Source of the DNA: an uncultured Candidatus Peribacteria bacterium
Lineage (GTDB): Bacteria > Patescibacteriota > Gracilibacteria > Peribacterales > Peribacteraceae
Assembly: GCA_964434585.1 (NCBI GenBank)
Contig: CAYSVN010000002.1
Span: forward strand, 1-41,895
Direction: 5' to 3'
Length of the DNA stretch: 41,895 nucleotides
The translations under genes were made by a program, and so were the position numbers. Numbering within the stretch: position 1 is the stretch's first letter; every line of letters begins with the position of its first letter. The notes beneath the pieces are model-generated. The model did no database searches and was not told where the DNA came from. It worked only from the letters and a program-made list of their open reading frames with translations. Positions 1-41,895 of this stretch are shown here, piece after piece.

Positions 1-1613
1 CGGTTATTGGAGATGTAAAACATGATATTCCTGCACCAACGATGTGCCCAGAATGTCGATTGCAGCGTCGATTTACACACCGTAATGATCGTAAACTTTA
101 TAAGCGCAAAGAAGACTTTACTGGTGAGCAAATTATTACTATGTTTTCGCCCGAAAGTCCGGTTCCGGTAATGCATAAAGACGAATGGTTTTCTGATAGA
201 TGGGATGCCACAGAATACTGCATGGAATATGATTTTAATCGCCCATTTTTTGACCAATTTTTTGAATTACAAGCAAAAGTACCTAGGGCACATTTAGCAA
301 CGGTTAATACAGAAAACGCTGATTATACTAATTATAATTCCAGTAATAAAGATTGTTATTTATGTTTTGCGGGCAATTATACCGAGGATAGTTTTTATTG
401 TTACCATGCAGAAAAATGTATAAATTGTTGTGATTGCAATCATGTTCATGAGTGTGAACTTTGTTACGAAAATATTCAGAGTGAACATTGTTATAATACG
501 CAGTATTGTTTGCATTGCTCTGGCTGTGCAGATAGTTACTTCTTAGAAGACTGTCGTGAATGTAAGCATTGCTTTATGTGTTTTAACCTTACACAAAAAC
601 AGTATTGTATTTTTAATGAACAATACACACGTGAGCAATACTTTGAACAACTTAAAAGCTATAAACTTCATACACATTCGGGAAAAATAAAGGCTATTGC
701 TATGTGGCATCAAAAACGTTTACAGTTTCCGAAGTCTCAACATCATAATCGTTTGGCTGAAGATAGCTCTGGTGAATATTTAAACGAATGTAAGAATTGT
801 GTTAATTGTTATACTATGTCGAGTGGATGCCAAGATTGTAAAAATGTCTTTAGTGGATTTCCAGAACTAACAGATGCTCAAGATTGTACGTACTGTGGCG
901 AGAAAACTAGCTTAATGTATGAAAATTTGGCTAGTGGTGAGAATTGCCGGTCACTCTTGTTTTGTAACATTGTCTGCACAAATTCTAGTAATATGATTTA
1001 CTCTGATTTATGTTTTGGCTCTCATAATTGTTTTGGCTCTACATGTCTTAATAAAAAACAGTATTGTATTTTAAATAAACAATATACCAAACAGGAATAC
1101 GAAAAATTGGTGCCACGTATTATTGAGCACATGAAAACTACTGGCGAATGGGGTGAATTTTTTCCAGTACATAAATCTATTTTTGCTTATAATGAAACGC
1201 AAGCATTTGAACACTTTCCATTAACACAGAAAGAAGTATTAAAACGTGGCTGGCGATGGTTGGATTATGAAGAAGAAACACCTAATGTTTCTAAATTTAT
1301 ACCGGCTTTAGACTTACCAGACAGTATTGATGATATTCCTGATGATATTTTAAATTGGGCTATTACCTGCGAGCGTACTGAAGTGCCTTTTAAAATTACT
1401 CCTCATGAGTTGCGTTTTTATCGCCAGCATCGTATTTCTATACCTAGACTTTGTCCGGAGGAGCGTCATAAAGATCGTTTTGTACAACGTAATAAACATA
1501 CAGCCTATAATCGTCAATGTGCTAAGTGTTCTGCAGACATACAAACAACCTATGCACCCGAAAGACCAGAGACTGTTTACTGCGAAGCCTGTTACCTTTC
1601 CGAAGTTTACTAA
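1..1613 (+). CDS. Cys-rich zinc-ribbon repeat protein, paralog 1 (5' end cut by window edge; reading frame starts at nt 3)
   Basis: The frame is open from nt 3 (VIGDVKHDIPAPTMCPECR...), upstream of the track's Met at 42. It is colinear with the four other paralogs, with the same RPFF box, CxxC-rich core, KQYCILNKQYT..LVPRIIEHM..TGEWGEFFP box and C-terminal YCEACYLSEVY. Stop is TAA at 1611-1613. Confidence 0.9.
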   Translation, partial: VIGDVKHDIPAPTMCPECRLQRRFTHRNDRKLYKRKEDFTGEQIITMFSPESPVPVMHKDEWFSDRWDATEYCMEYDFNRPFFDQFFELQAKVPRAHLATVNTENADYTNYNSSNKDCYLCFAGNYTEDSFYCYHAEKCINCCDCNHVHECELCYENIQSEHCYNTQYCLHCSGCADSYFLEDCRECKHCFMCFNLTQKQYCIFNEQYTREQYFEQLKSYKLHTHSGKIKAIAMWHQKRLQFPKSQHHNRLAEDSSGEYLNECKNCVNCYTMSSGCQDCKNVFSGFPELTDAQDCTYCGEKTSLMYENLASGENCRSLLFCNIVCTNSSNMIYSDLCFGSHNCFGSTCLNKKQYCILNKQYTKQEYEKLVPRIIEHMKTTGEWGEFFPVHKSIFAYNETQAFEHFPLTQKEVLKRGWRWLDYEEETPNVSKFIPALDLPDSIDDIPDDILNWAITCERTEVPFKITPHELRFYRQHRISIPRLCPEERHKDRFVQRNKHTAYNRQCAKCSADIQTTYAPERPETVYCEACYLSEVY

Positions 1614-3295
1614 TGAATAAGCAATGCACCCAATGTTCGGCTAGCTTTAATATTACAGATGAAGATCTGCAGTTTTACGATAAAGTAAGCCCGGTTATTG
1701 GAGATGTAAAACATGATATTCCTGCACCAACGATGTGCCCAGAATGCCGCAGGCAACGACGTTGGGTTTTTAGAAATGAGCGTAATTTGTTTACTTCTAA
1801 ATGTGCTAAAACAAATGAGCCTATTATTACTAACATTCATCCAGAGGCTGGTTTTACAACCTATAACCAGTCGTATACCTGGAGCGATGATTGGGACGCT
1901 AAAGATTTTGGTAAAGACTATGATGACTCTCGATCATTCTTTGAACAAATGGGTGACCTGGTACAAAAAGTTCCTCAATTACCATTGATGAATATGCACC
2001 ACATTAATGAAAACAGTGGTTATTGTAATAATACCAATGGAGTTAAAAATTGTTATATGACATTTGATAGCTCTACTTCGCAAGATGTGTATTACAGTAA
2101 TATTATTATCCATAGTAATGATTGTTTAGATTGTAGCCACGCTGTTGAAAGTAAGTTTTGTTATGGCTGTGTTGATGTTGTAAGGTGTACAAATTCTCGC
2201 TTTTTACTACGGAGTGAAAATTGCCATGACAGCATGTATCTTTTTGATTGTCGTAATTGTCATTATTGTTTTAACTGCAGCAACTTAAGAGGTAAGGACT
2301 ACTACATTAATAACGAATATGTTGGTAAGGAGCGCTACGAGCTTTTTATGAGGTCTTATAAGTCTACGTCGTTTACTCAGCAACAAAATGATTACAGAGT
2401 ATTTATGGATCTTATTCAGCAATCAATTTACTCGCCTGCCAACCTTATTCAGTCGGAAGGAAGTGTAGGTGACAATTTAACAAAATGTAAAAATGTGTAT
2501 GAAAGTTATGACTGCGAAGAGGCAGAAGATTGTAAGCATCTTGTTTCTGTTCACAACCTTAAAACTGCGTATGATACTCAGCATACGTACAAGGGAGAAC
2601 TTCAGTTAGAAATAATGGGCATGGTGAATTCTTATCGTACTGCTTTCTCTTGTTGGATATTAGATTCTAGTAATATTTTATATAGCTTTTTTCTTAATAA
2701 CTGCACTGATTGTTTTGGATGCACTATGCTTAAACGCGATAAATTCTGTATTTTTAATAAACAATATACCGAGGACCAATATAACGATTTAGTACCACGT
2801 ATTATTGAGCGAATGAAAACTGATGGAGAGTGGGGGCAGTTTTTCCCTGTCTCTATGAGTCCATTTGCTTATAATGAATCGTTAGCGCAAGAAAATTTTC
2901 CGTTAACACAAAAACAAGCAGAGAAGCGTGGTTGGTTGTGGCGAGAAAAACAACATAACGTTGGCCAGGTTGATAAAATTATTCCAGCCATTGAGCTGCC
3001 AGATGATACTAATGATATTCCAGATGATATTTTAAACTGGGCACTTACCTGTAGTGCTACGGGTAACCCTTATCGTATTATTCCACATGAGCTACGGTTT
3101 TACAGGCAGCATAATTTGCCAATTCCAAGATTTCATTTTGATGAACGCCATCAACAGCGAATGACTCTGCGTAATTTGCGAATGTTGGCATCTAAACAAT
3201 GTTCTAAGTGTGTTAAAAATATTCAGGCAGCTTTGCCTAAAGGGTATCAGGGTAAGGTTTATTGCGATGAGTGTTATCTTAAAGAAGTCTATTAA
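1613..3295 (+). CDS. Cys-rich zinc-ribbon repeat protein, paralog 2
   Basis: The track ORF starts at 1526 inside paralog 1. The ATG at 1613 (TAATG stop/start overlap) gives MNKQCTQCSASFNITDEDLQFYDK..., which matches the N-termini of the other paralogs. About 560 aa. Confidence 0.9.
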   Translation: MNKQCTQCSASFNITDEDLQFYDKVSPVIGDVKHDIPAPTMCPECRRQRRWVFRNERNLFTSKCAKTNEPIITNIHPEAGFTTYNQSYTWSDDWDAKDFGKDYDDSRSFFEQMGDLVQKVPQLPLMNMHHINENSGYCNNTNGVKNCYMTFDSSTSQDVYYSNIIIHSNDCLDCSHAVESKFCYGCVDVVRCTNSRFLLRSENCHDSMYLFDCRNCHYCFNCSNLRGKDYYINNEYVGKERYELFMRSYKSTSFTQQQNDYRVFMDLIQQSIYSPANLIQSEGSVGDNLTKCKNVYESYDCEEAEDCKHLVSVHNLKTAYDTQHTYKGELQLEIMGMVNSYRTAFSCWILDSSNILYSFFLNNCTDCFGCTMLKRDKFCIFNKQYTEDQYNDLVPRIIERMKTDGEWGQFFPVSMSPFAYNESLAQENFPLTQKQAEKRGWLWREKQHNVGQVDKIIPAIELPDDTNDIPDDILNWALTCSATGNPYRIIPHELRFYRQHNLPIPRFHFDERHQQRMTLRNLRMLASKQCSKCVKNIQAALPKGYQGKVYCDECYLKEVY

Positions 3296-3309
3296 GGTAT
3301 ACTACAGGC

Positions 3310-4980
3310 ATGCAATCATCATGTGTTCAATGTAGTGCAAATTTTACGGTAACTGACGAAGATCTTGGTTTCTATGCTCGTAAAGGAGTGCCAGCACCAA
3401 CCCATTGCCCCGATTGTCGTTACCAACGTCGTATTGCTTGGCGTAACGAGCGTCATCTTTATGCTGCAACGTGTGCTGCAACGGGTAAGCCAATGGTATC
3501 AATTTATAGTGATGATAAGCCTTATACGGTTTATGAGCGTAGCCAGTGGTTAGAAGTTGATAATACCGATAAAGGTCGAGACTTTGATGTTAATCGACCA
3601 TTTTTTGAACAATGGAATGAATTATTTTTGCAGAGCATTAAGGCGAATGTTATTCAGAATGGTTTAATGCTTAATAGTGAATACACCCACTTTACCGGTG
3701 AGATGAAAAATGCCTATTACATGTTTAATTCTGGAAAATGTGAGGATGTATATTATGGCATTCTTAATGTTTATAGTAAAAGTTGTGTTGATGTGTATTG
3801 GGGTTTTTATAGTGAGCTTTGTTATGAATCGGTACATTGTGCCCACTCCTATAACCTTCATTACTCATCGCACAGTAGTAACTGTAGTGATAGTGCATTT
3901 TTAAGAGATTGTATGAGCTGTCGACATTGTATTGGTTGTACAAATTTACGCAATAAAGAGTATCACGTTTTTAATAAACCCGTTTCTAAAGAGGAATACG
4001 AAAAACTTTGGTCAGAAATTTTTTCTGGTAAACACTCTTCTGTTCAATCGTTTAGACAGCAATGGAGTGAATTTGAGGCAGCTCAACCTTATTGGCTGCG
4101 GAATATAAATGTAGTTGACTGTACTGGTAGCCAGTTAATTGATTGTGAAAATGTAAAAGAGAGCCACGTTTGTACGGGGTGTAAGGACATAAAATTTTGC
4201 CAAGATATGGAAGTTGATACCGAAGATTGTTATGACGTTAGTACCTTTGGTGAGGGAATGACAGGCTGCTACGAACTGACGACAAGCGGTGGAGTAAAAG
4301 GCTCGTCAGAAATTGTTGGTTGTATGTTTTCGGCTTATATTTTTTATGGAGGATATAATATTTACTACAGTGTAAATTGCCATGATAACTGTAAAGACTT
4401 ATTTGGTTGCTGCGATTTACGCGGTAAGCAATATTGTATTTTTAATAAGCAATACACCAAAGAGCAGTACGAAGCTTTAGTACCTAAACTGATAGAGCAC
4501 ATGCAATCTACTGGAGAATGGGGAGAGTTTTTTCCGATTGTAATGAGTCCGTTTGGTTATAATGAGTCACTTGCTATGGAGCAGTTTCCTTTGAATAAGG
4601 AAGAAGTCTTAACCAGTGGCTGGAAATGGCAGGGGCAAGAGGCAGGCTCAAAAAATAAGGAAACTGTTGATTGGAATGATGTGCCAGATAGCGTTAATGA
4701 TATTAATGAAAATATTACACGAGAAGTTCTTTGTTGTACATGTTGCCAACGCAGTTACCGTATCGTGCCCCAGGAGTTAAGTTTTTATCAATCAGTTGGA
4801 GTACCGTTACCTCAACAGTGTTTTAACTGCCGGCATACCCAACGCCTTAAACACGTTGAATTACGTCGTTTATTTACACATGATTGCAGTAAATGCCAAA
4901 AAACAATGCAGTCAACATATGCACCAGGTACATCTAAAACTGTATACTGTGAAGAGTGTTATTTATCTGAAATTTATTAA
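3310..4980 (+). CDS. Cys-rich zinc-ribbon repeat protein, paralog 3
   Basis: 556 aa with the same architecture: N-terminal CxxC..FTVTDEDLGFY..CPDCRYQRR, CxxC-rich core, KQYCIFNKQYTKEQYEALVPKLIEHMQSTGEWGEFFP, C-terminal YCEECYLSEIY. It starts 14 nt after paralog 2. Confidence 0.92.
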   Translation: MQSSCVQCSANFTVTDEDLGFYARKGVPAPTHCPDCRYQRRIAWRNERHLYAATCAATGKPMVSIYSDDKPYTVYERSQWLEVDNTDKGRDFDVNRPFFEQWNELFLQSIKANVIQNGLMLNSEYTHFTGEMKNAYYMFNSGKCEDVYYGILNVYSKSCVDVYWGFYSELCYESVHCAHSYNLHYSSHSSNCSDSAFLRDCMSCRHCIGCTNLRNKEYHVFNKPVSKEEYEKLWSEIFSGKHSSVQSFRQQWSEFEAAQPYWLRNINVVDCTGSQLIDCENVKESHVCTGCKDIKFCQDMEVDTEDCYDVSTFGEGMTGCYELTTSGGVKGSSEIVGCMFSAYIFYGGYNIYYSVNCHDNCKDLFGCCDLRGKQYCIFNKQYTKEQYEALVPKLIEHMQSTGEWGEFFPIVMSPFGYNESLAMEQFPLNKEEVLTSGWKWQGQEAGSKNKETVDWNDVPDSVNDINENITREVLCCTCCQRSYRIVPQELSFYQSVGVPLPQQCFNCRHTQRLKHVELRRLFTHDCSKCQKTMQSTYAPGTSKTVYCEECYLSEIY

Positions 4981-4988
4981 TATTATTT

Positions 4989-6665
4989 ATGAACCAAACC
5001 TGTACTAATTGCGGCAGTGACTTCCAAATAACGGATGAAGATCTGGCGTTTTACGATAGCGTTTCACCAGTTATTAACGGGCAGAAATTTTTAGTACCAT
5101 CACCGTTGCAATGCCCTGACTGCCGATACCAAAACCGATTAACATGGCGTAACGAACGCTGGATGTATAAGCGCAATTGTGACGCTACTGGCAAGAGTGT
5201 GGTGTCTATTTTTTCGGCTGATAAAACGTGGCCGCCAGTTTATAAGCAAGATTTTTGGTGGAGCGATAAATGGAATGCACGTGATTATGGAAGAGATTTT
5301 GACTTTAACCGACCGTTTTTTGAACAATGGTTAGAGCTTTTTAAAGTGGTGCCACAGGCAGCGCTTAATAATCAACAGAGTGAAAATTGTGAGTACACTA
5401 ATCAATCACAACGTAATAAAGATTCCTATATGATATTTTGTAGCAACATGAGTGAGAACTGTATGCATAGCATGTGGTTACAAAAAAGTAGAGACACCAT
5501 GGATTGTTTATATACAGCAGAAGGAGAGCTAGCGTACGATATTTTAAATGGTGATGTTTGTTACCGGTGCAGCTCTTCATCGAACCTTAAAAACTGTAGT
5601 GACGTTCACTTTTCACGAGATTTAATTGGCTGTAGTAATTGTTTTGGCTGTATGAATTTACGCAATAAGCAGTATCATATTTTCAATGAACCACATAGCA
5701 AAGAAGATTATGAGCAAAAAATTGCTGAATTAAATTTACATTCTAGATCTGGACGATTAATGGCTAAAAAATATGCTGATGAATTTACAGCCGAGGTGAT
5801 TCATAAATATTATACTGGTAGTAACATAGAAGCATCTTCCGGAGATTATATTATGGATGTTACTAGTACGCGTGATTGTTTTAATTGCCGTGATACCGAG
5901 GCTACTGCTTACTGCCAAGACTTTTGGCGGGGACATCATTGCCAAGATCTTACCGAAGTTGCTGATGCTGAGTTTTGCTACCAAGTAGAAGGTTCTGCGC
6001 CCGGGAACCAAGTATTGTTCTCTAAAAAATTCTGCAATTTAACAAATAGCATGTATAGCTCGCATTGTAATAGTTCTAGTAACTTGTTTGGTTGTATTAG
6101 CTTAAATAATGGTGAGTATTGTATTTTAAATAAGCAGTATACGCGTGAGGAGTATGAAGCGTTGGTGCCACGTATTATTGAACATATGCAGTCTACAGGG
6201 GAGTGGGGACAGTACTTTCCAGCTACTGGTACGCCGTTTTGCTACAACGAAACCGTAGCTCAGGAATACTTTCCGTTAAGCAAGCAGCAAGCACTAGATG
6301 CTGGTTACTGCTGGCAAACGCACATGCCTAATACTACCGGTAAGCAAACAATAGAGTGGTCTGATGTGCCAGATAGTATAGCTGATATTACTGATGATAT
6401 TACGAAAGAAATTTTAAGCTGTACTTGCTGCAGTAAAAATTATCGTATTATTCCCCAAGAATTAATATTGTATAAGCAAATGCATATTCCGGTGCCAGAT
6501 GTTTGCGCAGATTGGCGACATGTATCACGGATGAATCGTCGTAATCCACGTAAGCTTTTTACTTTCCAGTGTGCTAAATGTTCTAAGGATATTGAAACAA
6601 CGTATCCACAACATAGCCAAGAAATTGTTTATTGTGAAGAATGTTACCTGTCTGCCGTCTATTAA
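4989..6665 (+). CDS. Cys-rich zinc-ribbon repeat protein, paralog 4
   Basis: 558 aa with the same architecture. It starts 8 nt after paralog 3. Confidence 0.92.
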   Translation: MNQTCTNCGSDFQITDEDLAFYDSVSPVINGQKFLVPSPLQCPDCRYQNRLTWRNERWMYKRNCDATGKSVVSIFSADKTWPPVYKQDFWWSDKWNARDYGRDFDFNRPFFEQWLELFKVVPQAALNNQQSENCEYTNQSQRNKDSYMIFCSNMSENCMHSMWLQKSRDTMDCLYTAEGELAYDILNGDVCYRCSSSSNLKNCSDVHFSRDLIGCSNCFGCMNLRNKQYHIFNEPHSKEDYEQKIAELNLHSRSGRLMAKKYADEFTAEVIHKYYTGSNIEASSGDYIMDVTSTRDCFNCRDTEATAYCQDFWRGHHCQDLTEVADAEFCYQVEGSAPGNQVLFSKKFCNLTNSMYSSHCNSSSNLFGCISLNNGEYCILNKQYTREEYEALVPRIIEHMQSTGEWGQYFPATGTPFCYNETVAQEYFPLSKQQALDAGYCWQTHMPNTTGKQTIEWSDVPDSIADITDDITKEILSCTCCSKNYRIIPQELILYKQMHIPVPDVCADWRHVSRMNRRNPRKLFTFQCAKCSKDIETTYPQHSQEIVYCEECYLSAVY

Positions 6666-6749
6666 ATCACCTTATTTATACCCTCTATTTTACTTATTAT
6701 TTTTTGTGGACGACAGGCAGGTTTATCGGAAGTTTATTAGTGTACTTTC

Positions 6750-6779
6750 TTGCCTTAAATGAGCTAATTATGGTATAAT
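6750..6779 (+). promoter_or_regulatory. Candidate sigma70-type promoter with extended -10 upstream of the VirD4/TraG-like gene
   Basis: TTGCCT (6750-6755), an 18-nt spacer ending in TGg, then TATAAT (6774-6779), 22 nt before the ATG at 6802. Confidence 0.45.
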
Positions 6780-6801
6780 AATACTGTATACTTAGCATCT
6801 T

Positions 6802-9033
6802 ATGGCTTTAACATTCATTAATGTCACCATTCCACCGGGTAGCGGAGATCAAAGCAAATTTGAGTCTCGTTTTAATGAACTTGTGCTTTCGCTTTATAAC
6901 ACCGTTAGTAACCAACGTTTTAGTTTTGAATACATTGGTTTTAACCAACATACGTATTTTGCAATTGTTTGTGATACTCGTTACCAGGGAACTATTGAAG
7001 GTCTTATTTATTCGATGTTCCCAGATGCGGAAATTAAAATTGGTACCGATTATACGCTTAGTTTTGATCCACAAAAACAAGCATTTGCTGGAGCGGAATT
7101 AGTGCTTCGCGATAGTGATGTGTACCCGATTCAAACGTATGATCAATTTGAAAGTGACAGTATGTCGCGGTATTTTTCGAGCGTGAGTAAGATGGAACTA
7201 GGAGAGCAGGTGTGGACACAGGTTATTGTAGAGCCAAAATCTGAAACAGGCGTTTTTTACTTTAAGCGCCGATTTCGTGCTTGGATGGCCCGATTTAAAA
7301 CATGGTTCTCGGTAACAGATCGTCTACGTAAAGATGGACTACGTGGTATTAACAAAACTCGTCGTGAGTTTTCTGGTTACAAAGAAAAAGATAAGCCATT
7401 TACTACAACCATTCGTTGTGTGTACGTTGCAGATAGGCCTGATATTGCTAAAGCAAAACTTAATGCGGTGCTCGATAGCTTTACGCAATTTAACGACGAC
7501 GATATTAATGGATTTAAACCAAAAAAATCTACGAATAGTCCAGCATTCTTAAATAAATATAGAGCCCGCGTACATGGTGATAGCTACTTTTTAAGTTCGC
7601 GTGAAATTTCTACTATTTATCATTTTCCCAATGCTGATGCGGTAAGCCACGTTGTGCATGTGCTTGCGCGAAAGTCAGATCCACCAAAAGATTTACCAAA
7701 AGCTAGCGATAGTGATGTTAGCCCATTTGGAACCACAAACTATCACAATAACTTTGTACCATTTGGTATTAAGCGTAAAGATCGCCGCCGCCATTTGTAT
7801 GCCATTGGTAAGTCGGGTTCTGGTAAATCTAAAATGCTAGAACTACTTATTTATAGTGATGTAATGTCTGGCCAAGGAGTATGTGTATTAGATCCGCACG
7901 GTGACCTTTGTGATGCAGTGCTTAAAATGGTTCCTGAAGAACGCATACAAGATGTGATTATTTTTGATCCGTCTGATACAGAATTCCCGATTGCATTTAA
8001 CCCGTTGATGACCGTGGATCCGAAATATAAAATGCAACTTACCATTGGTATTATCGAGATCTTTAAAAAACTGTTTGGAGATAACTGGAGTGACCGCCTA
8101 GAACACGTACTGCGTTATACACTATTAGCGCTGCTTGATAGTCCAAATACAACGGTGCTTAGTATTTTAAAAATGCTTACCGATAAAAACTATCGCCAAC
8201 AAATTGTTTCGCGTATTCAAGATAATGTAGTTAAAAATTTTTGGGTATCAGAGTTTGCTGGTTGGTCTGAAAAATTTGATGCCACGGCTATTACGCCACT
8301 GCTAAACAAAGTGGGGCAGTTTGTGGCAACAGATATGATTCGTAATATTGTAGGGCAGCCAGAAACAAAATTTGATATTCGTGACGTGATGGATAATCGT
8401 AAAATTTTACTACTGAAAGTTTCTAAAGGACTCCTTGGTGAAGAAAATGCATCGCTGATTGGTTCGATGATTATTACGAAGATTTACCAAGCAGCCATGA
8501 GTCGTGCAGATATGGCAGAAGATGATCGAGCTGATTTTTACTTTTACGTGGATGAGTTCCAAAACTTTGCAACCGAGACATTCTACGAAATTATGTCGGA
8601 GGCTCGTAAGTATCACCTTTGTTTAACGATTGCGCACCAATACATGGGTCAGTTATCTGATAAAATTCGCCAAACTGTATTTGGTAACGTTGGTTCGATG
8701 ATTAGCTTTAGGGTAGGAGCAGAAGATGCCCGTATTTTGGCTGAGGAGTACAATCCTGTTTTTAATGAGCGCGATATTATTAACTTGGGGGTTCGTGAAT
8801 TTTACACAAAGCTCTCTGTTAATGGCGAATTGCGCGAAGCTTTTTCTGGTCGCACACTTAATGCTCCAGACCCAGAGCCAACATTAGTACCTAATATTAT
8901 TACATGGTCTCGCCAAACGTACTGTATGCCTAAAGACGAAGTTGCTAAAGTTATTAACGCCTGGGATGAAGGTAACTTAGATGCCGAAGCACCATCTGCC
9001 ATTGTAGAAGAATTTGAGGCACCGATTGTATAA
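6802..9033 (+). CDS. VirD4/TraG/TraD-type (type IV coupling-protein-like) P-loop ATPase, no membrane anchor, ~300-aa unassigned N-terminal domain
   Basis: Walker A is AIGKSGSGKSK followed by VLDPHGDL. Walker B is FYFYVDEFQNF. The C-terminal HLCLTIAHQYMGQL...FGNVGSMISFRVG is typical of the TraD/TraG C-terminal region. No hydrophobic N-terminal helices. Confidence 0.8.
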   Translation: MALTFINVTIPPGSGDQSKFESRFNELVLSLYNTVSNQRFSFEYIGFNQHTYFAIVCDTRYQGTIEGLIYSMFPDAEIKIGTDYTLSFDPQKQAFAGAELVLRDSDVYPIQTYDQFESDSMSRYFSSVSKMELGEQVWTQVIVEPKSETGVFYFKRRFRAWMARFKTWFSVTDRLRKDGLRGINKTRREFSGYKEKDKPFTTTIRCVYVADRPDIAKAKLNAVLDSFTQFNDDDINGFKPKKSTNSPAFLNKYRARVHGDSYFLSSREISTIYHFPNADAVSHVVHVLARKSDPPKDLPKASDSDVSPFGTTNYHNNFVPFGIKRKDRRRHLYAIGKSGSGKSKMLELLIYSDVMSGQGVCVLDPHGDLCDAVLKMVPEERIQDVIIFDPSDTEFPIAFNPLMTVDPKYKMQLTIGIIEIFKKLFGDNWSDRLEHVLRYTLLALLDSPNTTVLSILKMLTDKNYRQQIVSRIQDNVVKNFWVSEFAGWSEKFDATAITPLLNKVGQFVATDMIRNIVGQPETKFDIRDVMDNRKILLLKVSKGLLGEENASLIGSMIITKIYQAAMSRADMAEDDRADFYFYVDEFQNFATETFYEIMSEARKYHLCLTIAHQYMGQLSDKIRQTVFGNVGSMISFRVGAEDARILAEEYNPVFNERDIINLGVREFYTKLSVNGELREAFSGRTLNAPDPEPTLVPNIITWSRQTYCMPKDEVAKVINAWDEGNLDAEAPSAIVEEFEAPIV

Positions 9034-9120
9034 GTTATATCTTAACGTTCATTTTTGCCGATGCAAAAACGAACCAAAAAAATCATGGCAAACAATATTT
9101 CGGCAAGCTCAGTACCTCAC

Positions 9121-9456
9121 GTGTTGTGCTATCTATTCACGTCAAAGTCCATAAACATGATCTTATGTTTACTGGTTGGACGCCCTTATTTCGGGTAGTT
9201 AAGTGATCGACTTCTCCGCTTGCAGAGCATGGTTCGGCTACGCTCACCACTGCACAACACTTTGTTACATACTTGCTATCCTGAGCGTAGTCGAAGGGCA
9301 AACATGGTTTGCCATATAGTTAGATATATTCTTCTCGCGCTCCCGAGAGGGCGTAGTAGTAACTTGCAAAGGAGGTAGCGGCCATCCGCCGAAGAAGGAT
9401 AGCGGACGACTTGCAATAAGTTACTTACGAACGAACGTCTAGCGCGAAACTTTTTT
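9121..9456 (+). ncRNA. Candidate structured RNA of unknown class (or long structured 3' UTR/terminator region)
   Basis: No ORF of 60 aa or more in any frame. About 50% G+C by hand count over 9181-9420, in an AT-rich genome. Several long complementary pairs: 9121-9129/9252-9260, 9150-9159/9166-9176, 9233-9246/9282-9295, 9297-9303/9307-9313, 9335-9341/9441-9447, 9359-9369/9411-9424. A T6 run follows at 9451-9456. A G.U pair in the 14-bp helix favours the plus strand. Confidence 0.3.
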
Positions 9457-9516
9457 GTTACTTTTTTGGTTACAAAAAAGTAGAGGTATTACTTTATTTA
9501 ATTTTAGCCATTTTTA

Positions 9517-9525
9517 TGCTATAAT
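9517..9525 (+). promoter_or_regulatory. Extended -10 element (TGcTATAAT) upstream of the HlyD-type gene
   Basis: TGCTATAAT at 9517-9525, 29 nt before the ATG at 9555. There is no good -35. Confidence 0.35.
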
Positions 9526-9554
9526 TAGTTGATAATTTACTTTAATTACCTGCT

Positions 9555-11297
9555 ATGCTTAAACGAATATTACAACTTATAAAACGACATCCTATTTGGA
9601 CTGCTGTAGGCGTACTTAGCTTACTGCTATTGTTCTTTTTATTTTCTTGGTTATTTTCTGAAAAAGGGCCAGAATATATTACCGTAGAAGCTACGCAGGG
9701 AGATTTATACCAAACAGTAGAGGTTGTAGGAGAGGTAGTATCTGATAGAGACCTAGGACTTCAGTTTCCAATTTCTGGTGTAGTGAATACTGTCCTAGTA
9801 AACGAAGGCGATGTTGTAAGTGCTGGCCAAACATTGGCGCAACTGCGCTCGGGTCGTGAAGGTGCTAACATTTCTGCACAACGTGCTTTAGTAGATGCAG
9901 CAACAGCAGAATTGCGTATTTTAGAAGCGGGGACACGACCGGAAGATATTGCAATTGCTCAAGCAGATTTACAAAATAAGATGGCTAGCTTATCTACCGC
10001 TATGGCAGCACAACGTTCTGCCCAACAAACATTGCAAGCTGCTGAAGCTAATTTAAGCGCATTACAACTTGAAACAGGCGTCTCTTTAGGTGGCCAAATA
10101 ACGACGTCGCTTGCAACTACCTCACAAAATCTTAGTGTGGCCCGAGCTGCCTTAACGGCAGCAGAAAGTGTGTTAAACGAAGGTGTTATCCGTACTGCTA
10201 TTCGTAATGAAGGTACGTCACGATTAGAAGTGTTTATTCAATCAATTTCTCAGTCTAATGCAGCGATTGACGCTATTTCTACTATTGGTGTGGCTGGCTT
10301 GCCGGATACACTTACAGTATTGCAGACTGCTGTAGATGCTGTTTCGCAGGCTAGTACAACTATTGCAACACTGCGTAGTACTATTGCAACTTTACCAATC
10401 GGAGGATCGCTAACACGTAGTACACAAAATGGTTACGTTGCCACACTGACAGCGCAAGAAACCTCTGTGCAGAGTGCTCTTAGTGGCGTACAAGGAGCAT
10501 TTACGAGTTTAAAAAGTGCCTCTGCTGGTTTGGATACCCGTATCAGTAATGAACAATCTGCGCTTACCAATGCTCAAGGTTCTTATGATAGAGCCAGCTC
10601 TGACATTGCGACATTCCAAAGCTTGGTTACTATTGCGCAAGCTCAGCTTGATAAGATAAAAGCAGGAGCAAGACCAGGTGAGCTTGATGCTGCTAGAGCA
10701 CGTGTTCGCCAGGCTCAAGCCAACTTATATAGTGCATCTGTTGCCTGGACTGATACTCAGCTTAAAGCACCGGTTGCTGGCCTTATTACTAAAGTAAATG
10801 TAAAAGCTGGTGAATTTAGCCCACCAGGTCCAGCGGTAAACATGCTTGGTAACAGTCCTTTTAGAATGGAGGTATTTGTTAGTGAAATTGATGTACCTAA
10901 ATTAAATGCCGCGCAGTCTGGAACTACAACACTCGAGGCATTTTCGGGCATTAATTACGCCATGCGTGTTAGTGACATTGATAGTGATACTACCGATCGT
11001 GATGGTACTCCTAAATATAAAGTACTTCTTGATTTTGTATATGATCACCCTGAATTTAAAGTTGGTATGACAGGGGATGCTACGATTATTACTGACAGCC
11101 GTACTGACGCTATCTCTGTGCCTGGCCGTGCAGTGTTAACGCGTGATGATGGCACAGAGTACATTCGCATTCGTAAAGATGCTCAAACAGTTATAGAACG
11201 GGATGTGGAGCTTGGTATTAGTGGTGAAGATGGCCTTGTAGAAGTACTAAAAGGTGTCTCTGCTGGAGAAGAGGTTATTGTGCTAGAGAAAGAGTAA
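9555..11297 (+). CDS. HlyD/MacA-type periplasmic adaptor (membrane fusion protein) with unusually long A/S/T/Q-rich helical insert
   Basis: N-terminal TM anchor. Lipoyl-like segments GVVNTVLVNEGDVVSAGQTLAQL and APVAGLITKVNVKAGEF. Beta-barrel/MP tail (DVELGISGEDGLVEVLKGVSAGEEVIV). 580 aa. Confidence 0.75.
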   Translation: MLKRILQLIKRHPIWTAVGVLSLLLLFFLFSWLFSEKGPEYITVEATQGDLYQTVEVVGEVVSDRDLGLQFPISGVVNTVLVNEGDVVSAGQTLAQLRSGREGANISAQRALVDAATAELRILEAGTRPEDIAIAQADLQNKMASLSTAMAAQRSAQQTLQAAEANLSALQLETGVSLGGQITTSLATTSQNLSVARAALTAAESVLNEGVIRTAIRNEGTSRLEVFIQSISQSNAAIDAISTIGVAGLPDTLTVLQTAVDAVSQASTTIATLRSTIATLPIGGSLTRSTQNGYVATLTAQETSVQSALSGVQGAFTSLKSASAGLDTRISNEQSALTNAQGSYDRASSDIATFQSLVTIAQAQLDKIKAGARPGELDAARARVRQAQANLYSASVAWTDTQLKAPVAGLITKVNVKAGEFSPPGPAVNMLGNSPFRMEVFVSEIDVPKLNAAQSGTTTLEAFSGINYAMRVSDIDSDTTDRDGTPKYKVLLDFVYDHPEFKVGMTGDATIITDSRTDAISVPGRAVLTRDDGTEYIRIRKDAQTVIERDVELGISGEDGLVEVLKGVSAGEEVIVLEKE

Positions 11298-11704
11298 GGC
11301 AGGGATTAGGTTGCGGGAATTAGGGATTAGTGTTAGATTACTATCTTATGCCTATTAATAATTTTAAAGATCTCATTGTTTGGCAAAAATCTATGTATCT
11401 AGCTGAAATTATTCATGATATTTCGAAATTGTATCCAAATGATGAGCGTTATGGTCTTACAGGTCAGATCAGAAGGTGTGCGGTTTCAATTCCTTCAAAT
11501 ATTGCTGAGGGGTATTGTCGTAGTACCAGTAAAGACTACGCACGTTTTTTACATATTGCTTATGGATCTGCTGCTGAACTTGAAACCCAGTTACTTCTTT
11601 CAAAAAAATTTGGCTATATTAATTCTCAACAATTTCAATGTTGTGAATCAGTTTTGATAGAAATTCTTACCCCTAAACCTTAACCTCTAACCCCTAACCT
11701 TACC
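11296..11704. repeat. Imperfect inverted repeats of TTAGGG/GGGATTA-like units bracketing the four-helix-bundle gene (IVS-like cassette)
   Basis: The left arm at 11296-11336 (aaggcagggattaggttgcgggaattagggattag) is approximately the reverse complement of the right arm at 11666-11704 (cttacccctaaaccttaacctctaacccctaaccttacc). Confidence 0.6.
11348..11683 (+). CDS. Four-helix-bundle protein (23S rRNA intervening-sequence protein family)
   Basis: FKDLIVWQKSMYLAEIIHDISKLYPNDERYGLTGQIRRCAVSIPSNIAEGYCR...YGSAAELETQLLL is the family signature. The ATG at 11348 is preferred over the GTG at 11330. Confidence 0.88.
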   Translation: MPINNFKDLIVWQKSMYLAEIIHDISKLYPNDERYGLTGQIRRCAVSIPSNIAEGYCRSTSKDYARFLHIAYGSAAELETQLLLSKKFGYINSQQFQCCESVLIEILTPKP

Positions 11705-12041
11705 GTAAATCTGTTTCTACAATACTTTCTTCACAAACTGGTAACATAGCGTTTGGAGCTTGCCATGCTAGTAATGTCACTAGGATTAATACAATAATAG
11801 AACCAATAACTTTACTACTGGTTGGTTCTAACGAATGATATCTGCCCATTAAACTATAAAGGGTTGTTTCTACTATATGGTGCGCAATAATTATAACAGC
11901 AAAAAATGTAAGTACCACTAGCAGACACCCAATAGTACTTAAGCCGGTTTGAATACCTGCAATTGTTAAACCTGGACCACAGCCCTCTATGCCAATATTG
12001 GTTATAAGCGGCATAGAGAGTGATGTAACTAGGTCCATCAT
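11700..12041 (-). CDS. Small integral membrane protein, unknown function
   Basis: 113 aa with 3 hydrophobic segments. It lies 3 nt downstream of the 617-aa gene on the same strand. Confidence 0.55.
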   Translation of the reverse strand: MMDLVTSLSMPLITNIGIEGCGPGLTIAGIQTGLSTIGCLLVVLTFFAVIIIAHHIVETTLYSLMGRYHSLEPTSSKVIGSIIVLILVTLLAWQAPNAMLPVCEESIVETDLR

Positions 12042-12044
12042 GGT

Positions 12045-13898
12045 TTAGTTTAGGAAGATAGCAAATTCTGTTAAATTGTAATTAAATATTTGGTTTAAAT
12101 TTCTCCAGAAGTTTGTATCTGTCATAGTACCTGTTTCTAGGTATGGATATGCGCTACTACCGTGTACCCAACTTACTAAGTCTAACGTGGTTGGTTCGTA
12201 AAATACTTTACGCATGTTTACACCTTGGCTGCTGTCTCTCCAAAAAGGAACAAGTTTCTCGCCTTTAAGAATGCTTCTTGTTTCTTTTAAGGTTGATTTC
12301 CAGGCATCGATCATTTCTTGGCTAAGGTCCATGCCAATGACGCTATTTTGATTAGCGTTCGGTACCCATTCAAAATTATTATCAGTTTCTTTTTCTATAA
12401 AATTCCATGATGCTAGACTTTGATCCATCATGGTTAATAAATTATTATGAGCGTCTTTCATTTTTTGTTGATTGGTAACTTTCCAGTTAATTTCGTGAAT
12501 AACTGCAATTAAATCTACAAAACTAAACAGTTCTTCTGTGGTTCCATTTGTTAAAAATGTGTATGGAGTATCAGTTTCTGGAAATAGTAAGTGTCCAGTT
12601 TTATGGAAAATATCTTTAGTATCATGAGCCAGTAGTATGCTACTAAATCCCATCATAAAATTGGAATATCCACGTAACCAATGAACGTCACCTCTATCAA
12701 AATTAATGTAAAATGGTTCGTTATTTATACCGCGAACTGTTCCAGTCATTAAATTTAATAAGGTTTCATTATCCTCAATTGTTCCTGAATTATTAATATC
12801 TAACTTAATATCATGCACAGGAATCATCATGGCAACATCGCTATCAATGTCTTTTAACGTTTTATCAACCAGTGCCATGTCGCTATTAAATTGCTTGATG
12901 ATACTTCTAAATCTATCGTGTGTTATTTTTTGAGGGTTTGGGTTTGGTTCTACCGGTAGCCTAAAAATAGGTACAACCATTAATTGTTGATCAATGTTGC
13001 CTGCGCCATAAGTGTAAAGACTATTACCTAATTTTTTAAATGTGTTTACCAACCTTAACATTGCAAGTCCTAATACAACTTCATCTTTATTTACAGAGCT
13101 GTTTCTAAACTGCTCTAAGGTTTCCGTTAATGCAATCATACCCGCATCAAGATCTCCACTCACTAAATACTGCTCTGCAGGGTTTGCTGTGTACTCATCT
13201 GGTTTAGCTAGTTGGGATCCTGCGTTACTGCTACTACCTAGTGGTAGTTGGTTGCTACCAGGCGTACAGTTGGGAGCTCGCATGTCTTGTTCTACGCGTT
13301 GCATCATTACAACCATTTCTGCCCAAATAATATTGTTATTAGGGTAAAAATTTCTATTACGACCACCTTGCAATACACAGGCATTTGCTAGGTACTGCAT
13401 GTTGTAATAGTACCACTCGTTGTTTAATACATCGGGCATGGTAACGTCGCTTTGTACATTACGCCAAGTATCGTGCACTTCACTAAAAAGCTTTGCTGCA
13501 GCAGCGCGATTAATATTGGCATTTGCATTAACATTACAAGGTCTGGCCCCGCTGTAAACACAGTCGTTGTTACCAGTTACCATTCCATATTCTTTTGCTA
13601 ACGCAATTTCTTTAAAATAAGGATCGCCTGGTTTGTTATCATCAAAGTAATAAGCGTTATCATCTTGTTTTAAAATTTCTGGGGTTTCCTCGCTATACCA
13701 AGAAGTTCGTGTAAGTATGGCAATTAACTCACCGCGTGTTACAGGTTTGTCGGCTACAAAATTCATGCCTTCTAAATAACCTTTATCTACAGCTTCCTGG
13801 TAGGCATTGCTATACCATTGCTGCGCGTTTATTACTGGAATATGGCTTAGTATCAATACTGCTATTACAAGTAATGAGACTACTTTATTATGATTCAT
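12045..13898 (-). CDS. Secreted protein with N-terminal SLH-like repeats, large unassigned C-terminal domain
   Basis: Signal peptide MNHNKVVSLLVIAVLILSHIPVINAQ. SLH-like motif KGYLEGMNFVADKPVTRGELIAILTR plus two weaker repeats. Confidence 0.6.
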   Translation of the reverse strand: MNHNKVVSLLVIAVLILSHIPVINAQQWYSNAYQEAVDKGYLEGMNFVADKPVTRGELIAILTRTSWYSEETPEILKQDDNAYYFDDNKPGDPYFKEIALAKEYGMVTGNNDCVYSGARPCNVNANANINRAAAAKLFSEVHDTWRNVQSDVTMPDVLNNEWYYYNMQYLANACVLQGGRNRNFYPNNNIIWAEMVVMMQRVEQDMRAPNCTPGSNQLPLGSSSNAGSQLAKPDEYTANPAEQYLVSGDLDAGMIALTETLEQFRNSSVNKDEVVLGLAMLRLVNTFKKLGNSLYTYGAGNIDQQLMVVPIFRLPVEPNPNPQKITHDRFRSIIKQFNSDMALVDKTLKDIDSDVAMMIPVHDIKLDINNSGTIEDNETLLNLMTGTVRGINNEPFYINFDRGDVHWLRGYSNFMMGFSSILLAHDTKDIFHKTGHLLFPETDTPYTFLTNGTTEELFSFVDLIAVIHEINWKVTNQQKMKDAHNNLLTMMDQSLASWNFIEKETDNNFEWVPNANQNSVIGMDLSQEMIDAWKSTLKETRSILKGEKLVPFWRDSSQGVNMRKVFYEPTTLDLVSWVHGSSAYPYLETGTMTDTNFWRNLNQIFNYNLTEFAIFLN

Positions 13899-13994
13899 AA
13901 AATTGATGTAAGAAAAATATTACTAGTAGCTTACTATAGCTTTTTGTGTTCGAATAGCGGGCTTGCAGTATTTTTACTATTTTGTCACGTACAT

Positions 13995-14963
13995 TTAAGA
14001 GCTAAATATACTCGAAATAAAATCTACATTTTGAATCAGAATAGCAATAATCACTGATACCCCTAAGCCAACGAGCAGCTTCATCATGTCTTTACCGATA
14101 ATAGGGAAGACATGTTTAACTTTGTAGGTAGCAGATTGCACCGTTGCAATGGCTAACTCTCGTCCACACAACATTCCTACAAACACCCAGGTTGTACTCA
14201 TTGGAATATCGTTATATTGTTTAAAGTACACTAGCAAAAATGCGTAAAACAAATCAACAAAGGTAGCGCTACGTACGTATGTAGTGTCCTTTTTACTAAG
14301 GACAATTTCTTGAATTTTACCGCCCTGTTGCCTAAAGGTATACGCTAGCCCAATTACAAATACCGCTAGTACAAATAGTAACATTGGTAGACTTAATGTT
14401 CTTGGTAGAAATACGGCAACATTAGCCATATCGTGGCTCAACCAACTAAACCATAAAAACCCAGTTGAAACCCACTGAAACGCTCTCCAGCGCCATTCGT
14501 GCTCTGGTTTAATGGGGTCTTTGTGTTCATCCCATCTGCTTAGTAGTAGCCACAATACATAAGCTGTTGTGGCAGCTAATCCATAACCAATTGCAGATTT
14601 TACTAAGATTTTTTCGAACACTAAAGATGACGCAAACGCGCTTAATACCAGTAAAGATGTGGAAACAGGAATTCCGAACCTGGTAAGTATTACTAAGGCA
14701 AGCGGCGCACAAGCGTGATACCACTGTATTTCTACAAACGGGATTTTAGTTAACCTACCAAACGAAATATCACCACCGGTTGTTACCCAGCTATATGTTA
14801 ACGTTGCCACTAAAATACCAGCGATAAACAACCATAGGTAATACCATTTAAATTTTTTGTTACTAGCAATAAACGTTCCAAGTGTTTGAACGCTATCATT
14901 ACCAACTACAGAGTAGCCAGCTAGCAGAAAGCCAATGATCATCCAGAAGGTTACACCATCCAT
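13995..14963 (-). CDS. Polytopic membrane transporter, distant PiT/PHO4-like
   Basis: About 10 hydrophobic helices. GNDSVQTLGT and SHDMANV resemble the duplicated PiT signature. The internal ATG at 14963 (MDGVTFW...) is preferred over the start at 15017. Confidence 0.4.
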   Translation of the reverse strand: MDGVTFWMIIGFLLAGYSVVGNDSVQTLGTFIASNKKFKWYYLWLFIAGILVATLTYSWVTTGGDISFGRLTKIPFVEIQWYHACAPLALVILTRFGIPVSTSLLVLSAFASSLVFEKILVKSAIGYGLAATTAYVLWLLLSRWDEHKDPIKPEHEWRWRAFQWVSTGFLWFSWLSHDMANVAVFLPRTLSLPMLLFVLAVFVIGLAYTFRQQGGKIQEIVLSKKDTTYVRSATFVDLFYAFLLVYFKQYNDIPMSTTWVFVGMLCGRELAIATVQSATYKVKHVFPIIGKDMMKLLVGLGVSVIIAILIQNVDFISSIFSS

Positions 14964-15034
14964 GCGCAAACATAGTAGGGATAGGATTTTTAAAATGCAA
15001 CTGTAGCATTTGTACAAACGCTGTTAAATGTCCT

Positions 15035-15325
15035 ATGCTTGTATTATTAATGGTAACATTCGCAGCAATCATTGGCGTGTTAACAGTTACTATGGGTATT
15101 TTGGTAAAAATTGTTGGTTTCCCAGACCAGATTCGTAAAAATTATCAACGTAAATCTACAGAAGGCCTTTCGGATACGTTAATGTTTATGTCGGTTATTG
15201 GTTACAGCCTTTGGGTGATTCATGGCGTCTTACAAGGTGACTGGGTCTTAATTTTAGGCCAAGGGCTTGGTGTTATTATGTCTGGTATTATCGTTTTTCA
15301 AATTATTTATTATCGTAAAAAATAA
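15035..15325 (+). CDS. SemiSWEET / PQ-loop-like 3-TM protein
   Basis: 96 aa with 3 TM helices. FPDQIRKNYQRKSTEGLS resembles the PQ-loop motif region of SemiSWEETs. Confidence 0.5.
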   Translation: MLVLLMVTFAAIIGVLTVTMGILVKIVGFPDQIRKNYQRKSTEGLSDTLMFMSVIGYSLWVIHGVLQGDWVLILGQGLGVIMSGIIVFQIIYYRKK

Positions 15326-15700
15326 ATTGATGATTGAGCTCTTTGCAGAAATCAATCATAAGCTCATAATACTCGTTCAAACATGCTGTTGCGTATTTTA
15401 TATTAAAAGATCTTTACTTTTTTACTAGCACTCAGTATACTTTTTTCTTATAAACAAGCTTAAAACTCCAAGTTCTGGCTTCAATAACTTACGACAAAGT
15501 AAATCTGCTGCGGTCTCTAATAAGCGTGGTGTAGTTCGCGGTGCATTTTATGGCGCACTGGCTGGTGGCGCGCTTGGCTTGCTTACCAGTCTTTCGACGG
15601 TTTCTATGGCTGCACTTGGCACGTTGGTAGGTGCAAGTATTAACTATTTTCGTTCTGGTACCAAAAATAAAGTTAATAGTTTACTGGCTACAACGTAATT

Positions 15701-15913
15701 ATGAGTAGCATTGAACGCCCATCGGAAGATTTAGAAACACCTAATGTTCCACCCCCAATGACGACGGTTCAAGACATTCGTAACTTAGCACTGGCTGGTA
15801 TTGCTGGTGCGTTAATTGGCAGTACAGCCTTACCTGATTATGGTCATATGGGATGGATGTCTGGCACTGCTACTGCATTACTAATTGCCGGCCTGTGGCA
15901 AGCTAGGTCTTAG
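15701..15913 (+). CDS. Small Gly/Ala-rich membrane protein
   Basis: 70 aa with two glycine-zipper-like hydrophobic segments. Confidence 0.4.
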   Translation: MSSIERPSEDLETPNVPPPMTTVQDIRNLALAGIAGALIGSTALPDYGHMGWMSGTATALLIAGLWQARS

Positions 15914-15917
15914 CTGC

Positions 15918-16739
15918 TTATAAAAACAGTATTAAACTTAGAGCCATTACTGCCATTCCTGCAATAAGCCCATAAATAGATAAATGGTGCTGGCCATATT
16001 TTTGAGCAGTTGGTAGTAGTTGGTCTAATGAAATAAATACCATAATTCCTGCAACTCCAGCAAAAACGATGCCAAAAGTGGCTTCTCCAAATAGCTTTCC
16101 TAGTAAAAAATAACCTAGTAGCGCACCAATTGGCTCTGCTACCCCCGAAAGCGCTGAATACCAAAATGCCTTTTTGCGACTGCCCGTTGCATGATAAATA
16201 GGGATAGATACCGCGATTCCTTCTGGAATGTTGTGAATAGCAATTGCAATTGCAATAGCAATACCAAGGCTAGGATCTTCGATGGTTGCTAAAAATGTTG
16301 CGAGACCTTCTGGAAAATTATGGATGGCAATAGCTAATGCAGTAAAAAGCCCCATGCGCAAAAGATGATCTTTTTTCTTAACTTGCTTATTGTCCATTTC
16401 TTCCACATTACGAATTTCATGTGGATTGCCATGATCATGATCTATCAACCTATCAATTAATAAAATAACTGCAATACCAATAAAGAAACCTAGTGTTGCG
16501 AATTGGTAACCTGTTACCTCGCTATTAAAAGCAATAGCGAGTGAATTTTTTGCTTTTACTAAAATTTCCACAAACGACACATACAGCATTACTCCTGCAG
16601 AAAATCCTAACGCTACTGATAAAAACCTATCATTTGTTGGCTTGGCAATAAATGCCAACATGCTACCAATTCCGGTAGCGAGCCCAGCAAATAAAGTTAG
16701 GCCAAATGCTAGTGCAATGGTTGAAGTTGAAATATCCAT
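15918..16739 (-). CDS. zupT: ZIP-family zinc transporter ZupT
   Basis: Colinear with ZupT. Contains [10 protein letters not shown] and [14 protein letters not shown] motifs and a His-rich loop (DHDHGNPHE). Confidence 0.88.
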
Positions 16740-16805
16740 AGTGGTATTTTATCAGCTCTATTGGTTTTTTCTAGTGTTTGTATTTATTGTAAGCTTTTCT
16801 TTAAG

Positions 16806-16895
16806 TGGCGGAGAGAACGGGATTCGAACCCGTGAGACTTTTGCAAGTCTACACGCTTTCCAAGCGTGCGCATTCGACCACTCTGCCATCTCTCC
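16806..16895 (-). tRNA. tRNA-Ser (anticodon GGA), CCA encoded
   Basis: The reverse complement reads GGAGAGA...CACGC-UUGGAAA-GCGUG, a long variable arm AGACUU-GCAA-AAGUCU, T arm ACGGG-UUCGAAU-CCCGU, then UCUCUCC-G-CCA. Confidence 0.93.
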
Positions 16896-16972
16896 ATGAT
16901 CATCATAGTCGGTAAACTATAGTTGTATTCTATAGTGCCTGCAATTTATATAGATTTATAGCAATTTTCTTT

Positions 16973-17326
16973 TTATTGTTCTCGTAGAATTTTTTCTATT
17001 TTTTTGCCTTTGGCTAGCTCATCAATCAATTTATCTAGGTAGCGAATTTCTTTCATTAAAGGATGCTCAATATCTTCTATTCTAACACCGCAAATAACTC
17101 CTGTTATTAATACGCGGTTTGGATTAAGCTCTGGAGACTCGGAAAAAAACGTCCTAAAATCTACCTTTTTTTGTAGCTGAGACTCTAATTGTTTTTGGCT
17201 ATAGCCAGTAAGCCAACAAATAATAATATCGACCTCTGCTTTAGTGTGATCTTTTTTTTCTGCCTTTTGGACATAGTATGGATACACGCTTGCAAAGCTA
17301 GTGGTATAGATTCGGTGGTCTTTCAT
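16973..17326 (-). CDS. DUF2200-family protein
   Basis: [38 protein letters not shown] matches my recollection of the DUF2200 N-terminal signature. Confidence 0.6.
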
Positions 17327-17454
17327 GTTGTTATTATAGCACTATACTTTTTATAGTTAAAACATGTTTTTTATCTATTGCAATTCTTTATATTTGCATA
17401 AAGTATAGTTACTATATAAAGTAAAGCTTCTTACTTACTTTACCCCTTTAATTT

Positions 17455-17574
17455 ATGGGAGATACATGTACCGATGGTTCTTGCAACAAAGACCACAAAT
17501 CAGCAGAGTGCGCCGATAAAACAAAAGCTTGCGATAGCGCAGAATGCAAAAACGGTGCTTGCGAAACTAAATAG
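17455..17574 (+). CDS. 39-aa six-cysteine peptide (not in ORF track)
   Basis: The ORF from ATG to TAG encodes MGDTCTDGSCNKDHKSAECADKTKACDSAECKNGACETK. A hairpin and T-tract follow about 30 nt downstream. It lies in an otherwise empty divergent intergenic region. Confidence 0.4.
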   Translation: MGDTCTDGSCNKDHKSAECADKTKACDSAECKNGACETK

Positions 17575-17604
17575 TTTTGCGTGCTACGTATAACATTTAT
17601 AATA

Positions 17605-17645
17605 GCCAGTTGAAGGAAGAGAAAGCCTGACAACTGGCTTTTATA
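17605..17645 (+). terminator. Candidate intrinsic terminator after the Cys peptide ORF
   Basis: GCCAGTTG (17605-17612) pairs with CAACTGGC (17631-17638) and is followed by TTTTAT. The loop is large but partly self-pairing (AGG/CCT). Confidence 0.45.
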
Positions 17646-17669
17646 GTAGTAACTTTGTACAATCGATTT

Positions 17670-18026
17670 ATGAAACACTATAAGTTTGATGACGGCCATT
17701 GTCCTTGTGGGGTAACTTCTGCATTGCGTGTTATTGGCGCAAAGTGGAAAATTATTATTATTGTTACCCTTGGTAAAAGTGTTAACCGTTTTAATGATCT
17801 TAAAAAAAATATTGAAAACATTAACGATCGTGCTCTTAGTTTAAAACTTAAAGAGCTAGAAGAGGACGGTTTAATTATGCGTACGGTTACAGATGGTTGT
17901 CCACCTAAGGTGGAATATAGCTTAACGGATAAAGGTAGGGACTTAACGCCTGTTATTAAAGCAGTGCATAAATGGGCAGATAAACACTTGGTTTGTGACC
18001 CAGAAGTAGAGGAATGTTGTGATTAG
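17670..18026 (+). CDS. HxlR-family winged-helix transcriptional regulator
   Basis: CPCGVTSALRVIGAKWKIIII..L....RFNDLKKNI.NINDRALSLKLKELEEDGLI.R.......KVEYSLTDKG. The ATG at 17670 is preferred over the TTG at 17655. Confidence 0.85.
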   Translation: MKHYKFDDGHCPCGVTSALRVIGAKWKIIIIVTLGKSVNRFNDLKKNIENINDRALSLKLKELEEDGLIMRTVTDGCPPKVEYSLTDKGRDLTPVIKAVHKWADKHLVCDPEVEECCD

Positions 18027-18070
18027 TTTTAAATTGATTTTAAATCGTTAATTTGCTACTATTTTTTACT

Positions 18071-18343
18071 ATGGATAAATTAGACCAAACCTACTCTCGT
18101 TTTTTTGATTGTGTGAGTCAATATACCACTCAATACTATTCAGATGCTTGCCCACATTTACTAAATGCTGCTGAAGCCACGACGGAATTACGATCGTTTT
18201 ATCGTCAATTACTTGAAGAATTGGTTTACGCTGACCCTGATGATGATCGTGTAGCTAGGATTAACCTTGCTATCCTGTCTTTAGTAGGGCAAATCAAGGA
18301 TATTGGGGTATCGCTTGTTGATTCTTCTAATACTACACTATAA
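18071..18343 (+). CDS. Hypothetical protein
   Basis: ORF only. The ATG at 18071 is preferred over the TTG at 18053. Confidence 0.4.
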   Translation: MDKLDQTYSRFFDCVSQYTTQYYSDACPHLLNAAEATTELRSFYRQLLEELVYADPDDDRVARINLAILSLVGQIKDIGVSLVDSSNTTL

Positions 18344-18352
18344 TACCTGTGT

Positions 18353-18802
18353 ATGAATGAACTTACCCAATTTCTACAATCACAACGACTTTTAGTTCTT
18401 GCTACGCAAGACGATACTCCATGGGTAACGAATGTATTTTATGGACTTGGTAAAGATGTAAAGTTTTATTTTATATCTGGTACAGATACTGAACATAGTA
18501 AACACGTTGCTGCTAACCCTAACGTGGCATTTAGTACTGCTTGGTATAATAAAAATGACCATACAGACCGTAAAGCAATACAAGGAAAGGGGACTTGCCG
18601 CCTGGCTATCACTGATGAGGAAATTATTGAAGGTGTTACATTGCATCATAAAAATTATCCAGAATTTGCAGAGCGCCTTACGGTAGATTATATAAAATCT
18701 GTAGATAATAGCAGTGCTGTTTGGGTTGTTGAACCTACCTACATTAAGTATTGGGATGATGAGTTGTATGGTAGCAATGGAACAAGGGAGTTTAGTTTTT
18801 AG
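18353..18802 (+). CDS. Pyridoxamine 5'-phosphate oxidase-like (FMN-binding split-barrel) protein
   Basis: LVLATQDDTPWVTNVFYG....FYFISGTDTEHSKHVAANPNVAFS is the typical PNPOx-like N-terminal pattern. Confidence 0.6.
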   Translation: MNELTQFLQSQRLLVLATQDDTPWVTNVFYGLGKDVKFYFISGTDTEHSKHVAANPNVAFSTAWYNKNDHTDRKAIQGKGTCRLAITDEEIIEGVTLHHKNYPEFAERLTVDYIKSVDNSSAVWVVEPTYIKYWDDELYGSNGTREFSF

Positions 18803-19124
18803 AGAATACTTCTTTTGTATTTTTTCTATCTATTTCTTGAAATTTATCCGCAATTTCTTCTAAGGGAATCTTTGCATCTGCCTTCTCTAAGAATTGCTCC
18901 ATGTCCTCCTTATTTCTAGCATTAACTTCCTTTCTTTTTTGGTGATATTGATTTTCTTTATAAATTTGACACCCTTCTACCGCTAAGCAGATTGAAAACA
19001 TTGATGCCCCAAATGCAAGAAATAATTTTGTAATGAACCACTCACGTTTTTTACGCTTTTCTTCAGATGTTAAATTTTCTTTTAACATTCTTGTAGCAGG
19101 TGATTGGTATGGATTTTCATGCAT
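18792..19124 (-). CDS. Hypothetical single-TM protein
   Basis: 110-aa ORF with one hydrophobic helix (ITKLFLAFGASMFSICLAV). Confidence 0.4.
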   Translation of the reverse strand: MHENPYQSPATRMLKENLTSEEKRKKREWFITKLFLAFGASMFSICLAVEGCQIYKENQYHQKRKEVNARNKEDMEQFLEKADAKIPLEEIADKFQEIDRKNTKEVFSKN

Positions 19125-19232
19125 AAGACTTTATGATATATGATCTAGGCCTCTTTTTGCAATGTTGTAATTGGTCTACTTTGGGTAATTTAAAATTTGC
19201 TAGTTGCCGCTTGATCTTGTTATGCTTTTAGC

Positions 19233-19784
19233 ATGAAGTCATTAAAATTATATATAGCCGGTAAAGTTGCACCAGACTCTGAGTTTGGTACACATGATTG
19301 GCGTGATGGTTTTTGTGCAACATTGAGTAAGCTTTCTGCGCTAAATTTAATAAACTTAGACCCCACTAAGCATGAAGATGGTTTTACGATGGATGTAGGC
19401 AATCCAAAACTTGTTGTGGGCCGTGATAGCTATATGATTAAAATTGCAGATGCGGTTATTGTGCATTTAACAGATGATATTAGCGTGGGAGGTTCTCAGG
19501 AAATGTTAATTGCAAAGCATTTCAATAAGCCATTAATTGGCTTAGCTCCCATTGGGGGTAAGTTTTACCGCGCCCATAAAACTATTCGTGGTATTGAATA
19601 CACTAATTGGATTCACCCGTTTGTAGATGTTACTTGCGATAAGGTTGTATCGACCATTGAAGAATTGGCAATTGCATTACAAGAATTGCCATCGGCTCCT
19701 AAGACGGTAAATTGTATTGATGAAGCTGTTGCTTATTATGAACATAGCTTTTTAAAACATGATGAATTTTTGAATAATCTTTAA
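19233..19784 (+). CDS. Nucleoside 2-deoxyribosyltransferase-like protein
   Basis: N-terminal KLYIAGK motif and a later VGGSQEMLIAKHFNKPLIGL (conserved Glu context), as in the NDT-like superfamily. Confidence 0.45.
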   Translation: MKSLKLYIAGKVAPDSEFGTHDWRDGFCATLSKLSALNLINLDPTKHEDGFTMDVGNPKLVVGRDSYMIKIADAVIVHLTDDISVGGSQEMLIAKHFNKPLIGLAPIGGKFYRAHKTIRGIEYTNWIHPFVDVTCDKVVSTIEELAIALQELPSAPKTVNCIDEAVAYYEHSFLKHDEFLNNL

Positions 19785-21253
19785 TGTTATTTGCAAAATT
19801 ATTACTGAGCCTTTTATTAATTATTACCCCATTTGCTTTACTTGCACATGATGATGACCAAGAGCATGCTGTTATTATTCACTTTAGCCTAGAAGGCTAT
19901 TCTCCAGATGTGTTAGAGGTCCCAGTTGGAACAACAGTAGTTTTTGAAAATATATCAGATCAAGATTTTTGGCCAGCGAGTGACGACCACCCAAGCCATA
20001 CTGTTTACGATGGCACTTCGCTTGATGAGCATTGTAAAGACGGTATTATTGCTTTTGATGCTTGCGCAGGTTTGGCTCCAGGCGCTGAGTGGTCCTTTAC
20101 GTTTGATGAAGCTGGTATATTTGATTTTCATGATCATCTTTGGCCACATTTAGATGGTGTCATTACGGTCTACGATTTTAATGAATCTACGAAAGAACTC
20201 CCTGGATTTACAGAATTAAAACAAGAAGTTAAAAAGCTGTCGTTCTTCGCATCGGTACAGCAACTGTTCCGTAATTTTTACGCTTGGCTGTTTGGCTCTT
20301 CTCCTAAAAAAACTTATGTTGGCCCACTACTTACAGGCGATACACAAGATGGTTATTACGTTGAGCTGCAACAACAGTTTGTAGATTTAGTAAATTTGCA
20401 AGATCCTAAAATAGCTATTGAAACATTGCAAATGCTTGGGGAAACAGATACTCGTGCCTTGGCACTTTGCCACGATGTACTGCATGAAATTGGTAAGGCA
20501 GCCTTTATAAAATACGGCAACTTTCAAACTGCGGTTGAATTTCAATCTGACTTTTGTAACTCGGGATACATTCATGGATTGTTCGAACAGTACTTTAAAG
20601 TAACAGAAAATCCATTTGCAGCATTAAGCCAGCAATGTGAGCAATATGCTGCGGGTAAACGCCCGTTTGACTTATGGCAATGCCACCATGGTATAGGGCA
20701 TGGTTTTATGTATTTAAATGGTGGAGATTTAGATACTTCACTGCAACATTGTGAAGATGGATTAGATGGTTCAGCAGTAGATTCTTGCCAAAATGGAGCA
20801 TACATGGAACTCTTTAACCAAGAAATATTAGCAAAAGAATTTAATTATTTGTACCCAGATGATCCATTTAAACCCTGTAAAGATCGTGTAGATAACAAGG
20901 GTGATTGTTATTTGTATGTACCAACGTATTTATCGCAAACGTTAAATATTGCGTACCAAGATATGTTTGATGTTTGCGCTAATGCAGAACGAAATTATCG
21001 TTCTACTTGTATTGCAGGCGTTGGGTCCGAAGCTTTTAAGCGTAATATGCGTAATGTAGAAACTTTGGTAGAACTTTGCTTAAGTGCTAATACAACACTA
21101 GAACAAAATAGTTGTATGGGTGGTGTTATTAGTATGAGTATGAACCAGGCAGGTTCGTACCAAGCAGGGGAGCAGCTTTGCAATGAATTGCCTGAGCGCT
21201 TTGATGCTGTATGCGTAGCTAAGCTTAACGGTAAGAAAAACTTTTTTGAGTAA
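19784..21253 (+). CDS. Secreted protein: N-terminal cupredoxin-like domain (no Cu-Cys) + Cys-rich C-terminal domain
   Basis: Signal peptide. YSPDVLEVPVGTTVVFENISDQDFWPASDDHPSH...GIFDFHDHLWPHLDGVITV. TAATG overlap with the upstream gene. Confidence 0.5.
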   Translation: MLFAKLLLSLLLIITPFALLAHDDDQEHAVIIHFSLEGYSPDVLEVPVGTTVVFENISDQDFWPASDDHPSHTVYDGTSLDEHCKDGIIAFDACAGLAPGAEWSFTFDEAGIFDFHDHLWPHLDGVITVYDFNESTKELPGFTELKQEVKKLSFFASVQQLFRNFYAWLFGSSPKKTYVGPLLTGDTQDGYYVELQQQFVDLVNLQDPKIAIETLQMLGETDTRALALCHDVLHEIGKAAFIKYGNFQTAVEFQSDFCNSGYIHGLFEQYFKVTENPFAALSQQCEQYAAGKRPFDLWQCHHGIGHGFMYLNGGDLDTSLQHCEDGLDGSAVDSCQNGAYMELFNQEILAKEFNYLYPDDPFKPCKDRVDNKGDCYLYVPTYLSQTLNIAYQDMFDVCANAERNYRSTCIAGVGSEAFKRNMRNVETLVELCLSANTTLEQNSCMGGVISMSMNQAGSYQAGEQLCNELPERFDAVCVAKLNGKKNFFE

Positions 21254-21268
21254 TACGGTACTCTTTTG

Positions 21269-21613
21269 TTAACGCCAGGCGTTTTGTTCGGTTAGCTCAT
21301 CTACGAGTAGTTTATCTTTTTTAGCAGGCTTATAGTTAATAATGTTCCAAGCTATGCTCCCTATTGCCAGTATAATAATAAGTAACCCGAATATTACTCC
21401 GCTCAAATAATTAATGGTATTATAAGCAGTAATTATAATGGCGCCGAATGCAATTAGGGCAACATTAAACCCAACTGTCCAATATAATTTGTCTTGCAGT
21501 GTTATATCTGGCCACTTGCCAATAAAATCCTCTTTGCGATACTGTTTATTTTTTATAAGCCGCATCATATGCCTCCAGGTTTTACCTCTACGGTAAAGGA
21601 TGTAGGCCTGCAC
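21269..21613 (-). CDS. Hypothetical 2-TM membrane protein
   Basis: ORF plus two hydrophobic helices. Confidence 0.45.
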   Translation of the reverse strand: MQAYILYRRGKTWRHMMRLIKNKQYRKEDFIGKWPDITLQDKLYWTVGFNVALIAFGAIIITAYNTINYLSGVIFGLLIIILAIGSIAWNIINYKPAKKDKLLVDELTEQNAWR

Positions 21614-21720
21614 AGCTCCTACGATTATTAAAAAAAATTATTAATTGGTTTTTACTCATATTTTTAATATAGCTTAATGGCGCAATTGAGATAAGCATAT
21701 TTTTGGCTTATGATACTTGC

Positions 21721-22323
21721 ATGCTTGCTAAATTTAAATTAATACCTGCTGAAACTATTTTTGCTCTCTTGTTTGCCATAGTTTGTTGTTTATTAGGTTT
21801 TATGTTGCGTATTGACTGGGGGAGTGATTTTTTCTCTATTGAATCACCATTTTTGCATTTTTTACTTTTCTTAACGATTCAATTAATACCTTTGTTGATT
21901 CTTTCTCGCCTTAGTATGCTAATAAGCGCTATCACTTATACTTCTGTTGATTATGCTTCAATACACTCAATAGAATCTAAGTCGCTGGCAACTTTTGTCA
22001 TTTGGGGTATTGTTAATATTATTCTTTCGGCTGTATTTGTATTATTTATTGGCCTATGGGGAGGAGGAATATTTATTATTGGATCCCTAGCTATTATATT
22101 CAGTTACAGTCCGATTATTTTCTCACTATTTAATAGAGCACAATCTACCGATAGCCATGCACAAAAAGGATTTCCAACTTTAAGTATTATTGCCTCTATT
22201 CTTTTGTTTGCTATTGGACTTACCGTGCTTCAATCATCTGACCTTTTATTTGGTGATTTCTTTTTCTCTCGCTTGTCTAATCACTCAATCTTGTATGATG
22301 TGTTTTATTTTTATCGTCCTTGA
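21721..22323 (+). CDS. Hypothetical polytopic membrane protein
   Basis: About 6 hydrophobic helices. Start is the ATG at 21721, or the TTG at 21703. It has one of only two TGA stops in the window. Confidence 0.5.
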   Translation: MLAKFKLIPAETIFALLFAIVCCLLGFMLRIDWGSDFFSIESPFLHFLLFLTIQLIPLLILSRLSMLISAITYTSVDYASIHSIESKSLATFVIWGIVNIILSAVFVLFIGLWGGGIFIIGSLAIIFSYSPIIFSLFNRAQSTDSHAQKGFPTLSIIASILLFAIGLTVLQSSDLLFGDFFFSRLSNHSILYDVFYFYRP

Positions 22324-22426
22324 ATCAATCTTTTATGCTTACAGCTTGCGGTGCAAGGCAAGAAACCTTACACTCTAGGCCATTCTACTTTTTGGTAGTT
22401 ATTCCTTATTATTTTTCCCTCCCAAC

Positions 22427-24520
22427 ATGGATCTTAAGAACGTACGAAACATTGGTATTATTGCGCACATTGATGCGGGTAAAACCACAACAACAGAACG
22501 CATTTTATTTTACACCGGTGTTAGTTACAAAATTGGTGAAGTTCATGATGGTGAAGCAACCATGGACTGGATGGAACAAGAGCAAGAACGCGGTATTACT
22601 ATTACGTCTGCTGCAACTCAGTGTCACTGGACAGCGCCAGATGTAAACGGTGCAGAAACAAAAGTAACCGTTAACATTATTGATACCCCAGGACACGTAG
22701 ACTTTACTGCAGAGGTAGAACGTAGCTTACGTGTGCTAGATGGAGGTGTGGCTGTATTTGATGGATCACAAGGTGTTGAACCACAGTCTGAAACGGTATG
22801 GCGCCAAGCAGATAAGTATGATGTGCCACGTATTGCATTCGTTAATAAAATGGATAAAACCGGTGGTGACTTTATGATGTCACTTAACTCTATCCACGAA
22901 CGTTTAAGTACTGATGCCGTTGCTATTCAATTGCCAATTGGTGAAGAAGGAGACTTTAATGGAATTGTAGACTTAGTAGAGATGAAAGCTTATACCTTTA
23001 GTGGTACGCATGGAGAAATTCAAACTGAAATTGATATTCCAGCTGATATGGAAGCGGAAGCAGCAGTTATGCGTGAAACTATGATTGAAAAGGTTGCAGA
23101 AAACGATGAAAAATTAATGGATATTTACCTAGAAAGTGGTGAGCTTACAACAGACCAGATTAAACAAGGGTTACGTGCTGGTACAGTTACCGGTAGTCTT
23201 TACCCTGTACTTTGTGGTTCTGCACTTAAAAATGTAGGAGTGCAGAAAATGCTAGATGCTGTGGTTGCTTACTTACCAAGTCCGCTAGATATTCCAGCTT
23301 CTAAGGGTACAAACCCAGATACCGAAGCAGAAGAAACTCGCGAAGCTAACAATGACGCTCCACTTGCTGCGGTATCATTTAAAATTGCTACTGATCCTTA
23401 TGTTGGTCGCTTAACGTTCGTTCGTGTTTATAGTGGTGTGCTTAAGTCTGGTACAAGTGTTTACAACTCTCGTAGTGGTAAAGAAGAACGTATTGGACGT
23501 ATTGTAAAAATGCACGCTAACAGTCGTGAAGAAATTGATAAGGTAGAAGCAGGAGATATTGCTGCGGTTATTGGTCTTAAAGATGCACGTACTGGTGATA
23601 CTCTTTGTGATAAAGCTAAGCCAATTGTTCTAGAAGAAATTACGTTTGCTGACCCGGTTATTTCTATTGCTGTTGAACCTAAAACAAAAGCTGACCAAGA
23701 AAAAATGGGTATTGCTCTACAAAAGCTTTCAGAAGAAGATCCAACCTTCCGTGTTAAAACAGATGATGAGACCAACCAAACTATTATTTCTGGAATGGGT
23801 GAACTGCACTTAGATATTTTAGTAGACCGTATGAAGCGTGAGTTCTCTGTAGAAACAAATATTGGTGAACCTCAAGTTGCTTACCGTGAGACTATTCAAC
23901 AAGAAGTAGAACATGAAGAAAAATACAGTAAGCAAACTGGTGGACGTGGACAATTCGGTCACGTTATCTTTACGATTGAACCACAAGAAGCTGGTAAAGG
24001 ATACGAGTTCGAAAACAAAGTGGTTGGTGGACGTATTCCAAAAGAATTTATTAACCCATGTAATAAAGGATTCCAAGAAGGTCTTGGCCGCGGTGTGGTA
24101 GCTGGCTACCCAATGGTTGATATTAAAGTAACCCTAAGCGATGGTAGTTACCATGATGTGGACTCGTCTGAGTTCTCGTTTAAAGCGGTAAGTAGTATTG
24201 GGTTTAGAAACGCTGCTCGCAAAGCAAAACCAGTTCTATTAGAACCAATTATGAAAGTAGAAGTTGTTACTCCAGATGATTTCCTTGGAGATGTTATGGG
24301 TGACGTAAGCTCTCGTCGTGGACTTATTAAAGAACAAAGCGATAGAGGTACTGCTAAAGTTGTTACTGCAGAGTTGCCACTAAGTGCGATGTTCGGTTAC
24401 GCTACACAGCTTCGTTCTATGACCCAAGGCCGTGCAAGTTACGCAATGGAATTCGACCACTACGGTAAGGTTCCACCAAACGTTGCAGAAGAAATTAAGA
24501 AGGCAAGGGGAGTGGAATAG
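22427..24520 (+). CDS. fusA: Translation elongation factor G
   Basis: Full-length EF-G: [54 protein letters not shown], and the domain IV/V motifs. Confidence 0.98.
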
Positions 24521-24542
24521 TATTACATTGATTTAGAAAATT

Positions 24543-24571
24543 AGAGATGACTTTATGTTGTCTCTTTTTTT
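24543..24571 (+). terminator. Intrinsic terminator of fusA
   Basis: AGAGATGAC-tttat-GTTGTCTCT (9 bp including 2 G.U pairs) followed by a T6 run. Confidence 0.7.
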
Positions 24572-24575
24572 ATTG

Positions 24576-24675
24576 CCTTACCCCAATGAGAGCACCCCTT
24601 GCAGGTCGTCCGTCTCCGTTACACTGCGTCGCGACGCACCGATAAACGGTGCTCTGGGCGAGGTAATGTATTTGG
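24576..24675. repeat. REP-pair (BIME-like) element, left flank of RAYT
   Basis: ccttaccccaatgAGAGCACCCCTTGC...GCACCGATAAACGGTGCTCT...gaggtaatgtatttgg. The outer parts repeat directly at 25187-25281, and the inner REP units occur there in swapped order. Confidence 0.75.
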
Positions 24676-24726
24676 TGTTTTAAAATTACTATCATTTAAA
24701 TATTAAATATGATATAGTATTTGGCT

Positions 24727-25173
24727 ATGACACAGAGGCATCCTGTTCAAAATGATCGGCTGATGTTTATTACCACTAATACACATGATCGTGCTACTTA
24801 TTTTTTAGATGAAGACATTGCTCGCATAAGCATTGAGATGCTTTATGATGTTAAAAAACGACATCCATTCTATTTGCATAGCTTTGTGGTAATGCCTGAT
24901 CATTGGCATATGTTATTATGCGTGCCACCCCCTGGATTAATTTCTGTTATTATGAATCAGTGGAAATCCCTCACAGTAAAAAATACAAATGAGGTAAAAA
25001 TTTGGCAAAAACGATTTTATATACAATTGGTTGATGATCCTTATCTGGTTATTAATTATATTCATCAAAATCCTGTTAAGGCAGGACTGTGCAATATTGC
25101 TAAGGATTATAAATGGTCATCTGCTTCTGATAATTGGCCAATTGATGATTTGCCCATATTGGATTATTTGTAA
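24727..25173 (+). CDS. REP-associated tyrosine transposase (RAYT; IS200/IS605-like Y1 HUH transposase)
   Basis: HUH motif in VVMPDHWHMLL. The catalytic Tyr region is YIHQNPVKAGL. About 148 aa, flanked by REP-like palindromes. The ATG at 24727 is preferred over the TTG at 24721. Confidence 0.85.
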   Translation: MTQRHPVQNDRLMFITTNTHDRATYFLDEDIARISIEMLYDVKKRHPFYLHSFVVMPDHWHMLLCVPPPGLISVIMNQWKSLTVKNTNEVKIWQKRFYIQLVDDPYLVINYIHQNPVKAGLCNIAKDYKWSSASDNWPIDDLPILDYL

Positions 25174-25186
25174 TTGCGCTGTTTAT

Positions 25187-25281
25187 CTTACCCCAATGAG
25201 AGCACCGTTTATCGGTGCGGTTTTATACAGATATACAAACCGCACCCGCAAGGGGTGCTCTGTTGGATTGTGAGGTATTTG
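25187..25281. repeat. REP-pair (BIME-like) element, right flank of RAYT
   Basis: cttaccccaatgAGAGCACCGTTTATCGGTGCggtttt...aaaccGCACCCGCAAGGGGTGCTCT...gaggtatttgg. It folds as a long imperfect hairpin. Confidence 0.75.
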
Positions 25282-25372
25282 GAGAAGTTATCCAAAAATA
25301 TGGTAAAATCATCTTTTATTCCCTAAAAATGTGTTATACTGCACTTATTAATTATCTTTCCCCTTTTTAACT

Positions 25373-25786
25373 ATGGGTTTTTCTGAATTTCGCCGAAGCC
25401 GCCGTGGCCGTATTTTATTAATTGTTTTACTACTATTAATTATTGGATTTATTGGTTACATGTGGGAGCGAACCCGTTGGATTATGATTGGTGCTGGTAT
25501 TGTGTTGATGACTGCTTTAGGACTCGAAGTTGCTAAGACAGATATTGACCTTGGTAAACTTGTAGAAACTGGCAGCTTGGCTGCTTCTAAGGTTGTGTAT
25601 GGTGATGACGGTACTATTAACGTTGGTGCCACGTGTGAGCAGGATGAGTTTAACTGTGATGATTTTAAAGATCACGCAGAAGCACAAAATGTATTTGATA
25701 GCTGTAATTGGACTGATAATGGTGACCCACATGGTTTAGATGGTAATAATGATGGTGTAGCCTGCCAGGCATTACTTGGTAGCTAG
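25373..25786 (+). CDS. Membrane-anchored Excalibur (Ca-binding) domain protein
   Basis: N-terminal TM helices. The C-terminal CDDFKDHAEAQNVFDSCNWTDNGDPHGLDGNNDGVACQ is the Excalibur DxDxDGxxC pattern. Confidence 0.75.
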   Translation: MGFSEFRRSRRGRILLIVLLLLIIGFIGYMWERTRWIMIGAGIVLMTALGLEVAKTDIDLGKLVETGSLAASKVVYGDDGTINVGATCEQDEFNCDDFKDHAEAQNVFDSCNWTDNGDPHGLDGNNDGVACQALLGS

Positions 25787-25810
25787 AACATCTTTTAATT
25801 TTGATTCAAG

Positions 25811-25836
25811 ACTCCTTGCTTGTCAGGGAGTTTTTT
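25811..25836 (+). terminator. Intrinsic terminator after the Excalibur gene
   Basis: ACTCCTTG-cttgt-CAGGGAGT followed by a T5 run. Confidence 0.6.
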
Positions 25837-25869
25837 AATCATTAAACTATTTCTAATTTGCCTAAATTC

Positions 25870-25941
25870 ATGAAAAAAATTATGACACCACCGGGCAACA
25901 CTCCGCAGAGCATTATCTGCATTTCATTATTTATTTCTTAG
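25870..25941 (+). CDS. 23-aa small ORF (MKKIMTPPGNTPQSIICISLFIS) between two terminators; could instead mark an sRNA
   Basis: ATG-to-TAG ORF, immediately followed by the terminator at 25943-25968. Confidence 0.2.
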   Translation: MKKIMTPPGNTPQSIICISLFIS

Positions 25942-25942
25942 T

Positions 25943-25968
25943 TAACGACCATTGGTCGTTATTTTTTT
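25943..25968 (+). terminator. Intrinsic terminator
   Basis: TAACGACC-att-GGTCGTTA followed by a T7 run. Confidence 0.6.
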
Positions 25969-25981
25969 ACCTAAAATTATT

Positions 25982-26530
25982 ATGCCTCCTTCTTCTACTC
26001 CTTCTCAAGCTGTCACTTCTGAAGTCGATTTTAATCTTACCCCTTCCTCTGTTGATGAGGCAGTGGTCGACGCAAGTCTAGAAGATACCTCTGGTGATTT
26101 AGATACAGGTATGGATACTATAATGGAAGAATTTGAAACTGAAGTAACTGAAAGACAAACTCTTATTCGATCGGAAATTCATAAACTGGCTCAAGAGTTA
26201 TATGTTGAAGGTGATTATGGATACTGTCGTGGTGATATGCAGGCAAGATTAAGAAAATTTGTCGAAACCAACAACGTGGAAAGTAATGAAATTGCGAGAG
26301 AGATTCTGGCAATAAAAGATGATCTTGTTTTAAAAAGCTACGATGTTTTATATTGGTTTGAAACATTTGCTTACTCAGATTTAAGAGAGGAACTTCAAGA
26401 TGAAATTGGAAAGCTTAAGTCTAAAGCTATGGATGAATTTGCAGAAGATGGGTACTCTGAGGACTTCTATCATCAGCGACGGTTCCTAAATCAGCAAAGA
26501 TCTATTGCAGAAATAATGCAGAGTAAATAA
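25982..26530 (+). CDS. Acidic hypothetical protein
   Basis: ORF only. The ATG at 25982 is preferred because the TTG at 25952 lies inside the terminator hairpin. Confidence 0.45.
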   Translation: MPPSSTPSQAVTSEVDFNLTPSSVDEAVVDASLEDTSGDLDTGMDTIMEEFETEVTERQTLIRSEIHKLAQELYVEGDYGYCRGDMQARLRKFVETNNVESNEIAREILAIKDDLVLKSYDVLYWFETFAYSDLREELQDEIGKLKSKAMDEFAEDGYSEDFYHQRRFLNQQRSIAEIMQSK

Positions 26531-27754
26531 CTACTCGTATCTTAAAGCAGCCATGGGTTCAATTTCCGCAGCTTGACGAGCCGGAGCCAAGCCAAAGAAT
26601 GTCCCAATTGCTACTGCTACAATTAGTGCAACAACAATTGCAAGAGGGGATATAGCAAACACGTAGGTTGGTAAAATGCCAACAAGTATGGCGGCAATAA
26701 TCCAAGCGAAAAATATTCCGCCAAGAATTCCTATCACACTACCAAGTAGTGTTATTACAATGGCTTCTATCATAAATTGGCGTAGAACATCTTTACGTTT
26801 TGCACCTAGTGCTTTGCGCAGGCCTATTTCTCGGGTTCGCTCTTGTACAGAAACATACATAATATTCATAATTCCAATACCACCTACCACCAAAGAAATA
26901 CTGGCAATAATGGTAATAAACATGGTTAAACCAAGCGAAACACCGCTTAATATTCCCATGGCTTGGGCCGAGGTTCGAACGTCAAAATCATCTTTTTCCT
27001 CATCGTTTTCGGGGTTATCTATTTGGTGACGCTCACGTATTAAGGAAATAACATCATCCTTGGCAACATCAAAATTATCAACTGCCTGGAACGTAGCATA
27101 ATCCATATATTTTTGCCCTGTAATACTACGGGCAGTATTAAATGGTACGTACATTCTGGTGTCTGCATTTTGGAAAAATTGTGAGCCAATGGGGTTCACA
27201 ACTCCAATAACTGTAAACGGATTACTACCAACACGTATTTTTTGATTCAATGGGTTCTTATTACCAAATAAATCGATAGCCACATCTGGTCCAATGGCTA
27301 CAACACGGCTTCTTGCTTGTTCATCGCGCTCATCGGGCATGCGGCCAATAGCAGCGCTTATACTTTGGTTCATGTAAAATGTTGGCCTAGTGCCAAATAC
27401 CTGGCCTTTTGTTGTTTCTTCTCCTTTGGAAACTGGTTCACGCACAAAAATAACAGGAGCAATAGCGTCGATAGTACTTAGTTTTTCTAATGCTTTTAAA
27501 TCTTCTAGCGTTAAGCTTTGCTGACCTGTTCCTACTCCGCCTTGCTCGGGTCCGCCACCAGGGAAAATAGCCATAGTAGAGCTTCCTAGGCTGCTTATTT
27601 GCCCTAGGAGTACTTCTTGCATACCGGCACCAACCGCGGTCATTAATACTACCGAGCCAACACCAATAATAATACCAAGCATGGTAAGGACGCTACGAAA
27701 ACCATTTTGGCGTAAGCTGCGGAAAGCCGATGCAATAATGTCTGACCAGAGCAT
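26531..27754 (-). CDS. MacB/FtsX-type ABC transporter permease
   Basis: Topology is N-terminal TM, a ~230-aa extracytoplasmic domain, then a 3-TM FtsX domain. Contains RTREIGLRKALGAKRKDVLRQF and a C-terminal PARQAA..EPMAALRYE. Confidence 0.85.
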   Translation of the reverse strand: MLWSDIIASAFRSLRQNGFRSVLTMLGIIIGVGSVVLMTAVGAGMQEVLLGQISSLGSSTMAIFPGGGPEQGGVGTGQQSLTLEDLKALEKLSTIDAIAPVIFVREPVSKGEETTKGQVFGTRPTFYMNQSISAAIGRMPDERDEQARSRVVAIGPDVAIDLFGNKNPLNQKIRVGSNPFTVIGVVNPIGSQFFQNADTRMYVPFNTARSITGQKYMDYATFQAVDNFDVAKDDVISLIRERHQIDNPENDEEKDDFDVRTSAQAMGILSGVSLGLTMFITIIASISLVVGGIGIMNIMYVSVQERTREIGLRKALGAKRKDVLRQFMIEAIVITLLGSVIGILGGIFFAWIIAAILVGILPTYVFAISPLAIVVALIVAVAIGTFFGLAPARQAAEIEPMAALRYE

Positions 27755-27800
27755 GGAGCTATTATAGCGAGTGGTGGAGACATGTGTAAGGCTCTCTTTT

Positions 27801-27878
27801 TAGTTTAGGATGTTAGGATTTAGAAATTAGTTTTGATAGCCATCAACTAATTCCTGTATCCTTAATCCTAAATCTGTA
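27801..27878. repeat. TAGGAT-type imperfect palindrome (about 27-nt arms)
   Basis: The left arm tagtttaggatgttaggatttagaaattag pairs with the right arm taattcctgtatccttaatcctaaatctgta. The spacer contains gttttgatag, identical to 11651-11660. Confidence 0.65.
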
Positions 27879-27888
27879 TACTGTTACT

Positions 27889-28440
27889 ATGCCTCGCCAT
27901 GTAAAACTTCGGCATTTAAGCCTTCTATTTTCGGGAAGTTTATTTAGCTTGCTTTTGCTTTCTTGGACATTGCTTACACCGCAGTTAGTACAGCGTGAAC
28001 TGGGAATGACTAGAGCCGATTTATTATACAAAAGCCAAGATTTACCAGTGATTGCCAGCGCGTTAGAGCAAATGCGCGTAGAAAGAAATGAAGATATAGA
28101 TCCCAGTCCATTACCAATATTTAGAGCGTTAGCACTAAAACGGCAACAGGAAGGAGGTAGTCTTAAAACTCTTGCAAGTATAGCTAGTGTCGTTAAAAAA
28201 TTTAATGCCGATACAGACGCTTATGTTGCGTTAGAACAAATTTCTTTTAAAGATAATGGATACCAATTAACTGGGGAGATTCAAAATGCCGATTTACAGG
28301 GCGCAACGGTTTTAGCTGAACTAATGAGTATTTTTGAAAGCCACAATGCATTACAAGTGGTTCGCTATCCTGCCTTTAAGCGTGCGATGCGAGATGGCGC
28401 GCTTGTAACTCCATTTACAACTACACTGCAGCATGATTAA
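27889..28440 (+). CDS. Hypothetical membrane-anchored protein (envelope operon gene 1)
   Basis: 183-aa ORF with an N-terminal hydrophobic anchor. Confidence 0.5.
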   Translation: MPRHVKLRHLSLLFSGSLFSLLLLSWTLLTPQLVQRELGMTRADLLYKSQDLPVIASALEQMRVERNEDIDPSPLPIFRALALKRQQEGGSLKTLASIASVVKKFNADTDAYVALEQISFKDNGYQLTGEIQNADLQGATVLAELMSIFESHNALQVVRYPAFKRAMRDGALVTPFTTTLQHD

Positions 28441-29272
28441 AAATCTCATTCGCATCGGTTATTTTTTATCTGTTATTTTACTACTAACAGCTTCTATTTA
28501 CCTTATTGTACAACACCGTTCGGTTTTGCAGGCTGCATCGCTATTTTCTGGCGTGGCTTCCCACTACGACCGAATAGAAAATGAAGTATCACTTTTAGGT
28601 GATCAACGTGATCAGTCTCATTTTCTAAAAAGCCAGCAGCGCAGCATTCGCTTAGAACAATTGGAAGCCTATGTTATACCTCATACTGTATTATTCGAAC
28701 GTCTTAATAAATTTATAAGCATTATTGAAAAAGCCTTACAACAACAAGATATTGATAGCGTTTTATCTATACAACAATTACAAGATTCTAGTGCCGTGCG
28801 TTATAATGACACTACTATTACTACGCATGATATTACTGTAAGCATGAAGGTTAATCGCAATAGTATATTGCGTCTTTTTACCATGCTTAATACCAGTGGC
28901 ATGTTAACATTGTACGATGCATTTACGCCTACAGAGCGCCAAGAATTACTAGAGGTAGTGCTAAATGAAGATCCAGGATCCTTACAAGCTCTTGAGACAT
29001 TTTTTGCTTCCTCGTTACTTGATTACAGTGCGGCTCCAGAGAAGCATATTGAACAATTACTTGTATTTATTGCCTCAGAAAATAATGTTTTTGTTGTTCA
29101 AGATATTCTTAGGGCTTCGCAATTACAAATGATGGCTACCTTCTTAAAACAGGCTTCAGTAGATTTGCGCCCAATATGGCCAGCACCATTGCTAGAGGTT
29201 CAATCTGCTACATTTATAGAGCAGGGAGATTATTTAGAAGGAATACTATTACTACAAACATTTACACAGTAA
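28433..29272 (+). CDS. Hypothetical membrane-anchored protein (envelope operon gene 2)
   Basis: 279 aa with an N-terminal TM helix. Overlaps the upstream gene by 8 nt. Confidence 0.5.
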   Translation: MIKNLIRIGYFLSVILLLTASIYLIVQHRSVLQAASLFSGVASHYDRIENEVSLLGDQRDQSHFLKSQQRSIRLEQLEAYVIPHTVLFERLNKFISIIEKALQQQDIDSVLSIQQLQDSSAVRYNDTTITTHDITVSMKVNRNSILRLFTMLNTSGMLTLYDAFTPTERQELLEVVLNEDPGSLQALETFFASSLLDYSAAPEKHIEQLLVFIASENNVFVVQDILRASQLQMMATFLKQASVDLRPIWPAPLLEVQSATFIEQGDYLEGILLLQTFTQ

Positions 29273-29364
29273 TGTTTTAGTTATTATTATTTGTAATTTA
29301 ATATAAAAAAACTATAGATAGCCCTAGTAAAATTAGCTTAGATCTGCTATAATAAGTAGATTTA

Positions 29365-30345
29365 ATGCATATAAACACACATCAAATTGTACGTTTTGCC
29401 GTACTGACATGGCTACTAATACCCGCGCTTGTTATGGCTGCGGGCCAAAGTGCTAACTTTAGCCTTAATGGCCAGTTAGAAAACAGTAAAAATGGTGTAT
29501 CACCAAGCTTTGATATGGAGATTCAAAATGAACCATGGAAAGTTGGTGGTGAAAGTCCTAGCTTCCAAATTATTAATAATAGCCACTTTGTGGCTAGTTC
29601 TTCATCAAGCTCTTCGAGCAGCTCTTCTGCTCCTGGTGTTATTCTAGGAACAGGCGGTGGCGATGGTGGCTCTGGCGGCTGTCGTACTAACGACACTTGT
29701 CCAGATGATGGCGGTACCGATGGTGATACTGCTGTTATTGGTGATAGTAGTGGGGTCGATGCTGGTGGCATTGGTGGTGATGACAGTGGAAACACCGGAG
29801 GAACTATTGGTGACACTGGTGGTGATGATAATGGTGATATTGGAGGTGTTGATGGGGCAATTGAAAATGCTGGTGATGATGGAAGCTTTTTCCCTGCTCC
29901 TACTGTTGAGCCATTTGTGCCTGTTATTATTATTGATAATGCTTCAGAAATTTCTAATCAATTTAATTATTTTGGCTATGGGTCTGAAGCAGAACTACGC
30001 AACGCTTATGTGTTAGCAGCTAGTGCTATGAATTGTGGCCCTGCTCCTGAACATCGTCAATGTACTCATCAAAATGTTTGTAAAGAACTCCTAGATGAAT
30101 ACGCTCCGGCTTGCAGCGATGTGGCCATTTGTGTCCTTGACCATGATTGTACTGCTTCTTTACAGGCTAATGATGAAGCTTTTAACAGATGGCTTGCTCA
30201 TCAGCGTACAACATTCCATGCTAGCGCTTCACAAGAATTTGTTCGTTACTATATTGGTACAGCTTTCTCATTACTTGTGTTTATGCTTGCGCTTTATGCT
30301 TTATTTTTTACTCACCGTAAATTAACTCAGTCCTCTTTACTATAA
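29365..30345 (+). CDS. Secreted Ser-run / Gly-Asp-rich protein with Cys-containing domain and C-terminal TM anchor
   Basis: Signal peptide, an S10-like run, a GGDGGSGG...GDDNGDIGG acidic Gly-rich region, and a C-terminal hydrophobic helix followed by HRK. A TGcTATAAT box lies at 29345-29353 upstream. Confidence 0.6.
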   Translation: MHINTHQIVRFAVLTWLLIPALVMAAGQSANFSLNGQLENSKNGVSPSFDMEIQNEPWKVGGESPSFQIINNSHFVASSSSSSSSSSSAPGVILGTGGGDGGSGGCRTNDTCPDDGGTDGDTAVIGDSSGVDAGGIGGDDSGNTGGTIGDTGGDDNGDIGGVDGAIENAGDDGSFFPAPTVEPFVPVIIIDNASEISNQFNYFGYGSEAELRNAYVLAASAMNCGPAPEHRQCTHQNVCKELLDEYAPACSDVAICVLDHDCTASLQANDEAFNRWLAHQRTTFHASASQEFVRYYIGTAFSLLVFMLALYALFFTHRKLTQSSLL

Positions 30346-31634
30346 TGTTCTATCTTCAAACCTTATCGCGATTTTTATTTCTAATGGTGTTACTGCTTAT
30401 TCCGGTACTTTCTGTTCAGGCACAAAATGATGTCCCTAATACCTATATGTATAATGGACACTTGCTAGACCCTGCTGGAAATCCTATTACAGCACCCATT
30501 GATTTACGGTTCAGCTTTTGGACTAACACCGATTACGTTCCTACTGATACATTGCCAAGTGGCGGTGTTAATACTGGTGCTCTCGATTATGCAGGCTGGA
30601 TAGAAGTTCATACCATTACGACAAATGCTGATGGGTACTTTTCTGTCATTCTTGGCGAAACTGTGCCGTTGCCATCATTTGCCTTTACTTCTGTTGGAAC
30701 AAGTACATTGCAAAGCCTATACCTACAGGTTGATGCTAAAATGAATGGTGATCCATTAACGAGCTATGAATTATTAGATTGTGATATTACCGTTCCTACA
30801 CGTGACCGTTCTCCAATTTTATCCGTACCGTTTGCACATAATGCTAGTTTTCTTAACGGTGCTAGTGTTGGCGTAACAGAAGGTGATATTGCCTTACTTG
30901 GTACGGATGGTGTCTTTAATATTGTTCATGTGCCATGGGGTACAAACTACGATAGTTTTACATTAGATGCTGATGGTACTGCTGGAACAGGGGATAGTAT
31001 TGAGTTAGTATTTGGCTCTATTGCTAATATTTTAAGTTTTGATATTGATAACGATTGGTTTAATTTTAATAATGATGTAAATATTGATGGTGATTTAACT
31101 GTAACCGGTTTAATTAATGGTGTTGATGTTACAACACTCTTTACAGCTAATGCTTTAACGGGTTCTCATTTAGAAGTTTACACTCCGCATTATAGTGATG
31201 TTTCTTATACCGATGATGGTACCAACAATGTTGGCCAATTGCTTTTGGAACATGATATTGCTGAAGGAAATTTTTACCGCTGGCGCAGCACGCGGACTAC
31301 GTTGCAAGATTACACTATTACAATGGAGCATACTCTGCCGCTTAATTTTCTAGGCTGGGACGATAGTAGTCCATTTGAGGTTCGCTACCGTACCAGTGAT
31401 ACTGCCGTTAATTCTGCCTTAGATATTGAGCTTTATGATACCTCTGGAACACTTGTTGGTTCAGCGCTTGGACTTAGTAGCTCAGGAACTTGGGACACTG
31501 CTACATTTATACCAGTTGGCACTTGGAATCCAGGCGAAAAATTAAAAGTAGTATATACCCCGTATGCACTTACGGGTCATAATGTTGATGTTGGCGATAC
31601 TCGTTTAATGTATACCGTTATTAATAGTACGTAA
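30345..31634 (+). CDS. Secreted hypothetical protein
   Basis: 429 aa with a signal peptide ending VQAQ. TAATG overlap with the upstream gene. Confidence 0.6.
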   Translation: MFYLQTLSRFLFLMVLLLIPVLSVQAQNDVPNTYMYNGHLLDPAGNPITAPIDLRFSFWTNTDYVPTDTLPSGGVNTGALDYAGWIEVHTITTNADGYFSVILGETVPLPSFAFTSVGTSTLQSLYLQVDAKMNGDPLTSYELLDCDITVPTRDRSPILSVPFAHNASFLNGASVGVTEGDIALLGTDGVFNIVHVPWGTNYDSFTLDADGTAGTGDSIELVFGSIANILSFDIDNDWFNFNNDVNIDGDLTVTGLINGVDVTTLFTANALTGSHLEVYTPHYSDVSYTDDGTNNVGQLLLEHDIAEGNFYRWRSTRTTLQDYTITMEHTLPLNFLGWDDSSPFEVRYRTSDTAVNSALDIELYDTSGTLVGSALGLSSSGTWDTATFIPVGTWNPGEKLKVVYTPYALTGHNVDVGDTRLMYTVINST

Positions 31635-31635
31635 C

Positions 31636-32754
31636 ATGCATTCACGCTATCAAAAAGTAATGGCTTTAATTGTTACAGCTATTTTGCTGGTATTTTCTGG
31701 CATTATTGTTAAGCAAGAATTAGCCGCATCGTTACTCGATATTAAAGGAACCCCTTACCATACTTCGTTTTCTTACCTTTTAAGTCGTGGTATTATTGAT
31801 GGTTATCCTGATAAAACAGGACGACCTTATGGATATATTAATAGAGCAGAAGTGGTAAAAGTATTGGTAAATGCTCGTGAAGACTTACGCTTAAAGTTGC
31901 CAGAAATTGAAGCTGGATTACCACAGTTTCCGTTGTTTGTGGATACCCAACAAGACCAATGGTATGCTCCACATTTAGAGCTTGGTTTTAAAGAACAGCT
32001 TGTTACTGGTTACCCAGATGGTAGTTTTAGACCAGGCCAACTCGTGCGTGTAGAAGAGGCGGTCGCACTATTAACAAGAGCATTTAAACTACATGAAACA
32101 CGTAACGATGTTGTAGATTCTGCTTATATAGAAAACCAACCTAACCAATGGTTTACATTACCAATTAATGCGGCGGTGGCTCGTAATCTTATTCAACATA
32201 AGTCTAACCTACGTTTAGGTACGGCTATGACACGTGGCCAATTTTTCGATATGTTATACCGTTTACATCTTATCCAAAATACAGACCAAGCTATGTACCA
32301 GGGCCCAGAACCATTTGAGGAACTACCAGATTTACCAGATGCTCCAGCAGTTGAAAATATTGCTATTAGTATAGAGCAGCCTAATACCTCTAGCCCGATT
32401 GCAGTTGAATATGGTGGTGACACTGAAGTTGCGACTGAAATTGCTGCTCCACCTCCACCTCCACCTCCACCGCCTGCGCCTCCAGTTAATACTACTATTA
32501 ATACTGGTCAAAACACTGGTGGTAGCACAGTATCTGCCAATAATAATGGTGGCGGCACTACGACCACAGTTAACAATAATGGCGGTAGCACTATTAACTC
32601 TAACAATAATGGTGGTGGCACTACTGTTAATGCTGGTTCTTCTAACAATGGTGGTACTATTAATGCTGGCTCTAATCCATTATTTTTGATCCAAATTTAC
32701 CGATTGAATATGTCGATAGTCATCCAGAAAAATCGTTTTTACCTTATGCTATGA
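31636..32754 (+). CDS. Membrane-anchored SLH-domain protein with poly-Pro and Asn/Gly-rich linker; the 3' end looks frameshifted
   Basis: N-terminal TM helix. Three SLH repeats (e.g. FVDTQQDQWYAPHLELGFKEQLVTGYPDGSFRPGQLVRVEEAVALLTRAF), then P9APP and NNNGG(G/S)T repeats. The last ~24 aa after the T5 run at 32683-32687 look non-native. Confidence 0.7.
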   Translation: MHSRYQKVMALIVTAILLVFSGIIVKQELAASLLDIKGTPYHTSFSYLLSRGIIDGYPDKTGRPYGYINRAEVVKVLVNAREDLRLKLPEIEAGLPQFPLFVDTQQDQWYAPHLELGFKEQLVTGYPDGSFRPGQLVRVEEAVALLTRAFKLHETRNDVVDSAYIENQPNQWFTLPINAAVARNLIQHKSNLRLGTAMTRGQFFDMLYRLHLIQNTDQAMYQGPEPFEELPDLPDAPAVENIAISIEQPNTSSPIAVEYGGDTEVATEIAAPPPPPPPPPAPPVNTTINTGQNTGGSTVSANNNGGGTTTTVNNNGGSTINSNNNGGGTTVNAGSSNNGGTINAGSNPLFLIQIYRLNMSIVIQKNRFYLML

Positions 32755-33170
32755 ACTTACCTACCATCGGTATTCGTAATGTTCCTATTTTAAAACCGAG
32801 CAATGTTACGAGTCGTGCAGGGTTAGAGGCTGTGCTAGATAAGGGTATTGGAAATATTATGAACCAGCCCGGTGGTGGTGGTAATGAGTTTTACTACGGC
32901 CATAGTAGTAGCTATGTCGATACATTGTATTCCCGTATTTTCCGGGCAATTTCTGGCATGAACCCAGGTGATAAATTCTACATTACATATAAAGGTATTG
33001 TGTTTGAGTACCAAGTTGATCGCCATGAAATTATTGCAGCAGCAGATACAAGTGTTTACCGTGATTCTGGTATTGCTAGAGCAGTGCTTTACACCTGCCA
33101 CCCACCTGGAGGATTTTCGCACCGGTATGTTATTTTTGGCACACCGGTTAAAGCGTACGTTATTAAGTAA
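32751..33170 (+). CDS. Sortase-family transpeptidase catalytic domain (no own membrane anchor; probably the 3' part of the preceding gene)
   Basis: Starts at LPTIGIRNVPI. His is in YYGHSS, the catalytic Cys in VLYTCHP, and Arg in SHRYVIFG, with sortase-like spacing. The frame is open upstream to 32676. Confidence 0.65.
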   Translation: MNLPTIGIRNVPILKPSNVTSRAGLEAVLDKGIGNIMNQPGGGGNEFYYGHSSSYVDTLYSRIFRAISGMNPGDKFYITYKGIVFEYQVDRHEIIAAADTSVYRDSGIARAVLYTCHPPGGFSHRYVIFGTPVKAYVIK

Positions 33171-33209
33171 GAACTACTAATAATGTGTTAGTTAACGTAT
33201 ACTTATTCT

Positions 33210-34895
33210 ATGGAAAAAGTATGTGTACATTGTCAGGCTCAGTTTAATTTTACAGCTGAAGATGATGCACTACTGCAAAAATTATTACCAACTATTAACG
33301 GACAAGTTTATACACTGCCTAAGCCAACGCGTTGCCCCGACTGCCGAAGCCAACAGCGGCTTGCAACCGGCAATCAGTTATTTTTAAGCATGCGCACCTG
33401 TGACTACACTGGTGAGAGTATTATGTCGCATTATCCTAAAGATTCTAAATACACGGTGTACTCACAAGATAAATGGCACTTAGAGCCATGGGAAGCTAGA
33501 GACTATGGCCGAGACTACGATTTTAATCGACCGTTTTTTGAACAATTTAAAGATTTAATGTTGGCGGTACCACATCCAGCTTTGTTGACTGATTTTTTAT
33601 TTGATCAAAATTGCTCATACACTAATCATGCTGGCCATAATAAAGACTGTTACCTAATTTTTGACTCTGATGACTGTGAAGATTGTTACCTTAGTTATAG
33701 CGTGCATAAATGCAAAGATTGCTTAGATTGTTTTAGGCTTCGTGAGTGTGAACTTTGTACAGAGTGCGTGGATTGTTACGATTGTTATGGCTGTAAATAT
33801 TGCCAAGACAGCTCGAATTGTAGCGATAGTGCGTTTTTAAAAGACTGCGTTGGCTGTCGTCATTGTTTATTTTGCAGTAACCTTCAAAGTAAAGAATATT
33901 GTATTTTTAACAAGCAGGTTTCTAAAGAAGAATTTGAGGCTGCTTGGAGTAAATTATCATCACGGCAGTATTGTTTAGAGCAGCAAAAAATATTTAAAGA
34001 TTGGCATATGCAGTTTCCTAAACGAGCGTTCCATGGTGTTAATAATGAAGATGTTTCTGGAGATTACATTGATAGTAGTAAAAATTCACATGGTTGTTTT
34101 GATAGTTCTAAACAGTGGGATTGCCGACACTGCTGCCAGGCTTGGGACGGGTTAAAAGACAGTATGGATACACAAGAATGTGGACTTTCGGAATTCCTGT
34201 ATGAAACAGCCTATATGGGCGAGAATTGTCAAAATACCTACTTTACCTGCTTAAGCCCAGGTGGATGTTTGTATAATGTTTTTTATAGTATGTACTGTAT
34301 TCATGGTAAAAATTTATTTGGTTGCTTTGGTATGCGTAAATCTGAGTACTGTATTTTAAATAAGCAGTATACCGAGGCAGAATATAACGAATTGGTACCA
34401 CGTATTATTCAACATATGATGCAGACAGGGGAGTGGGGAGAGTTTTTCCCAATTGATACTTCGCCATTTTTCTATAACGAAACATTAGCCCAGGACCATT
34501 ACCCATTAACAAAATCTGAAACATTAAGCCGTGGTTGGCCTTGGCAAGACCCAGTTGAAGAGCAGCTTGAGTTTACAAAATCTATTAATGCTCAGCAGTT
34601 ACCAGACACCATTGCCGATATCCCCGACGATGTTCTTAATTGGGTGATTGTTCCTCGTGACGGTAAACCGTTTAAAATTGTGTCTCAAGAGCTTGCATTG
34701 CGTAGAACCATGAATGCTGCATTGCCGCTAGAACCTTTTTTAAGTCGTTATCATCGTTGGCGTGCTATGCGGAATGAGCGTGTTCTGTATCATCGCCAGT
34801 GCCAACATTGTTCTAAAGACATTCAAACAACGTATGCCCCTAATAGGCCAGAGATTGTGTATTGTGAAGAATGCTATCTTAAAGAGGTTTATTAG
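33210..34895 (+). CDS. Cys-rich zinc-ribbon repeat protein, paralog 5 (distal copy)
   Basis: 561 aa with the same architecture as 1-6665, and about 41 Cys by hand count. The C-terminal module has lost some Cys. Confidence 0.92.
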   Translation: MEKVCVHCQAQFNFTAEDDALLQKLLPTINGQVYTLPKPTRCPDCRSQQRLATGNQLFLSMRTCDYTGESIMSHYPKDSKYTVYSQDKWHLEPWEARDYGRDYDFNRPFFEQFKDLMLAVPHPALLTDFLFDQNCSYTNHAGHNKDCYLIFDSDDCEDCYLSYSVHKCKDCLDCFRLRECELCTECVDCYDCYGCKYCQDSSNCSDSAFLKDCVGCRHCLFCSNLQSKEYCIFNKQVSKEEFEAAWSKLSSRQYCLEQQKIFKDWHMQFPKRAFHGVNNEDVSGDYIDSSKNSHGCFDSSKQWDCRHCCQAWDGLKDSMDTQECGLSEFLYETAYMGENCQNTYFTCLSPGGCLYNVFYSMYCIHGKNLFGCFGMRKSEYCILNKQYTEAEYNELVPRIIQHMMQTGEWGEFFPIDTSPFFYNETLAQDHYPLTKSETLSRGWPWQDPVEEQLEFTKSINAQQLPDTIADIPDDVLNWVIVPRDGKPFKIVSQELALRRTMNAALPLEPFLSRYHRWRAMRNERVLYHRQCQHCSKDIQTTYAPNRPEIVYCEECYLKEVY

Positions 34896-34896
34896 T

Positions 34897-35733
34897 TTAA
34901 ACCACTCCTGCAAGTGTCGTGGCAATCCAGTAGCTTAGACCAATAATAACAAGTCCTATTACCATGCGTACAATCATAGAACGTGCATTTGTTATGTCTT
35001 CATCGTTACCGAGGCCAATAACAAGGCGAATGCCGTAGTAAATTAAAATAGTAACGCCAATAATAAAGAATAGTACTAAAATTGAACCTGTAACACGGCC
35101 AATAATATTAACAATTGGGCCAGGGTTAATATTTACAAAGCTTTCGGCTAATACGTACCGTGCGGTAATAAATACTAAGCCAATAACAAGTGAGACAATC
35201 GCTTGCCGCATGGTACCAGCGCCGTCTTCTGAACCAAATGAGGCCACTGCACGAATACCAGTAACAATAATAGACGCAATAATAAGCATTCCCACCAGGA
35301 AACTTGCCCAGTTTATAAGTCCATCTACCTCTGCAATAATAGTGCCGACGCCACCACTTTGGTAATTAATAAATGCATTAGCAATAATATAAGCCATATT
35401 AATAATAATAAGGCCTGAAACACAGCCAATAACAATGTTTTTAAGTCTGGCAGCGTTGCCTTCATCATCAATAATTACCATCATTAGCCCGCCTACAATA
35501 ATCATAATTACTGCGATAATTGATACTAATGGAACAAAACCCTCTAATACCAGAATAAAATTTTGCACTAATGTTACAAATGCACCACCTCCTGATGCAG
35601 CTCCACCACCACCAGTAATGGGGTCTAGTGTTCCTCCTACTGAAGTAATGCCAGCATCAATTAAACTAGGATCGCCAGCTTGGGCAAATACAATACTAGG
35701 AATGGCAATGATGAGTAGCAAAAGAAACCTCAT
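34897..35733 (-). CDS. Secreted polytopic protein made of three tandem TrbC/VirB2-like (T4SS pilin-type) 2-TM modules
   Basis: Signal peptide MRFLLLLIIAIPSIVFAQA. Three repeats of TM, short charged loop (DDEGNAARL / GSEDGAGTMR / GNDEDITNAR), TM. The ATG at 35733 is preferred over the one at 35766. Confidence 0.6.
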   Translation of the reverse strand: MRFLLLLIIAIPSIVFAQAGDPSLIDAGITSVGGTLDPITGGGGAASGGGAFVTLVQNFILVLEGFVPLVSIIAVIMIIVGGLMMVIIDDEGNAARLKNIVIGCVSGLIIINMAYIIANAFINYQSGGVGTIIAEVDGLINWASFLVGMLIIASIIVTGIRAVASFGSEDGAGTMRQAIVSLVIGLVFITARYVLAESFVNINPGPIVNIIGRVTGSILVLFFIIGVTILIYYGIRLVIGLGNDEDITNARSMIVRMVIGLVIIGLSYWIATTLAGVV

Positions 35734-35738
35734 GTTTT

Positions 35739-36548
35739 TTAAAAGAAAATTTCTAAAATAGTCCAACTAGAAACAACAATTAATAGTGCCGTTGCAGTGG
35801 TAAGCATTATTTTTTGACCACGATCTTTTAAGCTGTCTTGTACGGAAATAGCATAAAAAAAGCCTCCAATCATAAAGCCTATAACACAAAGTCCACCAAA
35901 GAATACGGCTGCAAAATTAATAATACGCGAAAATTCTGAAGCTAGTGGAGCTTGATTGAAGCCCATAATAGATTCGACAATAGGTACAGCTAGCAATACA
36001 AAAATCGCACCGAATATTGTTAATGCTACCTGCTTACGGGCTTGTGCCATGTAGTCTGTTCCAAAGGATGTTACAAGGCGAGTTGCCTGAATAAACATTG
36101 TTACAACTATTGCGATACCTAGTAATGATTTTAGAATAGTTACTATTGTACCAAGTACGCTTGCAAGAGGTTCTATACTTGGGCTTGGCCCTGTAAATAC
36201 AGCAGCAATTTGTTGTGCAGCTAATACTATTACCGTTGCTCCAAACGCGTATGCTAGCGATAAGCTAACCTCTTTATGGTTTCCGGTGTGGCTAAGAAAC
36301 ACTGCTCTTGCACCATAATAGACGACCATAATAACAAGAATCATTTGGAAAATTGTTTGCAAGTCTACTGATATTGTTGCCACAATTGCTTCCAAATTTG
36401 TGTAATTGGAAAGCCCCGGATGGTTAGCGGTTTGTAGGCAATCTCTAAAAGGTTTATTGTAGTCTTCTATTGCCCCTCCTTCGCATTGTGCAAATGCTAA
36501 CTTAGGAACAATAAATGCCAGTAGTGCGAAAAAATAATATCTCATCAT
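35739..36548 (-). CDS. Second protein with three tandem TrbC/VirB2-like 2-TM modules
   Basis: Signal peptide MMRYYFFALLAFIVPKLAFAQ, starting at 36548 rather than 36650. Three TM-loop-TM repeats with loops HTGNHKEV / FGTDYMAQARK / VQDSLKDRGQK. Confidence 0.55.
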   Translation of the reverse strand: MMRYYFFALLAFIVPKLAFAQCEGGAIEDYNKPFRDCLQTANHPGLSNYTNLEAIVATISVDLQTIFQMILVIMVVYYGARAVFLSHTGNHKEVSLSLAYAFGATVIVLAAQQIAAVFTGPSPSIEPLASVLGTIVTILKSLLGIAIVVTMFIQATRLVTSFGTDYMAQARKQVALTIFGAIFVLLAVPIVESIMGFNQAPLASEFSRIINFAAVFFGGLCVIGFMIGGFFYAISVQDSLKDRGQKIMLTTATALLIVVSSWTILEIFF

Positions 36549-36775
36549 ATTATTATACCACAGAAGACGCTTAAGAGGTAGAAGACGTTGTAAAAGTTTT
36601 CGATGATGAATGGTGCTAGTGGCAACATCGATGTCAGCTATCTGCACCATTCACGATCCACTATATAACAAAAAATCTCTATTATTTTCTAGAACATCTT
36701 AAACTTTTTTAGCTGCTAACGTGCTTTACAGCGTTTTTTCCTGTACTATATCGTTATATTATTTCACCAATTTTT

Positions 36776-37471
36776 ATGGATCAATCCTCTCGTGTCGAAT
36801 CTGTGCGCTCGCTTACGGCTACAGATCGCCAACATTTTATTGCGAAAACTTATACACATTTAGCACTAGCTTTAACTGCTTTTGTGGCTTTAGAAGCTCT
36901 TTTATTACGCATTCCAGGCGTGCGTGATTTTGCAAGTACTATGACATCTGGTCGTTGGAGTTGGTTGATTGTCCTTGGTGTCTTTATGTTTGTTTCTAAT
37001 ATGGCTCATCGTTGGGCGCAATCTAGTACTAGTATCCCTATGCAATATGGTGGATTAGCACTTTATGTTGTTGCGCAAGCAATTATCTTTTTACCATTGC
37101 TGTTATTTGCTGGCTCGTACCATCCAGATGTTATTGTTACCGCTGGCTTAACAACCTTAGGTTTGTTCTTAGGTCTTTCTGTAGTTGTTCATACTACTAA
37201 ATTTAATGCTTCTGGTATGGGTGGTATATTAACTGCAATTAGCTTAGGTGCATTTGCGCTTATTATTCTTTCGATTGTTTTTACGTTTTCGCTTGGTATT
37301 CTATTTACTGTAGCAATGATTACCTTAGCTTGTGCATACATTGTGTACGACACAAGTAACGTTATTCACCGTTATAACACCAATCAGTACGTTGCGGCCT
37401 CACTTTCTTTGTTTGCATCGGTTGCGTTACTGCTATGGTATGTGGTACAGTTTGCGCTCTCACGAGAGTAA
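36776..37471 (+). CDS. BAX inhibitor-1 / YccA-family membrane protein
   Basis: 7 TM helices. N-terminal FIAKTYTHLALAL and C-terminal YIVYDTSNVIHRY are family-typical. Confidence 0.8.
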   Translation: MDQSSRVESVRSLTATDRQHFIAKTYTHLALALTAFVALEALLLRIPGVRDFASTMTSGRWSWLIVLGVFMFVSNMAHRWAQSSTSIPMQYGGLALYVVAQAIIFLPLLLFAGSYHPDVIVTAGLTTLGLFLGLSVVVHTTKFNASGMGGILTAISLGAFALIILSIVFTFSLGILFTVAMITLACAYIVYDTSNVIHRYNTNQYVAASLSLFASVALLLWYVVQFALSRE

Positions 37472-37504
37472 ATCGTGAATTAATTCGTATTTTCCTTCCT
37501 TGTT

Positions 37505-37684
37505 ATGGCTAAGAAACCTACTCCTAAAAGTCGACGCGCTAAATCTAAAGGCCGAAATCAGTACGCTGTGTACGTTAAAAAACAAATTAAACGTCTTACA
37601 GGCCGCATGAACAGCCCATACGCAGCAGTAGCTCCACCAAAGAACGAAGGTAAGAGTAAAGGTGTTACAAAGATTAAAGCGTAG
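37505..37684 (+). CDS. 59-aa highly basic protein (not in ORF track); possible ribosomal-type small protein
   Basis: MAKKPTPKSRRAKSKGRNQYAVYVKKQIKRLTGRMNSPYAAVAPPKNEGKSKGVTKIKA. The N-terminus is loosely bL32-like. It replaces the implausible antisense ORF at 37460-37765. Confidence 0.35.
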   Translation: MAKKPTPKSRRAKSKGRNQYAVYVKKQIKRLTGRMNSPYAAVAPPKNEGKSKGVTKIKA

Positions 37685-37785
37685 AGGTTTTATTACTTGA
37701 TAATCATAAAGTGTATCGTAGTCCGTTTCTGGAATATGGTATACTTTTTTGTAAAAACTGCCCACCTAAGCTGGTGGTAGTCTAT

Positions 37786-38100
37786 TTATATTATATGTAT
37801 CAGCATAGGACTATCGATTGCCACAGCTGTTACTAAGCTTAATAGTGTCCCCATCATACTAAGTAGTACTATTAATACTAGTCGCCAATTTTGCTTATAT
37901 GCTTGTATAAGTACAATAATAATAGAACATAACCACCATATTATCATCACTAATATAACAGCCATTAATATTGGCACTATCGTACTAGAAAAATACTGAG
38001 GCGTCTTCAATTGCAATGAGTGTAATAATGCTAAGCTAACTGTTGCTACAGCTAACAGTATTGCTAGTAGTAACCATAGCTCTAACTTTCTATTTTTCAC
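37786..38100 (-). CDS. Small 3-TM membrane protein
   Basis: 104 aa. The GTG start overlaps the upstream stop (TAGTG). Confidence 0.5.
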   Translation of the reverse strand: MKNRKLELWLLLAILLAVATVSLALLHSLQLKTPQYFSSTIVPILMAVILVMIIWWLCSIIIVLIQAYKQNWRLVLIVLLSMMGTLLSLVTAVAIDSPMLIHII

Positions 38101-40043
38101 TAACGTAAGTCAATAACGTAGATACGCTTGCTGTCTAGTAGGTATACACGGGATTCATTAGGAGTTACATATATATCAACTAAGTCTCCTAGCAAGTCTC
38201 CTTCTAGAATATATTGTCTTTGATAAACAGCCTTGCCGGTTTCGTTATCAGTAATAACAATAACCGCTCTACGATCTGGACTTAAAACATAAAGGTTTCC
38301 ATCAACAATTTTAACAATCTTTGTTGCGCCTTCTAGTACTCCAGCTGGTAAGCCGCTCAGGTCTAGTTCTTGTACTTCACCACGAAGCAGCTTGGTAATC
38401 TTCCCGTCTTCGTGCAAGGTGTACACACTACCGTCAATGGTCATATCTACAGCGTCTTCTAGTGCGCCATTTACGTTATATTCACTTGGTGCACCGTAAC
38501 GGTCGTTTAAGCGTTCGTATTTGTAAATTTGGTTAGCCTGAGGGCTTAGTACATAAAGAAAACGATTATACGTTGCTAGGTCAATTCCTGCTTTCCAGCC
38601 ACTGGCGTCATCTGTCTTCATGTTTGTTGGAATACCTTCAATAATTTCTATAATACTATCATCAGCGGTGTGGAATACCTTTGTGTTAAAGCGTTCAAAA
38701 TAAATACCACTACTAATAAGGTCATCACGTGAAACACGGTCGCCAGCGCCAACAACATTAAAGTTAACGTTGTAGATGTCTTGTCTATCAAAAACGGTAA
38801 ATTCTCCATCTTCTATTCCAATCATTCCTTGAGCCTTAATGTCTGGGGTTTCGGCTGCTAAATTAGCGATTTTATTTGCAGGAACTCTAAAGACGTTATT
38901 AATTTGCTCGCGCATGCTATCAACGCTCTCTAGTAAATTTAATGCTTCACTACGGTATAAACCTCGTTCATTTTCTAGTATGGCTTTTGCGTCTTGTTCG
39001 GCGCCTTCTAAAATGGCATTTGCACCTTCACGGTCATTGGCTAAATTTCTAGTTTCAGCAATGGTAATTTTATTATTAGCCTCTTCTACTAATGCTTGTA
39101 ATTCACCTCTGCCTTTACTAACTACCAATGAAGAATATAAAAATGTTATAAACCATAATGCAATAAATAGGCCAATAATACTGGCAATAAGCAACAAGTG
39201 TGCCCTGCGCTTACGGTCAGGATGGTGTAAGTCGCTTAGTAATGTAGAAAACCAAGCAGTATTAATGTTGGGCATTTTTGCACCAATATTCTTTGGTAGT
39301 TTTATTGTAGTTGCTTTGTCCTTAATTGTACTGAGCATTCCACTGGCTACCGTTGCTACACCACTTGTTTTTTTTGACATGCTTGGTAGTGAACTGCTTT
39401 TTGTTGTAGTTTGTGGAGCAATAGCCTCATGACTAATACCGTCTTTTACAACAAACACACCAATAGCTGCAGCTTCATTTTCTTGCTCTAGCAATGTGGT
39501 AATAGTGGTAATAATTTCTTCTGCATTATTGCCCATGTTACTTAATTGCGCTGGTGTTGTTACACGTAGTAAGCGCTCGGTACTACAAATAATAATATCG
39601 TGCTGTTGTAATTCTCCGCTAGCAATGTGAACAAAATTTACACTGGCGCCACGAGTATATTCTGTAATTTGATTCGCTTGGTTATCGCGAATAATATAGG
39701 CTTCTGCCTGTCCAATGTGTGATGCAGAAAAAGTGTTATCTCCATCAAGGTGTCCTAAGAATGCTTGAATGTTTAATGATGTATCGCGTTGCGTGTAAGA
39801 ATCTAAAATATCGTTTGCTGCCTTTAGGCATTCATCAAAGCCGGTTTGGTTTTGAGGGTTCTTAATAATGTGTTGATCAATTACTCCGACTAGGTCTTCT
39901 TTTAATGTGTACATTTCTGGCTCATCGCTGTTTATTTGTAGTAGTAATACTACCGTTTCTCCACTAGGTGCCGTTAGTGTTTCGTGGAATATTGTTCCTA
40001 AAAAAGCAGAGTTTGTTTGCTTGGTTGTAATATCAAGATTCAT
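38100..40043 (-). CDS. Bitopic membrane protein: degenerate PP2C/SpoIIE-like N-domain, TM, coiled coil, beta-rich C-terminal domain
   Basis: ASHIGQAEAYIIRDNQANQITEY and GELQQHDIIICSTERLL resemble PP2C strands. The central TM is LLLIASIIGLFIALWFITFLY. The function call is weak. Confidence 0.35.
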   Translation of the reverse strand: MNLDITTKQTNSAFLGTIFHETLTAPSGETVVLLLQINSDEPEMYTLKEDLVGVIDQHIIKNPQNQTGFDECLKAANDILDSYTQRDTSLNIQAFLGHLDGDNTFSASHIGQAEAYIIRDNQANQITEYTRGASVNFVHIASGELQQHDIIICSTERLLRVTTPAQLSNMGNNAEEIITTITTLLEQENEAAAIGVFVVKDGISHEAIAPQTTTKSSSLPSMSKKTSGVATVASGMLSTIKDKATTIKLPKNIGAKMPNINTAWFSTLLSDLHHPDRKRRAHLLLIASIIGLFIALWFITFLYSSLVVSKGRGELQALVEEANNKITIAETRNLANDREGANAILEGAEQDAKAILENERGLYRSEALNLLESVDSMREQINNVFRVPANKIANLAAETPDIKAQGMIGIEDGEFTVFDRQDIYNVNFNVVGAGDRVSRDDLISSGIYFERFNTKVFHTADDSIIEIIEGIPTNMKTDDASGWKAGIDLATYNRFLYVLSPQANQIYKYERLNDRYGAPSEYNVNGALEDAVDMTIDGSVYTLHEDGKITKLLRGEVQELDLSGLPAGVLEGATKIVKIVDGNLYVLSPDRRAVIVITDNETGKAVYQRQYILEGDLLGDLVDIYVTPNESRVYLLDSKRIYVIDLR

Positions 40044-40657
40044 AGTGGAAGAATTGTACGGTTTTCAATGCTTTATCACAAGTGTAAAGATGTGTGTAAG
40101 CTGATCTACTGGCCACGCACAAAAAGACTCTACGTACATAGAATCTTATTTGTGTTGATGTTCACTCCTTGGATCTTGTAGGCAACTAATTTAGAGTACA
40201 AGTGGAGGATTTTGAAGAGAGGCTTCTTCAGCTCTAAGCCATATTCCGGATCATTATTTCTCCTGGTGACCGACCAAGTTCCCGTACCAGGTTTAAACGA
40301 TTATCAGATAAAAGTATATTCCATGGGAAGAAAGGGGATTACGCTTGTAATACAGAACCTCGGTATTATAGAACGAATTTATACAGCTAAGAGAATGCTA
40401 ACCACATTTCGGTGGGTAATATTCTCTTTACTATTCGGTGTTTTAAATGATCTTCCTTCGGCTACGCTCAGGATGACACACTGGATCTCCTTTTGCGTAT
40501 TCGCTTTTTTACTACAAGCGAATTATATTATTTTACGCCTAGTATTGCTGTTTAGCAACTAGCTAGTATTGCATGTTTTTAAAGATGTGTTGGTTGGAAA
40601 ATCATAATGGTTTTTTTGTTTATTCTATGCGAACTTTGTGAATACTTTTTTTCAGTT

Positions 40658-40716
40658 TTCAGGATATTAGGATACAGGATCTAGTCCTTGCTAAGTCCTA
40701 ACTCCTTTATCCTGAA
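40658..40716. repeat. TAGGAT-type imperfect palindrome downstream of the YceI gene
   Basis: ttcaggatattaggatacaggatctag - tccttg - ctaagtcctaactcctttatcctgaa. Same unit composition as 27801-27878. Confidence 0.65.
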
Positions 40717-40722
40717 CACTGT

Positions 40723-41343
40723 TTATTCCCATACTAATTTTATTTCTACTGGAACATTGGCATCAACTGACTTAATACCTTCGGCAGGTCCACCGACACC
40801 AAACATAGTACGGTCTAGATTATAACTTGTTGTAAAATATTGATTATTTAATGTTCCGTTTAGTGTAATATTTTTAGTGATGCCTTTAATACTTAAATCG
40901 CCTTCTACTGTTGCATTTTCATCATCTATGGTAATACTTGTAGAAGTAAATGTTGCCTCTGGAAATGCTGCTGCATCAAAGTAATCATCTGCCTTTAGGT
41001 GGTTTGTTAAACCTTCGCTATCGGTAACCATACTATCAATATTAATGGTTAGTATAAGTGTGTTTTCTTCTTTATTCCAGATTCCACTAAAGTTTTCAAA
41101 CTTACCTTCGTGCGAAGTTATGTTTCCTTTTGCTCCTACAAAGGCAATTAAGCTTTCAGAAACGTTTACACTAAATTCGCTTTGAAGCTCTTCTGTATCT
41201 TGCTGTTCTAGAATGTTATCGCTTGCGTTTCTTTCTGCGGCAGGTACTGGCGCAGGCAAGACTCGGTCCGCTTCCTCTACAACACTTGTAGAGCAGGCAG
41301 TTAATAAACAAAGGCTGGTGATGATAACAGATCGTCGTAACAT
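40723..41343 (-). CDS. YceI-family lipoprotein
   Basis: The lipobox LLTAC follows MLRRSVIITSLC. YceI-like HEGKFENFSG...ATFTSTSI....ATVEGDLSIKGITK. The longer track ORF would run into tRNA-Tyr. Confidence 0.78.
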   Translation of the reverse strand: MLRRSVIITSLCLLTACSTSVVEEADRVLPAPVPAAERNASDNILEQQDTEELQSEFSVNVSESLIAFVGAKGNITSHEGKFENFSGIWNKEENTLILTINIDSMVTDSEGLTNHLKADDYFDAAAFPEATFTSTSITIDDENATVEGDLSIKGITKNITLNGTLNNQYFTTSYNLDRTMFGVGGPAEGIKSVDANVPVEIKLVWE

Positions 41344-41453
41344 AATACTTTTACTATAAAGCGTTGATACTTTTTTTACAATTGCTCTTGAGCTTTTATG
41401 TGCAATAGTTACAATAGTGCCCACTGCTAAATAGTAGTAACGCTTTATACCGT

Positions 41454-41538
41454 GGGTCGGTAGCGAAGTGGTCAAACGCACCTGACTGTAAATCAGGCAT
41501 CTTAGATTTCAGAGGTTCGACTCCTCTCCGGCCCACCA
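41454..41538 (+). tRNA. tRNA-Tyr (anticodon GTA), CCA encoded
   Basis: GGGUCGG acceptor, anticodon arm CCUGA-CUGUAAA-UCAGG, long variable arm, T arm AGAGG-UUCGACU-CCUCU, then CCGGCCC-A-CCA. Confidence 0.92.
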
Positions 41539-41546
41539 TCATTTTC

Positions 41547-41575
41547 TTGGCTTATTTAAGCCAACGAAAATTTTG
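41547..41575 (+). terminator. Hairpin after tRNA-Tyr
   Basis: TTGGCTT-attt-AAGCCAA, followed by cgaaaaTTTT. Confidence 0.4.
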
Positions 41576-41649
41576 ATATACTTTGAAAAAAGATAAAAAT
41601 GTCTTTAATAAGCTAAAAAATGGTGTTCGACTCCTTCTGGGTGTGAATA

Positions 41650-41681
41650 TTGACAATACTATAATATAATGTTATATTATA
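41650..41681 (+). promoter_or_regulatory. Candidate promoter overlapped by a perfect 10-bp-arm palindrome (operator-like)
   Basis: TTGACA (41650-41655), a 17-nt spacer, then TATATT (41673-41678). TATAATATAA-tg-TTATATTATA spans 41660-41681. Confidence 0.45.
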
Positions 41682-41721
41682 TTTGTCAGTCTCCAGTTTT
41701 AACACGAAAAGGACCTTTGAG

Positions 41722-41895
41722 ATGAAAGTTATCAAGCCTGGCAAGGGAAATGCATTGCCGACGACACAGTTTAAATGCACGAACAGTGGCTGTGAAGCGG
41801 TTATCGAGTGCACAACAGCTGAATGCACTCATAAGCCTGACTCTCGGGATGGTGATTATTACGAAGCTAAGTGTCCAGAGTGTGCAACGGTGAAT
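41722..41895 (+). CDS. Partial CDS (3' end beyond window), zinc-ribbon-like small protein
   Basis: MKVIKPGKGNALPTTQFKCTNSGCEAVIECTTAECTHKPDSRDGDYYEAKCPECATVN... is open to the window edge. It looks more G+C-rich than its neighbours. Confidence 0.5.
   Translation, partial: MKVIKPGKGNALPTTQFKCTNSGCEAVIECTTAECTHKPDSRDGDYYEAKCPECATVN

Follow-up and report, generated by a model that had tools for sequence, protein, structure and literature searches.

Cysteine-rich paralog arrays with zinc-ribbon ends and predicted double solenoids, usually closed by a VirD4-like ATPase gene, in Peribacteria and related CPR lineages

What could bacteria with genomes of about 1 Mb gain from long arrays of paralogous, cysteine-packed proteins? 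The host-dependent lifestyle of CPR bacteria (Patescibacteria) is poorly understood, and the lineages considered here devote 10-17 kb to each such array, often maintaining several, a large investment. The stretch of 41,895 nucleotides analysed here (the window), from an uncultured Candidatus Peribacteria bacterium, opens with one of these arrays and carries a further copy at a distance.

Five ORFs of the family lie on the plus strand of the window, as an earlier note on this DNA had described: four head-to-tail genes and a distal fifth. The first, p1 (3-1613), has its 5' end cut by the window edge, leaving 536 aa visible that cover profile positions 28-557 (family HMM E 1e-194); it is followed by p2 (1613-3295, 560 aa, E 2e-207), p3 (3310-4980, 556 aa), which retains four cysteines in its second, C-terminal treble clef, and p4 (4989-6665, 558 aa), the final gene of the array, whereas p5 (33210-34895, 561 aa) is solitary. 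The ATG of p2 overlaps the p1 stop codon (TAATG) and spacers of 14 and 8 nt follow, precisely the tight packing reported previously, which argues for co-expression. None of the five copies is interrupted; p1-p4 are 38-45% identical to p5, and every motif quoted earlier can be aligned. Cysteines number 41 of 536 residues in p1, 30 of 560 in p2, 37 of 556 in p3, 34 of 558 in p4 and 41 of 561 in p5 (where a hand count of about 41 proved exact), that is 5.4-7.6%, compared with 0-0.8% in three neighbouring proteins of the window. The proteins are apparently soluble and cytoplasmic; the reported lack of a signal peptide or transmembrane helix agrees with the 19-residue Kyte-Doolittle hydropathy, which nowhere exceeds 1.05, whereas a membrane protein encoded in this window reaches 3.05. 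Within paralogs that are otherwise about 65-75% identical, the tract 1-70 (plus strand) matches 1692-1761 with 91% identity over 70 nt, and because its first 55 nt are identical between p1 and p2, gene conversion between these two genes is likely. The solitary p5 is a member of the best-conserved orthologue group, which elsewhere is usually found right after the TrmB-like regulator gene. Two T4SS-pilin-like genes adjoin p5, an adjacency that is not conserved elsewhere.

At a 50% identity threshold the family falls into at least 5,330 clusters, all of about 560 aa, and its confidently predicted architecture would be without structural precedent. Searches of Pfam, NCBIfam, PADLOC, PDB and Foldseek gave no match across the core, and about three quarters of the protein length has no curated model; the description of an expanded family that can be placed in no characterised one thus holds at the level of both profile and structure searches. 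The hosts are mainly Gracilibacteria-class CPR lineages (Peribacteria, Peregrinibacteria, Abawacabacteria and UGA-recoded Gracilibacteria), in whose MAGs tandem arrays of up to about ten copies are the rule. Single copies occur in some MAGs labelled Bdellovibrionota/Oligoflexia, with no ATPase gene within 8-10 kb, and collections of phages and plasmids contain virtually none of the family. The paralogs are ancient and the arrays old, the closest relative of 87% of members residing in the locus of another genome rather than in their own array. Paralog order inside arrays is not conserved, and 20 of the 266 family ORFs are internal fragments. The 211 full-length members span only 526-585 aa, so that the core, described earlier as variable in both sequence and length between conserved termini, differs among members in sequence and scarcely in length. 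Variability peaks at profile columns 161-180, 241-280 and 301-360, and conservation at columns 381-440 and in the last 17 residues. Calling the family "diversifying" is consequently apt for the variable middle but not for the paralogs as such, given their age.

Every protein is built as Z1-S1-S2-Z2, with an internal duplication. In p5, Z1 (33210-33524, aa 1-105) consists of a Cys4 treble-clef zinc ribbon (C5, C8, C42, C45) and a degenerate second ribbon, S1 (33603-33926, aa 132-239) of nine 12-residue coils with cysteine every third position, ending in C-x-N-L-x2-K-x-Y-C-I-F-N, and S2 (34065-34364, aa 286-385) is a homologue of S1 ending in FGC...YCILN. An acidic, aromatic-rich middle segment follows (34365-34619, aa 386-470), with a KQYT..EY helix, GEWGEFFP, F.YNET.A and the DIPDD box; nowhere is the family more conserved than in the first 55 or so residues of this segment (columns 381-440). 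Z2 (34620-34892, aa 471-561; all plus strand) combines a degenerate treble clef with a CxxC-x17-CxxC ribbon (C531, C534, C552 and C555 in p5, profile columns 527, 530, 548 and 551) and is strongly basic; its mean net charge is +6.6, whereas the middle segment averages -7.2. The AlphaFold2 model of p5 (pLDDT 89, pTM 0.91) displays two beta-rich regions, each helix-capped, and in Z1 a hairpin followed by a helix that begins at the second CxxC pair.

That the C-terminal module reads as a second copy of the N-terminal one was a sound observation: Z1 and Z2 are homologous in profile-profile comparison (hhalign probability 99.8%, E 4.4e-29; control pair 0.2%). Together with the Pfam and NCBIfam model matches, this also upholds the description of the end modules as duplicated zinc-ribbon/treble-clef units. 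The N-terminal Cys4 set (C5/C8/C42/C45) is complete in 90% of the 211 members and the C-terminal set (C527/C530/C548/C551) in 96%, with exactly 17 residues between the pairs. Against a gathering cut-off of 24 bits, PF13451 (zf_Tbcl) scores 24.9 in the N-terminal module of p3, 16.9 in p4 and 14.5 in p2, with no match in p5 or in p1, whose N-terminus is missing, and a precomputed match to this model exists for about one seventh to one fifth of the listed homologues. PF23477 (zf_Tbcl_2) reaches 15.6-24.0 bits and NCBIfam TIGR04272 15.1-21.3, below their curated cut-offs of 27 and 36, and BFVD models named "putative zinc-ribbon domain protein" align to the end modules.

The two cysteine-rich patches that the earlier note had treated as separate are indeed present, but they are homologous domains of each other (S1 versus S2, hhalign 99.9%, E 9e-35). 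Judged by sequence periodicity and by the DSSP pattern of the p5 model, S1 and S2 are predicted to be very thin beta-solenoids of 12-residue coils, in which every third position, read as pointing inwards, is occupied by Cys, Ser or a small hydrophobic residue. The coils keep a clean register of 12 residues, with an autocorrelation of Cys occupancy in S1 of 0.47-0.68 at all multiples of 3, although the S1 part of the model is of moderate confidence (pLDDT 62-71). The best Foldseek neighbours are all left-handed beta-helix proteins, at weak similarity (E 0.01 or worse, TM-score about 0.1 or lower), and a tblastn search with the S1 repeats retrieved a phage gene annotated "insect antifreeze protein" (E 6e-4).

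Do these many cysteines bind metal? The earlier note had proposed a cytoplasmic Zn or Fe-S protein; the zinc-ribbon ends agree with this, the core does not. Only the N- and C-terminal sets are conserved as Cys4 sets among the 211 members. Core cysteine columns hold Cys in just 35-85% of them, with Ser, Leu, Val or Gly as replacements, and behave almost independently (maximal phi 0.42; mean phi -0.13 at i+6), and coils with four cysteines are rare (0-18%). Since Cys, Ser and small hydrophobics fill every third, inward-pointing solenoid position, most of the roughly 40 cysteines are best read, as far as these patterns go, as packing residues rather than as ligand sets or an Fe-S core. A run with CxxCxxCxxC spacing, C213/216/219/222, has all four cysteines in 62% of members and may be a third site. 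This run, the two terminal sites, the overall cysteine content with its numerous CxxC and CxxCxxC units, and the less confident modelling of the Cys-dense S1, for which an absent ligand could be the cause, would all suit a protein that binds or stores metal or carries Fe-S clusters, with Zn or Fe held by its many CxxC units. We nevertheless regard this as most improbable: besides the exchangeable and uncoupled columns, p2 has lost a quarter of its cysteines with the fold signature intact, neither a ferredoxin-type CxxCxxCxxxCP motif nor a Pfam Fe-S match was found, and PsaC appeared in the PDB search only at E 0.6 or worse.

Mapping of the gene neighbourhood, as had been suggested earlier, over 80 sequences (79 loci and the window) showed two neighbour families to be more frequent than any other. 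One is a TrmB-like HTH regulator, with 42 genes in 31 loci, most of which are divergent and directly upstream; the other is a VirD4-like ATPase (26 genes in 24 loci plus the window). Of the ATPase genes, 23 are on the strand of the array, and 20 have a member of the paralog family, mostly the final gene of its array, within 350 nt. Arrays are thus usually preceded by a divergent TrmB-like regulator and closed by a same-strand DUF8128/VirD4-like ATPase gene, and the complete genome of Ca. Peribacter riflensis has a matching gene order, as far as gene size and annotation tell (Table S2, PMC4736985). In the window this conserved array-end gene encodes a soluble VirD4/TraD-like P-loop ATPase (6802-9033, plus strand, 743 aa) without an N-terminal transmembrane anchor (maximal 19-residue hydropathy 1.28). 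It matches PF02534 (T4SS-DNA_transf; 38.6 bits, cut-off 20.1) and PF10412 (TrwB; 26.1 bits, cut-off 20.5), as well as PADLOC mad8 (E 2.7e-11) and HerA models, and falls far below every cut-off of the NCBIfam VirD4/TraD equivalogs; its orthologue at locus L080 has an N-terminal DUF8128 domain. In the 136 nt that separate p4 from the ATPase gene lies a promoter-like site (6750-6779, plus strand; TTGCCT, 18 nt, TG-TATAAT), a consensus match of a kind no more numerous in the region than in shuffled background. No relaxase or VirB4 gene is nearby.

We tentatively propose, as a possibility that falls short of an even chance, that the paralogs form a panel of partners for the array-end ATPase, each bearing a specificity, the link between the two being one of gene order. 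They would be interchangeable clients or adaptors: the conserved zinc-ribbon ends and acidic middle segment would offer a shared docking surface, while the variable solenoid faces and linker would give each paralog its own binding specificity. The ATPase might then remodel the paralogs, load them onto nucleic acid or pass them to a T4SS-like apparatus. Against this proposal, solitary copies, p5 among them, are far from any such ATPase, the non-CPR relatives are single-copy and likewise unaccompanied, about one third of the arrays with enough downstream sequence lack the ATPase gene, and the paralogs do not keep their order.

VirD4/TraD/HerA-type ATPases have DNA as their substrate, and a basic helix (CPxCRxQRR, RNxR) is part of the treble-clef/zinc-ribbon modules, in addition to the positive charge of Z2. 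The zinc-ribbon ends could bind DNA or RNA with the ATPase as a DNA translocase, in the processing of imported or transferred DNA, or the paralogs could be transcription factors. One source does name a member "Zn ribbon nucleic-acid-binding protein", and the guess of the Peribacter annotators was "transcription factor??" (PMC4736985). We consider this unlikely, as the protein taken as a whole is slightly acidic (median pI 6.1), like its solenoids and middle segment, Pfam and NCBIfam searches recognised no DNA-binding domain, zinc ribbons contact protein as often as nucleic acid, and a DNA-handling factor would not normally be expected in 8-10 co-expressed paralogs per array. Diversified tandem paralogs beside a HerA/VirD4-superfamily ATPase are also reminiscent of a conflict or defence system, in which variable paralogs would sense phage or host molecules and the ATPase would be effector or motor; the mad8 and HerA matches fit this, and the internal fragments suggest some gene turnover. 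Such a role is very unlikely, however: the family itself has no PADLOC match, its neighbourhood has no recurrent nuclease or other toxic effector, it is an old and nearly universal family of the lineage and not a patchy one, and phages and plasmids hardly carry it.

A further explanation is that the paralogs are exported effectors, which the VirD4-like ATPase would feed to a T4SS-like machine and thereby into or onto the host, with the basic C-terminal module as translocation signal. The mostly same-strand ATPase at array ends, a conserved and basic zinc-ribbon C-terminus behind a variable middle, the absence of a Sec signal and the pilin-like genes beside p5 are all compatible with this, and so is the occurrence of the family under Bdellovibrionota/Oligoflexia labels, the Bdellovibrionota including predators of bacteria. 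The Patescibacteria T4SS, moreover, is devoid of conjugation components, and what it does is an open question (PMC12102498). We hold effector export to be improbable all the same. The ATPase has no membrane anchor, and ATPases of this type are seldom near virB4 in Patescibacteria (PMC12102498); compact zinc-stabilised folds are awkward for a channel that needs unfolded substrates; an oxidised form outside the cell sits badly with some 40 unpaired cysteines that show no i/i+6 coupling; pilin-like genes are not a conserved neighbour; and the paralogs are ancient orthologue lineages, not fast-turnover effectors. Returning to partners of the ATPase, a bolder version, doubtful at present, would make the arrays the missing partners of the orphan, membrane-less VirD4-like ATPases widespread among Patescibacteria, in an undescribed delivery or remodelling system that the epibiont would use against or on its host cell. 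If so, a motor ATPase would act on a whole set of zinc-capped double-solenoid proteins that differ in target specificity, and the Bdellovibrionota/Oligoflexia occurrences would point to exchange between both groups.

Comparison with known systems is instructive for each part of the protein. Z1 resembles zf_Tbcl (PF13451) in its CxxC ... F-x-[IV]-T-x-E-D-L-x-F-Y ... CPxCR, with a score above the cut-off of that model in p3 alone among the window paralogs, and Z2 shares the CxxC-x17-CxxC spacing of the "probable treble clef" models PF23477 and TIGR04272. These three models span about a quarter of the protein and have no assigned function in the returned Pfam and NCBIfam descriptions; most window paralogs score below their cut-offs, and here, unlike in zf_Tbcl families, the domain is duplicated at both ends of about 560 aa and fused to a solenoid core. 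The antifreeze protein of Tenebrio molitor is a thin Cys-rich beta-helix with a 12-residue TCTxSxxCxxAx repeat, and such insect proteins (TmAFP, PF02420) share with S1 and S2 the 12-residue coil and small inward Cys/Ser at every third position. The family differs in lacking the i/i+6 Cys coupling expected from a disulfide ladder, a signal peptide and any Pfam AFP match. From the hexapeptide left-handed beta-helices (GlmU, LpxA, LpxD, gamma-carbonic anhydrase) it differs in a coil period of 12 (sub-period 3) instead of 18, with no PF00132 match at E up to 1, and from both groups in having two helix-capped solenoids per protein. The likeness is thus one of architecture, not of family membership, and a cytoplasmic, apparently reduced Cys/Ser-filled 12-residue coil would transpose a design whose other known examples are antifreeze proteins, secreted and locked by disulfides. 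As for the locus, tandem bep effector genes adjoin virD4 in Bartonella, an arrangement that has in common with the present one a VirD4/TraD-like ATPase beside tandem paralogs whose termini are conserved, whose middle varies and whose C-terminus is basic. Compared with type IV coupling loci, the ATPase here has no transmembrane anchor, DUF8128 forms the N-terminal domain of its L080 orthologue, relaxase and VirB4 are not close by, and the paralogs are predicted to be rigid zinc-bound folds. A further point of comparison is the orphan VirD4-like genes of Patescibacteria, which are mostly distant from virB4: of 5,713 homologues only 148 are near virB4, and it has been suggested that they may have been exapted to other functions (PMC12102498). 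The conserved association of such an ATPase with the arrays offers a concrete, testable lead on a question raised by that survey, the role of these thousands of coupling-protein homologues remote from virB4.

From the alignments, profile comparisons, structural model and gene neighbourhoods considered here, we establish the proteins p1 to p5 as members of a soluble, internally duplicated, two-zinc, double-solenoid family that occurs in ancient tandem arrays, to which genes for a TrmB-like regulator and a soluble VirD4-like ATPase show conserved linkage. In the window, four genes lie head to tail (p1, 3-1613, truncated 5' at the border of the window; p2, 1613-3295; p3, 3310-4980; p4, 4989-6665) and the fifth, p5, stands away from the array (33210-34895), all five ORFs being on the + strand. 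An earlier note, made from the sequence alone, had described these ORFs, and we confirm its account together with the gene junctions (TAATG between p1 and p2, spacers of 14 nt for p2/p3 and 8 nt for p3/p4) and the motifs that it listed, all of which our alignment finds common to p1-p5. The other paralogs are 38-45% identical to p5, and each of the five contains 30-41 cysteines (5.4-7.6%), whereas three adjacent proteins have 0-0.8%. None of p1-p5 contains a hydrophobic segment that could serve as a signal peptide or transmembrane helix, which bears out the same note on this point. Its proposal of a variable core holds for sequence but hardly for length, as 211 full-length relatives span only 526-585 aa.

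Scans of all paralogs against Pfam, NCBIfam and PADLOC returned only weak matches to the end modules: zf_Tbcl (PF13451) matches the N-terminus, with p3 above the cut-off (24.9 vs 24 bits), and the final ~35 residues give sub-cut-off matches to zf_Tbcl_2 (PF23477) and TIGR04272. A near-cut-off match to the Med15_N KIX domain (residues 377-401) coincides with the conserved KQYT..EY helix and was regarded as spurious. An AlphaFold2 model of p5, built on a 112-sequence alignment (pLDDT 89, pTM 0.91), places an N-terminal ribbon and helices before a beta-rich region (121-236), further helices and a second beta-rich region (300-385), followed by a long helix, a loop-rich segment and the C-terminal ribbon module; confidence drops to pLDDT 62-71 at residues 160-230, inside the first beta region. 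In profile-profile comparisons the N- and C-terminal modules match each other (probability 99.8%, E 4.4e-29), as do the two beta regions (99.9%, E 9.1e-35), against 0.2% for a control pair. These two internal duplications point to the architecture Z1-S1-S2-(middle)-Z2, in which Z1 and Z2 are the zinc-ribbon modules, S1 and S2 the beta regions and the middle an acidic segment. S1 of p5 comprises nine 12-residue coils (e.g. CEDCYLSYSVHK / CKDCLDCFRLRE / CELCTECVDCYD), and across the 211 members the autocorrelation of cysteine occupancy is 0.47-0.68 at all multiples of three residues, with peaks at 3 and 12. From the sequence periodicity and the DSSP pattern of the model, S1 and S2 are read as putative, very thin beta-solenoids in which every third, inward residue would be Cys, Ser or a small hydrophobic one. 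Foldseek searches gave nothing at E <=0.001, whether the full p5 model was compared with PDB and BFVD or residues 383-561, modelled on their own, with PDB; the best weak matches are all left-handed beta-helix proteins (E 0.01-0.6, TM ~0.1 or lower). A profile search of PDB sequences found LIM-type matches to the last ribbon only (E >=0.005), and S1 alone reached a best E of 0.39. By tblastn against phages, a gene annotated 'insect antifreeze protein' aligns with the S1 repeats (E 6e-4).

The alignment of the 211 full-length members contains only a few conserved cysteine sets. All four cysteines are present at family-profile columns C5/C8/C42/C45 in 90% of members and at C527/C530/C548/C551 (C531/C534/C552/C555 of p5) in 96%; the second treble clef, with which Z2 begins, has its four cysteines in only 30%, p3 and p4 of the window among them. 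Elsewhere, the pair C371/C380 is kept in 96%, and C216, C219 and C477 are Cys in 94%, 97% and 91%, respectively. Core columns hold Cys in 35-85% of members, with Ser, Leu, Val or Gly as the usual substitutes. Disulfide or metal pairing, sought by covariation of cysteine presence between core columns in these members, was not found (maximum phi 0.42), and coils with four inward cysteines are rare (0-18%). The mean phi at a separation of six residues is -0.13, whereas an antifreeze-type disulfide ladder would be strongly positive. The only candidate for an additional site is the run C213-x2-C216-x2-C219-x2-C222, complete in 62% of members. We conclude that each protein probably has two conserved zinc sites, and some paralogs a third, and that the core is cysteine-rich but does not appear to be metal-organised. 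Since only the end Cys4 sets are conserved and the core cysteines are replaceable and uncoupled, the suggestion that these are Zn or Fe-S proteins survives for the ends and is not supported for the core, and a metal or Fe-S protein is a very improbable reading of the paralogs.

The family is large. A search with p5 against 90%-identity clusters gave 5,484 relatives, the best 52% identical, from MAGs of Peribacteraceae, Peregrinibacteria, Gracilibacteria and Patescibacteria; those named by their source are almost all 'hypothetical protein', and one is a Zn-ribbon nucleic-acid-binding protein. A profile search of 1.84 billion representatives retrieved 5,330 proteins at E <=0.001 (2,324 at <=1e-30), of which the best 150 are nearly all ~550-600 aa long and aligned end to end. 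Contigs representing one genome per species hold at least 576 matching stretches, and the 79 best loci come nearly all from Peribacteria, Peregrinibacteria, Gracilibacteria or Abawacabacteria MAGs. Full-length genes are also found in UGA-recoded lineages (translation table 25). In one such locus (L052, 8170-21304; 23.6% GC), full-length members of ~560-600 aa alternate with shorter, very divergent ones of ~475-498 aa, which cover profile positions ~70-510 and are devoid of both zinc-ribbon ends. A few relatives come from MAGs with the label Bdellovibrionota, Oligoflexia or Proteobacteria. One lies on a 1.87-Mb contig of 56.5% GC, adjoining Ku- and LigD-like genes recognised by eye, and another amid genes for DAHP synthase and cysteine dioxygenase; L024 (9090-11635) and L083 (8001-9656), whose MAG labels are Bdellovibrionota and others, have one copy each, in one case with a divergent TrmB-like regulator and no ATPase within 10 kb. 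These non-CPR single copies share ~47-50% identity with CPR members, a level suggestive of transfer of the family between the two groups. A phage or plasmid origin was rejected on the near absence of the family from the collections searched: plasmids gave no matches, phages low-complexity-like matches only and the IMG/VR viral contigs one marginal contig.

Tandem arrays are the rule in the 79 loci, with up to 8-10 copies per 20 kb. The closest relative has a median identity of 44% within the locus vs 59% in another locus, and 87% of members have their nearest relative in the locus of another genome. Cross-locus relatives being closer than those of the same array, the paralogs are old, separately maintained lineages and not recent duplicates; their order inside the arrays is not conserved. 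Internal fragments account for 20 of the 266 family ORFs, so some decay or assembly error is present. A more local event is probable in the window: nucleotides 1-55 equal 1692-1746 exactly (1-70 and 1692-1761 are 91% identical), and p1 and p2 are ~65-75% identical in DNA outside this shared tract, consistent with gene conversion between them in the N-terminal zinc-ribbon module. Because paralogs and available orthologues are only 40-60% identical, we judged synonymous sites among them to be saturated.

The 79 loci were scanned with the family HMM and all other ORFs clustered for recurrent neighbours. A TrmB-like HTH regulator of ~265 aa, assigned by NCBIfam and Pfam TrmB matches, is represented by 42 genes, spread over 31 loci; most are divergently oriented just upstream of the array, and some are interspersed inside long arrays. 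An ATPase family of ~750 aa contributes 26 genes across 24 loci and also occurs in the window; 23 share the strand of the array, and 20 are found at <=350 nt from a member of the family, in most cases the final one. Gene orders such as rFFFFA, rFFFFFFFAF and FFFFrFrFA are typical (r, regulator; F, family gene; A, ATPase). The FFFFA of the window is the 3' end of a regulator-array-ATPase locus, whose regulator is presumably located outside the window, to its left. As judged from gene size and annotation, the complete genome of Ca. Peribacter riflensis has this order too, its genes 657-666 being a 748-aa COG0433 ATPase, seven proteins of 550-570 aa, a TrmB regulator and a 267-aa gene (PMC4736985, Table S2). 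Its annotators remarked 'C-rich ... GATA-type zinc finger (transcription factor??)', and the paper does not discuss these genes (PMC4736985); that the paralogs handle nucleic acids, as this remark and the one named relative would have it, seems unlikely to us.

The ATPase of the window (6802-9033, +) matches T4SS-DNA_transf, TrwB_AAD_bind and TraG-D_C above Pfam cut-offs and the VirD4/TraD models of NCBIfam only distantly; it has no transmembrane segment, and its orthologue in L080 carries an N-terminal DUF8128 domain. A promoter-like site (6750-6779) precedes the gene. Patescibacteria have 5,713 VirD4-like homologues, only 148 of them near virB4, and possible exaptation has been raised (PMC12102498). 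Our preferred, still tentative reading is that the paralogs are specificity-bearing partners of the ATPase, either clients or adaptors, gene order being the sole source of this functional link. The conserved ends (Z2 net charge +6.6) and the conserved acidic middle (-7.2) would provide a common interface, and the specific surface of each paralog would come from the variable columns of solenoid and linker; the variable stretches of the profile are columns 161-180, 241-280 and 301-360. Against such a partnership, solitary copies such as p5 and the non-CPR single copies have no ATPase nearby. Next to a VirD4-like protein the paralogs might instead be exported effectors, which we likewise consider unlikely; that they form a defence system with the ATPase is improbable.

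The window is otherwise an ordinary chromosomal context of 36-41% GC. Directly after p5 lie a membrane protein matching T4SS_pilin (PF18895; 34897-35766, -), a related membrane protein (35739-36650, -) that gave no Pfam result and was matched to the former by jackhmmer, and a Bax1-I family gene (36776-37471, +). The order recurs in a P. riflensis table, which lists a VirB2-like gene, an equal-sized second gene and then a K06890 gene (PMC4736985, Table S2). The T4SS-pilin adjacency suggested by these neighbours of p5 is not conserved in the 79 loci. Directly upstream of p5 (31636-33170, +), the gene for an SLH-domain protein whose long tail is rich in Pro, Asn and Gly is followed, at an overlap of 4 nt, by a 139-aa sortase-domain ORF without an N-terminal anchor. 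The 489-aa protein at 19784-21253 (+) carries numerous Cys and His residues and, at its N-terminus, a hydrophobic segment resembling a signal peptide; it has no Pfam or NCBIfam match and, though Cys-rich, is distinct from the p1-p5 family. A 23S rRNA-intervening-sequence protein (PF05635, four-helix bundle) at 11330-11683 (+) belongs to a cluster with members near arrays in three other loci. The remaining features include a HlyD-like protein (9555-11297), tRNA-Ser(GGA) (16806-16895, -), a gene recognised by its sequence as EF-G (22427-24520), a solitary IS200-like Y1 transposase domain protein (PF01797, E 8e-10; 24721-25173, +), a MacB/FtsX permease (26531-27754) and tRNA-Tyr(GTA) (41454-41538, +).

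For the ~75% of the sequence that separates the end modules, the databases searched gave no match to a curated family, a solved structure or a predicted viral structure, and a literature search (PF13451/zf_Tbcl; Cys-rich families in Gracilibacteria) turned up no account of the family, in keeping with the earlier view that it cannot be placed among characterised ones. The 'cysteine-rich extracellular proteins' of Peribacteria (PeerJ 2016) are different, being 580-3,860 aa long and mostly secreted and pappalysin-like. Where we searched, we found no description of the architecture, of the apparently reduced Cys/Ser-filled 12-residue solenoid or of the regulator-array-ATPase arrangement. As building blocks, the zinc ribbon and the beta-solenoid both belong to known classes of fold. 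The Tenebrio antifreeze protein is a thin beta-solenoid with inward small or Cys residues at every third position, and S1 and S2 resemble it in architecture, a likeness that does not amount to family membership.

Follow-up and report, generated by a model that had tools for sequence, protein, structure and literature searches.

Classical Gram-positive sortases (sortases A-F; for example, Listeria SrtA, PDB 5hu4, and Actinomyces SrtC-1, PDB 2xwg) share a fold, the Pfam domain PF04203 and a His-Cys-Arg triad. SLH surface proteins carry tandem SLH repeats after an export signal and are bound to the pyruvylated secondary cell-wall polymer. The SLH ligand itself is made by a CsaB-type pyruvyl transferase. 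Sortases are common in CPR bacteria, as described in a study of CPR protein families (PMC6744442). The paper on the Peribacteria genomes (PMC4736985) goes no further than 'a sortase A' and S-layer genes, and our literature search found no paper describing a fusion of SLH repeats with a sortase.

The closest relatives of the locus described here are SLH-sortases from Peregrinibacteria/Peribacteraceae, which are present in the databases as 'sortase' or 'LPXTG-site transpeptidase family protein' (for example, P0013 and P0002). The locus has the same order of parts and the same His, Cys and Arg residues as these proteins but, instead of being one uninterrupted frame, it is broken at about position 32674-32680. 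With the classical sortases it shares the fold, the Pfam domain and the triad. It differs in that its sortase part falls below the cut-off of every NCBIfam class and in that, if the apparent signal peptide of the canonical family members is cleaved, retention of the enzyme would depend on the SLH repeats and not on a membrane helix. Like the SLH surface proteins, it has tandem SLH repeats following an export signal; here, however, the cargo is a transpeptidase and not an S-layer lattice domain or a hydrolase. The locus also resembles the split genes found in MAGs, with two abutting collinear ORFs, a downstream part free of decay and further essential genes that are broken in the same assembly. 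In contrast to typical cases of this type, the break is not located at a homopolymer or a repeat.

The window analysed is a stretch of 41,895 nucleotides (contig CAYSVN010000002.1 of assembly GCA_964434585.1, positions 1 to 41,895 of the forward strand). Coordinates given without a contig name refer to it. The host genome (G000) is a draft of 1.19 Mb in 92 contigs with 38.5% G+C, whose relatives carry the source names Candidatus Peregrinibacteria or Peribacteraceae. Two ORFs, both on the forward strand, are concerned. ORF A (372 aa; 31636-32754, frame A) includes the signal or anchor, three SLH repeats, a poly-Pro segment and an Asn/Gly stalk, and ORF B (139 aa; 32751-33170, frame B) includes the sortase catalytic domain. 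ORF B is in the -1 frame relative to ORF A and the two overlap by the four bases ATGA. Frame B is open upstream to 32676 and is preceded by a TAA in the sortase frame at 32673-32675. If one T is added to the T5 run at 32683-32687, the two are joined in a product of 511 aa. An initial annotation of the window, made from the sequence alone, had given these coordinates and this fusion and had proposed a single gene split at the T5 run. The coordinates, the open frame and the length of the fusion were all reproduced here.

The N-terminal part of the gene (31636-32675, frame A) includes a hydrophobic signal or anchor segment (31657-31710), three SLH repeats (about 31738-32265), poly-Pro (32446-32484) and a stalk rich in Asn, Gly, Thr and Ser, which ends at 32675. 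The Pfam SLH model scores 45.9 bits on ORF A (cut-off 20.8) and matches two stretches (31738-31854 and 31936-32046). The third repeat (aa 170-210) emerges from the alignment and from the structural model of the orthologue P0025, in which it forms the third helix pair. On ORF B, the Pfam Sortase model (PF04203) scores 57.5 bits (cut-off 26.6) over model positions 2-125 of 125, beginning at residue 2 of the ORF. The catalytic His in GHSS (32898-32909), Cys in TCHPP (33093-33107; in full, LYTCHPPG) and Arg in HRY (33120-33131) are all retained and are invariant in an alignment of 19 sequences. None of the NCBIfam sortase classes reaches its cut-off (class C, 41.7 of 160 bits; SrtD, 40.8 of 140; class D, 40.0 of 165), and the nearest solved proteins by sequence are class C sortases (E = 5e-07). 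The N-terminus of ORF B (MNLPTIGIRN) contains no hydrophobic segment and, as encoded, no export signal, in agreement with the initial description of this ORF as lacking both signal peptide and membrane anchor. An export signal or anchor is available to the sortase only when both frames are joined.

A structure was predicted with AF2 for the intact orthologue P0025 using 19 aligned homologues (mean pLDDT 68.6). The model contains three SLH helix pairs (pLDDT 80-95) and a disordered stalk at residues 239-359 (pLDDT < 50). It becomes ordered again from about residue 360, which is where the sortase frame opens in the window. The segment preceding the sortase is ordered (pLDDT 79-87) and includes a beta-strand, IEYV (366-369), located ahead of the Met (residue 382 of P0025) that begins the short ORF in the window. 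The catalytic part of the model matches Listeria SrtA (5hu4) with a TM of 0.75, an rmsd of 2.6 A and a probability of 1.0, and also resembles sortase C and D structures. Through this orthologue, 91% identical in that part, the catalytic part of the window gene is predicted to have the sortase fold, an eight-stranded beta-barrel.

Both window ORFs are collinear with each of three intact orthologues that consist of a single ORF, P0025 (520 aa), P0002 (513 aa) and P0026 (521 aa); all three of these read straight through the position of the interruption. The joined frames can be aligned end to end with P0002 (66% identity, 98% coverage), and P0026 is likewise 66% identical over 98% of its length. 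The SLH part (residues 1-232) is 82% identical to P0025 and 75% to P0002, while the pre-sortase segment and sortase together (32679-33167) show 91% protein identity to P0025. This last orthologue was reached by way of the cluster at 90% to which the 139-aa ORF belongs. Synteny with the window extends along its contig (L020), where a 430-aa gene lies upstream and three genes follow downstream (the Cys-rich gene, a Bax1-I gene and one of 647 aa). DNA was compared for two of the three intact orthologues (contigs L020 and L013). From these comparisons, both window ORFs are collinear pieces of one conserved gene. This upholds the proposal of a split gene, together with the composition that had been suggested for its product (signal or anchor, then three SLH repeats and poly-Pro, then the Asn/Gly stalk and the sortase).

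The distribution of this architecture was obtained by searching the sortase segment first in 40 related genomes and afterwards in 200 from the same family (threshold E <= 1e-20). Of the 200, 185 (79 of 84 genera) have a match, which almost always lies inside one open frame, mostly of 380-480 aa, and nearly always in one copy per genome. Four loci were read fully: each consists of one ORF that includes a signal peptide, SLH repeats, a short linker, the sequence PYASEKYF(A/S)I(S/A)(M/I)P and the sortase. A protein search with the joined frames identified 18 database proteins with both SLH and Sortase Pfam domains, some of which are already called 'sortase' by NCBI and JGI. The split two-ORF arrangement was found neither among the matches of the protein search nor in the 200 family genomes. 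Clearly, as judged from these sequences, SLH repeats and sortase in one ORF constitute the normal, usually single-copy, architecture of this Peregrinibacteria/Peribacteraceae-like family, and not the unusual one that had been supposed initially.

Among the 200 genomes, only the host genome has two strong matches. Its canonical copy (contig C57, 462 aa) is intact and is 40% identical to P0013. The copy in the window represents a divergent subtype, shared only with P0002, P0026 and P0025, all from unbinned contigs. The sortase part of this subtype is only 34-43% identical to the canonical family copy. It also carries a stalk of ~120 residues (poly-Pro and Asn/Gly) and has TCHPPGG where the canonical copy has TCWPPDS. 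The length of the stalk is different in each of the three orthologues, and the stalk is therefore indel-prone.

Comparison of the DNA sequences does not support the T5 run as the point at which the frame is lost, nor a homopolymer error or slippage there. The region reads GAA TCT ATT ATT TTT GAT CCT in L013, GCT GCT CTT ATT TTT AAC CCA in L020 and, in the sortase frame, (T)AA TCC ATT ATT TTT GAT CCA in the window. The sequence TTATTTTT is invariant in all three and is read by the intact genes as (A/C)TT ATT TTT (that is, in the sortase frame). On this alignment, therefore, T5 is the ancestral, in-frame state and not the lesion. For the window to descend from a T6 ancestor, two events compensating each other would be required. 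When the three DNAs are aligned, the gap in the window is one column longer than that in L020 in the block before the TTATTTTT motif. Compared with L013, 22 or 16 bases are missing, depending on the alignment; both numbers are 3n+1. We infer a net deficit of one base (mod 3) in a zone at about 32674-32680, 3-9 nt upstream of T5. These bounds assume a single event, with the frame-B TAA as the left limit and the conserved ATT ATT TTT as the right limit; the exact base cannot be fixed from the alignment. The zone corresponds to the junction between the disordered Asn/Gly stalk and the folded catalytic module. Around it, the joined protein would read ...INAGSN-(x)-IIFDPNLPIEYVDSHPEK, and the truncated product ends with ...NRFYLML.

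The segment between this zone and the annotated sortase start (32676-32750, frame B; SIIFDPNLPIEYVDSHPEKSFLPYA) belongs to the coding sequence of the ancestral gene, and its 25 codons are not open merely by chance. In the codons at 32679-32750, 21 of the 24 residues are identical to P0025. Nine codons differ and, when inspected by eye, six of the differences are synonymous in frame B and seven are non-synonymous in frame A. The 24 codons before the annotated ATG thus show the pattern of a sequence evolving as coding in the sortase frame. The alternative reading, the out-of-frame tail of the 372-aa ORF (LFLIQIYRLNMSIVIQKNRFYLML followed by TGA; 32680-32754, frame A), shows no homology to the orthologues; it matches nothing, and had initially been described as an implausible tail. 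The TGA that ends it arises merely because the conserved Met-Asn codons, ATG AAY, are read in +1, and the same TGA occurs in L013 and L020. Similarly, the Met with which the 139-aa ORF starts corresponds to a position inside the proteins of the family that is conserved as M or I (...(A/S)(M/I)P...). The TGA had also attracted attention as a rare stop codon in the window. We have rejected this clue: of 30 long open frames in the window, 3 end in TGA, as do 98 (about 10%) of the 932 counted genome-wide.

The age of the break can be judged by comparison with L020 (dS about 1.2-1.5). The dN/dS ratio is lowest for the pre-sortase segment and sortase (0.047), followed by the SLH part (0.084) and the upstream 429-aa gene (0.149); the part downstream of the break is therefore the most constrained of the three. 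There are no signs of decay downstream of the break: no second lesion was found and the His, Cys and Arg are intact. Since this part is constrained, has kept its catalytic residues and carries no second lesion, the break must, from the sequences compared, be either very young or not real.

The interruption is most likely a lesion of a non-programmed kind that leaves the second SLH-sortase copy of this genome one base short (net, mod 3). We slightly favour its being an artefact of consensus or assembly in a MAG that bears other errors, and give this about an even chance. Two single-copy genes illustrate such errors. In ligA, a TAG (C1:17351-17353, ...APRW*RAYKFP...) interrupts a 735-codon open frame, and in topA a TAA (C70:4785-4787, ...AAAKL*RVGADI...), revealed by a scan for in-frame stops between long open stretches, lies within a continuous Topoisom_bac match. 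A cell would hardly be viable with both genes broken, and the assembly consensus must therefore include errors or non-viable variants. Reassignment of TAG, or of any stop codon, was rejected: the in-frame stops recovered by that scan (52 TAA, 17 TAG and 7 TGA) follow the overall usage (609, 225 and 98, respectively) and the tRNA set of G000 includes no suppressor tRNA. The analogy with ligA and topA is weakened, however, by the nature of their lesions, which are substitutions and not indels. In addition, a short-read assembler has no obvious reason for an error at the break. No homopolymer longer than 2 nt is present there, and no exact repeat of at least 21 nt from 32400-32760 recurs in the linker itself or elsewhere in the genome; collapse of the assembly at repeats is consequently unsupported. 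Exact and degenerate junction patterns, used in searching for an independent assembly of the same strain, were unmatched in metagenome contigs (a collection evidently without the record for L013). The 139-aa product is recorded nowhere else, and a protein search across the junction retrieved only the window's own ORF. The other form of a non-programmed lesion is a genuine and very recent frameshift, a one-base-class deletion at the border of stalk and catalytic module in a redundant, lineage-specific second copy, which we consider to have a little less than an even chance. The cell would then make a 372-aa SLH-stalk protein with a nonsense tail and, at most, also an anchor-less cytoplasmic sortase, clipped at its N-terminus and out of reach of its substrates. 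Such an event fits the location of the break in ordinary sequence, where the lack of repeats gives no mechanistic reason to expect an assembly error. It would be affordable given the intact C57 copy, would have occurred in an indel-prone stalk, and has a parallel in the neighbouring Cys-rich gene, which appears broken in the related contig L020. It is less easily reconciled with the strong purifying selection acting on this copy over a dS of about 1.2 (at the dN/dS of 0.047 given above) or with the single lesion, which would require the event to be extremely fresh, and it must be set against the implausible ligA and topA stops in the same assembly.

Readings in which the broken locus functions as it stands are far less probable. 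A programmed -1 ribosomal frameshift, transcriptional slippage or phase variation at T5 would provide the full-length enzyme, and a -1 shift anywhere in 32676-32751, an interval that includes T5, does restore the frame. This is nevertheless extremely unlikely: the three intact orthologues need no shift, and in L020 and L013 an identical T5 is read in frame. A slippery heptamer of the type X XXY YYZ is not present at the T-run, which reads A TTT TTG, and the 103 nt following it (32688-32790) have an MFE of -12.4 kcal/mol compared with a shuffle mean of -11.7 (z -0.30), which gives no indication of a stimulatory structure. A shift at T5 would, moreover, turn the conserved (S/A)(I/L)IF into PLFF. 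Phase variation would be expected to involve differences in length, whereas the run is T5 in the window, L020 and L013 alike; T5 is also too short compared with known slippage tracts, which counts against slippage. A pair of genuine genes, one for an SLH-stalk surface protein and one for a free-standing 139-aa sortase with translation coupled at the ATGA, is just as improbable. The ATGA overlap is a common coupling arrangement and the Pfam Sortase model begins at residue 2 of the short ORF. However, this ORF has no export signal, its Met is the internal family residue described above and the TGA, as a +1 reading of ATG AAY, is present in intact genes too. The 24 upstream codons are coding in the sortase frame and correspond to an ordered strand in the P0025 model, and the split arrangement is absent from the relatives searched. 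Initiation signals do not help to distinguish these cases. A Shine-Dalgarno core precedes the start of 4.8% of 642 long ORFs in G000 compared with 6.9% at random positions; in a genome that does not use this signal, its absence before the sortase ATG is uninformative either way. Regions upstream of starts in G000 are A/T-rich with very little G. This AT-rich, Shine-Dalgarno-free style of initiation, together with the ATGA overlap, would permit some reinitiation. A real break with an active enzyme maintained by low-level -1 slippage or reinitiation, giving a wall-bound SLH-stalk 'decoy' and a little full-length stalked sortase in a family that would use wall-held secreted sortases, is conceivable, although we regard it as very unlikely. 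The break in the window is not to be taken for recoding or phase variation.

Whether it is a correctable error of the draft or a fresh pseudogene of a redundant paralogue, the frameshift itself matters little. The ligA and topA stops imply that other odd gene structures in this assembly need checking at the level of the reads before they are interpreted. The architecture is of wider concern. The SLH-sortase is near-universal in this candidate-phylum family. With canonical members that appear to carry a cleavable signal peptide and to depend on SLH repeats for their retention, it would represent a testable variant of Gram-positive-style surface display in ultra-small bacteria. If correct, the use of SLH repeats in place of a membrane helix to keep the enzyme at the wall would be a mode of localisation undescribed for sortases in the literature that we searched.

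If the break is an artefact, the organism would make a protein of ~511 aa that could operate as follows. The N-terminal signal or anchor would lead to its export and the three SLH repeats would presumably hold it on pyruvylated cell-wall polymer. The flexible stalk of about 120 residues would allow the catalytic domain to range over the envelope, where this Cys-transpeptidase (sortase) domain would be expected to act on surface proteins with C-terminal sorting signals. In canonical members, the hydrophobic segment ends, by eye, in AxA-like sites (..VFA/AS.., ..AHA/AP..). This suggests that their N-terminus is a cleavable signal peptide; in the subtype of the window, such a site is harder to recognise. 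Encoded in the host genome are about 20 SLH proteins, together with one pyruvyl transferase resembling CsaB (PF04230, 74.8 bits; C12:14867-15655), the function of the latter being a prediction from the presence of the gene.

Potential substrates are also encoded in the genome. A protein that ends with LPKTG, a membrane helix and a basic tail (C19:3-1493) is located directly upstream of an SLH-sortase (C19:1534-2610, 359 aa), and this pair is likely to represent a candidate enzyme and its substrate. Four further proteins (on C10, C25, C32 and C51) end with xSGPG, a membrane helix and an Arg/Lys tail; xSGPG is possibly a second sorting motif.

The gene immediately upstream of the SLH-sortase (30345-31634, forward strand) encodes a secreted protein of 429 aa and is a conserved neighbour. 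It precedes the SLH-sortase in L020 (430 aa, 75% identity) and also in L013 (56% identity over the 143 aa compared). The protein has no Pfam or NCBIfam match. We considered it as a sortase substrate and have rejected it for the present as it carries no C-terminal sorting signal. A paralogue of its C-terminal 150 residues is found in G000 at C13:4514-5941. This is the only paralogue of the 429-aa protein and lies 3.4 kb from another sortase, with housekeeping genes between the two.

Two further observations concern neighbouring and related loci. The Cys-rich 561-aa gene located downstream in the window (33210-34895) has an orthologue in the JGI contig L020 (L020:3723-5261) that appears to be broken or to carry an internal deletion: residues 1-391 are matched by a piece of 393 aa and the C-terminus (...YCEECYLAEVY) by a separate 87-aa ORF. 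In the host genome, a 1577-codon open frame on contig C12, with SLH and sortase-like matches and one in-frame TAG, is directly followed by a 218-aa ORF (C12:25668-26324) that ends with ...VPEPSSAGILLLLGAGVGMHRRRRA, a PEP-CTERM-like tail.

Follow-up and report, generated by a model that had tools for sequence, protein, structure and literature searches.

The interval 33210–36548 of the window (the whole 41,895-nt stretch of DNA analyzed here) most probably holds two unrelated units that are neighbors by descent rather than by function. One is a lone gene of a Cys-rich protein family and the other a tandem of two genes for pilin-like proteins. According to the original prediction, the window contains two independent juxtapositions of this family with T4SS components, one with a VirD4-like gene and one with pilins. 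Our comparison with other genomes bears out the first half only: of the 27 arrays with enough flank, 16 have the VirD4-like gene immediately downstream, while a pilin was found in 1 of 79 loci and in 0 of 6 further neighborhoods. The neighborhood of the family is thus random with respect to pilins and non-random with respect to the VirD4-like gene.

Paralog 5 (33210–34895, + strand), an open reading frame of 561 aa with an ATG start, is a dispersed copy of a ~560-aa Cys-rich zinc-ribbon family and closes a gene cluster on the plus strand. Directly upstream, after a gap of 40 nt, ends a gene with Pfam SLH and Sortase domains (31636–33170, + strand). This gene is split in the window (31636–32754 and 32751–33170, the latter being the sortase-domain ORF) but intact as one ORF of 520 aa in the sister lineage described below, and tblastn with the protein of one sister contig (L163) as query placed the frame change between 32421 and 32679. 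Downstream, paralog 5 terminates with a TAG whose last base is 34895; a single spacer base (34896) follows, and then TTA at 34897–34899, which read on the minus strand is the TAA stop of pilA. Checking the coordinates therefore confirmed the claimed distance of 1 nt between the two convergent stops.

On the minus strand, pilA (34897–35733) is preceded 5 nt upstream by pilB (35739–36548), and the two genes are probably co-transcribed. The mechanically called ORFs are longer (34897–35766 with a TTG start, 35739–36650 with an ATG start). We consider the shorter starts at 35733 (MRFLLLLIIAIPSIVFAQAG...) and 36548 (MMRYYFFALLAFIVPKLAFAQ...) to be the better calls because signal-peptide-like sequences begin exactly there. 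Divergent from pilB, a gene for a Bax-inhibitor-1 (BI-1) family membrane protein (36776–37471, + strand; Pfam Bax1-I, 94.8 bits) forms the boundary of the pilin transcription unit and keeps its equivalent position in L163–L166. A scan of 32600–37000 for promoters and terminators gave counts close to those of shuffled sequence (20 promoter-like sites vs 15.0, sd 3.4; 3 terminator-like sites vs 3.1 expected), with no site inside the 1-nt gap separating the convergent stops. Such a convergent stop-to-stop layout implies neither a shared promoter nor a shared system.

As had been claimed, both minus-strand genes encode VirB2/TrbC-like modules, since both proteins exceed the Pfam gathering cut-off of PF18895 (T4SS_pilin; 39.1 bits for pilA and 31.2 bits for pilB, cut-off 26.6). 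Their starts, MRFLLLLIIAIPSIVFAQA and MMRYYFFALLAFIVPKLAFAQ, resemble signal peptides as judged from the sequence, and each protein carries three fused modules (pilA: 35365–35580, 35131–35340, and 34906–35115; pilB: 36189–36395, 35961–36167, and 35745–35936). Within each protein the three modules can be aligned with one another, every module being a hairpin of two hydrophobic helices, as membership of T4SS_pilin/VirB2-TrbC requires; six to eight hydrophobic segments are present in each, eight in pilA. A homologue search with pilA, whose candidate list was saturated by hydrophobic words, matched only its own sequence. Using a profile of three-module pilins, we recovered an orthologue of pilB (P0129), which led to the syntenic contigs. 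Multi-module pilins are widespread, with 16,721 cluster representatives hit by the module profile at E ≤ 1e-3; among the top 150 matches most have three modules and 260–320 aa. In Patescibacteria, 1,135 of the 1,948 virB4-carrying assemblies with a pilin have the pilin gene near virB4 (PMC12102498). Here, pilA and pilB are flanked by the BI-1 gene and the Cys-rich gene rather than by virB4 or other T4SS genes, and a scan of 20 window proteins found no member of the VirB4, VirB6, or VirB3 families.

Paralog 5 lies 26.5 kb from the main tandem array and is 38–44% identical to its four copies (3–1613, cut by the window start; 1613–3295; 3310–4980; 4989–6665; all + strand). It has at least 5,484 homologues at E ≤ 1e-5, and the top full-length ones (E 1e-189 to 1e-156) mostly align at 96–100% coverage. 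The family is specific to Peregrinibacteria and their relatives. It is essentially absent from viral contigs, where we obtained one partial match, and on this ground we rejected a phage or mobile-element origin. Paralog 5 contains 41 cysteines (7.3%); positions C5, C8, C42, C45, C531, C534, C552, and C555 are Cys in 96–100% of 113 family sequences, and conservation is even along the protein, not concentrated C-terminally. Because hydropathy analysis of paralog 5 revealed no signal peptide and no membrane or hydrophobic segment, the Cys-rich proteins look cytoplasmic. The AF2 model is confident (pLDDT 88.8, pTM 0.90): zinc ribbons at the two ends of the protein flank two beta-rich Cys blocks, and a conserved motif plus a helix comes after each block. 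A fold search with this model returned no significant match in PDB or BFVD; the left-handed beta-helix and zinc-ribbon folds that appeared at E 0.1–10 are too weak for homology. A sequence profile search of PDB with the family yielded only a LIM-like zinc finger (E 0.005).

We then compared the surroundings of the family in 79 species-level loci (1.26 Mb, 87 Cys-rich units), with flanks reaching 10 kb and crude ORF calling; L027 and L047 were effectively left out, as they are fragmented in a manner suggesting an alternative genetic code. A pilin-module HMM, run against both the filtered gene set and every ORF of ≥50 aa, gave one match outside the window, in L029, and a Pfam scan of all 80 multi-TM neighbors gave a single PF18895 match, again in L029. 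That pilin gene has a non-syntenic housekeeping setting, downstream of rpsP and a gene for a KH protein and ahead of ftsA/ftsZ. A lone Cys-rich copy lies within 743 nt of it; no neighbor gene of the window is found there. The six further neighborhoods, annotated with Pfam, contain no pilin, and the closest homologues of paralog 5 are in arrays with no pilin nearby. The HMM proved adequately sensitive: from three unrelated CPR loci it retrieves 15 pilins, and it also recovers the pilin orthologues of L163 and L164. An earlier phmmer search with pilA and pilB against the locus ORFs matched nothing outside the window because pilins diverge too fast, and was replaced by the module HMM and Pfam. 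Assuming a background of ~3 pilin clusters per Mb, about 0.5 pilin loci are expected by chance within 1 kb of the 87 units; one was observed, and against an expectation of roughly 0.2–0.5 this is not significant. Across other genomes, pilin adjacency is at chance level; the adjacency in the window is a fact, but one noticed after the event. Among 70 large neighbors, families of the VirB4 or VirB6 type are not recurrent. Near lone copies, SLH/sortase surface-protein genes gave a few weak, scattered matches (L043, L013, and L019/L031).

The picture is different for the VirD4-like gene. About half of the 87 units are lone copies with variable neighbors, while most related loci show arrays of 2–9 diverged tandem copies. 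Against the 16/27 arrays, a VirD4-like gene lies directly downstream of 1/27 lone copies, and directly upstream of 2 more. Likewise, a divergent TrmB-type HTH regulator (Pfam TrmB, 48 bits) is found directly upstream of 18/31 arrays versus 2/20 lone copies, and L168 carries four consecutive divergent TrmB/Cys-rich pairs. Orthologues of the window ATPase stand beside arrays in 28 loci (51–65% identity). The link between arrays and the VirD4-like gene is strongly non-random. The array/TrmB/ATPase cassette is real, and we found no description of it in the literature searched. Paralog 5 lacks this typical setting of the family, a tandem array between a TrmB-like regulator and a VirD4-like ATPase.

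In the window, the gene for the soluble VirD4/TraG-like P-loop ATPase (6802–9033, + strand) starts 136 nt downstream of the main array, in agreement with the original prediction that the two are adjacent. The protein scores above the Pfam cut-offs of T4SS-DNA_transf (38.6 bits, cut-off 20.1), TrwB_AAD_bind (26.1, cut-off 20.5), and TraG-D_C (23.3, cut-off 22), with Walker A (GKSGSGKS) at residue 336 and Walker B (YFYVDE) at residue 580. No transmembrane anchor was detected, the maximal 19-residue hydropathy being 1.28 and no segment reaching 1.6; the N-terminal ~300 residues form a soluble domain, and PF26449 (DUF8128) is listed for the orthologues. The best NCBIfam match, conju_CD1115, reaches 53 bits vs a cut-off of 250, all others fall further below their cut-offs, and the ATPase is not a member of a characterized T4CP equivalog. 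Among solved structures, TrwB is the nearest in sequence, in the P-loop region only. The scanned window proteins include neither a relaxase nor VirB4, and viral contigs queried with the window ATPase sequence alone contain no relative. Related ATPases in 80 CPR loci are usually among housekeeping genes, their flanks resembling, by sequence, sigma-like HTH, topA, pgk, recJ, rnhA, murJ, and secDF genes. Only 148 of 5,713 Patescibacterial T4CP homologues are near virB4, and CPR T4CPs were already suspected of other uses (PMC12102498). With no membrane anchor, a CPR-wide occurrence, and a usual place amid housekeeping genes, the ATPase is a poor indicator of a T4SS.

These observations do not support the shared secretion- or surface filament-linked system that had been proposed, as the ATPase has no anchor and an export signal is missing from the Cys-rich proteins. 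Had the repeated association been true, a large uncharacterized family would be linked to the T4SS-like apparatus thought to be needed for Patescibacterial epibiotic life. One alternative, which we regard as unlikely, is that arrays, TrmB, and soluble ATPase form an undescribed cytoplasmic system of Peregrinibacteria whose dispersed copy also feeds a pilin-built T4SS-like conduit. A repurposed coupling-protein motor would there act on, or be targeted by, diversified zinc-ribbon proteins of a new fold, and the feeding of a conduit would turn these proteins into the first candidates for substrates or adaptors of Patescibacterial T4SS-like machinery.

Less likely again is a single secretion system in which the ATPase sends Cys-rich substrates through the pilin conduit to the host. 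The strong array/ATPase linkage would fit such a system, and diversified paralog arrays beside a coupling protein resemble effector arsenals. Moreover, a related ATPase lies ~6 kb from tandem pilin clusters in three CPR loci, and T4SS-like genes including the pilin array were reported to be essential for epibiotic growth of a cultivated Saccharibacterium (PMC12102498). However, t4cp is non-essential in the sole organism tested while other T4SS genes are essential (PMC12102498). The lack of pilin enrichment near the family, the lack of a recurrent VirB4- or VirB6-type family nearby, and the anchorless ATPase with its CPR relatives in housekeeping surroundings also argue against this explanation. 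In addition, the Cys-rich proteins yield no Pfam match to an effector-type domain, and proteins with several zinc sites would be poorly suited to unfolding-dependent export.

The pairing of a Cys-rich gene with pilins recurs only in a sister lineage, within a fully syntenic 12-kb block. Contigs L163–L165 match 29.3–41.4 kb of the window at 72–79% nucleotide identity and carry, in order, YceI, a 647-aa gene, BI-1, pilB, pilA, the Cys-rich gene, the SLH-sortase gene, and a 430-aa gene. Because the whole block is syntenic, we conclude that this recurrence is inheritance and not an independent juxtaposition. An apparent frameshift in the L164 Cys-rich gene proved to be a scaffold gap of Ns, and we rejected the idea of a pseudogene there. 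The adjacency has been kept across two lineages whose flanks are ~73–79% identical; this speaks against the two-unit reading, and a functional pairing confined to the clade would look alike. Such a pairing nevertheless appears very unlikely; in this genus-level lineage alone, the pilin locus would have co-opted the lone Cys-rich copy, perhaps as an assembly factor or a cytoplasmic regulator, which would account for the lasting tail-to-tail arrangement. The pairing would agree with the conserved layout, in which the Cys-rich and pilA stops abut in both lineages (1 nt apart in the window, 0 nt in L164), and with the fast evolution of both partners (identity between window and sister lineage is 39% for the Cys-rich protein, 54% for pilA (L164), and 61% for pilB/P0129, vs 82–91% for the SLH-sortase protein). 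However, synteny of the entire block means that retention needs no selection on the pair, the convergent orientation provides no shared promoter, and the Cys-rich gene stands in line with the upstream SLH-sortase cluster at a ~40-nt gap in both lineages. Furthermore, the L163 Cys-rich copy is interrupted by an in-frame stop and has lost 54 residues to a deletion, and L163 pilA is truncated, lesions that reflect either decay or an assembly error.

Least likely of all is a conflict or defense island with the Cys-rich paralogs as sensors, an FtsK/HerA-type ATPase as motor or effector, and the pilins unrelated: array copy number does vary from 2 to 9, the interspersed small genes resemble by sequence similarity toxin-antitoxin (RelE/ParE-like, MazF-like), nucleotidyltransferase, ORF6N-like, and four-helix-bundle genes, and the ATPase matches phrog_5156 (a phage family; 227 bits), HerA models, and, weakly, PADLOC mad8 (41.6 bits), but the Cys-rich protein has no PADLOC match and the ATPase family is near-universal in CPR in housekeeping contexts (PMC12102498), while the near-absence of the Cys-rich family from viral contigs opposes a mobile origin and says nothing on defense.

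Under the two-unit reading that we favor, paralog 5 would be a duplicate that left the cassette, like other lone copies. TrmB would control expression of the cassette, and gene order suggests a cytoplasmic role for the Cys-rich proteins alongside the ATPase, whose clients or specificity adaptors they would be. The second unit is the two-gene pilA–pilB tandem, encoding putative Sec-exported membrane proteins of three fused VirB2-like hairpins; multi-module pilins of this kind may form or diversify the pilus-like conduit in the T4SS-like apparatus of Patescibacteria. Recognizing the pilin adjacency as lineage-specific synteny removes a false lead, and what turned up instead is the robust cassette of a TrmB-like regulator, two to nine Cys-rich paralogs, and a soluble VirD4-like ATPase.

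Among known domains, the terminal CxxC...CxxC units of the Cys-rich family resemble zf_Tbcl (PF13451), zf_Tbcl_2 (PF23477), and CxxC-x17-CxxC (TIGR04272). The array copy at 3310–4980 passes PF13451 (24.9 bits, cut-off 24); its score for TIGR04272 (21.3 bits, below the cut-off of 36) and that of paralog 5 for PF23477 (19.1 bits, below the cut-off of 27) indicate resemblance only. These zf_Tbcl-type domains span <15% of the protein, whereas the ~450-residue core, composed of the two Cys-rich beta-rich blocks and a conserved C-terminal region, has no match in Pfam, NCBIfam, PDB, or BFVD. The window ATPase shares with VirD4/TraG/TrwB coupling proteins a P-loop with Walker A and B motifs and above-threshold Pfam matches, but has a soluble N-terminal domain in place of their membrane anchor.

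Effector families with a conserved VirD4-binding domain are found near T4SS, as for the X-Tfe/XVIPCD effectors of Xanthomonas. The likeness to the Cys-rich family lies in several diverged paralogs genetically linked to a VirD4-like ATPase. However, X-Tfe/XVIPCD-type effectors carry a C-terminal signal domain, whereas conservation in the Cys-rich family is evenly spread and a Pfam scan of its members found no effector-type or VirD4-binding domain; moreover, they occur near a T4SS, whereas the window ATPase is a soluble protein with no translocon linked to it.

Finally, pilA and pilB differ from Patescibacterial VirB2 arrays in that no virB4 or other T4SS gene is present among the window proteins scanned. 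They have in common the PF18895 match, signal peptides, and two-helix hairpin modules, and their tandem arrangement with 19% mutual identity matches the reported arrays of 2–11 pilin genes with a mean of 25% (PMC12102498). Those arrays have one module per gene, whereas pilA and pilB have three fused modules per polypeptide. Fused multi-module pilins go unmentioned in that work (PMC12102498), and fused three-module pilin genes are a common but unremarked class.

Paralog 5, the lone Cys-rich copy (33210-34895, + strand), encodes a full-length family member of 561 aa that shares 38-44% identity with the four tandem array genes at 3-6665 (+ strand), the first of which is truncated by the window edge. 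Its TAG stop ends at 34895 and the TAA stop of the convergent gene pilA (34897-35733, - strand) begins one base on. Both pilA and the adjacent pilB (35739-36548, - strand) exceed the PF18895 T4SS_pilin cut-off of 26.6 bits (39.1 and 31.2 bits, respectively), which confirms the tail-to-tail pair described in the original prediction. Its start codons for the two pilins were preferred over those of the longest ORFs because they are located exactly at signal-peptide-like N-termini. Each pilin carries three tandem two-helix modules of ~70 residues. A profile of this module matched 16,721 cluster representatives, and pilA and pilB are part of this widespread class; most of the best 150 matches have three modules and 260-320 residues. 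Three to eight fused modules per protein are common among the 50%-identity cluster representatives (P0122-P0271). The window has a G+C content of ~38%, and its genes find their nearest relatives in Peregrinibacteria, Peribacteria and Gracilibacteria, all Patescibacteria/CPR.

One genome per GTDB species was scanned for the Cys-rich family, giving 79 loci that, with flanks of up to 10 kb to either side, add up to 1.26 Mb; in these, ORFs were called and then clustered by similarity. Our results showed only three recurring families: the Cys-rich family itself (266 genes in 80 loci, window included), a TrmB-like protein of ~252 aa (31 loci, usually encoded in divergent orientation to the Cys-rich genes; 48 bits against Pfam TrmB) and orthologues of the VirD4-like ATPase (27 loci and the window, most above 800 bits and at 51-65% identity). 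To enter the position counts, a unit needed 2.5 kb or more of flanking sequence on the side concerned, an array being two or more Cys-rich copies. The ATPase gene lies directly downstream of 16/27 arrays and directly upstream of 1 more, so the predicted VirD4-like link of the family is real; for lone copies it is directly downstream in 1/27 and directly upstream in 2 others. The TrmB-like gene is directly upstream of 18/31 arrays, within 3 further arrays and downstream of 1, compared to 2/20 lone copies with it directly upstream. Six additional neighbourhoods with precomputed Pfam labels present the same pattern, and one of them (L168) has four successive divergent TrmB/Cys-rich pairs, with one regulator per Cys-rich gene. 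A defence island, as an explanation of the arrays set beside these partners, appears very improbable.

The Cys-rich genes have their tightest partner in the TrmB-family HTH regulator (L001-L079, L167-L170), which is usually at the array head and divergent, sometimes inside the array. The window begins inside array copy 1, and the position of any regulator of its own falls off the edge, upstream of position 1. Small genes lie within or beside the arrays at eleven survey loci (L003, L028, L030, L036, L039, L044, L050, L057, L069, L070, L073) and at 11330-11683 of the window. By sequence they are RelE/ParE-like, MazF-like, nucleotidyltransferase-like, ORF6N-like or of the four-helix-bundle (23S rRNA intervening-sequence) type; their interspersion suggests that arrays may be variable regions tolerant of insertion.

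To look for pilins at the same loci, we built an HMM on the six window modules and applied it to filtered genes and to every ORF of 50 aa or more. Outside the window, both gene sets gave a single match, L029:12426-12812, and among the 80 neighbours with at least two hydrophobic segments, all scanned against Pfam, this gene was the only one to hit PF18895. Three unrelated CPR loci yielded 15 pilins with this HMM, which also recovered the diverged L163 and L164 orthologues; its sensitivity is sufficient for the survey. The L029 pilin has rpsP and a KH-protein gene 5' of it and ftsA/ftsZ on its 3' side, and we found no synteny between this locus and the window. From a background of about 3 pilin clusters per Mb, the expectation is roughly 0.5 at a distance of up to 1 kb from the 87 Cys-rich units (arrays or lone copies), against 1 observed. 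No recurring VirB4- or VirB6-type family was found among 70 large proteins within 5 kb of Cys-rich genes. Pilins do not belong to the recurring set of partners. The closest relatives of paralog 5 are all located inside arrays.

A three-module pilin profile led to P0129, a pilB orthologue with 61% identity. Its sister-lineage contigs (L163-L165) align to 29.3-41.4 kb of the window at 72-79% nucleotide identity, while L166 is the window's own population (99.4% identity). The order in L163-L165 is YceI, 647-aa protein, BI-1, pilB, pilA, Cys-rich gene, SLH-sortase and 430-aa protein, and the Cys-rich gene is again convergent with pilA, with abutting stops. As the block is syntenic throughout, the pair was inherited with the whole block. 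This recurrence is a single evolutionary event and not the independent repetition that had been claimed. A clade-restricted functional pairing of the Cys-rich copy with the pilins, for which this shared junction could speak, is hardly probable. The three genes are the fastest-evolving of the block, with amino-acid identities to the window of 39% (Cys-rich gene), 54% (pilA) and 61% (pilB), compared to 82-91% for SLH-sortase.

In L163, the Cys-rich positional orthologue (6205-7782) is missing 54 residues and contains an in-frame stop, and the pilA orthologue (5735-6198) lacks its middle (residues ~107-244). In L164, pilA is intact and a scaffold N-gap lies at the same Cys-rich position, with GCAATGGAG flanking the gap on both sides at the L163 deletion point. 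The L163 lesions are either strain-level decay or assembly collapse. SLH and sortase domains form one ORF of 520 aa in L163 (7783-9345) and separate, overlapping ORFs in the window (31636-33170); the frame changes between 32421 and 32679, in a Pro/Asn/Gly-rich linker, and the cause is either a genuine frameshift or an error in sequencing. SLH-sortase and paralog 5 are preceded by four consecutive genes (27889-31634, + strand; 183, 279, 326 and 429 aa) whose products match no family and have a hydrophobic or signal-like N-terminus; the order of the 430-aa gene and SLH-sortase is unchanged in L163. The 647-aa protein (38100-40043, - strand) has a single membrane segment, at its centre, and matched nothing in Pfam, NCBIfam, PADLOC or PHROG, and its DNA is 79% identical in the sister lineage.

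No hydrophobic segment was found in the Cys-rich proteins, which contain 5.6-7.6% Cys. Their terminal CxxC pairs are nearly invariant and the core Cys runs keep a three-residue spacing. On inspection, the Cys-rich block is duplicated internally, each copy ending in K-x-Y-C-I-x-N-K-Q...E-E-Y-E and a helix. In paralog 5, long runs of conserved Cys at this spacing cover residues ~159-222 and 296-381 (for example C183, C186, C189, C192 and C213, C216, C219, C222), which suggests possible serial metal sites. AlphaFold2 gave a confident model (pLDDT 88.8, pTM 0.90). Fold searches found nothing significant, with best E-values of 0.4 in PDB and 0.12 in BFVD, only faint echoes of left-handed beta-helices and zinc ribbons; for the core, Pfam and NCBIfam have no matching family. 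From sequence features, model and family searches, we read these proteins as probably cytoplasmic and metal-binding, a reading that does not suit the surface-filament role proposed for them.

The VirD4-like ATPase (6802-9033, + strand) matches T4SS-DNA_transf, TrwB_AAD_bind and TraG-D_C, all over the Pfam threshold, and has Walker A and B motifs; we found no membrane anchor in it, and it scores far under every characterised T4CP equivalog cut-off. The region N-terminal to its ATPase part is listed as DUF8128 in orthologues. It also matches the phage family phrog_5156 of unknown function (227 bits, residues 181-718), and no relative turned up in viral contigs scanned with only the window sequence. 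An alignment of the ATPase used as scan query gave 80 CPR loci (L083-L162), whose neighbours were judged by sequence similarity, with no family scan. The usual ones are topA, pgk, recJ, rnhA, murJ, secDF and a sigma-like HTH protein (26 loci). This HTH protein, of ~345 aa and sigma-70 region 4-like, is the most frequent gene preceding the ATPase (26/80). Judged from such similarities, the CPR-wide context is apparently housekeeping and no conjugation setting. Of the 80 loci, no more than four to six have Cys-rich arrays, and three related loci have pilin clusters.

Taken together, the repeated Cys-rich/pilin association is no real feature. TrmB and a soluble ATPase are the conserved genomic partners of the family to which paralog 5 belongs as a dispersed copy, and pilA and pilB are a separate, convergently transcribed unit. 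A single secretion system joining Cys-rich proteins, ATPase and pilins is very unlikely: from the original prediction of such a system, the VirD4-like link stands, and the pilin link and the surface filament are unsupported. In the cassette, TrmB would regulate the Cys-rich genes, whose products may serve the ATPase in the cytoplasm, as its clients or as adaptors for specificity. The pilins would be Sec-exported, variable subunits for a T4SS-like conduit, and the contact between paralog 5 and pilA is probably without functional meaning. The Cys-rich/TrmB/ATPase cassette is real, we found no description of it in the literature searched, and it merits study in its own right.

A survey of Patescibacteria counted 5,713 T4CP homologues in 2,918/3,035 genomes, only 148 of them near virB4; the gene was dispensable in the single cultivated organism tested, and the authors of the survey raised exaptation (PMC12102498). 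The ATPase neighbourhoods in our 80 CPR loci agree with that survey. Compared to TrwB, the window ATPase is alike around the P-loop only. Highly diverged tandem VirB2 arrays have already been described for Patescibacteria, but module fusion as in pilA and pilB is unmentioned in this 2025 survey (PMC12102498).
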